64,000 bases of DNA from Candidatus Poribacteria bacterium (GTDB lineage Bacteria; Poribacteria; WGA-4E; PCPOR2b). This document shows positions 1 to 64,000 of this stretch, piece after piece. The stretch covers positions 3,680,001 through 3,744,000 of the forward strand of contig OZ244042.1 in the NCBI GenBank assembly GCA_965215015.1, in the 5' to 3' direction. Each line of letters starts with the position of its first letter. The stretch's first letter is position 1. The notes below the pieces were generated by a model. That model was not told the origin of the DNA. It saw nothing but the letters and a program-made list of their open reading frames with translations, and ran no database searches. A program made the translations under genes and the position numbers.

Positions 1-330
1 GTTGCGTCGCGTGATAATTGCTGGATGAATATTCTCCCGATCGGCGGTACGTTCGGTATTTAGCCCAAACGAATCCCAACCCATTGGGTGTAGTACATTA
101 TAGCCCTGCATACGTCTCATGCGCGCCAACACATCGGTAGCCGTATAGCCTTCGGGATGTCCAATATGGAGCCCTACACCGGAGGTATAAGGAAACATAT
201 CGAGGATATAATACTTCGGCTTCCCTTCCCACGCCTTCGGATCGTCAGGTGTACGAAACGTCTTACGTTCCTCCCAAATATTTTGCCACTTCGGTTCAAT
301 GGCTGCAGGGTCATAAGTATGTTTTTGCAT
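1..330 (-). CDS. leuS: Leucine--tRNA ligase, N-terminal part (runs off the window)
   Basis: Manual translation [21 protein letters not shown]...[27 protein letters not shown]...[15 protein letters not shown]; HIGH motif; GAGGAG RBS upstream. Not in the ORF track. Confidence 0.95.
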
Positions 331-469
331 CTAAAATCTCCTCAAGTTATTTTATTTTGAACACGGGTAAGGTAGGATTGCGTGGATTTTTTTGCGGTGC
401 CCCGTTTACAGTGTAATATTGCGGTCCTAATTCGCTTTATTAAAAATCCTTTAGGGGTAAACCCCATGC

Positions 470-537
470 CCCTCCGCTTGCGGGGTTGCATCCCCCTTTG
501 CGTCCTCCCTCCGCTTGCGGGGGGACCGAGGGGGGTA
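470..537. repeat. CC(C/T)CCGCTTGCGGGG palindromic REP-like repeat (two units)
   Basis: cctccgcttgcgggg occurs twice; the same motif is at about 31768-31830, 42315-42370 and 53160-53950. Confidence 0.75.
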
Positions 538-634
538 AAGGTTTCAACCCATTTTGGAAGGAAACACCTGTTTGAAAGCAGGAAGGAATTGGAAAACTCA
601 ATTTTCACATGAAAGGACTTAACCTGCATCATAT

Positions 635-1063
635 TTAAGCTTGGAGCAGCTCTACACTCACGCCATCAGGGGCATTAAGATAGGCAATGCTACCCCCCCA
701 AGTACTTCCAATCGAATCATGAGGCTCAATGGAGAAGGTGGCCCCCTTTTTCTTAAGACTGTTACAGAATTTAGTGAGGTCTCCATGTACACGGAAGGCA
801 AAGTGATCCGTGCCCCACTCATTGTGGCTGGCAAAATCCCCGAAAGACTGTATACTGTTTGTTCTGTCCGGATGCTCACCCGGCCGCCGCCCGCGGATAA
901 GGATAGTTATCCCCTCGAAAACAACAGCAATCTGAGGGGCACCACGGAGCTCGTACGTCTCGGCGACTTTGCCTCCCAGCATGTCCGCGTACCACGCTGC
1001 AGAGGATTGCGGATCCTCACTGATGATGTGGATGTGCTCAAAAATGAGACTGGTATCAGCCAT
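635..1063 (-). CDS. VOC/glyoxalase family protein
   Basis: FEHIHI...WY..MLG, DHFAF.V, C-terminal APDGVSVELLQ; start moved to the ATG at 1063 after an AGGAAAGG RBS. Confidence 0.85.
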   Translation of the reverse strand: MADTSLIFEHIHIISEDPQSSAAWYADMLGGKVAETYELRGAPQIAVVFEGITILIRGRRPGEHPDRTNSIQSFGDFASHNEWGTDHFAFRVHGDLTKFCNSLKKKGATFSIEPHDSIGSTWGGSIAYLNAPDGVSVELLQA

Positions 1064-1147
1064 AACGGTTTTCCTTTCCTGACTCTCCTGCCTCAATGCA
1101 ATTGGGGCCTTCACAAGCCCCCATTTGCTTGAATTGGACTGAAAGGG

Positions 1148-1972
1148 TTATGTGAGGTTTCTGACCGAACGGTCAGCAATCGCCGCCTCGCCCAGGTGTT
1201 CTCGCATCCACTCACGAAGCGGAACATCTTCGTTCTTCGGTGTCGTTAGCCCTAAATTGCCTGTTTTCGATCCGAGTAACTGGCGTCGAATCGGATCGCA
1301 TCGATCCATGTAATGAGAGACGGTCATCTCATCTCTCGGATGGAACCATCGGAGACTGTAGCCGACGAATAGCACCTTTCGCGTAATATCCGAGAAATTC
1401 CATCCACCCGCGTGCCAAATCCGCCGATCGAAGATGACAGCGGTGCCCGCAGGGACCCGAACTTCATGTGCATCTGGCGGATTTGAAACGCCATCGGCGG
1501 GGTATTCAACTTCATCTATTAGATGGCTGCCGGGGATGACACTAAAGTTGCCGCGCCCCCCTTCAGAAACATCAGTCAGGAAATAACCCACCTTGACGGA
1601 AATACGCGGTGCGGGTATCGTTTCAATGTCCAAACTCACACGCCCACTGTCCTGATGCCAATGAATACGCTTTTTTGAGGGTCGATCTTCCAAGGGCACC
1701 GGAGGGGTAACTGTGATGTGCGTGTGGTACAGGTGGATGTTCCAACCGAGGATGCCCCATACTTTGGGAAGGGTTCGGTGCCAATCAATCAGCTCTAAAA
1801 ATCGATCGTCTTTCCCTATGAAGTCCACGCCGGGTTTCACACTGTCTACCGCTTCGATGAGACCCTCAACCATTGGAGCTGGCAGGGCATTATCGACTAC
1901 AACGAATCCGTCTCGCTCAAATTGAGCGTGTTCTTCCTCTGTCAGAAGGTGCTGCAAGCATTGGGGGTCCAT
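1148..1972 (-). CDS. Phytanoyl-CoA dioxygenase (PhyH) family 2OG-Fe(II) oxygenase
   Basis: FERDGFVVV, WHQD (HxD), IPGSH, IFDRRIWHAG. Confidence 0.9.
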   Translation of the reverse strand: MDPQCLQHLLTEEEHAQFERDGFVVVDNALPAPMVEGLIEAVDSVKPGVDFIGKDDRFLELIDWHRTLPKVWGILGWNIHLYHTHITVTPPVPLEDRPSKKRIHWHQDSGRVSLDIETIPAPRISVKVGYFLTDVSEGGRGNFSVIPGSHLIDEVEYPADGVSNPPDAHEVRVPAGTAVIFDRRIWHAGGWNFSDITRKVLFVGYSLRWFHPRDEMTVSHYMDRCDPIRRQLLGSKTGNLGLTTPKNEDVPLREWMREHLGEAAIADRSVRNLT

Positions 1973-2079
1973 GATAATCTCCTCATAAATACGTTATAAC
2001 ATTTCATGTTATCCTTGACTACTTGACCGCATTCATTGCGTCAAGCCAAAGGTCAAAGCCGAATAGACAGCTCTAACTC

Positions 2080-3156
2080 TCATACTTGGTATCGTTCCAC
2101 GTCGGTGGGTTCGACAAAATCTTCACTCAGGGAGACGTTCAACTGCTCCGCCCACGTCTGAAGTTGACTATAGATGGTATCAGGAACGTTAATACCGTTA
2201 GCAAGTCGCTGAGACCGGGAATGGGATTCAAAATCCCCCGGAACCAGCACCTCGTCAAAGCCGGGTGCCGACGGTATGGCCTTAATGCCGTCGAGAAACG
2301 CACGGACACCGCGCTGATACGGCTCCAACGGCGTAAATGTGTTAATGTTAATCACCTGTATTAACGTACTGCTCCCCATGGAAGCGTTCTCAATATCAAA
2401 GGCGCCAGACAAGCCAGCCAACAGGCATGTGAGGAGGGAGAATGCGTATCCTTTATGCCCCCCGAACGTTAGCAGAGATCCTCCATCGCTAAAATCCGCC
2501 GTTTTGACGCTAGGGTTGCCATGCTTATCCACAATACAACCTTCGGGCAGGTCAACCCCCAAGCTTTGAGCGACCGAGATTTTGCCGCCAGCGATCATAC
2601 TCGTGGCAAAATCGATGATGAACGGACTGGCGTCCCCGGTTGGCACACCGACTGCGATTGGATTCGTGCCCAATGCTCCACGCGCCCCTCCGAAAGGCAC
2701 AGTGCCGCCTCTGCCCCTTGAACCGCCGCCATAGGTGATGATGCCGATACACCCCGCCTGTGCCGCTTCTTCTGCATACTCACCGAGTCGTCCGATATGC
2801 CCGGTGTTGACAAAACTCACAGCGCAGTTATCCGCAGCCTTTGCCTTCTCAATCGCCCGTTCCATCGCCCGTCGAGCGGTGTAGTGTCCAAAACCGCTCC
2901 TCCCGTCAATGCGGAAGGTATTGGCTGTCTCGTTGGATACCTCCGGTTCAGCGGCAGGCAGAATCCCACCATTTGAGATGCTATCCAGATAGTTGGGGAG
3001 GCGGAGTACACCATGCGAGTCGTGCCCGGCGAGGTTGGCGTTGACCAAGATTTCTGCGACAACCTCAGCGATGTGATGCGGCGTATCCGCCGCCATTGTC
3101 AGGTGCCGTATCACTGCATGTAGATGGCTTGCGTTGAAACAGTGCATTTCTGCCAT
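2080..3156 (-). CDS. Ldh_2 family oxidoreductase (malate/L-sulfolactate/ureidoglycolate dehydrogenase-like)
   Basis: GHDSHG, HIGRLG.YA, GTNPIA, D.ATS, GGHKGY and VLVPG motifs. Confidence 0.9.
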   Translation of the reverse strand: MAEMHCFNASHLHAVIRHLTMAADTPHHIAEVVAEILVNANLAGHDSHGVLRLPNYLDSISNGGILPAAEPEVSNETANTFRIDGRSGFGHYTARRAMERAIEKAKAADNCAVSFVNTGHIGRLGEYAEEAAQAGCIGIITYGGGSRGRGGTVPFGGARGALGTNPIAVGVPTGDASPFIIDFATSMIAGGKISVAQSLGVDLPEGCIVDKHGNPSVKTADFSDGGSLLTFGGHKGYAFSLLTCLLAGLSGAFDIENASMGSSTLIQVININTFTPLEPYQRGVRAFLDGIKAIPSAPGFDEVLVPGDFESHSRSQRLANGINVPDTIYSQLQTWAEQLNVSLSEDFVEPTDVERYQV

Positions 3157-3216
3157 AGTTTTTACTCCTTCTCCGTTATCGCTCAGTGAGATCGAACTAC
3201 ATTAGTCTTGGTAAAT

Positions 3217-3245
3217 ATCATACACAAGAATCAAGCACCTGTCAA
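3217..3245 (-). promoter_or_regulatory. Sigma70-type promoter of the Ldh_2/PhyH/VOC genes
   Basis: TTGACA-N17-TATGAT on the minus strand, directly next to the IS target site. Confidence 0.75.
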
Positions 3246-3258
3246 CACCCAAAATACT

Positions 3259-4597
3259 CTCACTTACCCCCATTTTTTTTAGAGTTGTAATGTTGGTTGT
3301 TTTTGAGAGGTCTAGATGTGAGAAAGGGTTATCAAATATGGTAAAATACCTCCCTGTATAAAATAACCATTGTTTTACACAAGGAGGTATTATGAAAGGC
3401 ACCCACCGCCATAAGCGGGTGAATCCCAGTTCTATGATAACCACTCTGACCGAGATTTTCAACCCCGTATTGAAAAAACCGGCGTTAAAAAACCGGATAC
3501 TCACGATCCTAGCCATTGTGTTGGCCCAGAAGTTTCGGATAAACGAAATAGCTTTACGCTTGCCAGTAGCCGTCAAACATCAAAAGACGAAACAGAAACG
3601 CCTGCTTCGATTCTTAGCTCGTCGCTTTCCTATTGACGCGGTGATGGGGTGCTGGTTGGGCTTTGTGCTCCGCCGGGTCTGTGAACGTCACGCCGGACGC
3701 CGGTTGATTTTAGTGGATGAAACCCAGGTGTTTGGCCATTTCAAAGCGATTGTTGCCGCGGTGCCGTTCCGCCGCCGGGCGGTTCCTATCTACTGGCACC
3801 TCTACACCGATGCTGAGATTCAACAGTTGACCTATACCAGCCATAATGAGATTATCCAACGCTTTTGTCTCACACTGTATCAAAAGACAGAAGCGATTTT
3901 ACCGCCCCCGTGTGAAGCCACGTTGATATTCGATAGAGGCTTCGCGCGTGCTAAATATGTGATAAAGTTTCTCAAGACACAACGGATTCCGTTTATCATC
4001 CGCGTGTGTCGTAACGCGCGCATGACCGTCTGGGGCACTGTTAAAAAGGCAGAACAGTTGCAGGAAACGGGGTTCTATCCACAGATTCTCTATCACTTAA
4101 CCGAGCCGATTCGACTCAACCTGTATGTCGTCAGAGAGGCGCGGTTGGCTGAACCGATGTATCTGATTTCAAGTCATCTGACGGGGCGTCAAATATACCA
4201 CTATTATAAGCGAAGAATGCAGATTGAACACGGCTTTCGGGACATCAAGACCGGTTTTGGCTTTGGCAGCTTGAGACTCAAAAAACCGTCAAAAGCCCGC
4301 ATCAACCTGTTATGGCTCTTAGCTTGTATCAGTTATGGCTTACTGTTTATCACCTATCAAAAGTCAGGCGATCGATGGGCAAAAACATTCAACACACGGA
4401 CAAAAATATACTCACTCATTACCGTGATAAAGCGAGTGGTGGCTGAGGCGTGGAGCGGGTGGTGTCTCAATCCATGGTTCACACTCCCACTGTGCAGGGG
4501 AGATACATGCAAACACCCTTAATGACAGGTATTCTCACTATCCTAAATCATAAAAATATCTCAAATCTATAACCAAAAAAAAATGGGGGTAAATGAA
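3259..4597 (+). mobile_element. Complete IS4-like insertion sequence
   Basis: Left TIR ctcacttacccccatttttttt vs right TIR (reverse complement) ttcatttacccccatttttttt; 10-bp direct repeat ccaaaatact at 3249-3258 and 4598-4607; encloses a DDE transposase. Confidence 0.9.
3392..4522 (+). CDS. IS4-family DDE transposase
   Basis: ILVDET, IFDRGF, and YKRRMQIEHGFRDIK (YREK signature). Confidence 0.9.
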   Translation: MKGTHRHKRVNPSSMITTLTEIFNPVLKKPALKNRILTILAIVLAQKFRINEIALRLPVAVKHQKTKQKRLLRFLARRFPIDAVMGCWLGFVLRRVCERHAGRRLILVDETQVFGHFKAIVAAVPFRRRAVPIYWHLYTDAEIQQLTYTSHNEIIQRFCLTLYQKTEAILPPPCEATLIFDRGFARAKYVIKFLKTQRIPFIIRVCRNARMTVWGTVKKAEQLQETGFYPQILYHLTEPIRLNLYVVREARLAEPMYLISSHLTGRQIYHYYKRRMQIEHGFRDIKTGFGFGSLRLKKPSKARINLLWLLACISYGLLFITYQKSGDRWAKTFNTRTKIYSLITVIKRVVAEAWSGWCLNPWFTLPLCRGDTCKHP

Positions 4598-4670
4598 CCA
4601 AAATACTAGAGACCTATATTAAAAGAGAGTGTAAAATGCTAAAAGCGTGAAACGTGATGTCCCGATCGGG

Positions 4671-4740
4671 AGAACACCCGGAACATCGCGCGATGTCCCG
4701 GGTTGATTGAGCCAAGATTATAGCGCGATAGTGTCTAGTA
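4671..4740. repeat. Dispersed hairpin repeat (cccggaacatcgcgcgatgtcccggg...attgagccaagattat)
   Basis: Reverse-complement homologues at about 33381-33446 and 46618-46700. Confidence 0.65.
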
Positions 4741-5118
4741 TCTTTGTAAGCCTCTGATGAATCGGATCCAACGATACAGGCACGTGAAACGTGAAAAACA
4801 TATGTTCATTAGTTCATTGATGCAGTCAGGCGGAGAAGCTCGACCTAGGAGGCTCAAAAAAACAGTCAAAAGCGCAAAACGAAACCGAGTTTTTGACAAT
4901 AAGGAATAACAATCGTTGTTCCCTACGGTTTCCGGTGCATTATTTCTTAACATGAGCCATGCTAGAAAGATGAGCAAAATGTTGAACCTGTACCCGCTTT
5001 GTGAGCTTCTATCCGTTCTCGATTTTTGTTCTAAATCTCTCGCCGTTTTGATATACTTCTTAAGAGACTATGCCACCCGCAACCACGTCCACGATTTTGA
5101 AACCGTTGGAGACTTCTT

Positions 5119-6744
5119 ATGGATGCACTAGATGGAACAGCACTTAACGGATTACCCATCAGCCACGAACATATTACGGCTATCAATCGGCAGCGTCGAA
5201 TTATCTTCCAAGACGATGTATTGGCTAACGATGTATTTAGGACTGACGAAGTTGGGACAGAACGGCTAGATAAGATTATTGACTTCTACATGAGTCGCCT
5301 TGATGAACAACCCAACCAAATCGATAGCATTTGGTTTGAATGGGGGGAAGGGAACACAGCGGTTTGGCCCAGTCAGCTGATACCCTGTACGGAAAATGTC
5401 TTTCCGAGATGGTGGGCAGCTGGCATCGATCCAGTGGAGGTTCTCTTGACCGAGGCAAAGAAGCGCGGGCGCGAGGTTTTCTTTTCGTACCGAATCAATG
5501 GATCCGACAACGATGCCCTATTCGATCCGCCCCATCCGTTCGATCAGCCGATTCCGTTAAAAGCGGAGCATCCAGACTGGCTAATCCGCAAATGGCACCC
5601 CTATTGGAATTTTTCCTTCAAAGGGGTTCGTGACTTGAAGCTAGACGTGGTGCGCGAAGTAGCGGAGATGTACGACTTCGACGGTATCCATATCGATTTC
5701 GCACGTATCCCGGTGTTGTTCCCGGAGGAGCAATGGTTGCACCGTGATATACTGAGCGACTTCATGCGTGATATACGCACTACGTTGCTTGACGTTGAGG
5801 CCAAACGAGGGCGACCGCTCCTGCTCGCAGCCCGTGTGACGGAAGATCTTATGGGGTGTCATTTTGACGGTATGGACGTGGAAACTTGGGTGCGGGATTT
5901 TTTGGTCGATATCCTCGTCATTGGCACACGCACAGCAAACGCGGACCTCACCCCTTTTCGTCATATCACCAAGGACACCCCCATCAAACTCTACCCAAGT
6001 TGGGATGACCATCACTCTTCCGATGGGTATAGGGAGCCGGATCTGGAAATCTGGCGTGGTGTCTGCGCTAACTGGTGGCGTCAAAATCCTGATGGCATGC
6101 ACACTTTCAATTTAATGGTCTCCTCCCCACAATCGGCACAAAATCTGGGGATGAGCCCCTCCGCTAGATGGGAAACACAGCGCAAAGTCTTCAGTGAAAT
6201 CGGCAGTCCCGAAACGCTCAAAGGGGTAGACAAAGTGTTTTTCGTTGAGCGGCGCGGAGGCGGGCACGCTGAATACGTCGTGCCATCGCCGGCGAACTGG
6301 CACACTCCAAGGCACATGTATTTCCAGACCAACATGCTGGCAGCCTTGCCTGCGGGATTAGCAGATGATGGTGGAGAGGATACGCTGCTCATCTTGGACG
6401 TGGCAGATGATGTGAACGCCGCAGCAGCAAAAATCGATCAGATAACGCTGCAAATCGCTATCTCCAATGGAGCCGGTGAAGCTGTGTTTCTGAACAAAAG
6501 ACTTGAGGAGATTGGAACACGGGTTGAGGTAAGACTGAACAATATATTGCTAGACACCCCTCACACTGAGACAGTAGAGACCTCGAAGGAACATGCTTTC
6601 AAGAACTGGCTGATTTTCACCGTATCCCCGCGTTACCTTGCAGTAGGTGCCAACCTCGTCGGTGTGAGATTGAGTCAACAATTACCTACTGTTTTCGGTC
6701 GTATCCAGATTGAAAAACTTGAACTACATATCCGCTACAAGTAG
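5119..6744 (+). CDS. Glycoside hydrolase-like 10 (GHL10/DUF187-like TIM-barrel) protein
   Basis: GIDPVEVL..EAKKRG..FFSYR.N, EHPDW, VR.......EVAEMYDFDGIHIDF.R pattern. Confidence 0.7.
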   Translation: MDALDGTALNGLPISHEHITAINRQRRIIFQDDVLANDVFRTDEVGTERLDKIIDFYMSRLDEQPNQIDSIWFEWGEGNTAVWPSQLIPCTENVFPRWWAAGIDPVEVLLTEAKKRGREVFFSYRINGSDNDALFDPPHPFDQPIPLKAEHPDWLIRKWHPYWNFSFKGVRDLKLDVVREVAEMYDFDGIHIDFARIPVLFPEEQWLHRDILSDFMRDIRTTLLDVEAKRGRPLLLAARVTEDLMGCHFDGMDVETWVRDFLVDILVIGTRTANADLTPFRHITKDTPIKLYPSWDDHHSSDGYREPDLEIWRGVCANWWRQNPDGMHTFNLMVSSPQSAQNLGMSPSARWETQRKVFSEIGSPETLKGVDKVFFVERRGGGHAEYVVPSPANWHTPRHMYFQTNMLAALPAGLADDGGEDTLLILDVADDVNAAAAKIDQITLQIAISNGAGEAVFLNKRLEEIGTRVEVRLNNILLDTPHTETVETSKEHAFKNWLIFTVSPRYLAVGANLVGVRLSQQLPTVFGRIQIEKLELHIRYK

Positions 6745-7034
6745 AGCGTGTTGACACTTTACTCACGCGAATTTGGTAAATGCTGTAATATTGTACTATC
6801 CACCCCAAACCGAGATGGTTGTCCTAAGGCATCTCTAGGGGCATTAAGATTGAGTTAATCCGTCAAATGCCAACAGGACCTGGTGTTTCCACTTTGATCG
6901 GTTGGTAGACGGACTAACCCACAAACCGCTGTCAAACTCGCTGTATATATTTGAAAGGGACCCTCATAACTTTATCAGAAAATACGAAGGTAGAAATTCT
7001 CAACTACCACTGCAAATCACCAAATGAGGAAATT

Positions 7035-8318
7035 ATGACCACAACTGAATTACTTGCGCGCCGTGAACGACTGTTGGGCACTGGAACACCACTTTTCTAC
7101 CAAGAAGCGGTGAACATCGTGCGGGGAGAAGGGGTCTGGCTGTTTGATGACGATGGGCATTGCTATCTTGATATGTACAACAATGTACCTTGTGTCGGGC
7201 ATTGCCACCCGTATGTGGTCGAGGCAATGTACCGGCAGGCAAAGACGCTCAACGTCCACAGCCGCTATCTGCACGAAGGTGTCCTCGACTATGCGGAACG
7301 GTTGACCAACTGCCACGCTGAGGGATTGGCAAGTGTTGTGTTCACCTGCACCGGAACGGAAGCCAATGAAGTTGCCATGAACATGGCTCGCATTACAACC
7401 GGTGGTCGGGGGATTATCTGCACTGACGCTGCATACCACGGTAACAGCACCGAAGTTGGCAAGCTCACACGCGCTAGGGATGGGGATCCTGAGATTCGTG
7501 CTATTCCATATCCGCAGCGTTATCGTCCGTTACGAGAAGATGTGTCCGAAGCCGAACTGACCAATCTCTACCTCTCAGAAGTTCGCACAGCGATCGACAG
7601 TTTTGCCGCCAATAATATCCCCTTCGCAGGCATGTTGGTTTGTCCTATCCTCGCCAACGAGGGGTTGCCCGATATCCCGAACGGTTTTATGCCGCAAGCA
7701 GCCGAAGTGGTTCGTGATGCAGGTGGGTTGTTCATTGCGGACGAAGTACAGGCAGGCTTCTGCCGAACTGGTAGGTGGTGGGGTTATGAGGTGATGGATT
7801 TCGTTCCAGACATCGTTACAATGGGCAAACCGATGGGGAACGGGCTGCCTCTGGCTGGGACCGTTGCGAGAACGGAACTGGTGGATGCTTTCCGCGAAAG
7901 GAAACGCTACTTCAACACCTTTGCCGCCAGTCCGTTACAGGCAGCGGCAGGTATGGCGGTATTAGAGGTAATCGAAGTCGAAAACTTGCGGCAGAACGTC
8001 GCCCATGTCGGGGACTACCTTCGTGCCGAGCTGATCAAACTCCAACTACACTGCCCACCTATGGCAGAAATTCGAGGACACGGTTTGTTCATCGGGTTGG
8101 AGTGGGTGAGTGACCGCGATACCAAAACCCCTGACCGCGACGGTGCCACACTATTCGTTAATCGCTTAAAGGATAAGGGTTTCCTCATCGGCAGTGCCGG
8201 ATCGCTTGGCAATATTCTCAAGATTCGGCCGCCGTTGGTGTTTTCTCGTGAACACGCGAATCTGTTCCTCACCGCGTTTGCGGAGATTGTGGAGGATATC
8301 TATGGCAACGGTTCTTGA
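7035..8318 (+). CDS. Class III PLP aminotransferase (phospho-lyase/GABA-aminotransferase-like)
   Basis: YLDMYNNVPCVGHCHP, GTEANE, AYHG, FIADEVQAGF.RTG, PDIVTMGKPMGNG; start ATG 7035 after GAGGA. Confidence 0.9.
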   Translation: MTTTELLARRERLLGTGTPLFYQEAVNIVRGEGVWLFDDDGHCYLDMYNNVPCVGHCHPYVVEAMYRQAKTLNVHSRYLHEGVLDYAERLTNCHAEGLASVVFTCTGTEANEVAMNMARITTGGRGIICTDAAYHGNSTEVGKLTRARDGDPEIRAIPYPQRYRPLREDVSEAELTNLYLSEVRTAIDSFAANNIPFAGMLVCPILANEGLPDIPNGFMPQAAEVVRDAGGLFIADEVQAGFCRTGRWWGYEVMDFVPDIVTMGKPMGNGLPLAGTVARTELVDAFRERKRYFNTFAASPLQAAAGMAVLEVIEVENLRQNVAHVGDYLRAELIKLQLHCPPMAEIRGHGLFIGLEWVSDRDTKTPDRDGATLFVNRLKDKGFLIGSAGSLGNILKIRPPLVFSREHANLFLTAFAEIVEDIYGNGS

Positions 8319-9294
8319 CCACGCGACGTTGCGAGCAATCGCCGAGCGGGCGTTGGGCGAGTGGGACATCTCCGCCGCGAAGCTAGAACTGATCTCCATC
8401 TCTGAAAACACCGTGTTTCGTGTTGATACCGACAGCAACCAAACCTATGTCCTTCGCATCCACCGACCGGGCTATCATAGTCTTGCGGAATTGAACTCCG
8501 AGCAACAGTGGGCAGCCGCGTTAAAACAAGCGGGCATAGGTGTACCGTTACCACGGTTGACCTGTGAGGGTTGTGGCTACGCAACAGTCCCCGTGCCCGG
8601 CTCGACGGAGATTCGACACGTTGGACTCGTTGAATGGTTCGAGGGGATAACGCTTTCGAGCATCATGGCACAGGCACCCGATATGCAGACTTTAGCGTTG
8701 CATTTTAACCAACTTGGACGCATCGCCGCCAGAATCCACAATCAAGCAGTCAACTGGCAGATTCCGGAGGATTTCCAACGACACGCCTTTGATGCAGAGG
8801 GATTGATGGGAGATACCCCCTTCTGGGGGCCCTTTTGGGTTCTACCAGAGCTAAAGGAGACAGAGCGAAATCATATTCTCAATGCTCGGCGCGCCATCTA
8901 TCGCACCTTGTCTGACTACGGCAAAGAGGGAGGAACCTATAGCTTAATCCATGCGGACCTGCACCCCCATAATCTGCTTGTAAACGGCGACCAGCTGCAC
9001 GTAATCGACTTTGACGACGCCGGTTTCGGCTGGCACCAGTACGAAATTGCTGTCGCGCTCGACGCCTATCGGAAGCCACCCCATTTCGAGGTAGCCCGCG
9101 ACGCACTGATTGCCGGCTACCGATCGGAGCGGCCTCTCTCCGACACAGCGATTAAATTACTCCCTATGTTTCTGTTAATCCGGTCGCTGGCACTGCTAGG
9201 TTGGCTTCATGAGCGCCCCGAGCACAATAGAGGCGATCGGGTGCGGAATCTAATCCAGTCCGCTTGTAGACAAGCGGAAGCACTGGGTATCTAA
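8302..9294 (+). CDS. APH/homoserine kinase type II family phosphotransferase (hydroxylysine kinase-like)
   Basis: ENTVFRV, VLRIHRPG, LIHADLHPHNLL, VIDFDD; overlaps the end of the upstream gene. Confidence 0.85.
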   Translation: MATVLDHATLRAIAERALGEWDISAAKLELISISENTVFRVDTDSNQTYVLRIHRPGYHSLAELNSEQQWAAALKQAGIGVPLPRLTCEGCGYATVPVPGSTEIRHVGLVEWFEGITLSSIMAQAPDMQTLALHFNQLGRIAARIHNQAVNWQIPEDFQRHAFDAEGLMGDTPFWGPFWVLPELKETERNHILNARRAIYRTLSDYGKEGGTYSLIHADLHPHNLLVNGDQLHVIDFDDAGFGWHQYEIAVALDAYRKPPHFEVARDALIAGYRSERPLSDTAIKLLPMFLLIRSLALLGWLHERPEHNRGDRVRNLIQSACRQAEALGI

Positions 9295-9322
9295 CACCAA
9301 TTCAATAGGCTGCAATCGGCAT

Positions 9323-10234
9323 CTATGGTTGGTAAGGTTTTCCAGTGCGGCGTAATTCTTTGGTTACCGCTAACTGGCAGGTCAAGTAGCCGCCCATATA
9401 GCCGGTGGCGAATCCGGGACGGGCATCTGCTATCGTGCCGACAATCATATTGGCGTATTCTACACTGGTGTCGTAGCGATCAACAATCAACGCTACCATC
9501 TCCGTCCAAGCGGATCTGAGCACCTCTGCCCAACTGTCGCCTCTAGCACTAGTGAGGTACTCTTCGGCACTTTCTACCACGCGGGTGGTTTCCACCACGG
9601 GGCTACTGTTGGGAAATCCGGGTGAGCGATCCACCTTGAGGGTAACAGCCGAGTCGATTTCAACCCCGGCACCGGTCAATTCACCGTCTCCCATACGGGC
9701 ATGAACATCGCCGAGGTAGAGGAAACCGCCGGGCTTCTGGGCGCGAATATGCACTGTGCTGCCAGGCTGGATGGCGTTGAAATCCATATTGCCGCCGTGG
9801 TCTATCTCGTTGGGAGCCCACGATTCAAGCTGAACAACCCCAATCATGGGCCTCACCGGTACAACGAAATCAGGTGGAAAATGGATGAGTCCATCGCGCA
9901 CCGGGGCTACGCAGCGCCAATTGCCCCAATTGGGACCACCATTGCGGTAGAAACCGTAGGGGCCCACCTCAATATTGATGATCTCGATGGATACCCAGTC
10001 GTCGGGCCCAATGCCCTCAATCTCGAAAGGACCACCGGGACGGGAATAGCGACGATGGTTTTCGCCGGAGGTTATCATCCCTGCCTTGGTTTCACCGGCA
10101 GCTTCAAAGTCGTTGTCTGCTCCACCTACAGTTTCAATGATAACGGTTTCTCCGAGTTCAAGGACACCCCGAACCTGTCCAATTTCGGGATCATCCGGGC
10201 CACTGTAACAGGGAGTTCGGTTAAAACGACGCAT
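9323..10234 (-). CDS. Acetamidase/formamidase family protein
   Basis: GPFEIEG..P.D, PVRPMIG, HGGNMD, LGDVHARMGDGE. Confidence 0.88.
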   Translation of the reverse strand: MRRFNRTPCYSGPDDPEIGQVRGVLELGETVIIETVGGADNDFEAAGETKAGMITSGENHRRYSRPGGPFEIEGIGPDDWVSIEIINIEVGPYGFYRNGGPNWGNWRCVAPVRDGLIHFPPDFVVPVRPMIGVVQLESWAPNEIDHGGNMDFNAIQPGSTVHIRAQKPGGFLYLGDVHARMGDGELTGAGVEIDSAVTLKVDRSPGFPNSSPVVETTRVVESAEEYLTSARGDSWAEVLRSAWTEMVALIVDRYDTSVEYANMIVGTIADARPGFATGYMGGYLTCQLAVTKELRRTGKPYQP

Positions 10235-10265
10235 AACAGTCTCTCCTTACTATATGTTATACTGC

Positions 10266-10398
10266 TCACCACAGAGGGCACAGAGTCGTAGAGAAAACAA
10301 GAGAACGAGACCGCGCGAAAACGAGACAATTCTCTTTTCCATTTTCGCATTTTCCGGTTTTCCCTGTATTTCTCTGCGTCTTTCGCGTCTCTGTGGTT
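10266..10398. repeat. Intergenic imperfect inverted-repeat element
   Basis: Left arm accacagagggcacagag pairs imperfectly with right arm ctctgcgtctttcgcgtctctgtggt; purine-rich then pyrimidine-rich halves. Confidence 0.5.
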
Positions 10399-10426
10399 AG
10401 ATTTTTCCGTTTAACGAGGAAACACA

Positions 10427-11287
10427 ATGACGCTCACAATTAGGAAACTCGAAGAACATATCGGGGCAGAAGTTCAAGGGGTTGATATAACCTCGCCCAT
10501 TGATGCCGAGATATTTGAACAACTTCGGCAAGCGCTGTGTGAATATGCGGTGCTCGTATTCCATGATCAGGACATCACGGACGAACAGCACGCCACGTTC
10601 AGCGAAGGGTTTGGCTCGCTCGAAATGACAATGGCAAATGACCCTATCGGCGATGGTGGACCAATCGGGATCATTTCTAACCTTGACGAAAATGGCGACA
10701 TCATTCCGCCGGGGGATCCGCGGACGTTGTATACCGTTGCCAACACGCTTTGGCATTCTGATGGCTCGTTCAAACGGGTGCCTTTGCGTGGCTCATTGCT
10801 CTCTGCCAAGATCGTGCCCCCCGAAGGGGGTGAAACTGAATTTGCCAGTCTTACCGCCGCCTATGCGACGCTTCCCGATCAGAGGAAAGCAGAGATAGAG
10901 GAACTGATTGCCGAACATAGCCTTGCAAACTCGCGGGCGCAGATCGCTCCGAACCTGATGAGCGAAGCGTTCCAGAAGGACACACCTCCGGTCAATCAAC
11001 GCTTGGTACGCACCATCCCCGAAACTGGAAAGAAAGCCCTTTTGGTCGGCTCGTACACCACCCGCGTTCATGGCTTGCCAATCGAACAAGGCAGAACCCT
11101 GTTGAGGGAGCTGCTCGAATGGTCAACTCAGCCGCAGCTTGTATATCGCCACACATGGCGGGTGAACGACCTGGTTGTGTATGACAACCGTTGCTGCCTA
11201 CACCGGGGACGGTCTTGGGACCGCGGAAAATACAAGCGCGTTCTACACCGCACGACCTTAGCCGGTGACGGTCCCACAGTTGAATGA
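10427..11287 (+). CDS. TauD/TfdA family 2OG-dependent dioxygenase
   Basis: IGAEV.GVD, WHSDGS (HxD), GGETEFA, H.W...D.V.YDNRC.LHR. Confidence 0.92.
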   Translation: MTLTIRKLEEHIGAEVQGVDITSPIDAEIFEQLRQALCEYAVLVFHDQDITDEQHATFSEGFGSLEMTMANDPIGDGGPIGIISNLDENGDIIPPGDPRTLYTVANTLWHSDGSFKRVPLRGSLLSAKIVPPEGGETEFASLTAAYATLPDQRKAEIEELIAEHSLANSRAQIAPNLMSEAFQKDTPPVNQRLVRTIPETGKKALLVGSYTTRVHGLPIEQGRTLLRELLEWSTQPQLVYRHTWRVNDLVVYDNRCCLHRGRSWDRGKYKRVLHRTTLAGDGPTVE

Positions 11288-11307
11288 GATCAAACCAAAG
11301 CCTCATT

Positions 11308-11577
11308 TCACGGAGAACGTTGCGGCACAATTTGAACCTCGGATCGTACGATTCGATTGCCGCCCTCCTGATAGGCGTCAAACGTTCCCTCCTGATAGAC
11401 AACCCCAAACCTTGACTCCAGGTGTGGTCCTTCCCTGTATGTCATGTACCAATTCCCGTTTTTGGATTTATATAGAAAGGGAAAGTGTAATTGCTCGTCC
11501 GGGATACCGTACAATCCTGAATTTGATAGCAGCACATCGCGCCTGACTAGCTCAATTGTGCCTTCTATACCACTCAT
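11308..11577 (-). pseudogene. Internally deleted remnant of a probable sialidase/BNR-like protein
   Basis: HFPFLYKSKNGNWYMTYREG.H resembles the first blade of BNR/sialidase propellers and joins directly to a C-terminal-like VVYQEG...IVRSEV segment; has an RBS and its own promoter but is only 89 aa. Confidence 0.45.
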
Positions 11578-11632
11578 CGGTACCCTCTTCAGTCTTCATA
11601 TCTTGCCCCTATTCTGGAAAGATACAAGTGCC

Positions 11633-11661
11633 ATTTTACTCATTTTCCACGTCCTCGTCAA
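11633..11661 (-). promoter_or_regulatory. Sigma70-type promoter
   Basis: TTGACG-N17-TAAAAT upstream of the 11577 start. Confidence 0.6.
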
Positions 11662-11795
11662 TAAAAATCTCGGACCGATTCGGAGAATCGCATCTGTTAT
11701 AGGAATTGGCAGTTGAGCAATCAGAACGATGGGCTAAGCCCCGTCGTAGCGCAAGTTTGCTAACCTCAATTTCATCGAGGGCAGATTGCAGCGCA

Positions 11796-11889
11796 GAGGT
11801 ATTTTACCATATCTGACAACCCTTGCTCACATCTATACCTCTCAAAAACAACCAACATTACACCTCTCAAAAAAATGGAGGTAAGTCAG
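11796..11889 (-). mobile_element. Solo 94-bp copy of the IS4-like left end
   Basis: The reverse complement aligns without gaps to 3259-3352 (ctgacttacctccattttttt...ggtaaaatacctc). Confidence 0.85.
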
Positions 11890-12037
11890 CAATCTTTGTG
11901 CTTGATTTTTCTAGCGGATAATGCTACATTTGTGCCTGTCTTCAACTTGATTGGGGATCGGAGTCAAATCCGTGTCTTCACGGGAGGAACATCTTTTTAT
12001 ACATGACCTACTACGCTTGATACATGAGGGAGGAGAC

Positions 12038-13675
12038 ATGCAATCACCACACGGAATTAAATTTTCAGGATTTCGACCCTCTGCGATGGGCAGAAACGGC
12101 ATGGTAACATCGGGACACATGCTTGCATCACAGGCAGGGATTCAGGCAATCTCGGCAGGCGGGAATGCCGTTGATGCCGCTGTCGCAACGGCAGCAGCGT
12201 TGGGCGTCGTTGAACCGGCGGGATCCGGCGTCGGCGGGGATGGATTTATCCTGATTTACTGGGCGGAAACGGGTACGGTAACGGGGGTGAATGCGACAGG
12301 GCCCGCACCTTACGCAGCAACACGCGAATTGTACCTGCGGGAGGGCGGGATTCCGATGAAGGGCATCCGCAGCGTCTCCGTGCCCGGTATAGTCGATGGA
12401 TGGCTTAAAGCCCACGAGTGCTACGGCGCGCTTAAACTGGAGCAGGCATTTGAACCAGCAATTTCGCTCTGCGAAAACGGTTTTCCTATCAGCCACAATC
12501 TTGCCGGCGGGCTCAAAGGCGAAAATCCGCGCTTCGCTCACGACCCATACACGCGCCCGATATTTACCAATGACGGCAACCCACCTAAACCGGGAGAAGT
12601 CATCTACAACACGAATCTTGGGAGAACTTTGCGAAAAATCGCCAAGGATGGACGTGGGACCCTCTACGAAGGTGAAATTGCCAGAGCAATCGTGGAATTT
12701 AGCGAAAAATATAAGGGTTTGCTAACTGAGAAGGACCTCGCAGATTACCACGCCCGTTGGAGTGAGCCTATCCACACCAACTATCGGGGGTATGAGGTTT
12801 ATGAGATGCCACCCAATTCAAGTGGGCATATTTTATTGCAGGAATTAAACATTGTCGAACTGTTCGATCTGAAATCAATGGGCTGCAACACCGCTGAAAG
12901 CGTACACCTGATGGTTGAAGCGAAAAAACTCTCGTTTGCAGACCGGGAGAAATATATGGCAGATCCGGATTGGGTTGATGTTCCTATCAAAGGCATGTTG
13001 TCCAAAGATTACGCTAAAAAACAGGCCGAACGCATCGATCTCAACCGAGCGGCGACGGATGTTCCCGCTGGAGGGCCCGAACAATTTGAGGATACCACCT
13101 GTTTCTGTACGGCGGACGGGGCGGGAAATGCCGTCTGCGTGTTGCAAAGCATACAATCTGGATTCGGCTCAAGCCTCATCGCAGGAGACACAGGTATCTT
13201 GCTCAATAACCGAATGACGTATTGGCATCTTGAGGCAGACCATCCGAATTGCCTCATGCCCGGCAAGCGGGTCCGGCACACCATGAACCCTGTGATTGTA
13301 ACAAAAGAGGGCAAACCCTTCCTAATCTGTGGGACACCGGGCGCAGACACACAGGTACAAACCAACCTTCAGTTGATTACTCACGTCCTCGATTTCGGAA
13401 TGACGCCGCAGGAAGCTGTTGAAGCACCACGTTGGCGTAACCTCCAAAACCCGATGGAGTCAACCATACCGCACACCTGTGAGGACGCACTTCAGTTAGA
13501 AAGACGATTCCCGGAAGATGTCCGCAGCGAGCTCGCCCAACGAGGACATGAACTTCAGATTTTGGGGGATTGGGCTGGACCCGGCAGTGCACAGGCGATT
13601 CGGATTGATCCTGATTCAAAGGCACTCATCGGCGGATCGGACCCACGACGGGATGGTTATGCAGTGGGTTGGTAG
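12038..13675 (+). CDS. ggt: Gamma-glutamyltransferase
   Basis: GGNAVDAAVA, SGVGGDGF, SVSVPG.V.GW, DTT cleavage site, GFGS, PGKR.RHT, DPRRDG; start ATG 12038 after GGAGGAG. Confidence 0.95.
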   Translation: MQSPHGIKFSGFRPSAMGRNGMVTSGHMLASQAGIQAISAGGNAVDAAVATAAALGVVEPAGSGVGGDGFILIYWAETGTVTGVNATGPAPYAATRELYLREGGIPMKGIRSVSVPGIVDGWLKAHECYGALKLEQAFEPAISLCENGFPISHNLAGGLKGENPRFAHDPYTRPIFTNDGNPPKPGEVIYNTNLGRTLRKIAKDGRGTLYEGEIARAIVEFSEKYKGLLTEKDLADYHARWSEPIHTNYRGYEVYEMPPNSSGHILLQELNIVELFDLKSMGCNTAESVHLMVEAKKLSFADREKYMADPDWVDVPIKGMLSKDYAKKQAERIDLNRAATDVPAGGPEQFEDTTCFCTADGAGNAVCVLQSIQSGFGSSLIAGDTGILLNNRMTYWHLEADHPNCLMPGKRVRHTMNPVIVTKEGKPFLICGTPGADTQVQTNLQLITHVLDFGMTPQEAVEAPRWRNLQNPMESTIPHTCEDALQLERRFPEDVRSELAQRGHELQILGDWAGPGSAQAIRIDPDSKALIGGSDPRRDGYAVGW

Positions 13676-13751
13676 GAGGAACAAATGTAGGGGCAGATCT
13701 TGTCCCTACCTAGCTGCAATCTGTCAAATATCAACAAAACCGAGATAACCT

Positions 13752-13775
13752 GTAGATCGAGCTTCCATACTCGAT
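13752..13775. repeat. GTAG-tagged REP-like palindrome
   Basis: gtagatcgagcttccatactcgat; reverse-complement homologue at about 17615-17640. Other GTAG palindromes at about 11746, 13687, 33523, 35775, 35846 and 46887. Confidence 0.6.
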
Positions 13776-13852
13776 ACCCAAATGTCAATGGACCCTAACC
13801 GCATCACACCGTAATTGTACCTTGCGGACATTATAAAACCGGAGCCCGAACC

Positions 13853-15775
13853 ATGAAGATTTTTGTGCCAGGCCGCATCTGCCTCTTTGGTGAACATACC
13901 GATTGGGCGGGCGGCTACCGTCGCACTAATGCCGATTTAGAAAAGGGGTACGCAATCATCGCCAGTACGAATCAGGGGCTTTATGCCGAGGTCAATTCCC
14001 ACCCAACCAAACTGATTCTACGAACGACACTAAGCGATGGCACACGCATCGAACCTTTTGAAGTCCCCATGGAAAGCGAGGCTCTTCTCACTGAAGCAGA
14101 AAACGGCAGCTTCTTCAGTTATGCCGCCGGGGTTGCTTACCAGATTCTGACCCATTATCAGGTGCATGGGCTTGAAATTAATAATTATCTGACCGACCTT
14201 CCTGCAAAGAAAGGGCTTGCGTCCAGTGCTGCAACCTGTGTTCTTGTTGCCCGCGCATTCAATCGGATTTATGATTTGAAGATGACCGTCCGCGGCGAAA
14301 TGGAATACGCTTACATCGGCGAAATTACCACCCCGTCCCGCTGTGGGCGGATGGATCAAGGCTGCGCTTACGGAAATCGCCCCATTATGATGACCTTTGA
14401 CAGCGATCGGATTGATGTCCAAGAGATTAACGTGTCGAGAGACCTATACTTCGTCATCGTCGATCTGGGGGCAGGCAAGGATACAAGACAGATACTTAAC
14501 CGACTCAACCACTGTTACCCCTTTGCTGAAAATGAGATGCAAAGGAATGTTCAAAAATACCTCGGCCCAATCAGTACAAGGATAACACACGAAGCATACG
14601 AGGCATTACATCAAGGCGATGCCCTAAGGGTCGGGCAATTGATGAAAAAGGCGCAGGCGGAATTTGACAAGCACCTTCAACCTGCTTGTCCGTCGCAACT
14701 AACGGCACCTGTGCTGCATAAAGTTCTCAATTACGGACCTATCCAGCCATACATACTGGGGGGGAAAGGTGTCGGTTCGCAAGGAGATGGCACCGCACAA
14801 TTTATCGTCAAGGATCAGGAGAGCCAACACAAGGCAATCGAAATCATCGAGCGTGATCTGAAGATGTCCTGTCTGAAACTAGTTGTTCAGGCAGGGCGAC
14901 GTGTGCGAAAAGCGGTGATTCCTGCCGCCGGTTTTGGCACCCGTTTATTCCCAGCCTCCAAGGCGATAAAGAAGGAACTTTTCCCTATTATCGATCAGTC
15001 CGGCAAACCGAAGCCGGTCATCATGGCAATTGTCGAGGAAGCGATCAACGCTGGCATCGAGGAGGTTTGCCTTGTTGTGCAGCGCAGAGACCGGGAACTC
15101 TTTGAACAGTTTTTCAAGAACCCTCCGCTGATTGAGAATTTCAACAAGCTACCGCAGGAAGATCAGGAGTATTCCCAATACCTGATGGACTTAGGGAAGC
15201 GGATTGAGTTTGTGACTCAAGATGTTCAGGAGGGCTTTGGACACGCTGTTTTTTGCACGCGGGAATGGGTCAACGACGAGCCATTTTTGCTAATGCTGGG
15301 AGACCACCTCTATGCATCCGATAATAAGGTTTCGTGTGCACGGCAGATTTTAGACGTCTATAATCAAGTCGAGCATAGCGTGGTTGGGTTAAAAGCTACA
15401 CCTGCAGACCAACTTCACAACTTTGGTTGCGTAACCGGCACTTGGCAGAAATCAGACACAATTCTTTCAATAACAGAATTCTGTGAAAAACCCAGTGTCG
15501 AGTATGCCCGACAGCATCTTCATGTAGAGGGAATGGACGAAGATAACTTCCTGACTGTGTCCGGCATGTATGTATTGGTGCCAGAAATCTTCGACTACCT
15601 TGAAGAAAACATTACCCATAGCCTCCGGGAACGGGGTGAATTTCAGCTGACCTCCTGTCTAGACAAATTGCGGAAAGAGGATAACTTTTCCGGCTACGTT
15701 GTTAAAGGCAGATGCTTCGATATCGGTGTCCCGGAGGCGTATCGACAAGCAATGATTGATTATCGAAATGCCTGA
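13853..15775 (+). CDS. Fused GHMP sugar kinase / nucleotidyltransferase (GalU-like)
   Basis: N-terminal PGRICLFGEHTD, LPAKKGLASSAA, GRMDQ; C-terminal KAVIPAAGFGTRLFP...KEL.PI, Q..QEGFGHAV, LGD, EKP. Confidence 0.9.
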   Translation: MKIFVPGRICLFGEHTDWAGGYRRTNADLEKGYAIIASTNQGLYAEVNSHPTKLILRTTLSDGTRIEPFEVPMESEALLTEAENGSFFSYAAGVAYQILTHYQVHGLEINNYLTDLPAKKGLASSAATCVLVARAFNRIYDLKMTVRGEMEYAYIGEITTPSRCGRMDQGCAYGNRPIMMTFDSDRIDVQEINVSRDLYFVIVDLGAGKDTRQILNRLNHCYPFAENEMQRNVQKYLGPISTRITHEAYEALHQGDALRVGQLMKKAQAEFDKHLQPACPSQLTAPVLHKVLNYGPIQPYILGGKGVGSQGDGTAQFIVKDQESQHKAIEIIERDLKMSCLKLVVQAGRRVRKAVIPAAGFGTRLFPASKAIKKELFPIIDQSGKPKPVIMAIVEEAINAGIEEVCLVVQRRDRELFEQFFKNPPLIENFNKLPQEDQEYSQYLMDLGKRIEFVTQDVQEGFGHAVFCTREWVNDEPFLLMLGDHLYASDNKVSCARQILDVYNQVEHSVVGLKATPADQLHNFGCVTGTWQKSDTILSITEFCEKPSVEYARQHLHVEGMDEDNFLTVSGMYVLVPEIFDYLEENITHSLRERGEFQLTSCLDKLRKEDNFSGYVVKGRCFDIGVPEAYRQAMIDYRNA

Positions 15776-15935
15776 TTCAGAGGCAGACAATAAGAATAGA
15801 ATCGCCCAAATTGCTTTGAACTCTCGGCGAAGTCGTAGCCGGGTGGGATTGATCACTAGCAACTTTGGTTAAGATAACAGAAGGTAGAGATGCAGTGCGT
15901 TCTAACCCCGCATCTTTTCCCAGAAAGGAAGACCG

Positions 15936-16802
15936 ATGCTGACACTTGAATCGATTGATGATGGATTGGGCTTAACTTGGAATGGGCAGACGCTGCTCAA
16001 CTATCACTTCCAAACGGGTGGACAACGAACCTATTGGCAACCGCTTCGACTGCCGGACTCGCCGCCGCTCACAATGGACCAACCCGAAGATCATATCCAC
16101 CATCAGGGGATGTGGATCGCGTGGAAAAAGGTCAACGGTGTGAACTTCTGGGAACAACCGAAGCCGGGCGAAGCCCCCACAGGGTTCGGGAGAATTGCTC
16201 ACCAACGGTGCATAGAGCAGGCCGCCGATGTAGAGCGAGCCCAATTCACAGTCGAGAATGCCTGGATCGATTGGCAGAATGTGACCCATCTCACGGAGAT
16301 TCGTCGGACAACCGTGTTTCCGCCGAAAGCGGATCATTTGGTAGTTGATGTGCGATTCCAATTTCAACCCCATGGACGCGAGGTGACGTTAGATCTTAAT
16401 CGCGGAGAGCCCGGGCAGGGGGGATTGTTTTACAGCGGCTTGACTATTCGATTTGACAACGCACTCACGCCGGGGCGGTTGTTAGACAGCGAAGGACGCA
16501 CTGAACCGATGCACATCTTTGGGAGGCAGAGCCGGTGGTGCGGTTTCGCTGGAACACATGCGGAAGATGGCGATGTTTACGGGGCGACGATTATTGATCA
16601 TCCTTCCAACACGCGTTATCCAACGACGTGGTGGGTGCGGAACCGAGAGAACTACGGTATACTCCACCCGTCACCGGCTTATTATGAGCCGTTCCAGCTC
16701 ACACAAGACGAGCAACTTGAATTTCAGTATCGCGTTGTGCTCCACAAGGGCTATGTCAATCCAGATTTAATTGAGCACAAGGTTCAGGAACTCAGCGGTT
16801 AA
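15936..16802 (+). CDS. 'PmoA family'/DUF6807 soluble protein
   Basis: P.DH.HH.G.W.AW..VNGVNFW, YSGL..RF, DHPSN..YPT.W..R pattern; no membrane helices. Confidence 0.7.
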   Translation: MLTLESIDDGLGLTWNGQTLLNYHFQTGGQRTYWQPLRLPDSPPLTMDQPEDHIHHQGMWIAWKKVNGVNFWEQPKPGEAPTGFGRIAHQRCIEQAADVERAQFTVENAWIDWQNVTHLTEIRRTTVFPPKADHLVVDVRFQFQPHGREVTLDLNRGEPGQGGLFYSGLTIRFDNALTPGRLLDSEGRTEPMHIFGRQSRWCGFAGTHAEDGDVYGATIIDHPSNTRYPTTWWVRNRENYGILHPSPAYYEPFQLTQDEQLEFQYRVVLHKGYVNPDLIEHKVQELSG

Positions 16803-16851
16803 GCCACTTATTGAATTGATAAATCCACGTTTCAGAAACAACTTCTTTCTA

Positions 16852-16951
16852 TATTATAACCCAAGTTACTACTCATAGGAAACGCTGCAAACCGGGAATG
16901 GGACACACATATCGCCCGCTAGGACTTTAGGGGGCAACTCGGGTTATAATA
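16852..16951. mobile_element. 100-bp MITE-like element with 16-bp TIRs
   Basis: tattataacccaagtt ... aactcgggttataata (15/16 inverted match); the same terminus recurs at about 42171 (aataacccaagttg). Confidence 0.7.
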
Positions 16952-17002
16952 AAAGAACGAGGTGGAGAATCCACTTCTGATATTACCTTCTAGGAGGTTC
17001 GC

Positions 17003-17485
17003 ATGAAAATTGGTGTTTTTTCAGACACTCATGACAACGTTCCAATGGTCAAGAAAGCTGTCGAACTGTTCAACCGCGAAGGGGTTGAATTGGTCATACA
17101 TGCCGGCGATTTCATTGCACCATTCGTGGTAGCAGCGATGTCAGAACTCAGGTGTCGAGCCGTCGGCGTCTTCGGTAACAACGATGGAGAGCGGATCCGG
17201 CTCGCCAACCGATTTGAGGAAGTCGGTGAGATTCACCCCAATCTTGCAAGCGTAGAGGTCGGAGGGCGTAAGATCGCCGCAATGCACTACCCGGAGCTGG
17301 CCGAACCGATCGCGAAAAGCGGCGAGTACGACATTGTCATCTATGGACATACCCATGAGATCGATGTTCGTAACGAAGGTACACTCCTCCTGAACCCCGG
17401 CGAGACAGGGGGGTGGACAACCGGCAAATCCACAGTTGCCATTGTGGATCTGGATTCGTTGGAGGTTGAGATTCGGGATTTGTGA
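17003..17485 (+). CDS. YfcE/MJ0936-type metallophosphoesterase
   Basis: SDTHDN, HAGD, GNND, GHTH and NPG motifs. Confidence 0.92.
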   Translation: MKIGVFSDTHDNVPMVKKAVELFNREGVELVIHAGDFIAPFVVAAMSELRCRAVGVFGNNDGERIRLANRFEEVGEIHPNLASVEVGGRKIAAMHYPELAEPIAKSGEYDIVIYGHTHEIDVRNEGTLLLNPGETGGWTTGKSTVAIVDLDSLEVEIRDL

Positions 17486-17662
17486 AAGTGAGTTAATCCG
17501 GTAAAGGTGATGCACACAGCAGCACAGGTCATCTGTCAGGTGTATAACCCACACACTGTGAGGGACTCACCCAACGATTAGGTCGGCATCTTGCCCGCCC
17601 TATAGCCCAGTAGATGTCGAGTATCGAAACTAGATCTACAGGCTATCTGACAACTTGGTTAG

Positions 17663-18109
17663 TATAAACGTCCACTTGATCACACATTGCCAGCTGTGTT
17701 TTTATGGCCCCTGACAACCGGAAATGCAACGCTGCTATGTCGAGAACATAATGGCGAGAAATCCGGCAATTGGCCCTCAGCATACCACTCAGAAGACGAG
17801 TTAAAAGCTCTTGCTGTCCTGACAGGTATTCAATACGAAACACTTGCTGGGCCACCGCACTATAATCCTGAAGCGATTGAACGCCTCAAGAGCTCTGAAC
17901 AGGTCGATCTACTCTTGACAAAATACGCGGCCTATATGCCAGAAATTATCAAGCTACGCAATCGGGTTTTAGAACATGAAGGGGTTGATTTTTTTCAGTA
18001 TGCAACAACCATTTCGCCCGCTTGGATTCGTCAAGCCGATCAGCAGTATCAGCAAGGGCGGGATCGGTCCGTGGGCCCTAATACAAAACAAGATACTGAT
18101 GAGACGTAA
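17663..18109 (+). pseudogene. 5'-truncated HNH restriction endonuclease, SapI/BspQI-like C-terminus
   Basis: Reading upstream of the ORF gives KRPLDHTLPAVFLWPLTTGNATLLCREHNGEK (HNH motif) directly after a TAG at 17660; no start codon or RBS; convergent with the methyltransferase. Confidence 0.7.
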
Positions 18110-20759
18110 CTGTTCCCTTGTCGCGGAGGCCGTGAGATTCACAATGAGCGACACTCTCATCAAAAAGATCTGCTGAACGAAACCACCGTTTACCAAGTTG
18201 CTGTAAATGAGCAGCCATATCACACTTAATACTCTTGCCCAGATGCAGAACAACTACACCATGTGATTTAAGCCGTTCCCTGGCTTGGCGAAGAATCGGG
18301 ATATAAACATCAAAACTACTTTTCTGCTGTTCATCAACAAAAACTGATGGGCGAGCTTCAAAATCACGGGCAGACCACCCCGAAAACCAGAGCCGTAGCC
18401 AGTTCGCAAGGTAAAATCGGGTACTATCAAAGAAAGGGGGAGATGTGATAACTGCATCCAACTGATCAATCTCTAGAGGCCACCAGCGGGTTGCATCCTG
18501 GAAAAATATCTTGCCGGGACAGAAATCCATAGGCAAATCTGCCTCCAGCCCTCGCTCAACCTTCGCACGTAACCGACCAATCAGCGGGCGATATTCATAA
18601 GGACCAGTAGGTTTGTAGGGGGTCAGTGGATGAGAGCGGCGACTGAGGGCGTAGGGACGGTTGCCGTGTAAAATATGTAGCATTGAGGCAAATACAAATT
18701 GCTCTTCAGGTGTCTTTGGCGGGTGAACTTGAAAGTAACGGCGTGCCAAGATAATTTCGCTCAAGGTTTGGGCTTCATAATATTCGGCTATCTTGCCATT
18801 GAACCCCAAGTGATTCACTTCAGCAATCTCCGTATCTATAGTTGAGTGAGATCCAATAAAATCTTCCACCGCTCCAATAACTGTTGTACAACCGAAGGCC
18901 GTGGGGCGATGAACCTTTGCGCTAGCGATAGCAAACGCAGCAGGACTTATCTCAAAACCGTAGCCATGTTTCCCAGCGAGTGCCGCCTCAAATGGAATTG
19001 TGCCAACACCTGCAAAAGTATCTAGAACTCGTCCATCTGCTGGAACAAATGTCTCTACCAAATGGTGTGCAATAGCAGGTTTGAGCTTGCCGGGATAAGA
19101 GCATAGAGAGTGCCAAGCATGGCCCCAGTTCCGTTTTGTAAATGGCATTTTCTGGTGAGGGAGGTGCTGCTTGAAGCTGTTCCATTCGGTGTGCCAGGCC
19201 AGAATCCGTTTTAGTGGATTACATCTTGTCTGTTTGGAAGTATGCCTAAAAATAAGCAATGATTGTTTAAGCAACATCCCACCTCTGGATTTGCGTTCTC
19301 GTAGTCTCACAGAATCTTCTTGAACGAAACCGAGTTCACCCAAGCAGGCTGACAGCAATCTATCCACCGGAACATGAATACCTGCATAGCAAGAGTCACC
19401 GATATCAATCGCGACCGTTGCATCAGGGGTTAAGTGAGGACCAATTGATCGGAATATGTCCGTCATCTCGCTAAAATAACTGGCTACCATGCGAGGAATA
19501 CGGGAATCGTAGGCATTTTGTTCAAGTTTAGAAACAATTTTTTCAACATCTAACTGAGATTGCAAAAACGTCTTGGAAACAGTAACATCGTTGATACCAG
19601 CAGTTAAGGCTGCCTCACGAAATGTTCTCAAATCCTTCTTCTCTTTTAAGCAACGCAAGAACCATAATTCTATCTTTGTGTTGCGAAAATAGTTTGTCCC
19701 GTTGACATACGGAGGGCTTGTTATTACAGCATCAATATCGAGAGGAGATATGCTGTCTAACGATCGAGCGTTTTCACATATTAGTAGCGGCTCAGTCTTC
19801 AAGCCATCGACATCATCCCGGATATCATGAACAATCTGATCGATATTCTGGCGGATGCTTTCAACCAGTGGGACTGTTTGCCGCTCAAGCTCTGTAGCCG
19901 TTTTATATCTCAAGTCACCGGCTCGCTTCATTCGGGAGGCAGGTACAAGTGCCGATAAGGTTGCAACCGTAATTAAGTCTGCCAATATCGGATTCTCAAG
20001 ACCGACTTCGTCAATCCACGATTTGGCCCGTAAAACCTGGTCATAAACCGGTGCCTCAAAAAATAAACTATCACCAAAGGTTTGTATGTAGGTTTGTTGC
20101 AATATATAATCTCGGGGGAATTTTCCCAGGTTCTGTAGTGAGATTTTTGCTTGAGCGAGCACCTGAGCCAATGCGGCCCTTTGAGACCGCTTTAATCGTC
20201 TGACCCGTATTTTTGTTAAACTCATAAACTGCAAGACGGGATTTATTTCACAGAAATAGGCAGTTTTATTGAGTTGTGCTGCGGTGAAGGCGGTGGTTCC
20301 TGTTCCAGCAAATGGATCTAAAATGGTCCGCGCGTTCGGAGCGTACCTTTCCAAGATAGATTCCACAAATTGAGTGGAATACCCCTCTAAGTAGGAATAC
20401 CATCGAGCAAAGGGTTCTTTGCGTCCTCCTTTAAAGGTTACAGACACTGGATCAAATAATTCTGTGCTTGCATCAACCCCCGGTAGTTGAAGCTGAACAG
20501 CGTGCTCTCGAATGAGGTTTACCGTATGCTTTAATTGACGCAGACAATAAGTGTTTAGTGGCAAATCATCAGCTTCCGCTTTCGACACAAGGGCTTGATA
20601 GTCATCCCGTAGCAGCTGACGGAGTTCAGCACTGGAAAGATCCTTAACATACTTGTATAATTCATCTGTTTTCTTGCCAAATGCCAAGGTCAACGATTTT
20701 TTTTGAGATGTGTCCGCCGGATGTTCAGGAAAGTAAACAGCTTTATATTTTTGCGTCAT
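18078..20759 (-). CDS. Fused double amino (N4-C/N6-A) DNA methyltransferase of a Type IIS-like R-M system
   Basis: Two MTase modules: ILDPFAGTGTT...VITSPPY and YPGKLKP..VLDTFAGVGT...VITSPPF. Confidence 0.88.
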   Translation of the reverse strand: MTQKYKAVYFPEHPADTSQKKSLTLAFGKKTDELYKYVKDLSSAELRQLLRDDYQALVSKAEADDLPLNTYCLRQLKHTVNLIREHAVQLQLPGVDASTELFDPVSVTFKGGRKEPFARWYSYLEGYSTQFVESILERYAPNARTILDPFAGTGTTAFTAAQLNKTAYFCEINPVLQFMSLTKIRVRRLKRSQRAALAQVLAQAKISLQNLGKFPRDYILQQTYIQTFGDSLFFEAPVYDQVLRAKSWIDEVGLENPILADLITVATLSALVPASRMKRAGDLRYKTATELERQTVPLVESIRQNIDQIVHDIRDDVDGLKTEPLLICENARSLDSISPLDIDAVITSPPYVNGTNYFRNTKIELWFLRCLKEKKDLRTFREAALTAGINDVTVSKTFLQSQLDVEKIVSKLEQNAYDSRIPRMVASYFSEMTDIFRSIGPHLTPDATVAIDIGDSCYAGIHVPVDRLLSACLGELGFVQEDSVRLRERKSRGGMLLKQSLLIFRHTSKQTRCNPLKRILAWHTEWNSFKQHLPHQKMPFTKRNWGHAWHSLCSYPGKLKPAIAHHLVETFVPADGRVLDTFAGVGTIPFEAALAGKHGYGFEISPAAFAIASAKVHRPTAFGCTTVIGAVEDFIGSHSTIDTEIAEVNHLGFNGKIAEYYEAQTLSEIILARRYFQVHPPKTPEEQFVFASMLHILHGNRPYALSRRSHPLTPYKPTGPYEYRPLIGRLRAKVERGLEADLPMDFCPGKIFFQDATRWWPLEIDQLDAVITSPPFFDSTRFYLANWLRLWFSGWSARDFEARPSVFVDEQQKSSFDVYIPILRQARERLKSHGVVVLHLGKSIKCDMAAHLQQLGKRWFRSADLFDESVAHCESHGLRDKGTVTSHQYLVLY

Positions 20760-20786
20760 GATTTTATCCTCTGATATAACTTGTAT

Positions 20787-20815
20787 AAACTATCATACTA
20801 TGGTAGTTTTGTCAA
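20787..20815 (-). promoter_or_regulatory. MTase promoter with overlapping palindrome
   Basis: TTGACA-N17-TAGTTT with a TGn extension; spacer plus -10 form the palindrome aaactaccata-g-tatgatagttt. Confidence 0.55.
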
Positions 20816-20828
20816 GACGTTAATCAAT

Positions 20829-20922
20829 CTCACTTACCCCCATTTTTTAAAGAGGTGTAATGTTGGTTGTTTTTGCGAGGTATAGATGTGAGGAAGGTTT
20901 GTCAGATATGGTAAAATACCTC
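20829..20922 (+). mobile_element. Solo 94-bp copy of the IS4-like left end
   Basis: Gap-free alignment to 3259-3352. Confidence 0.85.
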
Positions 20923-21012
20923 ACTAATCTCCCGTCTAAATCATAGATGTGGATAACCACGTTGGCATCATTGGCGAGTTCAAACGGAATCCATGTTTCA
21001 GGGTTAAATGGG

Positions 21013-21786
21013 TCAGGATAATTTTGCAGCGTGCTGGTCAGCAGGTGAAAATCCTATGACGGACGGTGCAGGATTTGCCCCATTATACATATACCATGTT
21101 GCATGAAGATCTTCACGATGGTGTTCATCTGTCTGAACACATTCATTCATGGTATACCAATAATAGTCAAGGCAAACACGAAGCCCACCTGGGTTGCATT
21201 CTGGATTATCGACCACATCATTCAACTTAACCCAATGACCAAACTCATGAGTCAAAGTGTCTTGGAGACAATACCCTTCATGCTGAGCTAGGCGTGGAAC
21301 GTCAAACTCAGAATGATTATCATGGTCTTCGTAATAATCAATTCGGATATCGCATTCTTGAATAACGTTCCGATTACTTCTTTTAGTATAAACATCAGCA
21401 TAGGCTATTCTACGACCAGGCCCATCGACATGGGCGAATCCGACGACGTTATGGTTATCGCCTCGGAACCCAGCTTGCAGGTCAGTTGTGCCTACATAAG
21501 TCAGGATAGGGAAACCCGTTTGAGAGCCATCGCATCTAGCATAATTCCACTGCCTAGCTTGCATGTTGGGCATCGGGTATTATCCGAGTTCCAGGTTGGT
21601 TTTCTCCATCTATTCTTCTAGATATATGCCATCTGATGGAATTGACAGCATTAGGCCCTTAGTAGAAGTAGCAAGGTCATGTTCTGGTAACTCACAACCT
21701 TGTGCAGTGTAGCATTGGCCCCAAACGTCAACCGAGACAAATGCTAAAGCTGTTGTGAAGAGGGTTAGCACCAAACGGGTTTTCAT
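21013..21786 (-). pseudogene. Secreted matrixin-like zinc metalloprotease, frameshifted
   Basis: ATG 21786 overlaps the upstream stop (ATGA); signal peptide MKTRLVLTLFTTALAF; two in-frame stops bridged by an open alternative frame; ECDI and THEFGHWVKL.D (HExxH) downstream. Confidence 0.65.
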
Positions 21787-22547
21787 CGCTTATTCTCCTT
21801 CCTGGGTTGTGCATCCTCAAACGCTGCTACAACCTGCTTGATACGGTTGAAAATCGTGGCACTGATACGATTGGCCTCTGGAGTATCAGGTATAATGTTT
21901 CTCTGAATACCAGCCATTATTGCATCTCCAATAATCCTTGTTACTGGGTCAGCAGTGTCAGGAGAGTTACGGGCTACCTCAATAAATCTCACAAACAAGG
22001 GAAGAGGCACACCTAGAAAATGATGCTTTAATCTTTCGTCTATAGCATTGCTATAAAAATAGACAAAATATTCTTCTCTTCTTTCTTCTACCTTCTTCTT
22101 CTTTATAGTCCAGCAATGAACAGGATAAAGCCCATTACGTTGAGGCATCCATTTGGCGATATGTTTATTATATTCCAAGAACAATATCAAAGTCTCACCG
22201 ACCTCCAAGTGAGCATATTGAGCACCCATTGAGCTCCAATGAGCAATCTCCTCACCAGTTTCTGGATCTACGCCTTCACCTCCAGGGATACAGAATATTA
22301 ATGTATCCTCATCAATGTTTGGCTCACCTTCTATGGTCTTTTTAACATCGAATGTGAAGTGAGTAATAAATCCATTTGTTACCTCATTATGAGCATATTG
22401 CTTATTGGTCAGCGTCCCGATGAGAATTATCTCAGTCCGCTTCATGTGTATAGAGAAAGGTTCTCTGGCAATCATTGAACCAATAGCAAACTTCCCACAA
22501 ATCAGTGTGAGCAGTAAGGTTAGCGTTACACAATGTTTGGCGTTCAT
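21783..22547 (-). CDS. Secreted hypothetical protein
   Basis: Signal peptide; IIL.GT.....F.V...I.G....PGG....L.VG...ILFL beta-rich pattern; GGGAGG RBS. Confidence 0.7.
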   Translation of the reverse strand: MNAKHCVTLTLLLTLICGKFAIGSMIAREPFSIHMKRTEIILIGTLTNKQYAHNEVTNGFITHFTFDVKKTIEGEPNIDEDTLIFCIPGGEGVDPETGEEIAHWSSMGAQYAHLEVGETLILFLEYNKHIAKWMPQRNGLYPVHCWTIKKKKVEERREEYFVYFYSNAIDERLKHHFLGVPLPLFVRFIEVARNSPDTADPVTRIIGDAIMAGIQRNIIPDTPEANRISATIFNRIKQVVAAFEDAQPRKENKR

Positions 22548-22791
22548 GGTGAACCTCCCCTGTTAATGAAACTGCATTGTTATTTATGGCAGCCGAGAGA
22601 CTCGACTGCCATATACTTTACCACTTGGAGCTAAGGTTATGCATCTCACTCAGTATGATATCATAAACGCCCCTCCGTGTCGGTCGTCTTTTTTGTTATA
22701 TATTGCACACGCCGAAAAATTGTAGTATACTGGCGTCTAAACGCAAGCATCGCTCGGATTCTTAGGGCATCTCACATAAGGAGAACTGAGT

Positions 22792-22943
22792 ATGACTTTG
22801 AAGATATTTTTGAATATCTGCCTGACCATCAAGCATGTATCGAGTATCTTGAGACGGTGAGATGGGGTGATAATGTGAATTGTCCACATTGCGATAGCAA
22901 TAACGTGGCTCGCAAGGGTGAGCGAGGACAGAGAACACACTAG
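22792..22943 (+). pseudogene. IS1595-family transposase N-terminal zinc-ribbon fragment
   Basis: IFEYLPDHQACIEYLETVRWGDNVNCPHCDS; the ATG after AGGAG is out of frame and the gene is truncated. Confidence 0.75.
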
Positions 22944-22953
22944 CGATCTCATC

Positions 22954-23746
22954 TCGATTCCTCTAATCCTGATTCAGACGATAATGTAGCAGTGAAAGTA
23001 TCTGGATCAAGGGTTCGCCTGGATTGTTGGCTATTGGAGGAATAATTATCCCCTCTCCTCAGGCTCTCATAGATTTCGATTCGATTCCTCTAATCCAGTG
23101 AATCCTTTAATCCTTCAATCCTGATTCAGACGATAATGGAGAAGTAAAAGTATCTGCATGAAGGGTTCGCCTGGATTGTTGGCTATTGGGAGAATAATTA
23201 TCCCCTCTGCCCAGGCTCTCATAGATTTCGATTCGATTCCTCTAATCCAGTGAATCCTTGAATCCTTCAATCCTGATTCAGACAATAATGTAGCAGTGAA
23301 AGTATCTCAAGGATACACCTGGATTGTTGGCTATTGGGAGAATAATTATCCCCTCCCCTCAGTCTCTCATAGATGTCGGTTCGATTCCTCTAATCCAGTA
23401 AATCCTTTAATCCTTCAATCCTGATTCAGACAATAATGTAGCAGTGAAAGTATCTCAAGGGTTCGCCTGGATTGTTGGCTATTGGGAGAATAATTATCCC
23501 CTCCCCTCAGCCTCTCATAGATTTCGATTCGATTCCTCTAATCCTGTGAATCCTTCAATCTTGAAAATCCTGATTCAGACAATATTCAGACAATAATGTA
23601 GCAGTGAAAGTATCTCAAGGATACACCTGGATTGTTGGCTATTGGGAGAATAATTATCCCCTCCCCTCAGTCTCTCATAGATGTCAATTCGATTCCTCTA
23701 ATCCAGTGAATCCTTCAATCCTGAAAATCCTGATTCAGACAATAAT
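22954..23746. repeat. Tandem array, 5 units of about 150 bp
   Basis: gattcagac anchors at 22971, 23123, 23275, 23423, 23572 and 23732; units similar over their whole length. Confidence 0.95.
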
Positions 23747-23767
23747 TACAAAACATGGAGGAAAGCA

Positions 23768-24817
23768 ATGGTAAGAATTGGAATTATCGGCATCGGTTTC
23801 ATGGGAATGATTCACTACTACGGAGCAAAGAAGGTCTCCGGCGGGGAGGTGGTCGCCATCTGTACGCGCGATCAGAAAAAGTTGGGCGGCGATTGGACCG
23901 GCATTCAAGGGAATTTCGGCCCGCGCGGCGGTATCGAAGATCTCTCACACCTCCGGAAGTACAACCAGATTGAGGCACTCCTCGCCGACCCTGAGGTTGA
24001 TCTGGTAAATATCTGCCTCCCAACATTTATGCACAAATCTGTCAGCATTGCTGCGCTCAAAGCGGGAAAGCATGTCCTTGTCGAAAAGCCGATCGAGATC
24101 CGACTTGACGCTGCAAACGAGGTCGTGCAGGTCGGTGTAGAAAGCGGTAAGCATTTCATGGTCGCACATGTACTGCCCTTTTTCGCAGAATTTGCCTACG
24201 CGAAGCGAGTGGTTGAAAGCGGGGAATACGGGAGGCTACTCGGTGGGCATTTCAAGCGGGTAATCTCTCAACCGACATGGACACACGACTTTGCAGATAT
24301 AGAAAAGAGCGGGGGCCCAGGGATTGATCTGCATATCCATGATACACACTTTATCCAGCTGCTCTGCGGCGTCCCCGATGCGGTGTTCTCGCAAGGCAAA
24401 CTCGCCGCCGGTAATTTTGTCGAATATCTTACGACCCAATACATCTACAAGGACAAGGATCTTTCGATCAGCTGCTCATCGGGGGCGGTGTCTCAGCAAG
24501 GGCGGGCATTTTCGCACGGATTCGAGCTTTATCTGGAAAAAGCGACGTTGTTGTATGACTTCGCAACGCTTGATGGCAAACCAGTAACCTCAACCCCGTT
24601 GACGCTGCTGACTGATGATGGGACAGTCCACAAGGTTGATCTAGGTGAGGTCAACCCTATTGATGCTTTTACGGGCGAGATTCAGCACGCCGTTGATGCC
24701 ATCAACAGCGGAGGCGAACCAACCATGCTATCAGGTGTTGGCGCGAGGGATGCACTCCTACTCTGCTATAAAGAAGCGGAGTCGGTTAGGACGGGCGAAA
24801 TCATGCCGATCGCTTGA
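23768..24817 (+). CDS. Gfo/Idh/MocA family oxidoreductase
   Basis: IGIIGIGFMG, AGKHVLVEKP, GG..IDLHIHD. Confidence 0.93.
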   Translation: MVRIGIIGIGFMGMIHYYGAKKVSGGEVVAICTRDQKKLGGDWTGIQGNFGPRGGIEDLSHLRKYNQIEALLADPEVDLVNICLPTFMHKSVSIAALKAGKHVLVEKPIEIRLDAANEVVQVGVESGKHFMVAHVLPFFAEFAYAKRVVESGEYGRLLGGHFKRVISQPTWTHDFADIEKSGGPGIDLHIHDTHFIQLLCGVPDAVFSQGKLAAGNFVEYLTTQYIYKDKDLSISCSSGAVSQQGRAFSHGFELYLEKATLLYDFATLDGKPVTSTPLTLLTDDGTVHKVDLGEVNPIDAFTGEIQHAVDAINSGGEPTMLSGVGARDALLLCYKEAESVRTGEIMPIA

Positions 24818-24824
24818 GACAAGA

Positions 24825-25982
24825 TTAGCAGATCGCTTCACCTGTGTCCCCATCGAATATATGAATCCGCTCAGGCACACAGGTCATCCACAACGTTTGT
24901 CCAATACGAACGTCGAACATCATCCCAACCCTAGATTTTAAGATAATATCGTCACCCACCTCGTCCCTGCCAAGGTTCACATCCACAATCGTTTCCGCGC
25001 CGAGGGGTTCACAGCTATAAACCTTCACAGGGATATTTTCTGGGGTATCTTCTGCCCTGATGAGCAGATCCTCCGGATGCACACCGAGTACCAGATTTCG
25101 ACCTCTCCCGGACGCGATTAAGGTCTGGACGATCTTTTCGTCCGTGACCGGCATCCGATGTCTCTCAATCAAATCTAAATAGACCCTCTCTCCGGAAGTT
25201 GCGAGTTGACAGGGAATCAGGTTCATGCTCGGATTGCCGATGAAACCGGCGACGAACAGATTTGCGGGACAATCGTAAATCTCCGTCGGTGTGCCAACCT
25301 GTTGAACCCGTCCTTCTTCCAGCACAGCAACGCGATCCGCCATCGACATCGCTTCGATCTGGTCATGGGTGACGTATAACGTCGTGGTTTCCAGTTGACG
25401 CTGCCGCCACTTAATCTCTGCCCGCATCTCCGTGCGAAGTTTGGCATCCAGATTGGAGATCGGCTCGTCCATCAGGAAGAGTTGGGGACGCCGCACCATC
25501 GCCCTACCGAGGCCAACCCGTTGCGTTTCGCCCCCGCTGAGCTGATTCGGTCTACGTTGCAGGAGGTGCTCGATGTGCAGCATTGACGCGATTTCCGTGA
25601 CGCGGCTACTAATCTCGTCCTCTGATAAGCCACGCGGATGTAGCGGGAACGCCATATTGTCGTAGACAGTTAGGTGGGGGTATAGGATATGCGCCTGAAA
25701 CACGAAGGCGACATCCCGTTCGGCGGGTGTGAGGTGGTTAATCTGTTGATTATCTAGGTAGATTGCGCCGTTTTCAGGTCGGTCCAACCCGGCGAGACAG
25801 CGCAAGGTGGTCGTTTTGCCTGCTCCAGTCTGACCAAGTAAGACGAAAAACTCTTGATCGTGGATATCAAGGTTGATCCCGTCAAGCGCGACGATGTCAT
25901 CGAAACGCTTGGTGAGATTTTCAAGTTTAACGGTCGGCATAGGTATTGACATACTTTCATACACTAAAGCGAGAGGTTTCAT
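24825..25982 (-). CDS. Carbohydrate ABC transporter ATP-binding protein (MalK-like)
   Basis: GQTGAGKTT, LSGGETQR, LMDEP, VTHDQ, C-terminal TOBE region. Confidence 0.93.
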   Translation of the reverse strand: MKPLALVYESMSIPMPTVKLENLTKRFDDIVALDGINLDIHDQEFFVLLGQTGAGKTTTLRCLAGLDRPENGAIYLDNQQINHLTPAERDVAFVFQAHILYPHLTVYDNMAFPLHPRGLSEDEISSRVTEIASMLHIEHLLQRRPNQLSGGETQRVGLGRAMVRRPQLFLMDEPISNLDAKLRTEMRAEIKWRQRQLETTTLYVTHDQIEAMSMADRVAVLEEGRVQQVGTPTEIYDCPANLFVAGFIGNPSMNLIPCQLATSGERVYLDLIERHRMPVTDEKIVQTLIASGRGRNLVLGVHPEDLLIRAEDTPENIPVKVYSCEPLGAETIVDVNLGRDEVGDDIILKSRVGMMFDVRIGQTLWMTCVPERIHIFDGDTGEAIC

Positions 25983-26126
25983 AGGTCAAACCTCTCGTTC
26001 TAGCATATGAAACTCTTCTATCGATGAAGGCAGCCAAAATACCCAGTTATTGTCTATTGGCTCTTGACTCATTGAGCCGAATATACTGTTAGGCATTAAT
26101 GGCTATTTGGCTTTTCAGGGTCTATA

Positions 26127-26531
26127 CTACTGACCTTCGCCGCCCATATCATTGTCCATGTCGGCATCACCGTCCATGTCCATGTCAGCGTCCGTATCCA
26201 TACCCATATCAGTATCACCGTCCATGTCCATGTCAGCGTCCATATCCATGTCCATGCCCGTGTCACCGTCCATGTCCATGTCGGCGTCCGTATCCATGTC
26301 CATGCCCGTGTCACTGTCCATGTCAGCGTCCATATCCATATCCATGTCAGTATCACCGTCCATGTCCATGTCGGCGTCCATATCCATGCCCGTGTCACTG
26401 TCCATGTCCATGTCACCGTCCATCATGCCACCCATCATATCCTGCATAGCGGAGTCGCTACAGCCCATGACAGCGACACAACCGATTAAGAGGAGGATTA
26501 GCCCCATCTGAAATTTTAACATTGTTAACAC
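26127..26531 (-). CDS. Met/Asp-repeat lipoprotein-like protein
   Basis: AAGGAG RBS; leader ending VMGC shared with 27143-27691; mature part is (M/x-D)n repeats. Confidence 0.75.
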   Translation of the reverse strand: MLTMLKFQMGLILLLIGCVAVMGCSDSAMQDMMGGMMDGDMDMDSDTGMDMDADMDMDGDTDMDMDMDADMDSDTGMDMDTDADMDMDGDTGMDMDMDADMDMDGDTDMGMDTDADMDMDGDADMDNDMGGEGQ

Positions 26532-26737
26532 TCCTTATTTTAAGATACGTTTCGCAGCAAACTTTAGAAACCTGTAAGCTACGTCAAAAGGTAATGAGAA
26601 AGTACTAATCTATTGGCAAATAGCCGCAATGAATTGCGGGACTACTATCAAAAGATAGGCACTCGCCAAATTCGTATTCTACATAACTTCTCTATGAATA
26701 TACCATACTTCATATTAAATTTCAACGATTTTTTAGC
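26461..26737. repeat. About 275-bp duplication (upstream region plus signal peptide); partner at 27621-27897
   Basis: Direct visual alignment from cagcccatgacagc to tttcaacgatttttt(t)agc. Confidence 0.9.
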
Positions 26738-26919
26738 CTGCCGGTTGATATTCGGTGCCTTGGTGCATGAGTTGAGCAAGTTAAAAATCCCAATTTATCG
26801 GGGATGCCCGACCTACGGGAAACGAACCATGCGTTCTAGAGTTCATTAGTACATTTAGGACTGACGCAGGTGAACCCTTTGAGGCCAAAATCAGAAAAGG
26901 GGGGCAATGTTCAGGGGAT

Positions 26920-27140
26920 TGAGCACTGAACATTGCGCTACAGTCATGGTATCCTCGGGGCTTCAGCACCAGTAAACATGCCTCTCAATGCCCGATAAGT
27001 CAGGCAACACCATAACCCCGACCCCGTTGATGTAAATGGTGCGGGCGTTCTAACAGTGACCTACACCGGAGCCAATAGCAGTAGGGTAACACTCAACCCC
27101 GAGGTGTACGCTGCCATCGTGTCCTCCGTCATTGTGCCAT
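26920..27140 (-). pseudogene. Degenerate second cytochrome P460-like domain
   Basis: Fragments YTSGLSVT, ARTIYINGVGVMVL and GYHDC, in different frames, mirror YASWLSVT, ARTIYINDVGAMAL and GCHACH of the adjacent gene. Confidence 0.6.
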
Positions 27141-27142
27141 TG

Positions 27143-27691
27143 TCAGTCACCCATTGAGAATTCAACGAAGACGCTGTCCGTGGGGGCTGCAGCGTGGCAG
27201 GCATGACACCCTTCGGCTGCGTCCGGGAGTCCATCCCCCTTAACCTGCATGTAATCAGCGTTTTCATCAGGGCGAGCATATTTCTTGTAGGTCCACCCGT
27301 TATGGCGCGGATCGTCCGTTTTCACCATTGTTGCGACTTTCTGGATAAACGTGTTCGCGTCGTCCATGATATCCTTGACAATCGTAGTCCCGGCGGGGTA
27401 AGCGGTCATACTTTCATCTTGCAACGCCATAGCCCCAACGTCGTTGATGTAAATAGTCCGGGCACCTTCGCCGTGTGCTCCACCGGTGCCCGTAGGACCG
27501 GGATAGGTAACACTCAACCACGAGGCGTAATCTGGCAGCTCCACCATCATAGGCATCATGCTGTCGTCCTCCTCATCGGCGGTCGGTATCGCCGGTGTTA
27601 ACAGCTCCTGTAGCATGTCGCAGCCCATGACAGCAACACAACCGATTAAAAGGATAATTAGCCCCATCTGAAATTTTAACATTGTTAACAC
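27143..27691 (-). CDS. Cytochrome P460-family c-type heme lipoprotein
   Basis: RTIYIN, YPAGTTIVK, MVK, GW.Y, CHACH heme motif, DSVF; lipobox-like VMGC. Confidence 0.8.
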   Translation of the reverse strand: MLTMLKFQMGLIILLIGCVAVMGCDMLQELLTPAIPTADEEDDSMMPMMVELPDYASWLSVTYPGPTGTGGAHGEGARTIYINDVGAMALQDESMTAYPAGTTIVKDIMDDANTFIQKVATMVKTDDPRHNGWTYKKYARPDENADYMQVKGDGLPDAAEGCHACHAAAPTDSVFVEFSMGD

Positions 27692-28043
27692 TCCTTATTT
27701 TTAAAATACGTTTCGCAGCAAACTTTGGAAACTTGTAAACTACGCCACGGTAATGACAAGATGCTAATCTATTGATGCGTAGGCACAATAAATTGCGTGA
27801 CTACCAGCAAAAGATAGGCACCAATCAGATTCATATTCTACCTAACTTCGTTGATAATGTATCATACTTCGTTTTAACTTTCAACGATTTTTTTAGCGAG
27901 GGCGCATTGACATTTTATTGTCGCGAATTGGAGAAACACTGTAATCATTACCCTATCCGCCAAAGATACTCGAAACATGCGTATCGAAAATCTGCCGCTG
28001 AAGCGCAAAACGTAAATGAACCCGCAGCCCTGTAAACACATTT

Positions 28044-29210
28044 CTACTTTTTCACCGCACCAAATGTGACGCCACGTAGCAAGTGACCCCGCATCAGGAA
28101 GGTAAAAATCGCAACGGGTAAGAGAAAGACAAAGGTCGCAGCCGCAATCTTGCCCCAATCAACCCCGCTAGATCCGATCGCACTCGTGATTGAAGGCGGC
28201 GCGGTCACTGCCCTGCCACCAACTTCCGTCAATACCAGCGCAAAAGCAAACTCGTTCCACGCAGTGATAAGACAGAAAACAGCTGTCGCAGCGATGCCTG
28301 TCACAGATTGGGGAAGAACAACTTTGACGAAAGTTTGGAAGCGAGTATACCCATCAACGAGGGCAGCGTCTTCGTACTCTTTGGGGATTTCGTCAATGAA
28401 ACCTTTCATCAGCCAGACCGCGAAGGAGACGTTGAAGGTAGTATAGAGCAGGATGAGCCCCAAGTAGGTATCGCGTAGGCCGAGCGCGCTGTACATCAAG
28501 TAAATTGGGATGACAACAACGACGGGGGGAAGCATCCTTGTGCTCAGGATGAAGAAGAGCAAATCTTCCTTGCCTGCAACTTTGAAGCGCGAAAACGCAT
28601 AGGCAGATAGTGTCCCAAATCCGACAGCGAGGAGGGTGCTGCCGAACCCAATGATGATGCTATTCAGCAGTTGATGGAAGTATTTTGACCCTCCGTGTGC
28701 GAATAATATGCAGATAGCAACAATTGATAATACACCGGCACCGATGAGCGACAGACGAACTCGTCTTACATCGGTAGCTCTTTGAGGAGAAATGAGCAGG
28801 TAGGCGACGATTGTATAAATTGCCAACATCAGAAAATTGTAGTTGATGGTAGTCACAAACGCGTAAAGACAAATTAAAATCAACAAACAGTTCCACAGAA
28901 GCGCGAAACGACGGGCAAATACCATATCTCGGAAGGGCAAAAAGGAGGCGAACATACCGATCAATGCTTTCACAATGAAGACGTACGTAAGTCCGGGGAC
29001 TTCATCGGGCATCAGTTTCTGATAGTGCTCGAAGGTGACGCGAAACAGGAATTGGGGAACCTGTGCAATAATATCACTCGGCGATTTGAGGGAGGTCACA
29101 ACAATCCAGTAGATTGGAGTGAGGTAGACCAGTACCGCCACCCCAATTACAGCAAGGGCCAAGTAGTGTCCAAGTCTATTTCGCTCTATCTGTGCCATCT
29201 TACGCCTCAC
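28044..29210 (-). CDS. Carbohydrate ABC transporter permease (MalG-like) with extra membrane helices
   Basis: EYEDAALVDG (EAA loop), AWNEF; hydrophobic insert of about 110 aa. Confidence 0.9.
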   Translation of the reverse strand: MRRKMAQIERNRLGHYLALAVIGVAVLVYLTPIYWIVVTSLKSPSDIIAQVPQFLFRVTFEHYQKLMPDEVPGLTYVFIVKALIGMFASFLPFRDMVFARRFALLWNCLLILICLYAFVTTINYNFLMLAIYTIVAYLLISPQRATDVRRVRLSLIGAGVLSIVAICILFAHGGSKYFHQLLNSIIIGFGSTLLAVGFGTLSAYAFSRFKVAGKEDLLFFILSTRMLPPVVVVIPIYLMYSALGLRDTYLGLILLYTTFNVSFAVWLMKGFIDEIPKEYEDAALVDGYTRFQTFVKVVLPQSVTGIAATAVFCLITAWNEFAFALVLTEVGGRAVTAPPSITSAIGSSGVDWGKIAAATFVFLLPVAIFTFLMRGHLLRGVTFGAVKK

Positions 29211-30105
29211 CGCGGACCTTATTTAGATATTTCACGTAAATGTTGCTCAACGCAACAATGATAATTAGGAGTAGGTAAGCCATCGCACACGCCTTGCCGG
29301 TGTTATAATTCCGAAACGCCAGTTTGTACAGGTTCATCGAAACCGTTTCCGTCGCTGTCCCCGGTCCCCCTTCGCGGGTCAGCACGTAAACAATGTCAAA
29401 CATCTTGAAGGCATCCATCGTGCGGAACAGGAGGGCAATCAGTAGTAGGGGAGAAACCAACGGCAGGGTAATCCAACGGAACTTGAACCACCGGGAGGCG
29501 CGGTCCACATCTGCAGCTTCGTAGAGATACTTCGGGATAGCCGACAAGCCAGCCAAAGAAATCAGCATCATGAATGGCGACCACATCCATGTATCGACAA
29601 TCACGACAGCGAGCATGGCAATCTTTGGATCCGTCGTCCAGCCAATCGGTGCTCCGAGCAGCGGACTCAGGAAGTAGTTGACCAGCCCCGAAGCGTCGGA
29701 CGCAAAAATGAATCGCCAGAAGAGACCAACGACAACCGGCGAGAGCATCATCGGTAACAGGATTAGCGTTGTCACGAATCCCTTATATCGAAATTCACGA
29801 TTGAGAAGCAACGCCAATCCGAAACCGATGATGAATTGAGTGAGGACAGCGAGGACGACAAAGTAAGCGGTGGTTTGAAAATAGCCCCAGATTTCCGGAT
29901 CTGTCAGGAGCCGTGCGTAGTTCTGGACACCGATAAACTTTGCCGGACGGTTCGGCATGGAAGCCTTATAACGATGAAAACTCAAGTACAATGACCATAG
30001 CAACGGGAAAATATTCATCAAGATGAGCAAAATCATGGTCGGCATGATAAATGCCATCTTAATCTGGTAGTCACTGAACCCGCGAGCAAAACGTGCGGAG
30101 CGCAT
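29200..30105 (-). CDS. Carbohydrate ABC transporter permease (MalF-like)
   Basis: FIGVQNY, LYEAADVD.A (EAA loop), FD.VY.LT..GGPG. Confidence 0.93.
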   Translation of the reverse strand: MRSARFARGFSDYQIKMAFIMPTMILLILMNIFPLLWSLYLSFHRYKASMPNRPAKFIGVQNYARLLTDPEIWGYFQTTAYFVVLAVLTQFIIGFGLALLLNREFRYKGFVTTLILLPMMLSPVVVGLFWRFIFASDASGLVNYFLSPLLGAPIGWTTDPKIAMLAVVIVDTWMWSPFMMLISLAGLSAIPKYLYEAADVDRASRWFKFRWITLPLVSPLLLIALLFRTMDAFKMFDIVYVLTREGGPGTATETVSMNLYKLAFRNYNTGKACAMAYLLLIIIVALSNIYVKYLNKVRGEA

Positions 30106-30161
30106 TGCCTCCTCTGTGCAAATAATCTGTGAACGGTAAATCTAATTTCCCAGCGGTGCTA

Positions 30162-31472
30162 TCAGTCGTAGTAGCCTGCATCCTCGAAAATTGCTTCATG
30201 TTTCCGTGCAATCTCATCCAACGCTTCCTTGGACGCTTTAGATCCGATGATAACTTGGTTCCACCCCGTCTGGCACGCTTCCAAAAGTTCAGCGTATTCG
30301 GGAACCGCCCAAAAGTCGCGCAAATACGGAAAACTGGCGGCGAAAGCCTTGTTGAACGGAGTCGCATTGAGGAAAACTTCGGATTGTAGGACCTCTTTGT
30401 GCGGCGTGAACCCACCCAGCTGCGCCCATTTTTCCTGCACCGGTTTCTGCATAAACCATTTCATATACCGCTTAGCGATTTCTTGGTTCTTGGAATAAGC
30501 GGAGATTGACATACCTTGACCGCCGATGCTGATGGCATGTCCTTTCGGACCCGCAGGTGAAATAAAGAAGCCGGTTTTATTGTAGTAATTGGGGTTCTGA
30601 TCTGCATTGACCGCACCCGGGAAGAAAGCGAAATAGTCCATCGCCATCGCGACTTTTCCCGCTTTATACGCATCCAGCGTTTCTGCCCAGTAGTAGTTCG
30701 GCGCATCGGGTGGCGAAAACGCTTTGAGCGACTTGTAATACTCTAGGGCCTTGACAACATCTTCGCTGTTGATATGACCATCAACCTTATAGGTTTCGGT
30801 ATCGCCGTAGGACCCACCAAACGACCACATCACCTGTTGAAAGCCCATGGTAATCCCATCGTACTCTTTGCTGTACCAAGGCGCAACGCCGTAGAGATTT
30901 GGGGGCCGCGTGAAAAACTCGGCAATATCACGGAGTGCCTCATAGGTCTTAGGAGGAGCGAGCTCATAGCCATACTTTTCCTTGAACATCGCTTTTTCGT
31001 TCGCATCCTCAAAGAGATCTGTGCGATAGAGAAAACCGTTGGCATCCACCTCCGCGGGAAGTGCCCAATAATTTCCACTTCCTTTCGGATACTCGGCGAA
31101 TGCCTCCATGGCGGTTGCATAAATCGAATCAACATCAATATTTTCGTTAATCCAGTCCGTCAAGTCAACGTAGTGTCCGCCGACAGAGTTTCTGCCGAGC
31201 CACTGGCTATCGCCGATAACTATATCGTATCGATCACTTTTTCCAACAAACGCGGTGAAAACTTGGTCCTGGAAATGAGACCAAGAGATTTGAACCACAT
31301 CAACCTCAATCCCTGTTTCTGCCGTAAAATCCTTCGATAGCTCTGTGAGATAATTCGCAGGATCCCACTGTGCCCAAGCAACGGTTAATTTTTCCTGAGC
31401 GTTTGTTGAGGGGGTTGCGATCATTAGTACAGAGAGCACAAACATCGCAAAATAGCACGCAAGTTTTTTCAT
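30162..31472 (-). CDS. Sugar ABC transporter substrate-binding protein (SBP family 1)
   Basis: Signal peptide, F..ETGI.V, YR.DLF, PKT...L, GGQG..I; first gene of the operon. Confidence 0.9.
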   Translation of the reverse strand: MKKLACYFAMFVLSVLMIATPSTNAQEKLTVAWAQWDPANYLTELSKDFTAETGIEVDVVQISWSHFQDQVFTAFVGKSDRYDIVIGDSQWLGRNSVGGHYVDLTDWINENIDVDSIYATAMEAFAEYPKGSGNYWALPAEVDANGFLYRTDLFEDANEKAMFKEKYGYELAPPKTYEALRDIAEFFTRPPNLYGVAPWYSKEYDGITMGFQQVMWSFGGSYGDTETYKVDGHINSEDVVKALEYYKSLKAFSPPDAPNYYWAETLDAYKAGKVAMAMDYFAFFPGAVNADQNPNYYNKTGFFISPAGPKGHAISIGGQGMSISAYSKNQEIAKRYMKWFMQKPVQEKWAQLGGFTPHKEVLQSEVFLNATPFNKAFAASFPYLRDFWAVPEYAELLEACQTGWNQVIIGSKASKEALDEIARKHEAIFEDAGYYD

Positions 31473-31540
31473 AATTGTTTCCTTTCTGAAGTATTTGTTA
31501 AAGCCTGATTAGACTGATAATTTGAAAGATTTAGCGGGTG

Positions 31541-31569
31541 ATTATAACAGAATGGGAAAAAATTGACAA
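31541..31569 (-). promoter_or_regulatory. Sigma70 promoter of the ABC operon
   Basis: TTGTCA-N17-TATAAT with a TGn extension. Confidence 0.75.
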
Positions 31570-32477
31570 GCGGTAAATGAAAAATTTAGGGCTAAAGTCT
31601 GCGAACTAGGAGTTGTAGATACACACCATGGTAACTGTCGATTATTCCCTTACGTTAGTCCGATTGGTGTGCTGTCAACCTTTGTTAGAACTTGCCAATC
31701 TGTCCTAAAATTCAAAATTCGCCCATGTAAAGAATTAGTGCAACAGAAGCCAGGGACTTGCATCTCCCCCTGCTTGCAGTCCCTCCCCCCGCTTGCGGAG
31801 GGACTGAGGGGGTAGGGGGTACAAAGGGGCACTTCTCTTCGTGTTTTGTACTTTCTTTTGATATGAGCCTCAAAATCTTGTTGCGTTTGTTTTGAAGGAC
31901 AACAACGAGCGGTTCACGCCCAAACGGGTATCAAGCGTATGCGGCACTATACCGAGGCATTGGCGATTATTCCAAATCAACGTTTGATTGAAAACCGCAA
32001 TCAAACGCTGCGTCGCCAACCGACTTTCGGTTCTTTAGGCTCTGACTCAGGAGAGATGTTCATGGGCGTTGCTCAAACGTCCGGAGAGAACCGAGCTTCC
32101 GGGGCGGATGAGCAAGCACTCGCCTCACCGTTGTTGGAAAAGCGTTCTATCAGAGGGGCAAAAAGCATTCCTGTGCGTTTTGTCGTGGGATTTGATAAAA
32201 AATAGACAAGTTAAGAAATGCGATGGGTGTGGTAAATGAAGCATCGGAGGCGGACAAGATGATTTTCGGATTGCGTACAACAAAAATCCATTGGCACCTG
32301 ACTCGCTACCGAAACATTATCTGAGATCGATTCAAAAAAAAAGCAGGTGTTTTCCATTTATAATAATCCAAGGAGAGTCTACCCGCGATAAAATCGGGGT
32401 GTCCTACTGCGCTACTATCTATAGCCTTGGTTTCTGGCCTACAGATATAGGAGGTTGACTTTTATCGCATCCCTCAG

Positions 32478-32772
32478 TGAGGGGTGCTCATAAACCCAAT
32501 TCATGAAATCGTGCTACCGAAGGGGGCACATTTTTCAGAGATTGGCAGCCTTAGAACGTCTCTGTATCCCAGATTCATAACAATTCTTGGATGTCACAGA
32601 GGGTTCCGAATCCGTATTTTCCGTGTCATCTGTTTAATCCGCGATCCAGACAATAAGGAGGCCCCTTCCTCAGACCTATCTCGTCGTTTAGATATGAATG
32701 TGAGTCATCTCCTCCTGTGAATCCTTTAATTCTGCAAATCCTGATTCAGACAATAGTTATGGGCACCCCTCA
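32478..32772. mobile_element. MITE-like element bounded by 16-bp TIRs
   Basis: tgaggggtgctcataa (32478-32493) vs ttatgggcacccctca (32757-32772), 15/16 inverted match; another terminus at 45572-45608. Confidence 0.6.
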
Positions 32773-33355
32773 GGCCTATCTCGTCGTTTAGATGTGAACG
32801 TGAGTCATCTCCTCCTGTGAATCCTTTAATTCTGCAAATCCTGATTCAGACAATAGTTATGGGCACCCCTCAGGCCTATCTCGTCGTTTAGATGTGAACG
32901 TGAGTCATCTCCTCCTGTGAATCCTTTAATTCTGCAAATCCTGATTCAGACAATAGTTATGGGCACCCCTCAGGCCTATCTCGTCGTTTAGATGTGAACG
33001 TGAGTCATCTCCTCCTGTGAATCCTTTAATTCTGCAAATCCTGATTCAGACAATAAGGAGGCCCCTTCCTCAGACCTATCTCGTCGTTTAGATATGGATG
33101 TGAGTCATCTCCTTCTGTGAATCCTTTAATTCTGCAAATCCTGATCCAGACAATAGTTATGGGCACCCCTCAGGCCTATCTCGTCGTTTAGATGTGAACG
33201 TGAGTCATCTCCTCCTGTGAATCCTTTAATTCTGCAAATCCTGATTCAGACAATAGTTATGGGCACCCCTCAGGCCTATCTCGTCGTTTAGATGTGAACG
33301 TGAGTCATCTAATTCTGTTTCTGTGAATCCTTCAATCCTAAAAATCCTGATTCAG
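32637..33355. repeat. Tandem array, 7 units with a 100-bp period (variant order A-B-B-B-A-B-B)
   Basis: Units start at 32651, 32751 ... 33251; A begins caataaggaggccccttcct, B begins caatagttatgggcacccct; the last unit is slightly divergent. Confidence 0.95.
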
Positions 33356-33535
33356 CAGCTAGCTGTCGATTTTCCAAAATCGAAAATACCGAGAACATTG
33401 TGCTATAAAATACCAGACACTATGGGGCGATAATTCTGGCTCAATCAGTATTTTGTTAAGATATGAATCTTGACTAACTTACAGCATTTGTGGAATTGAC
33501 TACAACAAAATCTCAACAGAACCTAGCAACTTGCG

Positions 33536-34684
33536 TTACAACAAGTCCAAATAAAGATTTTCAGTCAATCTTGCGTTCCGCGTCGCACAAAACAGTTGCT
33601 CTGCCCTCAAACGGCAAGCCTTTCCCATCTGCCGGCACTGCTCGTCATCCTCGGCAAGTTGCGTAATTGCTTCAGCAAAGGCGTCCGAATCCTCAGCGAG
33701 AACAAGGATTCCCGTCTCCGGCGTTACCAGTTCTTTGCTTCCACCAAGGGGAGTAGCAATCACCGGCACGCCCGCTGCCATAGCTTCAATAATGGTGCGC
33801 GGGCAAGCTTCCGGGATGGTCGAAGCAAGCAGCACGATATCAAGAAGGGATAGAATCGCTTGTGTGTCTTCCAGAAAGCCGGTGAAGATCACGCGATCTG
33901 CGATTCCCAATTTCTGCGCCCTTACCTTCAGAGAATCGATATATTCCGCATCTTTGGGAAAGTAAGCCCCCCCCACAACAAGCAACTGGATATTGGGTGC
34001 CGCTTTGAGCTTGGCGAGTGCTTCAATTAAGATATGAATCCCCTTCTCCGGTGTGATGCGCGTCACAATACCGACCAGCAGGCTATCGGGCGCAAGGTTG
34101 AAATCCGCCCGGAGGGTTTCCACTTGCGATGATGGCTGAAACGAAGAAAGTTGGACACCGTTGTAAATCAACACCTGCTTCGAGCGCGGGGCAAACTTCC
34201 ATCGTGTCGCTTCCGAAACCAGAATCACGCGATCCAGCAGCACCTCACAAATCCGATCTAACACTCCATACGCCGTGGCGTACCGCTTGTGCATCACAAT
34301 TGGAAGCCCGTAGAGCTTGGCGGCAACCCCACCGATTAAACCCGCAGCCAAAGAATTTGCATGTATGAGATCGATTTGCTTTTCTTCTAGCACCCACAAA
34401 AGTTGAAAGATTACTTTGAGCCGCCGCAAATCACGCCTAATATCGTCGAATGTAAAACGGTGGGCCTTATCCCCTTTATCGTGTTGTTTCGGCAGATCGA
34501 GCGGGATGACCCGATGCCCCGCCTTTCGCGCCGCCGCTGCCAGCATACTATCCTCCAAACAACCGACGAACGAACGAAATCGCGTCACCTCAAGATGCTT
34601 GAGCAGCAATAGCAAGCTGCGCTGACCACCACCAATACCGGATCCACTATCGAGGTACAAAATATTGTATCGCTTGGATTGCAC
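33536..34684 (-). CDS. GT4 family glycosyltransferase
   Basis: GGGQRS, IYNGV, RITPEKG, PEACPRTIIEAMAAGVPVI. Confidence 0.92.
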   Translation of the reverse strand: MQSKRYNILYLDSGSGIGGGQRSLLLLLKHLEVTRFRSFVGCLEDSMLAAAARKAGHRVIPLDLPKQHDKGDKAHRFTFDDIRRDLRRLKVIFQLLWVLEEKQIDLIHANSLAAGLIGGVAAKLYGLPIVMHKRYATAYGVLDRICEVLLDRVILVSEATRWKFAPRSKQVLIYNGVQLSSFQPSSQVETLRADFNLAPDSLLVGIVTRITPEKGIHILIEALAKLKAAPNIQLLVVGGAYFPKDAEYIDSLKVRAQKLGIADRVIFTGFLEDTQAILSLLDIVLLASTIPEACPRTIIEAMAAGVPVIATPLGGSKELVTPETGILVLAEDSDAFAEAITQLAEDDEQCRQMGKACRLRAEQLFCATRNARLTENLYLDLL

Positions 34685-34726
34685 GGTTTCTAACCTTCAC
34701 CCATTTTATGGACGGGTATGCCATCC

Positions 34727-35212
34727 CTAATTGGTGCTGACAGGAACCACTTCGACTGCGCGTGTAAACTCGTCCTCTCCAGTGATTTTGACCTGAATGT
34801 AACTTGCGGGCAGTAATTCCCCCATCCGATCCGCCCATTCAATGACACAGATACCATCTCCCTCCAAATACTCCTCCAATCCAAGGGCGACAATATCCTC
34901 CAGCTGTTGAAGCCGATACAGATCAATATGGTAGATCGGGATTTTGCCCGCATATTCGTTGATGAGGATGTAGGAGGGGCTGTTGACGGTCTGCTCCTCA
35001 TCAATGCCGGCACCGCGGGCGATACCCTGCGTCAAACAGGTTTTCCCCATTCCCAAGTCACCGATGAGTGCCACAACATCGCCGGGGTTAAGCTGGCACC
35101 CAATCCGCACACCGATTTCCTGCGTCTCCTCGGGGCTATGCGTCCTAAAGGCAGATTTCTTGTCCTTTATTGAAAGATCTGTGGAGCCATTTGCTTTTAT
35201 CGCTTGCGTCAT
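34727..35212 (-). CDS. tsaE: tRNA threonylcarbamoyladenosine biosynthesis ATPase TsaE
   Basis: GDLGMGKT, VNSPSY.L.NEY, HIDLYRL, IEWA. Confidence 0.95.
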   Translation of the reverse strand: MTQAIKANGSTDLSIKDKKSAFRTHSPEETQEIGVRIGCQLNPGDVVALIGDLGMGKTCLTQGIARGAGIDEEQTVNSPSYILINEYAGKIPIYHIDLYRLQQLEDIVALGLEEYLEGDGICVIEWADRMGELLPASYIQVKITGEDEFTRAVEVVPVSTN

Positions 35213-35214
35213 AA

Positions 35215-35748
35215 TCAATAATCTTTATAGCCAACCTCTGCTAATCGTGCAGCTTTCTCTGCTACACCTTCGCTGAGTTTGACTTTGTAAGCTTCAAGTT
35301 TCTCACTAAGTTGAGGAAATTTGAGGGCAAGTATCTGAACTGCGAAAAGACCTGCATTGCGTGCACCACCAGAGCCAATTGCCATTGTCCCGACAGGGAT
35401 ACCGGGCGGCATCTGTACGGTGGCATAAAGTGCATCCACACCGTTGAGTGGGCCGCCATCAATAGGGACGCCAATAACGGGCAGAGTGGTATGCGCGGCG
35501 ATGACACCAGCGAGATGCGCTGCCCGGCCTGCACCAGCGATGATGACATGCACACCCCGATCACTCGCACTGTGTGCATATTCCATTGTTCGCTCCGGCG
35601 AGCGGTGTGCAGAGGAAATTGTGATTTCAAAAGGGATATCAAATTCTTCTAAGACTGCGGCAGCTTCGCTCATCTTTCCCAGATCGGAATCACTGCCCAT
35701 AACGATACTGACTAAAGGTTTATCTGGAGAGATACTGTTCATATTCAT
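35215..35748 (-). CDS. purE: N5-carboxyaminoimidazole ribonucleotide mutase
   Basis: MGSDSD, SAHRSP, AGAG.AAHL.GV, VQMPPGIPV; start moved to 35748. Confidence 0.97.
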   Translation of the reverse strand: MNMNSISPDKPLVSIVMGSDSDLGKMSEAAAVLEEFDIPFEITISSAHRSPERTMEYAHSASDRGVHVIIAGAGRAAHLAGVIAAHTTLPVIGVPIDGGPLNGVDALYATVQMPPGIPVGTMAIGSGGARNAGLFAVQILALKFPQLSEKLEAYKVKLSEGVAEKAARLAEVGYKDY

Positions 35749-35894
35749 TTGTCCCTTGTTAAAAAAAGAAAGCAGGGGCGGAGTTCCCCCGCCCCTACAA
35801 GGCTTTGGGCAAGCACAAGATCCACTCCTACGTTTGATTGATTCCTGTAGGGGCAACCCTCGTGATTGTCCATCCCGGACGCTTATCTGGTTTG

Positions 35895-36425
35895 TTAATT
35901 CTTAAACCCATCAATCACTGCTTGCAGTTTCTGATAGGTCTCCTTATCGAAGTTAGATTTTATATGAAAGGCAAGTTTCCCTTCAGGATCAATGACGTAG
36001 AGACTTGGCTTGTCTTTTTTTGTACGGTACGCCTGATGCACTTTGCCTTTCCAATCGAGTAGCAGTGTCACCGGCGGTTTATCTTTTTTAAGTTGCCTTT
36101 TAATAAACCCTTTAGGTACAAACCCGGGCACACTCCGCATATCAGCAACAATGTATCCGATGACCCTATCGTTTTTCTGATAATCCTTTTGAAAGGCGTA
36201 TGCCCATTTATCATCTTCCTCCCGGATTTTCCGATTCCCCATTATCAGAAAGACAACCTTACCCCGCATTTTCTCCAATCCGTGCGCCTGATCTTCGGCA
36301 TCTTGCAAGGTAAAATCGGGGGCTGCCTCGCCAACTTGGAGCGGTTTCTCCGCCTGCTCTTGATCTGAAGCAACCGAAGCAAAGACACATAACCCGATTA
36401 TTAAGAACCATAAAATATATTGCAT
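35895..36425 (-). CDS. Exported redoxin-fold (YtfJ-like) protein without CxxC
   Basis: Signal peptide, VG..APDFTL.D, LLDW.G, YVIDPEG. Confidence 0.7.
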   Translation of the reverse strand: MQYILWFLIIGLCVFASVASDQEQAEKPLQVGEAAPDFTLQDAEDQAHGLEKMRGKVVFLIMGNRKIREEDDKWAYAFQKDYQKNDRVIGYIVADMRSVPGFVPKGFIKRQLKKDKPPVTLLLDWKGKVHQAYRTKKDKPSLYVIDPEGKLAFHIKSNFDKETYQKLQAVIDGFKN

Positions 36426-36434
36426 CCCTATCCC

Positions 36435-37439
36435 CTACTTTTTGCCCTCAAACAGAGTGGGCCACATCTGCCTGACCACTGAATAATTAGCAGGTGTAAT
36501 GAGACGGCTTGTGCCGAATTTCGTTTTCGTTAAAGCTCTACCGTTCGGCAATTCGCTATCAAAAGAGAACGGACGATTGTTCGCAGCATCTAGTGCTGCC
36601 TTTAACACCTCCTGTCCCCGCTGATAAGGCATCGTATCCACTTCGGCGTCGTGCTGTTTAATCATAATCTGACGACACGCTTCCTTTCCCGCGCCGACTC
36701 CGACCGTGATAATCTGATCGGTAAGTTCGTGCAACTGCACACCGCGTACCGCACCGACCGCTAGCCTACTGTCCACCGCAATAATGGCGTGAATATTTCC
36801 CGCGTAATTTTTCAGGACACGATCCGTCAGATCTAACGCAACGTCTGGATCCAGCCGAGAGGCGTGGGAATGCACCCGAATTTCATCGGAATACCGGTCC
36901 AAAACACGGTAAATCCCCAACGAGATATTCCGAAAAGATTCCGCCCCAGTTGACTCCTCCAAAACGAGTACATTTCCTTTGTAGCCGATCTGTTCAAGGG
37001 CATATTGGGCAGCCGCTTCTCCCAACCCAGTTTCGTTGATGGCAATGTGTCCCCGCACGTCTATACTGACCAACAACCGATCCAGCGTGATAACAGGAAC
37101 GTTCCTACGTTCTGCCTCCTTCAGAATGGGATAGGCGCGTTTCTCATCAACAGCCTTGAAAATTAGTACCCTAACTCCTTCGTCAAGCATTCTGCGAATC
37201 TGTTGGGTTTCTAACGTTGCCAGATTCTGCTTGACCCCTGCATCTCGGACTCCATTCCATAGGACTTTGACTCCAGAATCTTTTTCGCCCTCAATCATCG
37301 CCTGCTTCATGAGGGTGTAAACAGGGGAGGTTGTTTCTGGAAGGCTGACCCCAATTTTAATCAGCGAAGTATCATTTCCACATCCAGCGAGAATCACCAT
37401 GACCATGATAATTAGGAAAACCCAAGGCAGCTGAGTCAT
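36435..37439 (-). CDS. RbsB-like sugar-binding periplasmic lipoprotein
   Basis: Lipobox LAGC, KIGVS, VPVITLDR; ATGA overlap with ubiE. Confidence 0.8.
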   Translation of the reverse strand: MTQLPWVFLIIMVMVILAGCGNDTSLIKIGVSLPETTSPVYTLMKQAMIEGEKDSGVKVLWNGVRDAGVKQNLATLETQQIRRMLDEGVRVLIFKAVDEKRAYPILKEAERRNVPVITLDRLLVSIDVRGHIAINETGLGEAAAQYALEQIGYKGNVLVLEESTGAESFRNISLGIYRVLDRYSDEIRVHSHASRLDPDVALDLTDRVLKNYAGNIHAIIAVDSRLAVGAVRGVQLHELTDQIITVGVGAGKEACRQIMIKQHDAEVDTMPYQRGQEVLKAALDAANNRPFSFDSELPNGRALTKTKFGTSRLITPANYSVVRQMWPTLFEGKK

Positions 37440-38149
37440 TTCTTTCTGCCAATATGGATGGCAACAATGCCAAGCGTCTTCCGGTAAAATCGGACATCCG
37501 TGAGACCACACTCTTCCATAATCCCCTTCAGCTGTTCGCAATTTGGAAACTGCATGACAGAATCCGGCAAATAACCGTAGGCGTCATCCCTGTTCTTTGA
37601 GATTAGATTTCCGAGACACGGCAGGAGGCACCTGAAGTAAAAGTAGTATATGTGGCGAAATAGAGGCGTCGTAGGTTGTGTAAACTCAAGGATGGCGATA
37701 CGACCATTCGCCCCGGCAACTCGGCACATTTCACGAATACCGAGCCGGAGGTCTGCGACGTTACGGATACCAAAACCTACCGATACGATATCAAAGGTGT
37801 TGTCTGCAAATGGAAGCGCGAGCGTATCTGCTTCAATTGGAATAAAAGCGTTAGTACGTCCCTGTTTCTCAACCTTATCCTTGCCAACGGCAAGCATATC
37901 ATAACAGAAGTCTGTGCCAATCACAGTGGTGTTGTTGGTTTTGGCGGCATAGGCGAGTGCGAGTTCACCTGTACCTGTACAGACATCGAGAACTCTGCTC
38001 CCCTGCGTTACTTCACTCACCCGTACCGTGAACTTCCGCCACGCTCGGTCACGGCGCAGACTCAACAAAGAATTGAGGAAGTCGTACCGCTTCGCAATGG
38101 AGGAGAAGATTTTACGAACGTAAATTTCCTTGTTCATAAGGGCGGACAA
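37436..38149 (-). CDS. ubiE: Demethylmenaquinone methyltransferase (UbiE/MenG)
   Basis: F.SIA.RYD.LN.LLS, VLDVCTGTGE, LPF.DNTFD, FGIRNV, Y.YLP.S. Confidence 0.93.
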   Translation of the reverse strand: MSALMNKEIYVRKIFSSIAKRYDFLNSLLSLRRDRAWRKFTVRVSEVTQGSRVLDVCTGTGELALAYAAKTNNTTVIGTDFCYDMLAVGKDKVEKQGRTNAFIPIEADTLALPFADNTFDIVSVGFGIRNVADLRLGIREMCRVAGANGRIAILEFTQPTTPLFRHIYYFYFRCLLPCLGNLISKNRDDAYGYLPDSVMQFPNCEQLKGIMEECGLTDVRFYRKTLGIVAIHIGRKK

Positions 38150-38187
38150 CTTTGTTCGGGAGGGCTATAGGGGAGTTTACCATTTTT

Positions 38188-39039
38188 TCAAACCTCAATA
38201 ACCTGCGTCTGTTTTTCCGGCATGACACCGTGCCGTTCCGCCCATTCGACGAGCGGCCACTGGATGCCGTTGGGGGCGGAACGACCATCCGTCCCCTCCG
38301 CCGCGTCTAGGAGCTGCCTGCCGATGTCATCCAATTTTTCCAACAGTGCTGCATCTGGCTGCAATTTGCCGTTATAGTGTCGAAGGTAGTAGTCCGGCTT
38401 GACCCAAGAATAATGGTAGCCGTAGATCACGACCTTGGCAATCTGATCGGTAAAGTTAAGGGCGGCGGCGTGGTAGATACGGCTCTCGAATAGGAATGCG
38501 TCCCCGGCATGTAGGAGGGGTTCGTCAAACTCCAGTGGGTCAACCTTGTCCTTGGGGATAGACAGCGGCTCGCTAAGGTTGTTGCTTTTGCGGACGAACA
38601 GGGTCGCACCAGAATTGGGTCCGGTGAAGTCTGTCAAGCAGTAGCCAATTTTCAACCCGACACGAGGCAGTCTCTGATGTCCAAGGTCGAGGTGGACCCC
38701 GACATCGCGGTGCCAGTTGCGGAAAGCGGGCGTTTCGGGAGCTTGGGGGTGCTTATAAATTAGCGCAGTATTGGTTATATGGATATTAGGGCCGAGTAGC
38801 TGAACGATGAGCGGCACCGTACTTGAGTTCGTAATAAGTGATACGTAGGCCTCTTCTTCTTGAATAAGGCCGGGACGCCGATGTGCATAGTAATCTTCGT
38901 AATCGAATGATGCCATCAATCGGTCCCCACCTTCGATTAGACGATCAACTGTCGCCTTATCAAGAGATTGGGGCACAATCAGGTAACCGTTTTCGTCAAA
39001 GTCCCGACGTTGTGTTTCGGTGAGCCGAACGAAATCCAT
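38188..39039 (-). CDS. Phytanoyl-CoA dioxygenase (PhyH) family protein
   Basis: FDENGYL, WHRD, AGDA.LFE.RI.HA. Confidence 0.88.
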   Translation of the reverse strand: MDFVRLTETQRRDFDENGYLIVPQSLDKATVDRLIEGGDRLMASFDYEDYYAHRRPGLIQEEEAYVSLITNSSTVPLIVQLLGPNIHITNTALIYKHPQAPETPAFRNWHRDVGVHLDLGHQRLPRVGLKIGYCLTDFTGPNSGATLFVRKSNNLSEPLSIPKDKVDPLEFDEPLLHAGDAFLFESRIYHAAALNFTDQIAKVVIYGYHYSWVKPDYYLRHYNGKLQPDAALLEKLDDIGRQLLDAAEGTDGRSAPNGIQWPLVEWAERHGVMPEKQTQVIEV

Positions 39040-39074
39040 AACAGTTGTGTCCTCTAACTAAATTTCTTAGGCAC

Positions 39075-39278
39075 CTAAAATACTTTTGCAAAATCAACTC
39101 GAATCTCCTCATTCTCAACAATGCTGTCAGGGAACAATTTTTCCTCTGATAAAGTAAGTCCCGGGAGAGGCTCAACCTTCTCATTCTGAAACAACTGACG
39201 GAGAATCTGAAGACAGATATAACTATGATTCAGTGAAGGCATTTCTTCATCCTGTTTATCATTTTCAAGAGTCAGCAT
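39075..39278 (-). pseudogene. Internally deleted Uma2-family endonuclease
   Basis: N-terminal MPSLNHS.I...I and C-terminal IRVDFAKVF are retained; the PD...EI.S core is missing. Confidence 0.55.
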
Positions 39279-39331
39279 ATCGTTTATACTCTTCCCCTCA
39301 CACAGGTCTGAAGCTGCCCCTACATTTTACG

Positions 39332-40282
39332 CTAGAAATTCGATATGAGTGAAAATCGGTGGGCGGCCCCCAGTCTACCGTAGGAGACAAAGGCGTAATC
39401 AAGTTGAAAGCCTTCGATGCTAAATCCAATTCCGGTGGTGAAGCCGGATGCCGTTCCTAAATCGTTGCCTCCGAGTTTATATTTGTACCCTGCACGTAAG
39501 TGGATGAGTTCGTAGGTTGTGAACGCTGCACCTACACCAACGGTGGGGTCATTGTCGCTGGGGCGGTTCACATCGGCAGTGAGGGTAAACGCCTCGGCCA
39601 GCAATCTGTACGCCGCACCCACCTTGATGTTGAGAGGCAGGCTAAAGGATTCCTCAACGAATTTGGCCTTGGCACCGAGATGTTGAACATTGAATCCGAA
39701 AGAGAGTGAATTGTTGAAGATAGCGTACAGTCCCCCTATATCAAATGCAACGACTTGAGCACTTTCCGTATCAATCTTTTCGCGAACCCATTTGGCGTTG
39801 ACACCCACAGACAGCGCGCCTCCGAATCGGCGAGCATAAGAGGTAATCAGGGCCAGATCATAGGGATGGAAATTCTCTGTTTTAACGGGCTCACCACTCT
39901 CAGTAATATCATATCCCTCAAGTTCACCATAAGAGAGATAGATGAGACTGCCGCCGAGTGTACCTGCGTTACCGAGAGGTTGGGCAAAGCCGATGAATTG
40001 GTGATTAATTCCTTCAAACCATTCATTGTGCATCAGACCAAGTTGCGGGCGTTGCAGTTGAGCCAGCCCTGCTGGATTCCAGTATGTCGCATATAGATCG
40101 TCTGCATCAGCAACTTGAGACTCTCCCATACCGATAGCTTTAGCACCAACGCCGATTTTCAGGAATGTCATTGCCCGTGTTCCAACATTTTCATGAATAT
40201 CCGCGCCATCGGCTGCTGTCCATGGACACAATACAATGCCGCAGAGTATAAAAAGAATGAAATATCTCTTAAATCTTGGCAA
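39332..40282 (-). CDS. PorV/PorQ-family outer-membrane beta-barrel
   Basis: FLKIGVGAKAIGMG, YWNPAGL, D.G..Y, LRAGY, DYAF, HRFSL...F C-terminus. Confidence 0.85.
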   Translation of the reverse strand: MPRFKRYFILFILCGIVLCPWTAADGADIHENVGTRAMTFLKIGVGAKAIGMGESQVADADDLYATYWNPAGLAQLQRPQLGLMHNEWFEGINHQFIGFAQPLGNAGTLGGSLIYLSYGELEGYDITESGEPVKTENFHPYDLALITSYARRFGGALSVGVNAKWVREKIDTESAQVVAFDIGGLYAIFNNSLSFGFNVQHLGAKAKFVEESFSLPLNIKVGAAYRLLAEAFTLTADVNRPSDNDPTVGVGAAFTTYELIHLRAGYKYKLGGNDLGTASGFTTGIGFSIEGFQLDYAFVSYGRLGAAHRFSLISNF

Positions 40283-40340
40283 ACAATCCTCCAGACTGAG
40301 GCATACGAAATAAGTGATTATACCGAGAAAACATTAACGC

Positions 40341-40369
40341 ATTATAGCGAATCCGAATAGCTTTGTCAA
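40341..40369 (-). promoter_or_regulatory. Perfect-consensus sigma70 promoter of the PorV-like gene
   Basis: TTGACA-N17-TATAAT. Confidence 0.85.
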
Positions 40370-40683
40370 TACAAATCTTGATTGCTTACAGGGCAATCGC
40401 GTGTCATGTGAGTAGTGTGTGGAGCTTTGGCAGACAACAATGGAAATCTAATCATAGCCCCAGGTTGCCTAACCTGTAATCCCGGCAGGTTAAGAAACGT
40501 TGATTTCATCAAGAGGAGGCTCTATACCACGACAGAGGTTAACCCCAGACTCTGATTGATCAATTACCTGATTTCTATAACAGATGCAATTCCCCTATGA
40601 TTGCTGAGAAGCATTTAGTTCGACTGTCCGTTGAAAACTCGCGGAACGAAGAGGAATCTCCGAATCCCAACTCTGCCTAACGC

Positions 40684-41058
40684 TCAGACCACTTCTACAT
40701 CCTCGGTGCTGTTTTTGAGGGCATCTTCAGGTTGACTTGCAAGGTAGTCTTGAACCACTGTTTTTGCATCGTCCACCTGATCCGCGTGGACAAGGAGCGC
40801 ACCCCATTCCGATTCAAGCCGGATCCCACCGAGCGCGGAAATCTCATGTGGGCGCACCACCGCCTCAATACCTTCACCCTCCAGTACTCCCTTAATCAGG
40901 TTTCCGACAAATTCGTTCGGAATCTCCTGAACAGCTGCCCAATCAACATATTCTGCGGTGTCCTCCGGTGGGCGTTCCGACACTAATTCAATTTGGCAAT
41001 CGGCACAGATTGAAACATCTGAGGTATATTCAGCACTACATTTTGGGCAAAATAGCAT
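40684..41058 (-). CDS. Zinc-ribbon plus DUF2007-like protein
   Basis: CPKC...CADC, IKGVLEGEGI, LLV......A. Confidence 0.75.
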   Translation of the reverse strand: MLFCPKCSAEYTSDVSICADCQIELVSERPPEDTAEYVDWAAVQEIPNEFVGNLIKGVLEGEGIEAVVRPHEISALGGIRLESEWGALLVHADQVDDAKTVVQDYLASQPEDALKNSTEDVEVV

Positions 41059-41174
41059 GATAGACGCCTCCTTTCCTGTCAGAACTTATGAGGATTTGAA
41101 CCTTCAACTGCGTAAGGCCTACCGGATTGCCAATTGGCAAAAATTGAACCCCAACACGCCCCCGAAAACCGACT

Positions 41175-41996
41175 CTATTTCCCAAAATTCCAAAGCTGAA
41201 GTGCAGTTTTACCCAAGACCCATTCCCGATCTTCCGGCGCGAAAAAGTCCATCTCGTCCCGCACGACCGACAAGGTCTGGGCGTAAGTCGCTTTGCTCAA
41301 GCAGACGGGCCAATCTGTTCCCCACATAATGCGCCTTCCGCCAAATGCCTGATAGACTTTCTTGACTAAGTCGTGTGTATCCGCCCAAGGATAGCCGGTA
41401 TTGGAAGCCGACCAAGTATGGCTAATTTTGACATAAACCCGTGGGAAGCGTGCCATGTCTAGCAACAGCTGTTGTTTGTCAGAGTCATCCGGTGGCGCGC
41501 TTGCCATGTGATCGATGCAGACATCAAGATCGCCGTGTCGTTCCAAGATTGCCGCAAGGTCAGGCATCCGATCCACACCAGTCAAAATTAGCATCGGAAC
41601 GCCAAGGGCTTCTGCACGACTGAAGATTGGGGACATCAACGGACCTGTGAACCAATCGTTGGTAGCACCGCCAGACGGACTGAGGCGGACACCGTGGAAG
41701 CCGTGCTCCTCTATCCAATGACTCAGATGGTCTGGGGCGTCGGGGTCTTCCGGGTTAATCCGGCAGACCGCCATGAATTTATCGGGATAGTCTTTTATCG
41801 CCTTGGCGGCGTAACTATTTTCCCAACGATAATGGATGACCTGCACCAGTACCGTTTTCTCAACGCCGTTGGCATCCATCAATTCCAGTAACATCTCCGG
41901 TGTAGCGTCTTCCGTCGGTGGGCTAGTTGTCTCAGGTGCCCACGGGAATTGTGGGTCATTTTTCCACACATGAACGTGTGGATCAATAATTCTCAA
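41175..41996 (-). CDS. Amidohydrolase_2 family protein
   Basis: IIDPHVH, GVRL, IDH, VYVKIS, RIMWGTDWP. Confidence 0.9.
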   Translation of the reverse strand: MRIIDPHVHVWKNDPQFPWAPETTSPPTEDATPEMLLELMDANGVEKTVLVQVIHYRWENSYAAKAIKDYPDKFMAVCRINPEDPDAPDHLSHWIEEHGFHGVRLSPSGGATNDWFTGPLMSPIFSRAEALGVPMLILTGVDRMPDLAAILERHGDLDVCIDHMASAPPDDSDKQQLLLDMARFPRVYVKISHTWSASNTGYPWADTHDLVKKVYQAFGGRRIMWGTDWPVCLSKATYAQTLSVVRDEMDFFAPEDREWVLGKTALQLWNFGK

Positions 41997-42379
41997 TTTT
42001 GTTTTCCTTTCTATATCAGGACTTTTCGGATTTTCTTGATGAAATAGTTTAGATTGCTTAGGATTGTTCTGCTCAATTTTGCACTGACCCCGATTTTATC
42101 GGAATTCAAAGCAACTTGTCAAGAAGAAACTCTACTCACAAATTCTATCAGACGAAAATGCAGTGGTTATAATAACCCAAGTTGTCAATAGTAGGCCTGC
42201 GGCGTATGCCCTTCCCCCGCTAAGAACCCTACGCAACCCGGTGGATTGCCCATCAATTCCTGACTCATTGAGCCTATTCCCCACCGCCGCCGAGGTAGGT
42301 ACACCTGCGTTCTTTCCCCCCGCTGCGGGGGGTTAGGGGGGGGCTTTCCTCCCCGCTTGCGGGGGGGGGTATACATTAG

Positions 42380-43564
42380 TTACACACCCAACTCCCCCTT
42401 AACCTCGGCAAACATCCTGACAGCAAAATCGAGGTCTTCGACCGAATGCACGGCGGAGATCTGCGTCCGGATTCGCGCCGTACCCTCAGGGACGACAGGA
42501 TAGAAGAAGCCGATCACATATACCTCCTTTTCGAGGAGGCGCGCTGCCATCTGCTGCGCCAACCTTGCATCCCCAAGCATGATCGGCACGATGGGATGCG
42601 AGCCAGATGGCATGTCAAATCCCACTTCCGCCATTTTTGATCGGAAGTAGCGAGTATTCTCCTCCAACTTGTCCCGCAGGACGGTGGACACTGTTATCAT
42701 CTCAAGTGCCTTCAGAGACGCGCTGACGATACTGGGAGCAACGGTGTTGGAAAACAGGTAGGGACGTGAGCGTTGGCGTAGCAGATCAATAATTTCACCC
42801 CTGCCGCTTGTGAAGCCGCCGCTGGCACCGCCAAGTGCCTTTCCAAGCGTGCTAGTGATAATGTCAATTCTGCCCATAACGTCGCGGTATTCATGCGTAC
42901 CTTTGCCCGTTTTCCCCATAAATCCGGTTGCGTGGGAATCGTCGATCATGACCAGCGCGTCGTATTTATCCGCAAGGTCGCAGATACCCTGCAGATTAGC
43001 AATCGTGCCGTCCATAGAGAACACGCCATCTGTTGCGATCAGACGGAAGCGCGAGTCCTGAGCGTTCTTGAGTTTGGCTTCTAAATCCTCCACATCACAA
43101 TTTTTGAAACGCAGACGCTTCGCTTTGCAGAGCCGGATGCCGTCGATGATGCTGGCGTGGTTTAATTCGTCACTGAGGATTGCATCCTCCTCGGTCAGCA
43201 ACGTCTCAAACAGTCCCCCGTTTGCATCAAAACAGGAAGTATAAAGGATGGTGTCCTCTGTTTCGAGGAATTCGGAGATTTTCTCTTCCAGCGTCCTGTG
43301 GATCGACTGTGTCCCGCAAATAAAGCGTACAGACGAAAGCCCGTGCCCCCATTGGTCTATGCCGTCCTTCGCTGCTTCAATAATCTCCGGGTGATTTGAC
43401 AACCCAAGGTAGTTATTGGCACACATATTGAGGACGGTTCCGCCGGTCTCAACATTGATGCGAGCCTGCTGTGGGCTAGTGATGACTCGCTCCCTTTTAT
43501 ATAACCCCCTTTCCTCGATGTCTTTGAGCTGCGTTCTCAAATGAGATTTCATCATATCAATCAT
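42380..43564 (-). CDS. kbl: Glycine C-acetyltransferase (2-amino-3-ketobutyrate CoA ligase)
   Basis: [53 protein letters not shown]. Confidence 0.95.
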
Positions 43565-43601
43565 ATCGCATTCCCTCCATCCGGATAGATCATTCAATCA
43601 C

Positions 43602-44366
43602 TTACATCATCAAATCACCGCCGTTAATATCAATCGATGCCCCTGTAATATACGCCGCATCCGTTGCTAGAAAGACTATGAGTTGCGCTACTTCTTCGGG
43701 TGTCCCTAATCTAGGAATCGGAAAGCTCTCTTCATAAGCACGTAATTGTTCAGGAGAACAGTTTTCCCGTGCCATCTCCGTGTCGATTAATCCGGGGCAC
43801 ACCGCATTGACAGTGATACCAAAAGGGGCCACCTCTTTTGCCATCCCCCGCGTCAAGCCAAGGACCCCCGCCTTAGCAGCTGTATAATGTACACCCCCGA
43901 GTGTGCTGACGCTTCTCCCCGCAGATGAAGACATATTGACGATGCGACCAAATTTATTCGCCTTCATGATCGGCAGCACTGCCTTTGAACAGAGAAAGCT
44001 ACCGTTCAAGTTTACATCAATGACCTCATCCCACTCAGCTTTGGTAACGTTGTCAATGCGGGTCGGATAGAGAATGCCCGCATTATTGACCAGAATACCC
44101 ACCGTCCCATACTGTTCGATAGCCATTCCGACCATATCAGCGACCTCATTCTCTTTCGTGACATCAGTCGCCATCGCCAACGCACTGTTCGCCCCGGCGG
44201 CGTTTATTCTCTCAGCGACCTGTGCGACCTTTTCCACATTGAGGTCGCTCAAGACAACCTTCGTACCTTCCGCTGCCAGGTGCCCGGCAATTACGGCACC
44301 CATCCCTTGAGCAGCACCGGTAACAATCGCTACCTGATTGTAAAGTTTTCCCTCGGATTGTTCCAT
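43602..44366 (-). CDS. Classical SDR oxidoreductase
   Basis: TGAAQGMG, NNAG, YTAAK, PG.IDT. Confidence 0.93.
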   Translation of the reverse strand: MEQSEGKLYNQVAIVTGAAQGMGAVIAGHLAAEGTKVVLSDLNVEKVAQVAERINAAGANSALAMATDVTKENEVADMVGMAIEQYGTVGILVNNAGILYPTRIDNVTKAEWDEVIDVNLNGSFLCSKAVLPIMKANKFGRIVNMSSSAGRSVSTLGGVHYTAAKAGVLGLTRGMAKEVAPFGITVNAVCPGLIDTEMARENCSPEQLRAYEESFPIPRLGTPEEVAQLIVFLATDAAYITGASIDINGGDLMM

Positions 44367-44387
44367 CGTGTGTCCCCTCGTGCCCTC

Positions 44388-45515
44388 TCACGCAATTTTC
44401 ATCAACTTATCAGTTGCCTTCAAACCTGAGCCTGTCAAGATGGAGACGGTGATATCTCCTACACGGATAATTCCCGATTCCACAAACTTATCAAAAGCTT
44501 TGACGATAACCGCGGAAGTGGGTTCAACGTAAATACCCTTTGAAGCGAGATCTTTAGTTCCGGACTCAATTTCCGCCTCATCGACGATTGTTATTGCACC
44601 GTTGGTTTCACGGAGTGCCTGCATAATTGTATTCCCGCGAATCGGTGCCTCCGATGTGATGCCCTCCGCGAGGGTCTCATAAGTTTGGGGAGACCTTTCA
44701 ATCTGTGCCCTGTTTTCGGCATAAGCCTTATAAACCGGACAGCACGCAGCGGATTGAACCCCAAGTAAGCGGGGAATTTTGGTGATAATTCCCTGTGCGT
44801 GAAGCTCTCCAAAGCCAATGTGCAAGCCCATATAAACGCTTCCGAACCCGATTGGACAGATGATATGGTCGGGAGCCTGCCAACCGAGCTGCTCTGTAAT
44901 CTCGAAGGCGATGGTTTTTGTGCCCTCTAAAAAGAAGGGATTCCAGTTGTGCGAGGCGTAATAGGTAGTCTCCGCTGCTTCGAGAACTGCCTGTGTCGTT
45001 GCCGCGCGATTTCCTTCGATCAGTTTTAGCTTCGCACCGTACATCGAAATCTGCGTGAGCTTGCCTTTTGAGGTGGAAGCCGGGCAGTAGATTGTACAGT
45101 CAATTCCCGCCTTCGCACTATACGCCGCTATCGCTGCCCCCGCATTCCCCGACGAATCCTCAACAACCTCTTGGACACCAAGGGCCTTGACTTTGGACAA
45201 CAGGACAGCAGCCCCACGGTCTTTGTACGAACCTGTCGGGCAAACAAAATCCAACTTCAGTCGATGGTCATGTAGGGCGTTATCAAAAGATATGAGCGGC
45301 GTCATTCCCTCACCGAGCGAGATTATCGATGCGTCATCGGTAATTGGAAGGGCCTGGTGATAACGCCAGAGCGTGTTGTCCTCCACGGAGACCCGGTCAA
45401 TTGAAAATCCAATCTCTGTTTTCTTTAGTTCAAGCGGTTGACCACAATCACATTTGTACCGAAGAGTGTCGGTACGGTATGTTATATGGCACCGGTTGCA
45501 GATATATTCAATCAT
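44388..45515 (-). CDS. thrC: Threonine synthase (zinc-ribbon type)
   Basis: C..C...C.CG, LWRY, SLGEG.TP, PTGSYKDRG, SSGNAG, EPTSA, LTGSGLK. Confidence 0.85.
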   Translation of the reverse strand: MIEYICNRCHITYRTDTLRYKCDCGQPLELKKTEIGFSIDRVSVEDNTLWRYHQALPITDDASIISLGEGMTPLISFDNALHDHRLKLDFVCPTGSYKDRGAAVLLSKVKALGVQEVVEDSSGNAGAAIAAYSAKAGIDCTIYCPASTSKGKLTQISMYGAKLKLIEGNRAATTQAVLEAAETTYYASHNWNPFFLEGTKTIAFEITEQLGWQAPDHIICPIGFGSVYMGLHIGFGELHAQGIITKIPRLLGVQSAACCPVYKAYAENRAQIERSPQTYETLAEGITSEAPIRGNTIMQALRETNGAITIVDEAEIESGTKDLASKGIYVEPTSAVIVKAFDKFVESGIIRVGDITVSILTGSGLKATDKLMKIA

Positions 45516-45628
45516 TTTCCTCTTCCGTACTATCAAGTCGCGCTTATGAATTCTCCAGCTTCTCAACTAGTTAAGGGGTGCTCATACATAATTGTCTGAA
45601 TCGCGGATCCAACTGCGTAAGCCCCTAC

Positions 45629-45785
45629 CTAGGTGTTTCCAGACGCCTCCCGTCCAAACAGTCCGTACATTGTAACCCAACCTCCCACATCATCCCAGTC
45701 AATATCCGCGGGAATCACTAGCACATCCTTCGCCTTTTCCATCACGCCGCAATCAACGTCCGCCAGCCATAATAACCGTATACAT
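45629..45785 (-). pseudogene. Internally deleted mannose-1-phosphate guanylyltransferase (manC-like) remnant
   Basis: GGGAGG RBS, then MYTVIMAGG joined out of frame to DCGVMEKAKDVLVIPADIDWDDVGGW...GN, both ManC signatures. Not in the ORF track. Confidence 0.75.
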
Positions 45786-45816
45786 GCTGCCTCCCAACCT
45801 AGATTTTCAATCTTAG

Positions 45817-46536
45817 CTAGTCCTTTTTAAGACTATCATCGACAAGCCAATATTTGAGAATGATGTAAATCGCAACAATCCCATCTTTCCATTTAATTTT
45901 TTTTCCTTCGGCGTAGGTGCGGGCGTGATAACTGATGGGAACTTCATGGAAGCGTAATTTCCGCTTGGCAATTTTCGCGGTAATCTCTGGTTCGATGCCA
46001 AAACCGTTTGACCGTAACGGGATTGTCTTCAAGGATTGTAGCCAAAATGCCTTATAACAGGTTTCCATGTCCGTCAGATTGAGGTTCGTAAACCTGTTAC
46101 TCAAATATGTCAGAAACCTGTTCCCTAAAGCATGTTTGGAATACAGGGCACGCCCGTTTCCTTTTGTCATAAAACGAGACCCATAAACCACGTCTGCATC
46201 ACCCTGTAGAATGGGAGTCAATACTAGCTGGAAATCCTTCGGATTGTATTCAAGATCCGCATCTTGGATAATGGCTATGTCTCCAGAAGCGATTTCAATC
46301 GCTTCGCGGACTGCTGCACCCTTCCCCCGGTTCTTTCTTTGAAAAATAGGTTGAATTTGTGGATAAACACCGGCTAATTGTTCAATAATTTTAGTGGAAC
46401 CGTCGGTTGAGGCATCATCTACGATCACGAGCTCAAGGGAATCAACGCCGTTGATGCTCTGCTCAAGTACGCGGGAAACGATCTCCGCAAGCGTTTGCCT
46501 CTCATTATAAACTGGCATCAAAACACTTAGCTTCAT
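45817..46536 (-). CDS. GT2 glycosyltransferase (DPM1-like)
   Basis: LSV.MPVYNE, VDDASTD, GKGAA, QDADLEY.P, DMETCYK. Confidence 0.93.
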   Translation of the reverse strand: MKLSVLMPVYNERQTLAEIVSRVLEQSINGVDSLELVIVDDASTDGSTKIIEQLAGVYPQIQPIFQRKNRGKGAAVREAIEIASGDIAIIQDADLEYNPKDFQLVLTPILQGDADVVYGSRFMTKGNGRALYSKHALGNRFLTYLSNRFTNLNLTDMETCYKAFWLQSLKTIPLRSNGFGIEPEITAKIAKRKLRFHEVPISYHARTYAEGKKIKWKDGIVAIYIILKYWLVDDSLKKD

Positions 46537-46939
46537 GGAGTATCAATCTGTCAGTTACGACGCCCCCTATAATGCCATACACATGTCGAAAATATCCCGA
46601 AAGTTGCATGAGGCAAATACCAACGATATCACGCAATAATCCTGGCTCAATCCGCCCGGAACATTGCGCTATAGTGCCGGGGGCTTCTCAATGAGCCAAG
46701 AATTGACGGACGACCCACGGGGCAGGACTTGGGGAGCGTTGGGATTTGGCATTGCCATATACATTCCACCCCGTTGGAGCTTTTTGTTAGCTCATCGGTG
46801 CAATTAATCAACTTTTCAACGAGTGAACTCTTGAAGTCAATGGGTTCATGGACCGAAGATTACAGCATACGGCGTATGCCTACTACTAGCAACTTGCGCT
46901 ACAATAAGATTGCTGAAAGTTAAGTGATTTCCTCTGCCA

Positions 46940-48862
46940 TTACCACCAACTATACACGGAGGTGGTAAGGATAAGGCTTAGGATCGGCCAGAAGCAACCC
47001 ATCACCGCTTCGCCGAGAACCAATCCCACGAAAAAGGGAATTGCGGCACGATACGCTTTGATGCCACCATGCCTGATTAACAACCACTTCGTAACCATTG
47101 CAATCGCTACAGGGAACCAGATCATATCCGTTGTGCCGGGCGCAAGACCGATAACGTAGCCCGCCGGGTGAAGTGGGCACCAAACAAAGCGCGCCCGCAG
47201 AAACATGATACCGAGGTTCACAAAAAAAGCAAATCCGAGAACGCTCATTGACAACCAATTCGTTGGCTTGGGATTGACCAACCACCCAGATAGATAGTTG
47301 TAAGTTCCTGCACCACCGGCATGAATCTGTTCAGAACCCGCCGCAACCCCTGTCTTGTAAATTGTATATGGGTAAAGGATGAGGCTGGATTCGATACCTA
47401 CAATGCTAGCAATGATCAACACAATAAACATCGTCCGATTTCTGATGCTAGTTCGCTCTGCGAGTTTGAATGACTCAAGTTGATCGGGTATCGGGTGGGT
47501 CCGGAATCCGGCACCGCTGAGCCAGTTCATCAAAGAGAGTATTGTTAAATTTCCCGGTTTTAGGCGGCGCGTCCCGAACATAGCAACCATCAGATATTGG
47601 GGGTTTATGTAGCCTATGGAGTGAATCGGGGGGCCCAACTCCGCACGCATACGCGCCAGTCCGACAACAATTGCGAAGTAAATGCCGATGAAAACAGCGT
47701 AACCCCACAATGACATCCCACCTGCTATGCAGAAGACCATCAACACCAAGAGACAGATACAGACCGTAACAACAGCAGCTCGATAGGAGATTGGCTCATT
47801 GGCCTCATCAACCCGATTTGGACGGATGACGCGAGAGAGAACCTGTACAAAATGCCTCCTGCCTGTCCAACAGGTTACCGCGAGTAAAGCGAACAGGGCA
47901 CCTGTGCCCTGTTCCCCCAAGAATGGGTAACCGGGAATACTCCTGATGCCTGCCATACTGCCAAAGACAAGTTGGGCCTTCCGCATGAGGTAGAAGAACG
48001 TACATGAGAAGGAGAGATCCAAAGGGAGAACAAAAGAGAGACCAATGAGGTACGGGTGGAAATAAAAAGAGGTACTGCCCATGGCATTCCACGGCTTCTG
48101 TGAAAAACTGAAGACGTTTCTGGTGCGGTCATTAATGGGCAGAGAGGGGATGATAGGGAAAAAAAAAGCAATCCCGTTCAGCAGGTCAATGCCGAAGGCG
48201 ATTCCAAAACCGATCCACAGGACACGATTCCTAAAGATGCCCCCGGACTCAGCTGTGATTTCGAGGGGAATTTGGATAATCGGATACGCTAATTTCTCGC
48301 GCTCAACCCACTGTCTTCTGATGAGCGAGGTCAGACAGAGGAAAATGAGCATCAACGAAAAAATGACAATTGACCACGATAGGATAGGCGTCACCCAATA
48401 TCGTACGTAGCCGTCTGTAAAGAAATTGACATTCCCCTCGTAAAAATCGTTGACGGTCTTCGGATCGGATATGACCAACCAATCCGGCAAGTGATGAAAC
48501 AGCAACGCCGCCCAGTCATTTTCAGGAGTCGCAAAGCGGAAGGCGTAGGGCATCAGGCCCATCAGCCGGGGCATCGCGTCGTGTCCTGAGAAGCAGCTTC
48601 CCACCGCAAGCATCGCATAGATAACGAGCAGGTCTTGTTGATTGAGGGCAGCTTGGGGCGAAACCTGACGGACAATTATGTTTAGCCACGTTATTATCAG
48701 GACAGCAAACATAACGTTGACCGACAGCGACACAGTCGTCAGATGCGCCGTATGCCATATCATTTCGACATAGGCGATCCAGTAACTGTTGGCGATGATT
48801 AGCAACACGCCAATCAACACCGCACGCTTTTTGATTGAGATTATCGCGTTTGTATCCTTCAT
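46940..48862 (-). CDS. DUF6785/DUF6784-like polytopic membrane protein (OPT-like transporter)
   Basis: Many membrane helices; QW...EKL.YP..Q.P, R.RAE.G, W.PLHP.GY, PFF.GL.LG motifs. Confidence 0.7.
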   Translation of the reverse strand: MKDTNAIISIKKRAVLIGVLLIIANSYWIAYVEMIWHTAHLTTVSLSVNVMFAVLIITWLNIIVRQVSPQAALNQQDLLVIYAMLAVGSCFSGHDAMPRLMGLMPYAFRFATPENDWAALLFHHLPDWLVISDPKTVNDFYEGNVNFFTDGYVRYWVTPILSWSIVIFSLMLIFLCLTSLIRRQWVEREKLAYPIIQIPLEITAESGGIFRNRVLWIGFGIAFGIDLLNGIAFFFPIIPSLPINDRTRNVFSFSQKPWNAMGSTSFYFHPYLIGLSFVLPLDLSFSCTFFYLMRKAQLVFGSMAGIRSIPGYPFLGEQGTGALFALLAVTCWTGRRHFVQVLSRVIRPNRVDEANEPISYRAAVVTVCICLLVLMVFCIAGGMSLWGYAVFIGIYFAIVVGLARMRAELGPPIHSIGYINPQYLMVAMFGTRRLKPGNLTILSLMNWLSGAGFRTHPIPDQLESFKLAERTSIRNRTMFIVLIIASIVGIESSLILYPYTIYKTGVAAGSEQIHAGGAGTYNYLSGWLVNPKPTNWLSMSVLGFAFFVNLGIMFLRARFVWCPLHPAGYVIGLAPGTTDMIWFPVAIAMVTKWLLIRHGGIKAYRAAIPFFVGLVLGEAVMGCFWPILSLILTTSVYSWW

Positions 48863-48904
48863 GGTAGGAAACAGATAGAAATTTTGGGGAAAATTACAAA
48901 GAAG

Positions 48905-48933
48905 AAAGCCCCACACCAAAAGGCGGGGGCTTT
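48905..48933 (-). terminator. Intrinsic terminator
   Basis: aaagcccccgcc-tttt-ggtgtggggcttt followed by a T-rich tail on the minus strand. Confidence 0.65.
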
Positions 48934-48976
48934 ACTGAGGTGTATCCTGGAAGCTAAATGTGAGAGAGCCGATTTA

Positions 48977-49738
48977 TCAACGGGTTTTCAGTGAACCCCA
49001 AGTGGTCGTCAGCTTATCACCCGGCTCAACAACCCGTCCCTTGAGACCAGTCACGAAAGCATTGTCAAATGTAGCAGTGGTAGCCTCTGTGCCTACACCG
49101 ACACGACCTCCTTTGCTACCGTTTATATCCTTTCCCTCAAAGATGAGTTCCTCATCAAGAAACAGTTGGATAAAGAGACCTTGATTCAAAATTTTGATAT
49201 GCAAATCATCTCTTCCTAGCTTGTGTTTTGTCTCAGTCCCTTTTTTAATGTCCGTAATACCTCTAACATCCCGAATGACAAAGGAGGAGTTATTCTCCCA
49301 ACCAATCTCCCACCAAAACTTGATACGGCTTTTTTCATCAGCAAGCCGCCCCTTAACGGGACCATTAAGCGTAAACGACCGGGCGTCGTCTCTGCCGGGA
49401 CCGGGCTGCAAATCATCTTTGATCCGCCAAAAAATGCGAACCCCATTACTGCCCCTTAATTTTCTTGCGGTCACTTCAAAAATATATTCGTTCCACGTAT
49501 CATCCCAGAAATCATCCGAAATGACAGCGATGGTGCGCCCATCCGCCTGGCCTTGTTGGAGTGCTCCGTTCTGAATTTCCCATGCTCCTTGTAAAAACGT
49601 CCATTTTTCTGCGGAACGGTTCGGCTTTGCAAAATTATCCTCAAACAGAATCTGTGCAGCAGCAGGAGAAGCAAGTAGAATGAGTGCAACGAAGCACGCC
49701 CCTACAAAATTACATGGAATTGATAATACTTTCTTCAT
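48977..49738 (-). CDS. Secreted DUF1080/GH16-like beta-sandwich protein with C-terminal TWG motif
   Basis: Signal peptide, ILFEDNF, G.W....G, GG.VG.G, FDN..V, ends VEPGDKLTTTWGSLKTR. Confidence 0.75.
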   Translation of the reverse strand: MKKVLSIPCNFVGACFVALILLASPAAAQILFEDNFAKPNRSAEKWTFLQGAWEIQNGALQQGQADGRTIAVISDDFWDDTWNEYIFEVTARKLRGSNGVRIFWRIKDDLQPGPGRDDARSFTLNGPVKGRLADEKSRIKFWWEIGWENNSSFVIRDVRGITDIKKGTETKHKLGRDDLHIKILNQGLFIQLFLDEELIFEGKDINGSKGGRVGVGTEATTATFDNAFVTGLKGRVVEPGDKLTTTWGSLKTR

Positions 49739-49787
49739 ATCCCTCCTTTCCTAAAGATAAAAGACTATATGCAACAAGATAGATTTA

Positions 49788-50582
49788 TTAACGGGTTTTC
49801 AGCGAACCCCAAGTGGTCGTTATTTTACCACCGGGTTCGACCCCTTGTCCTTTAAGGTCCGTGATAACAAAGTCAGAAAATTCAACCGCTGTCGTATGGG
49901 TGCCCAGAGCAATCCTCCCACCCTTATTGGCACCATTAATCTCCTTGCCTTCCCAGACCAGCTCATCATCGAGAAACATCTTAACAAGTATAGCATCATT
50001 TTCAATTCTGACCTTAGTCTCTTTGTTTTTCGCGAGCTTGTGTTTTGACTCTGTACCTTTTCTGTCTTTGGCAAGTCCATTGACATCTCTTACCAAAACC
50101 GATGTAGTGCCCTCGCGACCGATATCCCACCAGAGCTTAATACGACCTTTGCCTATATCTTCGAGCCGTCCCTTTGCACCGGCATCACCTAAACAGAACG
50201 AATTGTTAAAGCCGTCGCCACACTCTCTGCCGACCTGGTTTTTCATATCATCTCTGATACGCCAGAAGATCAACGCACCATTGTCGCCCCTGAGTTTCTT
50301 TACGGTCACCTCAAAAATATACTGCGTCATCTCTTCAAATTCTTCTGTCCAAGCTGTATCCGACATGTAGGCCATTGAGCGCCCTTGCACTGCACCTTGC
50401 GTCATTTTACCGCCCTGAACTTTCCAATCTCCTACGGCGAACACCCAGTTATTTTTCGATTTCTCTGCGTTTTTGAAGTTATCCTCAAAAAGGATTTTCG
50501 CCGTAGCGGTAGGAGACACTAAGAGACACACCATAACGCTGGAGAATACGGGGGTGAATAGAAATAATAAAACTTTTTTCAT
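49788..50582 (-). CDS. Secreted DUF1080/GH16-like protein with C-terminal TWG motif (paralogue)
   Basis: Start 50582 after AGGAGGG; ILFEDNF; ends VEPGGKITTTWGSLKTR. Confidence 0.75.
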   Translation of the reverse strand: MKKVLLFLFTPVFSSVMVCLLVSPTATAKILFEDNFKNAEKSKNNWVFAVGDWKVQGGKMTQGAVQGRSMAYMSDTAWTEEFEEMTQYIFEVTVKKLRGDNGALIFWRIRDDMKNQVGRECGDGFNNSFCLGDAGAKGRLEDIGKGRIKLWWDIGREGTTSVLVRDVNGLAKDRKGTESKHKLAKNKETKVRIENDAILVKMFLDDELVWEGKEINGANKGGRIALGTHTTAVEFSDFVITDLKGQGVEPGGKITTTWGSLKTR

Positions 50583-50786
50583 TTTAGCTCCCTCCTTATC
50601 TTTAGTTAAAATACAATTTGAACTATTTATAAGAAGCGTTGAGTTATTGTCTTTCAATTTCCCTGGACGTTTAAACCGTTTTTAGTCGGACTTTGTTACA
50701 TTTCGATGTGAAAAGTGCAGTCAAAGTCTGTAATGTAATCGCCTACAGAATCACAGCCAATCTGTATTCAACAAAAGATAAAAATA

Positions 50787-50822
50787 AAGCGTGATGCCCT
50801 GATTTAACAGCGCATCACGCTT
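50787..50822 (-). terminator. Intrinsic terminator
   Basis: aagcgtgatgc...gcatcacgctt stem followed by a T-rich tail on the minus strand. Confidence 0.7.
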
Positions 50823-50840
50823 CATATTTAGACTACGCAA

Positions 50841-51800
50841 TTATAGGCCTTGTTTTGCATTCAGCTTAATATTGCCCCACGTCTGCGAGAGCTTATCCTT
50901 AGGAGTGACAGAGCGCACACCGATGAACTGGAGGTCGCCGTAGATGCAGACACAGTTGTCATTCTCAAAAGATGATGCCCAAGAGATCGAACCTTCTCGA
51001 CTCTCGCCCGCGGCTTCATGATCATTCATTGTTGAGTCAAATCCCACTATGACTCCATCAACGAATTCCTGAGGCTTGATGGTTGATATAGTCATTCCCT
51101 CTTTATAGTTAAGGGCAATTTCCATGATCATGCCATCACCGGTTTGAGTCGCCGCTGTATTTGCCGAACAATCTTCATCAAAGACGTGTACATCACCGAG
51201 AACTGCGTTCTGCCCATGGTTCCACCAGCAGGCAGGTTCGGAGGTTCCGGCACCCGTCCACGGTTTAATCCGCCACCAGTGATCGCCGGGCTGCGGTTTG
51301 CAGCAGTCAACTTGCGCGAGATCCCGGTCATCATTCCCTTTGGGCTGCCTACAAGCGTTATGCTCCCAGTCAAACTCAAGCCACAGCTCGGATGTATTGG
51401 GTGCGGTGGGGCCGCCTTTGTTCTTCGCTTCGCCGCTATTGATATCAGTAGGCAAATTCGCATCCTTGACCACACCGATATAGTAGAGACGCTCTTCGTC
51501 AAAGAGAAATCCGAAATTGTTACTTAAATCATCGGCATCATCAATGGTGCCTCGACTCACTCGGTTTGGTGAGGTTTCCTCAAAAAGGAACCAATCCGGA
51601 ACCCGTTCGACATCCATGTGCATATCAGCCTGCTGATACTCGTCCCAATGCATCTCATACTCTTCATCAACCTTGCCATCAATTTCAGGCGGTTTTTGTG
51701 CGAAGAAGGCTTTCGCTGTGCCGCCCGAATGTGCGAAAACAAGCACTGTAGAAAATAGCATTACTAACGCCATTGTACAGAGAATAGCGTACCTTAACAT
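50841..51800 (-). CDS. Secreted CBM9/DOMON-like protein with C-terminal TWG motif
   Basis: PPEIDG.VD, D.E.LY....V.D, G..MEI, VGFD....D.; Cys-rich; ends VTPKDKLSQTWGNIK... Confidence 0.7.
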   Translation of the reverse strand: MLRYAILCTMALVMLFSTVLVFAHSGGTAKAFFAQKPPEIDGKVDEEYEMHWDEYQQADMHMDVERVPDWFLFEETSPNRVSRGTIDDADDLSNNFGFLFDEERLYYIGVVKDANLPTDINSGEAKNKGGPTAPNTSELWLEFDWEHNACRQPKGNDDRDLAQVDCCKPQPGDHWWRIKPWTGAGTSEPACWWNHGQNAVLGDVHVFDEDCSANTAATQTGDGMIMEIALNYKEGMTISTIKPQEFVDGVIVGFDSTMNDHEAAGESREGSISWASSFENDNCVCIYGDLQFIGVRSVTPKDKLSQTWGNIKLNAKQGL

Positions 51801-52040
51801 GGTGTTATCTCCTCCAATTTTAGAGTAAATTGATAAAACGATGGTTAAGTCCCATCCAAAATTGTGCAATTTATTGCACAGTTAAACAACTTAGTTTTAA
51901 TTTTTCAGACGTGATACAACCGAATTGATACTGTATCTCGTCTGCCGACGCACTACTAAAGAAATATTCATAGCGCGCTCACATTTTCAAAATCTGTAAC
52001 AGCCGAGCTAGACGCTCCCTCTATTAGGAATATCTATGGT

Positions 52041-52853
52041 CTACTGCCCAGCTTTCAGTTCACCCCAAACCGTTGCTAATTTACCTTTTGCTTCAACAGA
52101 AAAGGGATTACCTTCGGGTGTCGTAACAAACACATCATCTACCACAATTTTGCCATTAACGGTTCCAAAACCGATACGTCCTTCGCCTTGAATATTTACA
52201 TCTTTTTTCCCTAAGGCTTCAAGGTCAACAATCGGATCACCATAACTCCCCGCAGCCACCGCCCCTGCTTTATCGGTCAGGTACAGTTTATAAAGCTTTG
52301 CAGCATTTTCAATTTTCACATAATAATCTGTCCCAGCGTTGATCTTTGTTTTAGTTTCGGTGATTTCAAACGGCTTGATAATAGTCCGTATATCACGTTG
52401 GACGACTGCACCTCCACCCTTTTGGAACCACCAATAGATCACATGACGACGACCACTCTCTTGCATCAGTTTGGGCAGACTTCCAGCGGGGGAAAAGTTA
52501 CCCCCCTGCGAACCGTCGCTGTGAAACCGCCAGAAAATAGCTGGCTCAGAACCAGCCGAAGTGGAGATTTTTGCATAGAACCAATAATCAACCCACTCTG
52601 GATCCCAATGTGCATCAGTCACCATGATTAGGCTTTTATCAGCTGATGTATTTCTTAATTCTCCGCCTTGAATGGTCCACTTTCCAAGGGCGACATGCCA
52701 TTTTCCTGAGCCATCTAACTTACCGCTCTTGAAATTATCCTCAAACAGGATTTCTATGGCTTGAACGAAACTCGGTGCGATGAGCGAGACGCTCACCAAA
52801 ACTGCGATTGCCGCAAACAGAAATAGTTTGGGCAAGCTGTTAGTTCTATACAT
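52041..52853 (-). CDS. Secreted DUF1080/GH16-like protein with C-terminal WG motif
   Basis: Signal peptide, ILFEDNF, GRIGFG, DDVFV, ends VEAKGKLATVWGELKAGQ. Confidence 0.75.
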   Translation of the reverse strand: MYRTNSLPKLFLFAAIAVLVSVSLIAPSFVQAIEILFEDNFKSGKLDGSGKWHVALGKWTIQGGELRNTSADKSLIMVTDAHWDPEWVDYWFYAKISTSAGSEPAIFWRFHSDGSQGGNFSPAGSLPKLMQESGRRHVIYWWFQKGGGAVVQRDIRTIIKPFEITETKTKINAGTDYYVKIENAAKLYKLYLTDKAGAVAAGSYGDPIVDLEALGKKDVNIQGEGRIGFGTVNGKIVVDDVFVTTPEGNPFSVEAKGKLATVWGELKAGQ

Positions 52854-52930
52854 GGCTAACTCTCCTTTCAAGTTTCGATTATGACAAACAGATGACAAAC
52901 AAATGTCAATTACGATACAAAGATAATGCT

Positions 52931-52959
52931 ATTTTATTACAGATCTAGTTGTGTGTCAA
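52931..52959 (-). promoter_or_regulatory. Sigma70 promoter of the TWG-protein cluster
   Basis: TTGACA-N17-TAAAAT. Confidence 0.75.
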
Positions 52960-53157
52960 CAAAAAAAGATCCCATCCTCCTAAACTAAAAACGCATTTAT
53001 TCAATTTAGGCTTAGCACGCCCCTTTAATTTATAGTATTCTATAAGGTGGTTTAAGTCGGTAAATTGCTAACTTTTTGGTGTTAGCAGTATAGATGGACG
53101 GCTACCTCACCTATACCTGTGCCGAAAAGAGATGATCCCTGTGGCATGGAGAAACGC

Positions 53158-53952
53158 TGTAGGGCGCCCCCTTGTACCCTCCCCTCTGCGGGGGTATAGA
53201 GGGGGGCGTGAGTTTGTAGTAGTACAATTCATTACACGTCTTCCCCCCTGCTTGCGGGGGGGTTAGGGGAGGTACACCTACGCCCCTCCCCCTACTTGTC
53301 CTCGGTTACGGGAGTATAGAAGGGGCATAAGTTTGTAGTAGTGCAATTCATTGCACGTCTTCCCCCCTGCTTGCGGGGGGGTTAGGGGGGTACACCTGCA
53401 CCCCTCCCCCTACTTGTCCTCAGTTACGGGGGTATAGAAGGGGCGTAAGTTTGTAGTAGTGCAATTCATTGCACGTCTGCCCCCCCGCTTGCGGGGGGGT
53501 TAGGGGGGGTACACCATGCGTCCCTCCCCCTACTTGCGGAGGGTTAGGGGGGGTACACCTGCGCCCCTCCCCCTACTTGTCCTCGGTTACGGGGGTATAG
53601 AAGGGGCGTGAGTTTGTAGTAGTGCAATTCATTGCACGTCTGCCCCCCCGCTTGCGGGGGGGTTAGGGGGGGTACACCATGCGTCCCTCCCCTTCAAGAT
53701 ATTCGTCGAATCTATCTAAAATCTCTTGTTAGGGGGGGTACACCATGCGTCCCTCCCCCTACTTGCGGAGGGTTAGGGGGGGTACACCTGCGCCCCTCCC
53801 CCTACTTGTCCTCGGTTACGGGGGTATAGAAGGGGCGTGAGTTTGTAGTAGTGCAATTCATTGCACGTCTTCCCCCCTGCTTGCGGGGGGGGGGTAGGGG
53901 GGGTACACCTACGCCCCTCCCCCTACTTGCGGGGGACCGAGTGAGGGGCTTA
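53158..53952. repeat. Mosaic REP-like (BIME-like) array
   Basis: gtagtagt(a/g)caattcatt(a/g)cacg at 53216, 53335, 53453, 53616 and 53845, alternating with ccccc(c/t)gcttgcggggg hairpins. Confidence 0.9.
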
Positions 53953-54092
53953 GGTTCTTAGGGAAGTTAGCTCAACGAGCCAGGAATTGACAGACACCCC
54001 ACCGCGTATTTGAGGAAGCGTTCTCCTAAGTTGCCTTGTAATGCGCCTAAGGGCGAAGAAAATGAGCCAATTACATACCACGTTCCGCGGCT

Positions 54093-54980
54093 TCAAGGCA
54101 AGTCCGGCAACCAAAGAAACGAGAGCACCTGGTTCAGGCGGGGTAATCGGCGGGATTGCTCAATGAGGGCTTGGTCCGATGGCGTCGAACACCAATAGGA
54201 CAACGGGACTTTCCGTCTACCCTCTTTGAACTCTTTTAATCTACTTTTGTCAAGAAGGCCTGCAACCGATTCGGGATGGAGAGATTTGTTTTTGGCAAGA
54301 TAGCAATCGCTGTTCTGACGAAAACGCTCGGAATACGCAAAATATTTAATCTGCCCTTGCTCAGACAGTACAACCGCACAAATATGCGGACTCAGGCGGG
54401 TGTAGCGAATCGCTGTGCTGGTCAAAGAGGTAGAATATTTGGAAGCGAGGGCATCAATCGCCGGTAAGCCGATTTTAGGCAGATCCGCAGCGTCCGCTCG
54501 GAAAATGGGAAATGGCATCAGCAGCTCAACTGCGAACTGATTGGCACGTTGCTCCTCCAATCGGTGCGAATCAAATCCACGCAAATCTTCGCGCTGACAG
54601 CGGTGCTGAGGGACAAATTCCACCACCTTGTTCGTTTCACTTGTGGCGGAAATTTGCCGCTCGGCTTGCCCTCCATCTAGGTAGTAATGCCCCAGCTCGT
54701 GAGCAATCGTAAAGTTCTTTCGAGCCTGGGACTGAATCAGGTTGTTGAGCAGGATGCCCCAAGTATCGCCGACCCGCATCAAGCAGCCATCATACTGGCT
54801 TTCCATCTCACGCTCCCAAACAACAATCCGCAGTTGTTCCGCAATTTCCCGCGGTTGGATCGGGATGCCCTGAACATTGAGCTCACGCAATAACTGGCGC
54901 GCACCCTCGGCGGGCTCCAGATCGAGCTTGGAGGACACCTGTCTTGAAATCTTATGTTTTTGGGAAGGTCTCTGATTCAT
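54093..54980 (-). CDS. ImmA/IrrE family metallo-endopeptidase
   Basis: R.NFTIAHELGH, E.RAN.FA.ELLMP, S..ST.IRY. Confidence 0.9.
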   Translation of the reverse strand: MNQRPSQKHKISRQVSSKLDLEPAEGARQLLRELNVQGIPIQPREIAEQLRIVVWEREMESQYDGCLMRVGDTWGILLNNLIQSQARKNFTIAHELGHYYLDGGQAERQISATSETNKVVEFVPQHRCQREDLRGFDSHRLEEQRANQFAVELLMPFPIFRADAADLPKIGLPAIDALASKYSTSLTSTAIRYTRLSPHICAVVLSEQGQIKYFAYSERFRQNSDCYLAKNKSLHPESVAGLLDKSRLKEFKEGRRKVPLSYWCSTPSDQALIEQSRRLPRLNQVLSFLWLPDLP

Positions 54981-55009
54981 AATCAAGCAGCAGATCCCTT
55001 GTAACTACG

Positions 55010-55348
55010 CTACTTCGCGTTTTTGTCGTTTTTGTCTCTAAGAAATTCGTAGAATTCAAGCAAGGCTTCCTTATCTTTCTCCGAAAGCTCCATGATGCCT
55101 CTAAACATAATACTAACTTTCGGATCCGCTAAAAGATCATTGTAGCCTTGCTCCTTTTTGCCGAGCAGGTAGTCCGTGGTGACTTTCAGCGCATCGGCGA
55201 GGCTCGAAAGTGTGTCAAACGCCGGTTTGCGGGTGCCAGACTCAAACTGCGAAATCGCCGCAGGGGTCAGTCTTGCCGCTTTGGCCAGTTGTGTTTGCGT
55301 CATTCCAAGCTTATCACGGCGTTTCTTAATACGTACTGAAACAGACAT
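55010..55348 (-). CDS. XRE-family HTH transcriptional regulator
   Basis: RIK.RR...GMTQ.QLA.....AIS.FE.G.R.P....L..LA.AL.V.TDYLLG; AGGAGG RBS. Confidence 0.93.
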   Translation of the reverse strand: MSVSVRIKKRRDKLGMTQTQLAKAARLTPAAISQFESGTRKPAFDTLSSLADALKVTTDYLLGKKEQGYNDLLADPKVSIMFRGIMELSEKDKEALLEFYEFLRDKNDKNAK

Positions 55349-55764
55349 AATCACATACCTCCTTTTGGGTTAAGGTAAAAACTAAAAACAGTGTACAGTT
55401 CAATAATCGAAAAAAATAGGGCCTATTAAGCTGCCTAACGGTTGTGATTCACATTTTAACATATTACGCCAGCCTAATGCAAGCTATAAAACAGAATTTA
55501 AGAGAAATTAATGAAAATTTGTACAAAACGGTAGCCCAGATCTGAACCAAAAGATAGGGCACTTAACAGGGGGAAAACCCCGTCTCTATAAGAAAATAGA
55601 TAGAAACCGACGCAAGAGGCGGGGATTGGAATGCCCTCCTACTACACAAACTACACAAAACAGATAGAACGTAGAGAAAAATTTAGTATTACGTTTTACG
55701 ATATTAATCTTAAAGAGTATCCTGTTATAACCCTCACTTTTGTAAATTAGATCCGTTTTGCGTC

Positions 55765-55795
55765 TTGACAAGATTCTACGACTGTGATAGAATCT
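55765..55795 (+). promoter_or_regulatory. Sigma70 promoter of the giant gene with overlapping inverted repeat
   Basis: TTGACA-N17-TAGAAT with a TGn extension; agattcta-N9-tagaatct inverted repeat at 55771-55795. Confidence 0.8.
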
Positions 55796-55861
55796 GACAA
55801 ATTTAAACAAAATAGAACTATGTGCCGGTTAGCTTAATTAAAAAATTTCGGAGGGATCACC

Positions 55862-58800
55862 ATGATTATCAAGAGATATTATTACATCAGTTTATGGCTT
55901 TGTATCTTTGCCCTACTATCTCCGCATGTGGACGCCGCGGTTGAAGAGCAGCTGTCAGTTGGGCTTTCGGAGGTTGCGGTCAAAATCGTTGACAAAGTCG
56001 ATATCGGTCGAATGCGAAAAGACATCGCTCGACTCTCTAATCTTTCCACCCGTGTCACCGGCTACGATGAAGCCGCCTCAGGCAGCAAATACATCTTCGA
56101 TCAATTTGTCGATATTGGCTTACAAAACGTCGAGAGCCGCGAGTTTCCTGTTTCCGTGCCGATTGACCACGGTGATGGGAAGGTAGAAATTCTCTCCGAA
56201 GATAAAACGCTCCTCAAGACTTATCGAATCTGGTCCATTTGGCCCAACCTGGTTCGCACCTCCTTCCTCCCCAACGGTATCTCCCATCTGGTAGTCGCAG
56301 GTGAAAACCTTGATAGGATTGCCAAATCCTACCAAGTTGACCCACAAACCATTTTAGCTGACCCGCACAACCAATACCTTCGTGACCAAGCAACCGATGG
56401 CAGCGATAACGATGATGATGGTGAAGTCGACGAACCGGGCGAGTTGGTGCTGGTCGAAGGCAACTCACTCTTTATTCCCACCGGCGGATTGACCGCCCCC
56501 ATCTTTTATGGCGGAAGTGGCGAGCTCGCCTCGTTCAACGGTAAAGATATCGGAGGCTTCTGGCACAAAGTTCAGCCTAACGATACGCTAGAAGACCTCG
56601 CCCATCAATTTCGCATCGGCGTCGGTAGTATCACCGACGACGTGCTTAACGGGCACCTCCAAAAAACGCAAGATGGTATCGACAACAACGAAGACGGACA
56701 GATTGACGAATACGGTGAGATTCCCCCACTCACTGAAATCTTACAGTGGGATACCGACGGTATTGACAACGATGGGGATGAGTTCGTAGACGAACAGCCC
56801 GGCGATGCAACTGACGGCATCGATAACAACAACAACGGACAAATTGACGAAGAAGGTGAATTTGTCGCCGCCTCTGAATCCAGCATCTTTATTCCCCAAG
56901 GCAGCGTTGCCCTTATTGACTTCAACTCTAGCACCAAATGGATTAACGCCGCAATGCTTGGTGCAAAAGCCGTGCTCTTCATCGAGCCAGAGACCACTAT
57001 CCGCGGCGAGGCTGAAAACAAATTTCTGACGGTCCCCGCCAACATCCCTCGATTCTGGATTGCTAAGAAAGATGCCGACGAACTCTTGGCTATGCTCGGT
57101 GAAGGAGAAACGGGTGCACAATCACCAATAACAGAAACTGACTCGCAACCGTCCGGGTTGATTGAGCCAGGAGGGGTGGAGCGCAGCCCTAGGTATCCGA
57201 AACTTTATGCGCGTCTTACCAGTACCATCACTTGGGAACAGCGGATGGGGCAGAACATTCGGGGCTTCCTTGAGGGGGGCGACCCAACCCTGAAAGACGA
57301 ATTGGTCGTTATCACCGGCTATTACGACTCAATGTCTGTCGTTCCCGCAATGGCACCGGGAGCCGACCCCACCGGCGGCATCGCCACGTTGTTGGAACTT
57401 GCCCGCATCTTTAGCGACGAGGAATTTCGGCCGGGCCGCTCTCTCCTTTTTGTAGCGACAGATGCCCACTTCCAAGGGCTCGGCGGGATGCGAGCATTTA
57501 TGGAAGGGATTGGTCAAGATATCGTCGGCCGCGAAGCGGATTCTCCCGGCACACCGACGATGCGCGGGCTGCGGCGCGGTTTAAGCACCGACCTCTTTGA
57601 GTTTGAGGAATTAGGACGCAAGCTATTGCTGTCAATCGATCGGAATGTGCTGGTAGACCTGCCCCCTAACTTCTTCCATGATGTCCACGAACTCAAAGCA
57701 GATGTTGATTCCCTAGCAACAACCCTCGCTGATTTGGCGACGACAAAGGGCAAGATTAACAGCTTGCGTAACGCCCAACGTGAGGCAAAAGAGAAGGAAA
57801 AGAAGAAACTTGAAACAACCAAGAAGCGAGAGAAACAAGGATTTACCGAAGAGGAAAAATCTCGGCTAGAAGTTAATCTAGCAAAGTTCAAGAAGGATGC
57901 ACTGCAGACCACCCAATTCATTCGTTCAATGTTTCATCGTACCCTTAAATTGCGTACCCAAGCATTGGACGAGTGCCGTCAAACCCAGCGCGAACTGATT
58001 GAACAGGTTGCCTTACCCATGGCTCGGTTGGATGTCTGGGCAATTGAAAAACTCATCGCAGATCTGGCAGCGAAACGAATTAAAGGGAAATATGCCCAAA
58101 CGCCAGACAGCAGCTATCTCGTGCCGAAGGAAGGGGAGGACGGACAGTATTACTTGCCCGCACCAAACGACCTATCATCGTATTTAGAGGCAGATGTTCA
58201 GCGGCTGTCCGAAGCATTGCAGGACTGGGAATTTGAAGATCCACGGAAATTCACCCTCCAGTATGCCCAAGAGAAGTTGTTAGACCGTCATCTCGACTTT
58301 AAGGGGTTGGAACGAATTAAGTCCGCCCGGAGGGTTGTGAACCGCGCTGAAAAATCTCTAGAAGCCTACATAATCGAGGAACGACAAATCCTTGAACGGA
58401 CGCTCGCAAACATTCCCGCTGGCAGCGACGCGGCGGATAGCATCAAAAACGCTATCACCCAGTTAGGCGCTAAACCCGACCATATCCCCAGCGGCTTTGT
58501 TGATGAGCTAAAACTCTTCCTCAACGCAGCGACCCTCAAGCAGTTCGAGATTGTCCAGAACCAACTCCATCAGAAGTTAGAGATGATGGACCCAACAACG
58601 GGAACAACAACCTCACGAGAGTTGGATCAAATTCTAATTGACGACCTGACCAGAGATAAACAGAGCATTCTCGAAACCGCGATGCGTAACGCTCGCCTCG
58701 AACGCTATCGGATTGAATCCCTCCTCGCACGCCATGGGTCGTTGAACCGATCCTACCTCGCCGAAGAAGAACTCGTCCTCCGGCACTATCTCCCTGAAGA

Positions 58801-61800
58801 TGCAGCAGACCGGGCGATGGACGTCCGAGAGCAAATCTTCGGTCAGCTGGAAGAACAACAGCTACTCGAGATAGTGAAGAAGCGAGCCAAGAACGATATC
58901 GTCGAACTCCAGAATCTTCTCAACGTTCTTGACCGCCTCGATCGGGACCCGGACGAGGAGACCAAAATCCTCCTGCGTGATAACCTGCTGACGATGCGAA
59001 ACGCTCGATTCCGTAATCTACAGAAACGGGTGGAAAAAATCGCACGCATCAGCGAAGCCGAATACACACGGAAGATACGCTCCATTGAACAAGCGATTGC
59101 ACTCCAAGACATCTTTAACCGTTACTACACCTCTCTCTTTATTTCTATTGACCTCTCCAGCCAGAACGACCAATTTGGCGTATTCAACAAAGGTTGGTTC
59201 TACGACCAACAACCCGAATTCGTCCTCCGCCGCGAGTTTGCTTCTATCGGAAATAAACTTGCCGAATACGCGCAGGGCGCCGATTTCGGCGAGCGTATCC
59301 AGAAACTCTGGACCTTCACCGACGACCAGATCCGCCAAGCGGTGATGAACACCCAGTGGACAGTCGCAGCCGGCATCGATCCGAAAAAAGCCATCGAAGG
59401 CAAGAGCCTAGAAAGCTTAGTCACCGAACATTATGCAACGTTGGTCGGGCTATCCGGGGTCTCTCGATTGATGAAGATGCAATTTGAACAGATGAAAAGC
59501 CAAGGCGAACCGTCCGAGGACATGCTCAAGGATATGGACTATATCCGCAAGGAGGTCGAGCGATTCATCCGAAACGATATCCGAGAGGCACGGAAGAACC
59601 GCAAGAATAAAGTGCGCCTGCTCAATCGACTAGATGCCATGCTTGCCCTGCGCTATGAAGACCCGTCCGAATTCACCCAAGAAGAAGTCGATGATATCAA
59701 GGCACTCATTAATATTGCCGGTTTCGGCGGTGAAACCAACTTCGTCAACGCAATCTCCGCCAGTGGCGGTAAGATCTGGAAGACTTACATCCCCGGCAAG
59801 ATTGCCTTCGATAGCGAAGTTGCCACCCTCACCGGGTTTACCGGAATCGCTTTTGCCACCATAGACGATGCGCGCGTGCTGACCGATACCCCGCTCGATA
59901 CTATTGACCGGATGGACTTGACCAAAGATGGTGCCTTGCATAAACAAGCGAAGACCCTTGCCGCTGTTCTCATCCAAGCAATGCGCGACCCGAAGATGCC
60001 CACCGCAGCGCGGGTCGGGAATTTCTACTGCAACCTATTTGGTGATGTCGTCGAGTATGACGCCCGCGAGAGCGCACTCCCAAACAAGCCAGTCGAGTAC
60101 CCCATCCTCGCCTTGCGGAGTCGGCACAAAACTATGATGGGAGTACGCGGCGACCTCATCGCAATGGGAGACAATAAAGGGAACTTTGAGGTCGCAGGGC
60201 TTGCGATGGAGGGACGCGCAACCATCCGTCTCAAAGGAACGCAGGAGGTGGAAGCATACATCCTCCACCCCGATTCGGGCGATATTGTCTACGCACCGGA
60301 TCTCGGCAATTTCGGCGCAAAACTTTTACCGAACCTGATACCGATCAACACCCACCGTCGTGGATGCCGGATTGTGGTTTTCCCCTGCGTGTCCACCACC
60401 ATTTACGATCTTGTAGATCAGCGATACCTACGGACCCTTCGTGAGCTGGAAGTTTTTGATGCCGCAAGCGATAGCCCACCCGAAAAGTATGGCGTGTCGA
60501 AGCCGTGGCAGCAGGAAGGCATCTCGGCGACCGAACCCATTGCGCTCGTCTATTCTGAACCCAACAGCCGTATCAAGGTGGGGATGGCGTATGGACAGAT
60601 TGGCAAACGGTTGCTGCTGATTAAAGCCAGCAAAAGTGGAACGAAGAACCCCACACTCTATACCGGAGAAGGGTTTGTCGTCCGTGAAAACGGGAGCATT
60701 CGGGTAACCCCATATGTTGTCGTCCGCGATATGTGGTGGCTCGATGAAAACCGAGCCAGTTTGTATAAACGGTTCGGCATCAGCAGCGACCGACTCGATC
60801 AACTTCACCAATTTGCCAATGAACATCTGAATCAGGCGGAGGCCGCCCTCATTCAAAGAGACTATCAGCAAGCACTCAAGCTCGCCCGCGCCGCCTGGGG
60901 ATACGAATCTCGCGCATATCCCGATGTCAAGAAAACAGGCAATGACGTCGTCAACGGCGTGATGTTTTATCTCGCGCTCCTGATCCCGTTCGCTTACTTC
61001 ATGGAGCGACTGCTGTTCGCCTTCCCAACCGTCCAAAAGCAGATTATCGGAACAGCCGCGATTTTCCTCGTCGTATTTTTCTTCTTGGCGCAGGTGCACC
61101 CCGCATTTCAGATTACCACAACGCCGGTTATCATCCTGATTGCATTCATCGTCCTCGCATTGACAGCAATCGTAATCAGTATCATCGTCCGGAAGTTTGA
61201 AGAACAGATAGAAAAAATTAAGCAGGAAGGCTCGCAGGTGTACAAAGCGGATGTGGGACGACTGTCTGCCTCCGCTGCCGCTTTTAGTCTCGGTATTTCC
61301 AATATGCGTAAGCGGAAGGGGCGCACCATCCTCACCTGTAGCACGCTGGTCATTCTCACATTTACGGTCATCTCCTTTACATCGGTGCGGACCTTTATGC
61401 ACCCCAACAGCACCAACCTACCGTCTGTAACCCCCCGATACACCGGGATGCTCATCCGAGATCAGTATTGGAACCCTCTTGAGGAACCCGTTGTCAACTC
61501 CCTTACAAACGATTTGCGGAAAACACAAATCCCTGAAAAGGATTTACGGCTACTGTTGAAGAAGCGGCGGGGACAGCAGGGTACGCCTACCAATCAGATT
61601 GACGAGGACGTTGATGCAATGTTAGACCAACTACGGCAGCAGGGGGCATTAATTGAACTCGGTGAAGAATCTGTATTGCGAGTGCACAACATCGTCGCAC
61701 CACGAGCGTGGTATCAGTCCGCAGGTACAGGGGATCAGTCATTTGTACAGCTAGAACGCACCGCCAACCCACGAGATCCCGTACCGCCTGTCAATACCGC

Positions 61801-63337
61801 CACCGGTCAGCCAAAGACCTACTCCGCTACCATGCTGGTCGGGATGAGTCAAGATGAACCCGGTGTCACCGGGATTGACCGCTACCTCCAATACGGGCGA
61901 TGGTATCACCCCGACGATGAAGCGGAGTGGCCCACACAATGGCCCTACGCTTGCGTGTTGCCCAAAGGCATGGCGGATCTGCTCGGTATCACCGAAGCCG
62001 ATATGGGCAAAGCGACCGTCTCCGTATACGGCGCGGATTTCACCGTAACCGGTGTCCTCGGTATCGGCTTCAAAGACCTACAGGATAACGATGGCGAAGA
62101 ACTAACACCCGTTGATTACCAACTGATGCAGCAGCAGGAAGCGCGCGGCGGCGGCGCACAGGGACAGAACCAAGCCATGGAGGGAGAGCTGGAAAAATAT
62201 ATCCATCTCCCGCCTGACGCTGTAGCTATCCTGCCGTACGATGTGGTGATGAATCAGGGCGGAACCTTACGCTCGGTCGCTGTCAACATGGAAGCACAAC
62301 CCGGCGATCCGAAAATTTTCAGTGCAGCAGATAAACTTGATCTGATTATGGCACCCCTGATGAACCGAATCGCACTCGACTTCTTTGTTGGAAAAGATCG
62401 GGATACCTATCTATACAGTTCAATCGGAATGACCTCTTTCTCCGGGATGGGCAACCTGTTCATACCAATCTTAATTGCGTCGCTGATTGTTCTGAACACA
62501 ATGCTCGGTGCGGTCTATGAACGTGTCCGTGAAATCAGCATCTACAGCTCCGTCGGACTTGCCCCTGTGCATATCGCTTTTCTGTTCCTCGCAGAGGCGT
62601 GTGTGTACGCAATTGTCGGTGCAGTGCTCGGCTACCTGCTTGGTCAGGCTGTCGCAACCATCCTCGTCAATTTCGGATTACTCGCCGGACTGACCCTTAA
62701 CTACTCGTCAATGTCAACAGTGGTAGCAACCATTATTGTGATGATTGTTGTGGTTGGGAGCACGCTGTATCCTGCAATTAAAGCCAGTCGCATGGCGGTG
62801 CCCGACATTGAACGGAAATGGCAGCTGCCGGAACCTGAAGGCGATGAGTGGCACTTCGATCTTCCCTTTACAGTGTTGGCAGAAGAATCGCTCGGCTTGA
62901 ATATCTTTATGCGCGATTACTTTGAGGCGCACGCCGACGAATCCGCAAGCGACTTTTATACGGATCAGGTCGCCTTCGGTCGAACATCTGTGGAAGTTGA
63001 AGGAACGGAAGACGAAGCCTACAACATCAGCATGATGGTCTGGCTCGCACCCTACGACCTCGGGGTCAGCCAATCCATTCGGCTTGTCACCTCACCGGTC
63101 GGCGGTGAAGAGGAAGAGCTGTATAAAATCCACCTCGATGTCCATCGTGAGAGCGGGGAGATTGCTTCATGGAAGCGTGTCAACCGCCGTTTCTTGAACC
63201 TGGTCCGAAAACAGTTGCTAATCTGGCGGACCTTCAGTGCCGATGTCCGTGGTGAATTCCATGAGCGTGGACGGCAAGAGAGCGAGACGGAAACGACCCC
63301 GGGCGTAGGCAATCTGGTCGCCCAACCGGCAGATTAA
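55862..63337 (+). CDS. Giant (2491 aa) membrane-anchored protein: M28-like fold, PA-like region, 2 LysM, acidic DGxDN repeats, helical inserts, FtsX-like permease
   Basis: Signal peptide; LysM-like HLVVAGENLDRIA and HKVQPNDTLEDLA; VVITGYYDS..PGAD; RRKGRTILT-like segment and VYERVREISIYSSVGL.P (FtsX); two membrane-helix clusters. Confidence 0.85.
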   Translation: MIIKRYYYISLWLCIFALLSPHVDAAVEEQLSVGLSEVAVKIVDKVDIGRMRKDIARLSNLSTRVTGYDEAASGSKYIFDQFVDIGLQNVESREFPVSVPIDHGDGKVEILSEDKTLLKTYRIWSIWPNLVRTSFLPNGISHLVVAGENLDRIAKSYQVDPQTILADPHNQYLRDQATDGSDNDDDGEVDEPGELVLVEGNSLFIPTGGLTAPIFYGGSGELASFNGKDIGGFWHKVQPNDTLEDLAHQFRIGVGSITDDVLNGHLQKTQDGIDNNEDGQIDEYGEIPPLTEILQWDTDGIDNDGDEFVDEQPGDATDGIDNNNNGQIDEEGEFVAASESSIFIPQGSVALIDFNSSTKWINAAMLGAKAVLFIEPETTIRGEAENKFLTVPANIPRFWIAKKDADELLAMLGEGETGAQSPITETDSQPSGLIEPGGVERSPRYPKLYARLTSTITWEQRMGQNIRGFLEGGDPTLKDELVVITGYYDSMSVVPAMAPGADPTGGIATLLELARIFSDEEFRPGRSLLFVATDAHFQGLGGMRAFMEGIGQDIVGREADSPGTPTMRGLRRGLSTDLFEFEELGRKLLLSIDRNVLVDLPPNFFHDVHELKADVDSLATTLADLATTKGKINSLRNAQREAKEKEKKKLETTKKREKQGFTEEEKSRLEVNLAKFKKDALQTTQFIRSMFHRTLKLRTQALDECRQTQRELIEQVALPMARLDVWAIEKLIADLAAKRIKGKYAQTPDSSYLVPKEGEDGQYYLPAPNDLSSYLEADVQRLSEALQDWEFEDPRKFTLQYAQEKLLDRHLDFKGLERIKSARRVVNRAEKSLEAYIIEERQILERTLANIPAGSDAADSIKNAITQLGAKPDHIPSGFVDELKLFLNAATLKQFEIVQNQLHQKLEMMDPTTGTTTSRELDQILIDDLTRDKQSILETAMRNARLERYRIESLLARHGSLNRSYLAEEELVLRHYLPEDAADRAMDVREQIFGQLEEQQLLEIVKKRAKNDIVELQNLLNVLDRLDRDPDEETKILLRDNLLTMRNARFRNLQKRVEKIARISEAEYTRKIRSIEQAIALQDIFNRYYTSLFISIDLSSQNDQFGVFNKGWFYDQQPEFVLRREFASIGNKLAEYAQGADFGERIQKLWTFTDDQIRQAVMNTQWTVAAGIDPKKAIEGKSLESLVTEHYATLVGLSGVSRLMKMQFEQMKSQGEPSEDMLKDMDYIRKEVERFIRNDIREARKNRKNKVRLLNRLDAMLALRYEDPSEFTQEEVDDIKALINIAGFGGETNFVNAISASGGKIWKTYIPGKIAFDSEVATLTGFTGIAFATIDDARVLTDTPLDTIDRMDLTKDGALHKQAKTLAAVLIQAMRDPKMPTAARVGNFYCNLFGDVVEYDARESALPNKPVEYPILALRSRHKTMMGVRGDLIAMGDNKGNFEVAGLAMEGRATIRLKGTQEVEAYILHPDSGDIVYAPDLGNFGAKLLPNLIPINTHRRGCRIVVFPCVSTTIYDLVDQRYLRTLRELEVFDAASDSPPEKYGVSKPWQQEGISATEPIALVYSEPNSRIKVGMAYGQIGKRLLLIKASKSGTKNPTLYTGEGFVVRENGSIRVTPYVVVRDMWWLDENRASLYKRFGISSDRLDQLHQFANEHLNQAEAALIQRDYQQALKLARAAWGYESRAYPDVKKTGNDVVNGVMFYLALLIPFAYFMERLLFAFPTVQKQIIGTAAIFLVVFFFLAQVHPAFQITTTPVIILIAFIVLALTAIVISIIVRKFEEQIEKIKQEGSQVYKADVGRLSASAAAFSLGISNMRKRKGRTILTCSTLVILTFTVISFTSVRTFMHPNSTNLPSVTPRYTGMLIRDQYWNPLEEPVVNSLTNDLRKTQIPEKDLRLLLKKRRGQQGTPTNQIDEDVDAMLDQLRQQGALIELGEESVLRVHNIVAPRAWYQSAGTGDQSFVQLERTANPRDPVPPVNTATGQPKTYSATMLVGMSQDEPGVTGIDRYLQYGRWYHPDDEAEWPTQWPYACVLPKGMADLLGITEADMGKATVSVYGADFTVTGVLGIGFKDLQDNDGEELTPVDYQLMQQQEARGGGAQGQNQAMEGELEKYIHLPPDAVAILPYDVVMNQGGTLRSVAVNMEAQPGDPKIFSAADKLDLIMAPLMNRIALDFFVGKDRDTYLYSSIGMTSFSGMGNLFIPILIASLIVLNTMLGAVYERVREISIYSSVGLAPVHIAFLFLAEACVYAIVGAVLGYLLGQAVATILVNFGLLAGLTLNYSSMSTVVATIIVMIVVVGSTLYPAIKASRMAVPDIERKWQLPEPEGDEWHFDLPFTVLAEESLGLNIFMRDYFEAHADESASDFYTDQVAFGRTSVEVEGTEDEAYNISMMVWLAPYDLGVSQSIRLVTSPVGGEEEELYKIHLDVHRESGEIASWKRVNRRFLNLVRKQLLIWRTFSADVRGEFHERGRQESETETTPGVGNLVAQPAD

Positions 63338-63554
63338 AGCGTGATGCGTTAGAAGTACATTGCGCATTGCGCTCCTCCGGAGCGAATCGGCTGGTGTTAT
63401 GCCATTGATCTGTGGGTGGGGTAAGGACACCCGAACCACGAGGCCCATAAAAAAATGCAAAACCCTCTTTTTACATAAGCCAACTCAAAAAGCATTCCTT
63501 TCCTCTAATCACGCATTACCTTTAACGTATCACGCAAAGGAAACAACAAAATCA

Positions 63555-63722
63555 ATGGAAAAATTAGCGTATATCCTAATCTTTATCGGTTCAATCTTTT
63601 GGGTATTTTCGATCTTCTTTATGGGAGCCCGATGGCAGCCACAGCTGCTCGCTGCCACAATCCTAATTGTTGGAATTATTATCGCCCACGTTTGGGAAGA
63701 GCTTTTCCGAGAAAAAAAATGA
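63555..63722 (+). CDS. Small two-helix membrane protein (55 aa)
   Basis: MEKLAYILIFIGSIFWVF...LAATILIVGIII; AAGGA upstream. Confidence 0.55.
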   Translation: MEKLAYILIFIGSIFWVFSIFFMGARWQPQLLAATILIVGIIIAHVWEELFREKK

Positions 63723-63850
63723 CCGATGGACACAGTGAAACAACGCACGATTGAGCTCATTTATTCATAGGTGCAAAAGTTCATTAACGAACCAATCAAC
63801 CAATGAGCTAACTTACGTTTCACGTTTCGTGTCCTGAAAGGAGCATAAAT

Positions 63851-64000
63851 TTGGCAAGAGAAAGGGTGTCACAAGCAGAAGAGTGGCAAGCTTGGGCACA
63901 ACGTTATGATGTTGAGGGCGGTTTAAGAACCTTTGAATCCGGGTTAACCCTGAAAGTCTTTCTAGGGGCGGTCTTCATTGGACTATTGATGATGCCGGGG
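63851..64000 (+). CDS. OPT-like peptide transporter, N-terminal part (runs off the window)
   Basis: TTG start after AAGGAG; MARE...FESGLTLKVFLGAVFIGLLMMPG. Family call rests on only 50 residues. Confidence 0.55.
   Translation, partial: MARERVSQAEEWQAWAQRYDVEGGLRTFESGLTLKVFLGAVFIGLLMMPG

Follow-up and report, generated by a model that had tools for sequence, protein, structure and literature searches.

A giant FtsX-family protein with an M28-like head, encoded beside an OPT-fold permease in Poribacteria: a candidate ATP-driven uptake machine

Results

Organization of the locus

The window, a stretch of 64,000 nt, carried near its end a single giant gene of 2491 codons, with an ATG start and zero internal stops (Table 1). 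The host is a sponge symbiont. An HTH_3 regulator gene and an M78/IrrE-like gene diverged from it; the HTH gene adjoined the giant gene also in loci L017, L019 and L030, and the M78 gene in L017. A promoter-like site upstream gave 11/12 matches. Overall, the promoter scan showed no enrichment (13 sites found versus 19.0 ± 4.2 in shuffles), and this site is therefore a candidate only.

The order of the operon was giant gene, small ORF, OPT-fold permease, 309-aa protein (p309), PqqD-like protein and LolD/MacB-type ATPase. The small ORF encoded two transmembrane (TM) helices (aa 69–87 and 94–112), as first annotated. Only its last ~55 aa, from ~63555, were conserved, with tblastn matches to aa ~60–120 in 9/13 Poribacteria loci; no family was found for it.

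The first-pass annotation had seen no cognate ATPase. This held within the window, but an ATPase gene ended the operon about 7 kb downstream. Conservation of the neighborhood, including the DNA after 64000, was confirmed: the giant, OPT-fold, p309, PqqD and ABC genes were kept in 13/13 main-copy Poribacteria loci with downstream DNA present (7 families).

Table 1. Positions of the features (window numbering, or L003 numbering where marked)
Feature	Position	Strand	Remarks
DUF6785+DUF6784 membrane protein	46940..48919	-	E 1.1e-155 and 1e-26
Four secreted lectin-like genes	48977..52898	-	ending KLxTTWGxLK; upstream of and co-directional with DUF6785 gene
M78/IrrE-like gene	54093-54986	-	divergent from giant gene
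HTH_3 regulator	55010-55354	-	divergent from giant gene
Promoter-like site, TTGACA-17-TAGAAT with TG	55765..55793 (L003 766-794)	+	~70 nt 5' of start codon
Giant gene, 2491 aa	55862..63337	+	pseudo-M28/PA head, LysM, helical inserts, MacB/FtsX permease
aa 1-27, signal peptide or N-terminal anchor	55862..55942	+	hydrophobic segment aa 9-27
aa 28-140, first segment of M28-like fold	55943..56281	+	alignment with short homologues
aa 141-346, Poribacteria-specific insert	56282..56899	+	two LysM-like modules, four EF-hand-like DGxDN loops
aa 347-556, PA-like domain and N-half of M28	56900..57529	+	YYD, PGAD-P, HF
aa 557-1085, charged helical insert	57530..59116	+	enlarged in Poribacteria; composition
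aa 1086-1130, central M28 strand	59117..59251	+	invariant D1097 (motif LDLSS)
aa 1131-1290, second insert	59252..59731	+	alignment A2
aa 1291-1400, C-half of M28 fold	59732..60061	+	D1336, R1338, D1342, D1346
aa 1401-1695, beta-rich domain and helical stalk	60062..60946	+	homologue model
aa 1696-1775, three extra TM helices	60947..61186	+	family-specific; hydrophobicity
aa 1776-2311, MacB-type module	61187..62794	+	TM1, periplasmic core domain, TM2-4 = FtsX
aa 2312-2491, conserved cytoplasmic C-terminal domain	62795..63334	+	alignment A2
Small ORF	63360-63722	+	two hydrophobic helices
OPT/Yellow-Stripe-fold permease, 665 aa	63851..64000, on to L003 10849	+	window holds start only
Second permease copy	L003 11550-13544		79% identical
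PqqD-like gene	L003 14975-15394		overlaps ATPase ORF as listed
ATPase, LolD/MacB-type	L003 15357-16220		end of operon

Authenticity of the giant gene

The odd length and mosaic architecture of the ORF would suit an assembly chimera, or neighboring genes fused by sequencing error. Against this, a single open frame was found in 99/101 Poribacteria genomes searched, in 18/18 genera, with a stop-free length of 2340–2570 aa. Contigs from runs X1 and X3 of other studies spanned 55700–64000 collinearly with 0 differences, and independent contigs covering the gene were free of indels in it. More than 400 full-length relatives existed, and the family comprised 1326 cluster representatives (E ≤ 1e-30). 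With all three lines in agreement, a chimera was refuted; such an artifact has practically no chance of being the explanation. Together with the profile searches below, these results upheld the ORF and the parts first described in it.

The M28/PA head

The M28 Pfam model matched aa 465–547 (33.3 bits; cut-off 21.3), covering only the first 77 of its 193 positions. The remainder of the fold fell beyond the helical insert in alignment A2 (16 rows). The PA model gave 17.3 bits, under its cut-off. The predicted ectodomain of a short homologue (pLDDT 92.3) superposed over residues 35–644 on the Aeromonas aminopeptidase (1rtq_A; Z 29.1, rmsd 2.6 Å, 269/291 residues).

Alignment to 1amp/2anp and residue counts confirmed that the head lacks an intact canonical two-zinc site: HxD reads YYD, and EE reads HF. 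The third change noted earlier, GADD to GADP, was ambiguous, since D502 fell on the bridging Asp of 2ek8 in the family-profile alignment (E or D in 51/62 relatives). The profile paired 'lvDtplDt' with 'YHTPNDT' of 2ek8, with Asp in place of the zinc His.

In alignment A3 (62 rows of relatives), D1336 was kept in 62/62 and D1342 in 55/62. D1097 was present in 60/62 of these and in 16/16 rows of A2; its position and motif suggested the equivalent of the fourth zinc ligand, a residue pairing made by no alignment tool. The altered pocket residues as a set were kept in 51–62 of 62 relatives. The earlier description of the head as 'non-catalytic' was not borne out. This conservation would fit a remodeled working site of another kind.

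N-terminus and inserts

The N-terminus had one hydrophobic segment (aa 9–27) followed by VDA/AVEE, and by eye a signal peptide would be cleaved after VDA. LysM matched two stretches (25.5 bits; cut-off 20.9). The best, aa 142–166, covered only profile positions 1–25 of 43, and by eye acidic loops interrupted each module ahead of its last strand. The four DGxDN repeats (aa 179, 271, 299 and 318) gave a weak alignment to the EF-hand loops found in calmodulin-like domains (3khe_A, E 0.0015). The insert holding both was missing in 14/16 rows of A2, namely all the non-Poribacteria rows.

The charged helical insert contained 30–38% charged residues and 1–9% Gly+Pro per 100-aa block. Short homologues had ~150 aa at this site, modeled as four long helices (344–495). 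The second insert was shared by Poribacteria and, in part, by P0244 and P0248, and was missing from the remaining rows of A2. The helical inserts total ~700 aa.

The union of FtsX with a degenerate metallopeptidase fold, LysM and long charged helices in a single polypeptide suggested a regulator of cell-wall remodeling of the FtsEX-EnvC/PcsB/CwlO kind, in which the motor would drive a coiled coil linked to a degenerate peptidase, with LysM as the means of binding peptidoglycan. FtsEX systems use just this kind of partner. On the other hand, mapping against the short homologues (about 1450–1750 aa), which lacked LysM and the long helical inserts, showed that only Poribacteria have LysM and the bulk of the helical sequence as insertions, and these cannot define the core function. 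The core family does without them beside an OPT-fold gene in 9/10 other-phylum loci, and division or wall genes were absent from the operon. We regard a wall-remodeling role as very improbable; anchoring to the wall, proposed in the first-pass annotation, is not a core property of the family.

The membrane part

In the homologue model, strands (657–860) and long helices (884–986) formed a beta-rich domain and stalk. The three extra TM helices were kept in all 16 rows of A2, and further TM segments lay at aa 1822–1840 and then 2200–2302. FtsX was matched in Pfam at E 3e-12; MacB_PCD gave 21.5 bits, under the cut-off of 27. The family profile matched MacB 5lil over the periplasmic and TM domains (E 9.6e-17), and also YtrF, LolF and LolC. 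No Pfam family was found for the C-terminal domain, in which W2394, L-A-P, D2399, G-V-S, W2437 and R2449-K-Q were invariant in A2.

The OPT-fold permease and its linkage

The ORF starting at 63851, first taken for the start of an OPT-like transporter, indeed had an OPT/Yellow-Stripe fold. Its model (pLDDT 81.4) aligned with barley Yellow Stripe 1, HvYS1 (7wsr_A), over 551/600 residues (Z 20.6; next best Z 6.3), with a TM-score of 0.61/0.67 at 12–15% identity, and the 7wst_A entry was matched at E 1.4e-9. No Pfam model matched it, even at E 10, and Pfam OPT (PF03169) matched 4/69 members of its family.

A short homologue lay directly 5' of an OPT-fold gene in 9/10 non-Poribacteria loci (Armatimonadota, Abditibacterium, Planctomycetota/Brocadiia and WS1). 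An ATPase 69–70% identical was upstream in 3 of these, and solute-binding-protein-like genes flanked the module in loci of WS1 and Armatimonadia.

The DUF6785 gene reported 7 kb upstream was present, but on the opposite strand and in its own operon with the lectin-like genes. As one of 28 full-length paralogues, against 1 giant gene in this genome, it may be near by chance. Four other genomes had 1–3 motor genes and 9–20 DUF6785 genes. DUF6785 genes also abutted further motor-gene copies (L022, L105 and L108; G103 and G104), and in P0353 (Latescibacterota) a single protein fused the FtsX part to DUF6785/DUF6784. These findings, with the adjacency in 13/13 and 9/10 loci, supported the predicted functional coupling to OPT-like permeases. 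The presumed kinship of DUF6785 to OPT rests on protein-language-model scores (0.86–0.88), since profile–profile comparison was not significant (E 0.23) and Pfam OPT was found in 0/22 paralogues.

Among 84 ORFs scanned around 23 DUF6785 paralogues were sulfatases (3 loci), PhyH dioxygenases (6), GFO/IDH/MocA oxidoreductases (3 loci), an arabinofuranosidase and a TonB-dependent receptor, a catabolic rather than biosynthetic setting.

The ATPase and the PqqD-like protein

The ATPase was of LolD/MacB/DevA/FtsE type, with its best matches to LolD, DevA, a darobactin exporter and MacB. These matches, and the PqqD-like protein, would suit export or envelope biogenesis: the OPT-fold protein would move lipid-linked or peptide cargo outward, and the MacB-type motor would extract or expel it at the membrane's outer face, as in LolCDE and MacAB. 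To our knowledge, every type VII ABC system characterized so far works outward or at the outer leaflet, which also counts for export. On the other hand, no membrane-fusion or outer-membrane channel gene was found among 9 downstream ORFs, or among 26 ORFs in 4 other-phylum loci. HvYS1, the partner's only relative of solved structure, is the barley iron-phytosiderophore importer, and the DUF6785 paralogues do not sit in biosynthetic loci. We consider export unlikely, though worth keeping in mind.

The PqqD match (Pfam 53 bits), weak matches to chaperones of lasso and other ribosomal peptides, and the overlap of the PqqD-like and ATPase ORFs suggested that a leader peptide might be presented to the ABC machine for ribosomal-peptide export or immunity. 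Against this, no radical-SAM, cyclase, protease or precursor-like gene was found among the ORFs scanned, and the 10 other-phylum loci gave no PqqD homologue in tblastn. The system is also universal and single-copy in the phylum (99/101 genomes), unlike typical natural-product clusters. This role appears quite improbable.

Discussion

We favor, at about even odds (roughly 0.5), an ATP-driven nutrient-uptake machine composed of the MacB/FtsX motor, the M28-like head and the OPT-fold permease. The giant protein would form the membrane component of an ABC system of type VII (MacB/LolCDE/FtsEX-like), energized by the ATPase of its operon. As with FtsX-family permeases in general, its own helices most likely pass no substrate, and ATP hydrolysis would serve to move its periplasmic parts, including the head with its remodeled but strongly conserved pocket. 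In a physical complex with this motor, the OPT-fold permease would provide the membrane path for oligomeric nutrients. The head, with the LysM and Ca-loop additions in Poribacteria, may bind the cargo or a protein that carries it, or hold either of them in position, and the motor may gate or load the OPT-fold channel. Capture of peptide or glycan, as first proposed, is conceivable here. The 309-aa and PqqD-like proteins may be cytoplasmic adaptors or regulators.

Uptake is favored by the catabolic neighbors of the DUF6785 paralogues, by the solute-binding-protein-like genes beside the module and by the match of the permease to an importer. Several points count against it. We know of no type VII ABC system that imports anything. 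The catabolic setting belongs to the DUF6785 paralogues and not to the giant operon, and a PqqD-like peptide-binding protein would equally fit peptide export. The operon's own neighbors carry no substrate hint.

The giant gene is an enlarged version of a widespread, unstudied membrane machine. If the uptake reading is true, this would be an undescribed ATP-driven nutrient-uptake machine.

With the type VII ABC systems (MacB, LolCDE, FtsEX, YtrEF and LolF), the giant protein shares the four-helix FtsX region, the periplasmic core between TM1 and TM2 and a separate LolD/MacB-type ATPase. It differs in ~1700 aa of added periplasmic sequence (M28/PA head, beta-rich domain and inserts), three extra TM helices, a 180-aa cytoplasmic tail and the genomic pairing with an OPT-fold permease (13/13 Poribacteria and 9/10 other-phylum loci). 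Partner genes for a membrane-fusion protein, TolC, a lipoprotein carrier or a hydrolase were not seen in the ORFs scanned.

The head shares its fold with PA-domain M28 aminopeptidases (2ek8, E 6e-18; 1rtq_A; GCPII, Z 23.8). It also resembles non-enzymatic relatives, the transferrin receptor (Z 25.6) and GPI transamidase (7w72_A, Z 19.5), and the family profile matched nicalin (E 6.4e-9); in these three the zinc ligands are likewise replaced. Unlike in all these relatives, helical inserts of 150 to 700 aa divide the fold, which is covalently joined to an ABC permease, and the replaced residues form a conserved set of their own (Y, D, E/D, H, D, D).

The 665-aa partner has the complete fold of the OPT/YSL family (PF03169; HvYS1 7wsr/7wst). 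Known OPT/YSL proteins are ion-coupled carriers working alone, whereas this one is encoded with an ABC-type permease, and a sister family is fused to one.

ECF-type ABC importers have a shared energizing module, with one motor serving many scattered membrane components. The giant system has no sequence or fold relation to them, but its ratio of 1 giant gene to 28 DUF6785 genes is similar, and by this analogy we hypothesize that the motor may be shared among the DUF6785 components.

Integrity and architecture of the giant gene

A word-indexed search with the giant protein recovered 436 relatives at E ≤ 0.001. The best 120 of these 436 were 2375–2731 aa long, and the named ones all belonged to Candidatus Poribacteria. 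The gene was found in 99 of 101 sampled Poribacteria genomes, covering 18 of 18 genera and 8 families; the two genomes without a match were 95–96% complete. The listed full-length matches were stop-free open frames of 2340–2570 aa.

Contigs from two sequencing runs (X1 and X3), both of which may be close to the source of the window DNA, covered 55700–64000 with zero differences. Contigs of a sponge metagenome from another study (X8) gave piecewise cover at 95–99% identity, with indels outside the giant ORF only. The first-pass annotation had considered that the ORF might be an assembly chimera; this was ruled out by the stop-free frames across the phylum and the collinear contigs. A candidate promoter-like site lies about 70 nt upstream of the start codon.

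The permease part was recognized by Pfam as FtsX (PF02687) at aa 2200–2311, with 47.1 bits against a cut-off of 25.5. MacB_PCD at aa 1974–2090 scored 21.5 bits with the single sequence, under its cut-off of 27. The family profile aligned with residues 270–459 and 471–655 of MacB (5lil) at E 9.6e-17, placing a MacB-like periplasmic core domain between TM1 and TM2. A hydropathy scan showed an N-terminal hydrophobic segment (aa 9–27), three helices at 1696–1775, one at 1822–1840, and the FtsX helices at 2200–2302. From this pattern, about 1670 aa and the MacB-like core domain are predicted to lie outside the membrane, and the linker and a 180-aa tail inside.

LysM (PF01476) scored 25.5 bits (cut-off 20.9) in two stretches, the better of which spans only profile positions 1–25 of 43, because acidic loops break each module. 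The four DGxDN acidic repeats (aa 179, 271, 299 and 318) aligned weakly with the EF-hand loops of calmodulin-like domains (E 0.0015). A phmmer search of the PDB with aa 130–350 returned EF-hand proteins only and no LysM chain. Residues 601–1100 are 30–38% charged, with Gly and Pro scarce.

Positions of the features discussed. L003 is the locus that includes DNA past the window end; L129 and L130 are other loci; G000:C1 is the contig of this genome, on which the window is 3680001–3744000.
Feature	Position	Strand	Details
DUF6785/DUF6784 gene	window 46940–48919	−	659-aa protein
Lectin-like genes	window 48977–52898	−	KLxTTWGxIK tails
GC-rich intergenic array	window 53218–53929		7 copies of ~59-nt unit, spacing ~43–121 nt
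HTH_3/M78 (IrrE-like) pair	window 54093–55354	−	divergent from giant gene
Giant ORF	window 55862–63337	+	7476 nt, 2491 aa, single open frame
Spacer, small ORF to OPT-fold gene	window 63767–63830		contains ~60-nt recurring stretch
OPT-fold gene and its duplicate, DUF805 gene between	L003 8852–13544 (window 63851 onward)		665 aa; copies 79% identical
ABC ATPase gene	L003 15357–16220		ABC_tran 118 bits (Pfam)
Small FtsX-only gene, then ABC ATPase paralogue	G000:C1:3148787–3150207 (L130 7787–9207)		FtsX-only protein 226 aa (G000:C1:3148787–3149467)
Alpha-2-macroglobulin gene, bacterial	G000:C1:4395440–4401187 (L129 441–6188)		1915 aa; directly 5′ of a DUF6785 paralogue
P0353 (fusion protein) domains	MacB_PCD 975–1083; FtsX 1190–1301; DUF6785 1483–1983; DUF6784 2018–2110		2120 aa

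A remodelled M28-like head

Pfam matched positions 1–77 of the 193 in Peptidase_M28 at aa 465–547 of the giant protein (33.3 bits); a PA domain at aa 345–408 stayed under its cut-off. The head was modelled from the first 1000 residues of a short Armatimonadia homologue, using 62 sequences (pLDDT 92.3, pTM 0.89). Model residues 35–644 superposed on Aeromonas aminopeptidase (1rtq_A) with Z 29.1 and rmsd 2.6 Å over 269 of 291 residues. The model also superposed on PA-domain aminopeptidases, the transferrin receptor, GCPII and a GPI-transamidase chain, and nicalin was matched at the sequence level by the family profile (E 6.4e-9).

The Pfam match to the N-terminal half and the homologue model together showed the M28 alpha/beta fold to be present in the family. 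It is complete but split by a four-helix insert at model residues 344–495, and is followed by a beta-rich domain (657–860; aa ~1401–1640 of the giant protein) and a long helical stalk.

The two-zinc site of the Aeromonas enzyme consists of His, Asp, Glu, Asp and His, with a catalytic Glu. In the alignments, with residues counted in 62 relatives, this site is lost. The first His is Tyr in the giant protein (Y in 50 relatives, H in 4), and the catalytic Glu is His536 (H in 60 of 62). The ligand Glu is Phe, and Glu is absent from the six commonest residues at that position, which account for 57 of the 62. The last His is Asp1342 (D in 55). The first-pass reading of a substituted zinc site was thereby supported.

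D502 may preserve the bridging Asp (E or D in 51 of 62), an assignment made uncertain by a gap that two alignments place differently. D1097 (D in 60 of 62) is probably the fourth, Asp ligand, judging from its motif and position. D489, D1336 and R1338 are kept in 60–62 of the 62 relatives. Since the pocket is so strongly constrained, we prefer to call it remodelled rather than dead.

The operon and its ATPase

Across the window end and into the DNA beyond it, the giant gene is followed by a small ORF with two hydrophobic helices, the 665-aa gene, a DUF805 gene, a second 665-aa copy, p309 (a 309-aa protein), a PqqD-like gene and an ABC ATPase gene. The duplication of the 665-aa gene is a feature of this genus, the other Poribacteria loci examined having one copy. 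A stretch of about 60 nt in the spacer before the first copy recurs at 80–93% identity in at least four other places in the genome, and is probably a dispersed short repeat.

In NCBIfam, the ATPase matched best to LolD (1.5e-68), YbbA, DevA, a darobactin exporter, MacB and FtsE, with the LolD, YbbA, DevA and MacB scores all under their equivalog cut-offs. By these profile matches, the protein belongs to the ATPase group of FtsX-type permeases.

Conservation of the neighbourhood, including the sequence past position 64000, was assessed in 15 loci from across the phylum, of which 13 represented the main copy with downstream DNA. In all 13, the 665-aa gene, p309, the PqqD-like gene and the ATPase gene lie 3′ of the giant gene (with one ATPase gene truncated where its locus stops), and nine also hold the small ORF. 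Of the other two loci, one reaches a contig end and one carries a second giant paralogue, followed by a DUF6785 gene instead of the 665-aa gene. The giant permease thus has a cognate ATPase of the LolD/MacB/FtsE group in its operon, and the earlier statement that none is visible holds for the window only.

The PqqD-like protein has a PqqD domain of 53 bits (Pfam). For p309, Pfam and NCBIfam gave no family, a protein atlas gave only unnamed clusters from Poribacteria, Gemmatimonadota and Armatimonadota, and the alignment showed no conserved Cys/His set. The divergent HTH_3/M78 pair possibly regulates the operon. The position of the HTH gene beside the giant gene was kept in three of the Poribacteria loci with sufficient upstream sequence.

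The ATPase group and the PqqD-like protein bear on export or envelope biogenesis, the main rival to the uptake function favoured below. All known type VII systems act outward, and the PqqD-like protein is of a peptide-binding type. Unlike the MacAB-TolC efflux pump, which has an adjoining membrane-fusion adaptor and outer-membrane channel, the giant gene has neither an HlyD-like adaptor nor such a channel in the 19 ORFs scanned with Pfam (9 downstream and 10 upstream). The PqqD domain is shared with PqqD/RiPP systems, whereas a peptide-modifying enzyme to partner it was not found among the ORFs scanned around the giant gene. We regard export as unlikely, while keeping it in consideration.

The OPT-fold partner and its relation to DUF6785

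The 665-aa protein was modelled with AlphaFold using 69 sequences (pLDDT 81.4, pTM 0.81). Foldseek matched the model to barley Yellow Stripe 1 (7wst_A) at E 1.4e-9, with probability 1.00 and TM-scores of 0.61/0.67; the next-best match was at E 0.02. An independent aligner gave Z 20.6 with 7wsr_A over 551 of 600 residues, and Z 6.3 with the next chain. The protein has the OPT/YSL fold, with barley Yellow Stripe 1 as the sole match.

Pfam OPT (PF03169) matched 4 of 69 relatives (best E 5.3e-9). The window's own protein matched no Pfam family at E ≤ 10, and the family profile found no PDB chain at E ≤ 1. With the fold matched by the model, the first-pass description of the protein starting at 63851 as OPT-like is right.

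For DUF6785, sequence comparisons did not establish a relation to OPT. The upstream 659-aa protein matched both DUF6785 (PF20581, 519.5 bits) and DUF6784 (PF20580, 93.5 bits), as did all 22 paralogues scanned, and none of the 22 matched Pfam OPT. Comparison of the OPT-fold and DUF6785 alignments by hhalign gave E 0.23 and probability 0.26, which does not establish homology; the alignment was collinear across 534 columns with a common ERLPFP/ERLxYP motif. BLASTP between the two gave E 0.013. In a protein-language-model search, DUF6785 clusters appeared near the OPT-fold protein with scores of 0.86–0.88, which in that method count as a lead only.

DUF6785 is also associated with the permease family. 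P0353, a cluster representative, is a natural fusion of the two, and records in its cluster, from Latescibacterota, carry the name 'DUF6785 family protein'. DUF6785 genes also adjoin additional M28-FtsX copies in genomes of WS1 and Armatimonadota.

This genome has 28 full-length DUF6785 genes by tblastn (31 HMM matches), together with one giant gene, two 665-aa genes, one p309 gene and one PqqD-like gene. All 41 Poribacteria genomes sampled had DUF6785 matches, from 7 to at least 28 per genome (28 being the scoring cap), making it one of the largest membrane-protein families in the phylum; 14 control genomes had none. Four module-carrying genomes of other phyla had 9–20 DUF6785 matches and 1–3 M28-FtsX genes.

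The neighbours of DUF6785 were scanned in 84 of 194 ORFs around 23 of the 28 paralogues, taking the nearest 1–3 ORFs on each side and a few more at three loci (L117, L118 and L120). None of the 84 carried an FtsX or ABC_tran domain. Many neighbours were catabolic, among them sulfatases (3 loci), PhyH dioxygenases (6), GFO/IDH/MocA oxidoreductases (3 loci), sulfatase-maturing enzymes (2) and xylose-isomerase-like barrels (2). Types found only once included an arabinofuranosidase, a BNR protein, a phosphodiester glycosidase and a TonB-dependent receptor encoded directly upstream. One paralogue is directly preceded by a gene for a bacterial alpha-2-macroglobulin.

Short homologues outside Poribacteria

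Relatives of the 665-aa protein were found at 41–46% identity, one Armatimonadetes record being named 'peptide transporter'. A one-genome-per-species scan with the alignment of these relatives yielded 78 loci, 10 of which came from Armatimonadota, Abditibacterium, Planctomycetota/Brocadiia, Zipacnadia and WS1. A giant homologue lies directly 5′ of the 665-aa-type gene in nine of the ten; the tenth locus starts at the permease gene.

In three of the ten, a small FtsX-only gene and an ATPase gene (product 69–70% identical to the Poribacteria one) lie just upstream. A DUF6785 gene is upstream in two, p309 is within 5 kb in four, and genes with a pilin-type N-terminus and an SBP_bac_10 domain come next in three.

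The homologues measure about 1500–1780 aa in the six loci holding the entire gene, and align only to giant residues ~42–147, 347–556 and ~1290–2480. A full HMMER scan with giant residues 1292–2491 gave 1326 cluster representatives at E ≤ 1e-30, most of the listed ones being 1450–1750 aa long. Names recovered for some included Latescibacterota, Gemmatimonadota, Zixibacteria and Thermodesulfobacteriota, and no archaeal member was among the 20 representatives whose names were looked up.

The inserts were mapped with a 16-row alignment of the giant protein and short homologues, as the first-pass annotation had proposed. The Poribacteria additions are aa 141–346 (with the acidic loops and the two LysM modules), most of aa 557–1085 (a helical region of about 150 aa in the short forms), aa 1131–1290, and a small insert near aa 1880–1935. 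LysM and the long helical insert are absent from all 14 non-Poribacteria rows.

This bears on wall remodelling of the FtsEX-EnvC kind. On its own, the protein of the window would suit such a role. The family does not, since LysM and the long helices were added in one lineage only. A coiled-coil hydrolase or activator partner of the FtsEX-EnvC/PcsB type was not a constant feature of the family in this alignment.

This genome also has, at a separate place, a small FtsX-only gene followed by an ATPase paralogue gene. The 226-aa product is 36–43% identical to that of the small FtsX gene 5′ of the ATPase and M28-FtsX genes in Armatimonadia loci, and the ATPase paralogue is 61% identical to the Armatimonadia ATPase. 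Together they may supply, from an unlinked site, the other half of a heterodimeric permease.

Tail-tagged lectin-like proteins and intergenic repeats

About 19 small secreted lectin-like proteins of 233–365 aa (Laminin_G_3, DUF1080-like or CBM9-like) share a C-terminal tail, KLxTTWGxIK followed by 1–10 residues, of which we know no description. Their genes occur in the window and at 15 other places in the genome. The motif matched 20 ORF tails against about 4 expected, and one doubtful match was dropped. For 12 of the 19 genes (5 of 12 clusters), the distance to a DUF6785 gene is no more than 12 kb, a range that takes in only 9% of the genome (binomial P ~0.003). Sorting or docking is a possible role of the tail.

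The array unit between these genes and the HTH_3/M78 pair contains the palindrome CCCCCCC-GCTTGC-GGGGGGG and looks REP- or MITE-like. Rfam and tRNA searches of the intergenic stretch 52800–55900 gave no match.

Function of the module

Type VII ABC permeases with a PA/M28-fold head make up a large family that has no name and is genomically locked to OPT-fold membrane proteins; the giant gene represents this family in Poribacteria. We put the probability that the module takes up oligomeric nutrients at about one half. Uptake is the likeliest function because of the importer relatives of the OPT fold, the catabolic setting of DUF6785 and the binding-protein-like genes beside the module elsewhere.

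If it works like MacB, LolCDE and FtsEX, the FtsX part would use ATP hydrolysis to drive motion outside the membrane instead of forming a channel, and the OPT-fold partner would be the obvious channel candidate. The LysM and helical additions of Poribacteria may give the head a longer reach and a tether to peptidoglycan or GlcNAc-containing glycans.

A broader version of uptake, to which we give little credence, makes the single M28-FtsX/ATPase module a shared motor for all DUF6785 permeases and not for its operon partner alone. The lectin-like proteins would then be soluble receptors whose tails dock with the PA/M28 head; in related proteins, this fold holds peptide termini or protein ligands.

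Comparison with known systems

Open-access papers and bioRxiv yielded nothing on the M28-FtsX family, despite its more than 1000 sequence clusters, and no paper on DUF6785, DUF6784, PF20581 or PF20580. The accessible portions of the open-access literature on Poribacteria and FtsX held nothing related. Among the matches listed for FtsX, M28, OPT and mechanotransmission, the portions available concerned known FtsEX and MacB systems only. The available part of a paper on Fervidibacter sacchari makes no more than brief mention of M28 peptidases and an OPT transporter.

If the uptake reading is correct, a mechanical ABC motor is joined to a secondary-carrier fold, a transporter architecture absent from textbooks. 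Its carriers would be bacteria of poorly cultured phyla: Poribacteria, Armatimonadota, Planctomycetota, Latescibacterota, Gemmatimonadota, Zixibacteria and WS1. In Poribacteria, given its copy number and its sulfatase, glycosidase and oxidoreductase loci, DUF6785 may then be how these sponge symbionts chiefly feed on polymers of the host and of seawater. It would be the first type VII ABC system in import; we know of no other. The head would be a bacterial counterpart to the pseudo-peptidase heads of eukaryotic nicalin, the GPI-transamidase subunit and the transferrin receptor.

As a type VII ABC system, the module has no known precedent for its partner or its head. Were it also a motor shared among DUF6785 permeases, ABC-powered importers based on an OPT-type channel would form a new class, resembling the ECF importers in their shared energizing module.
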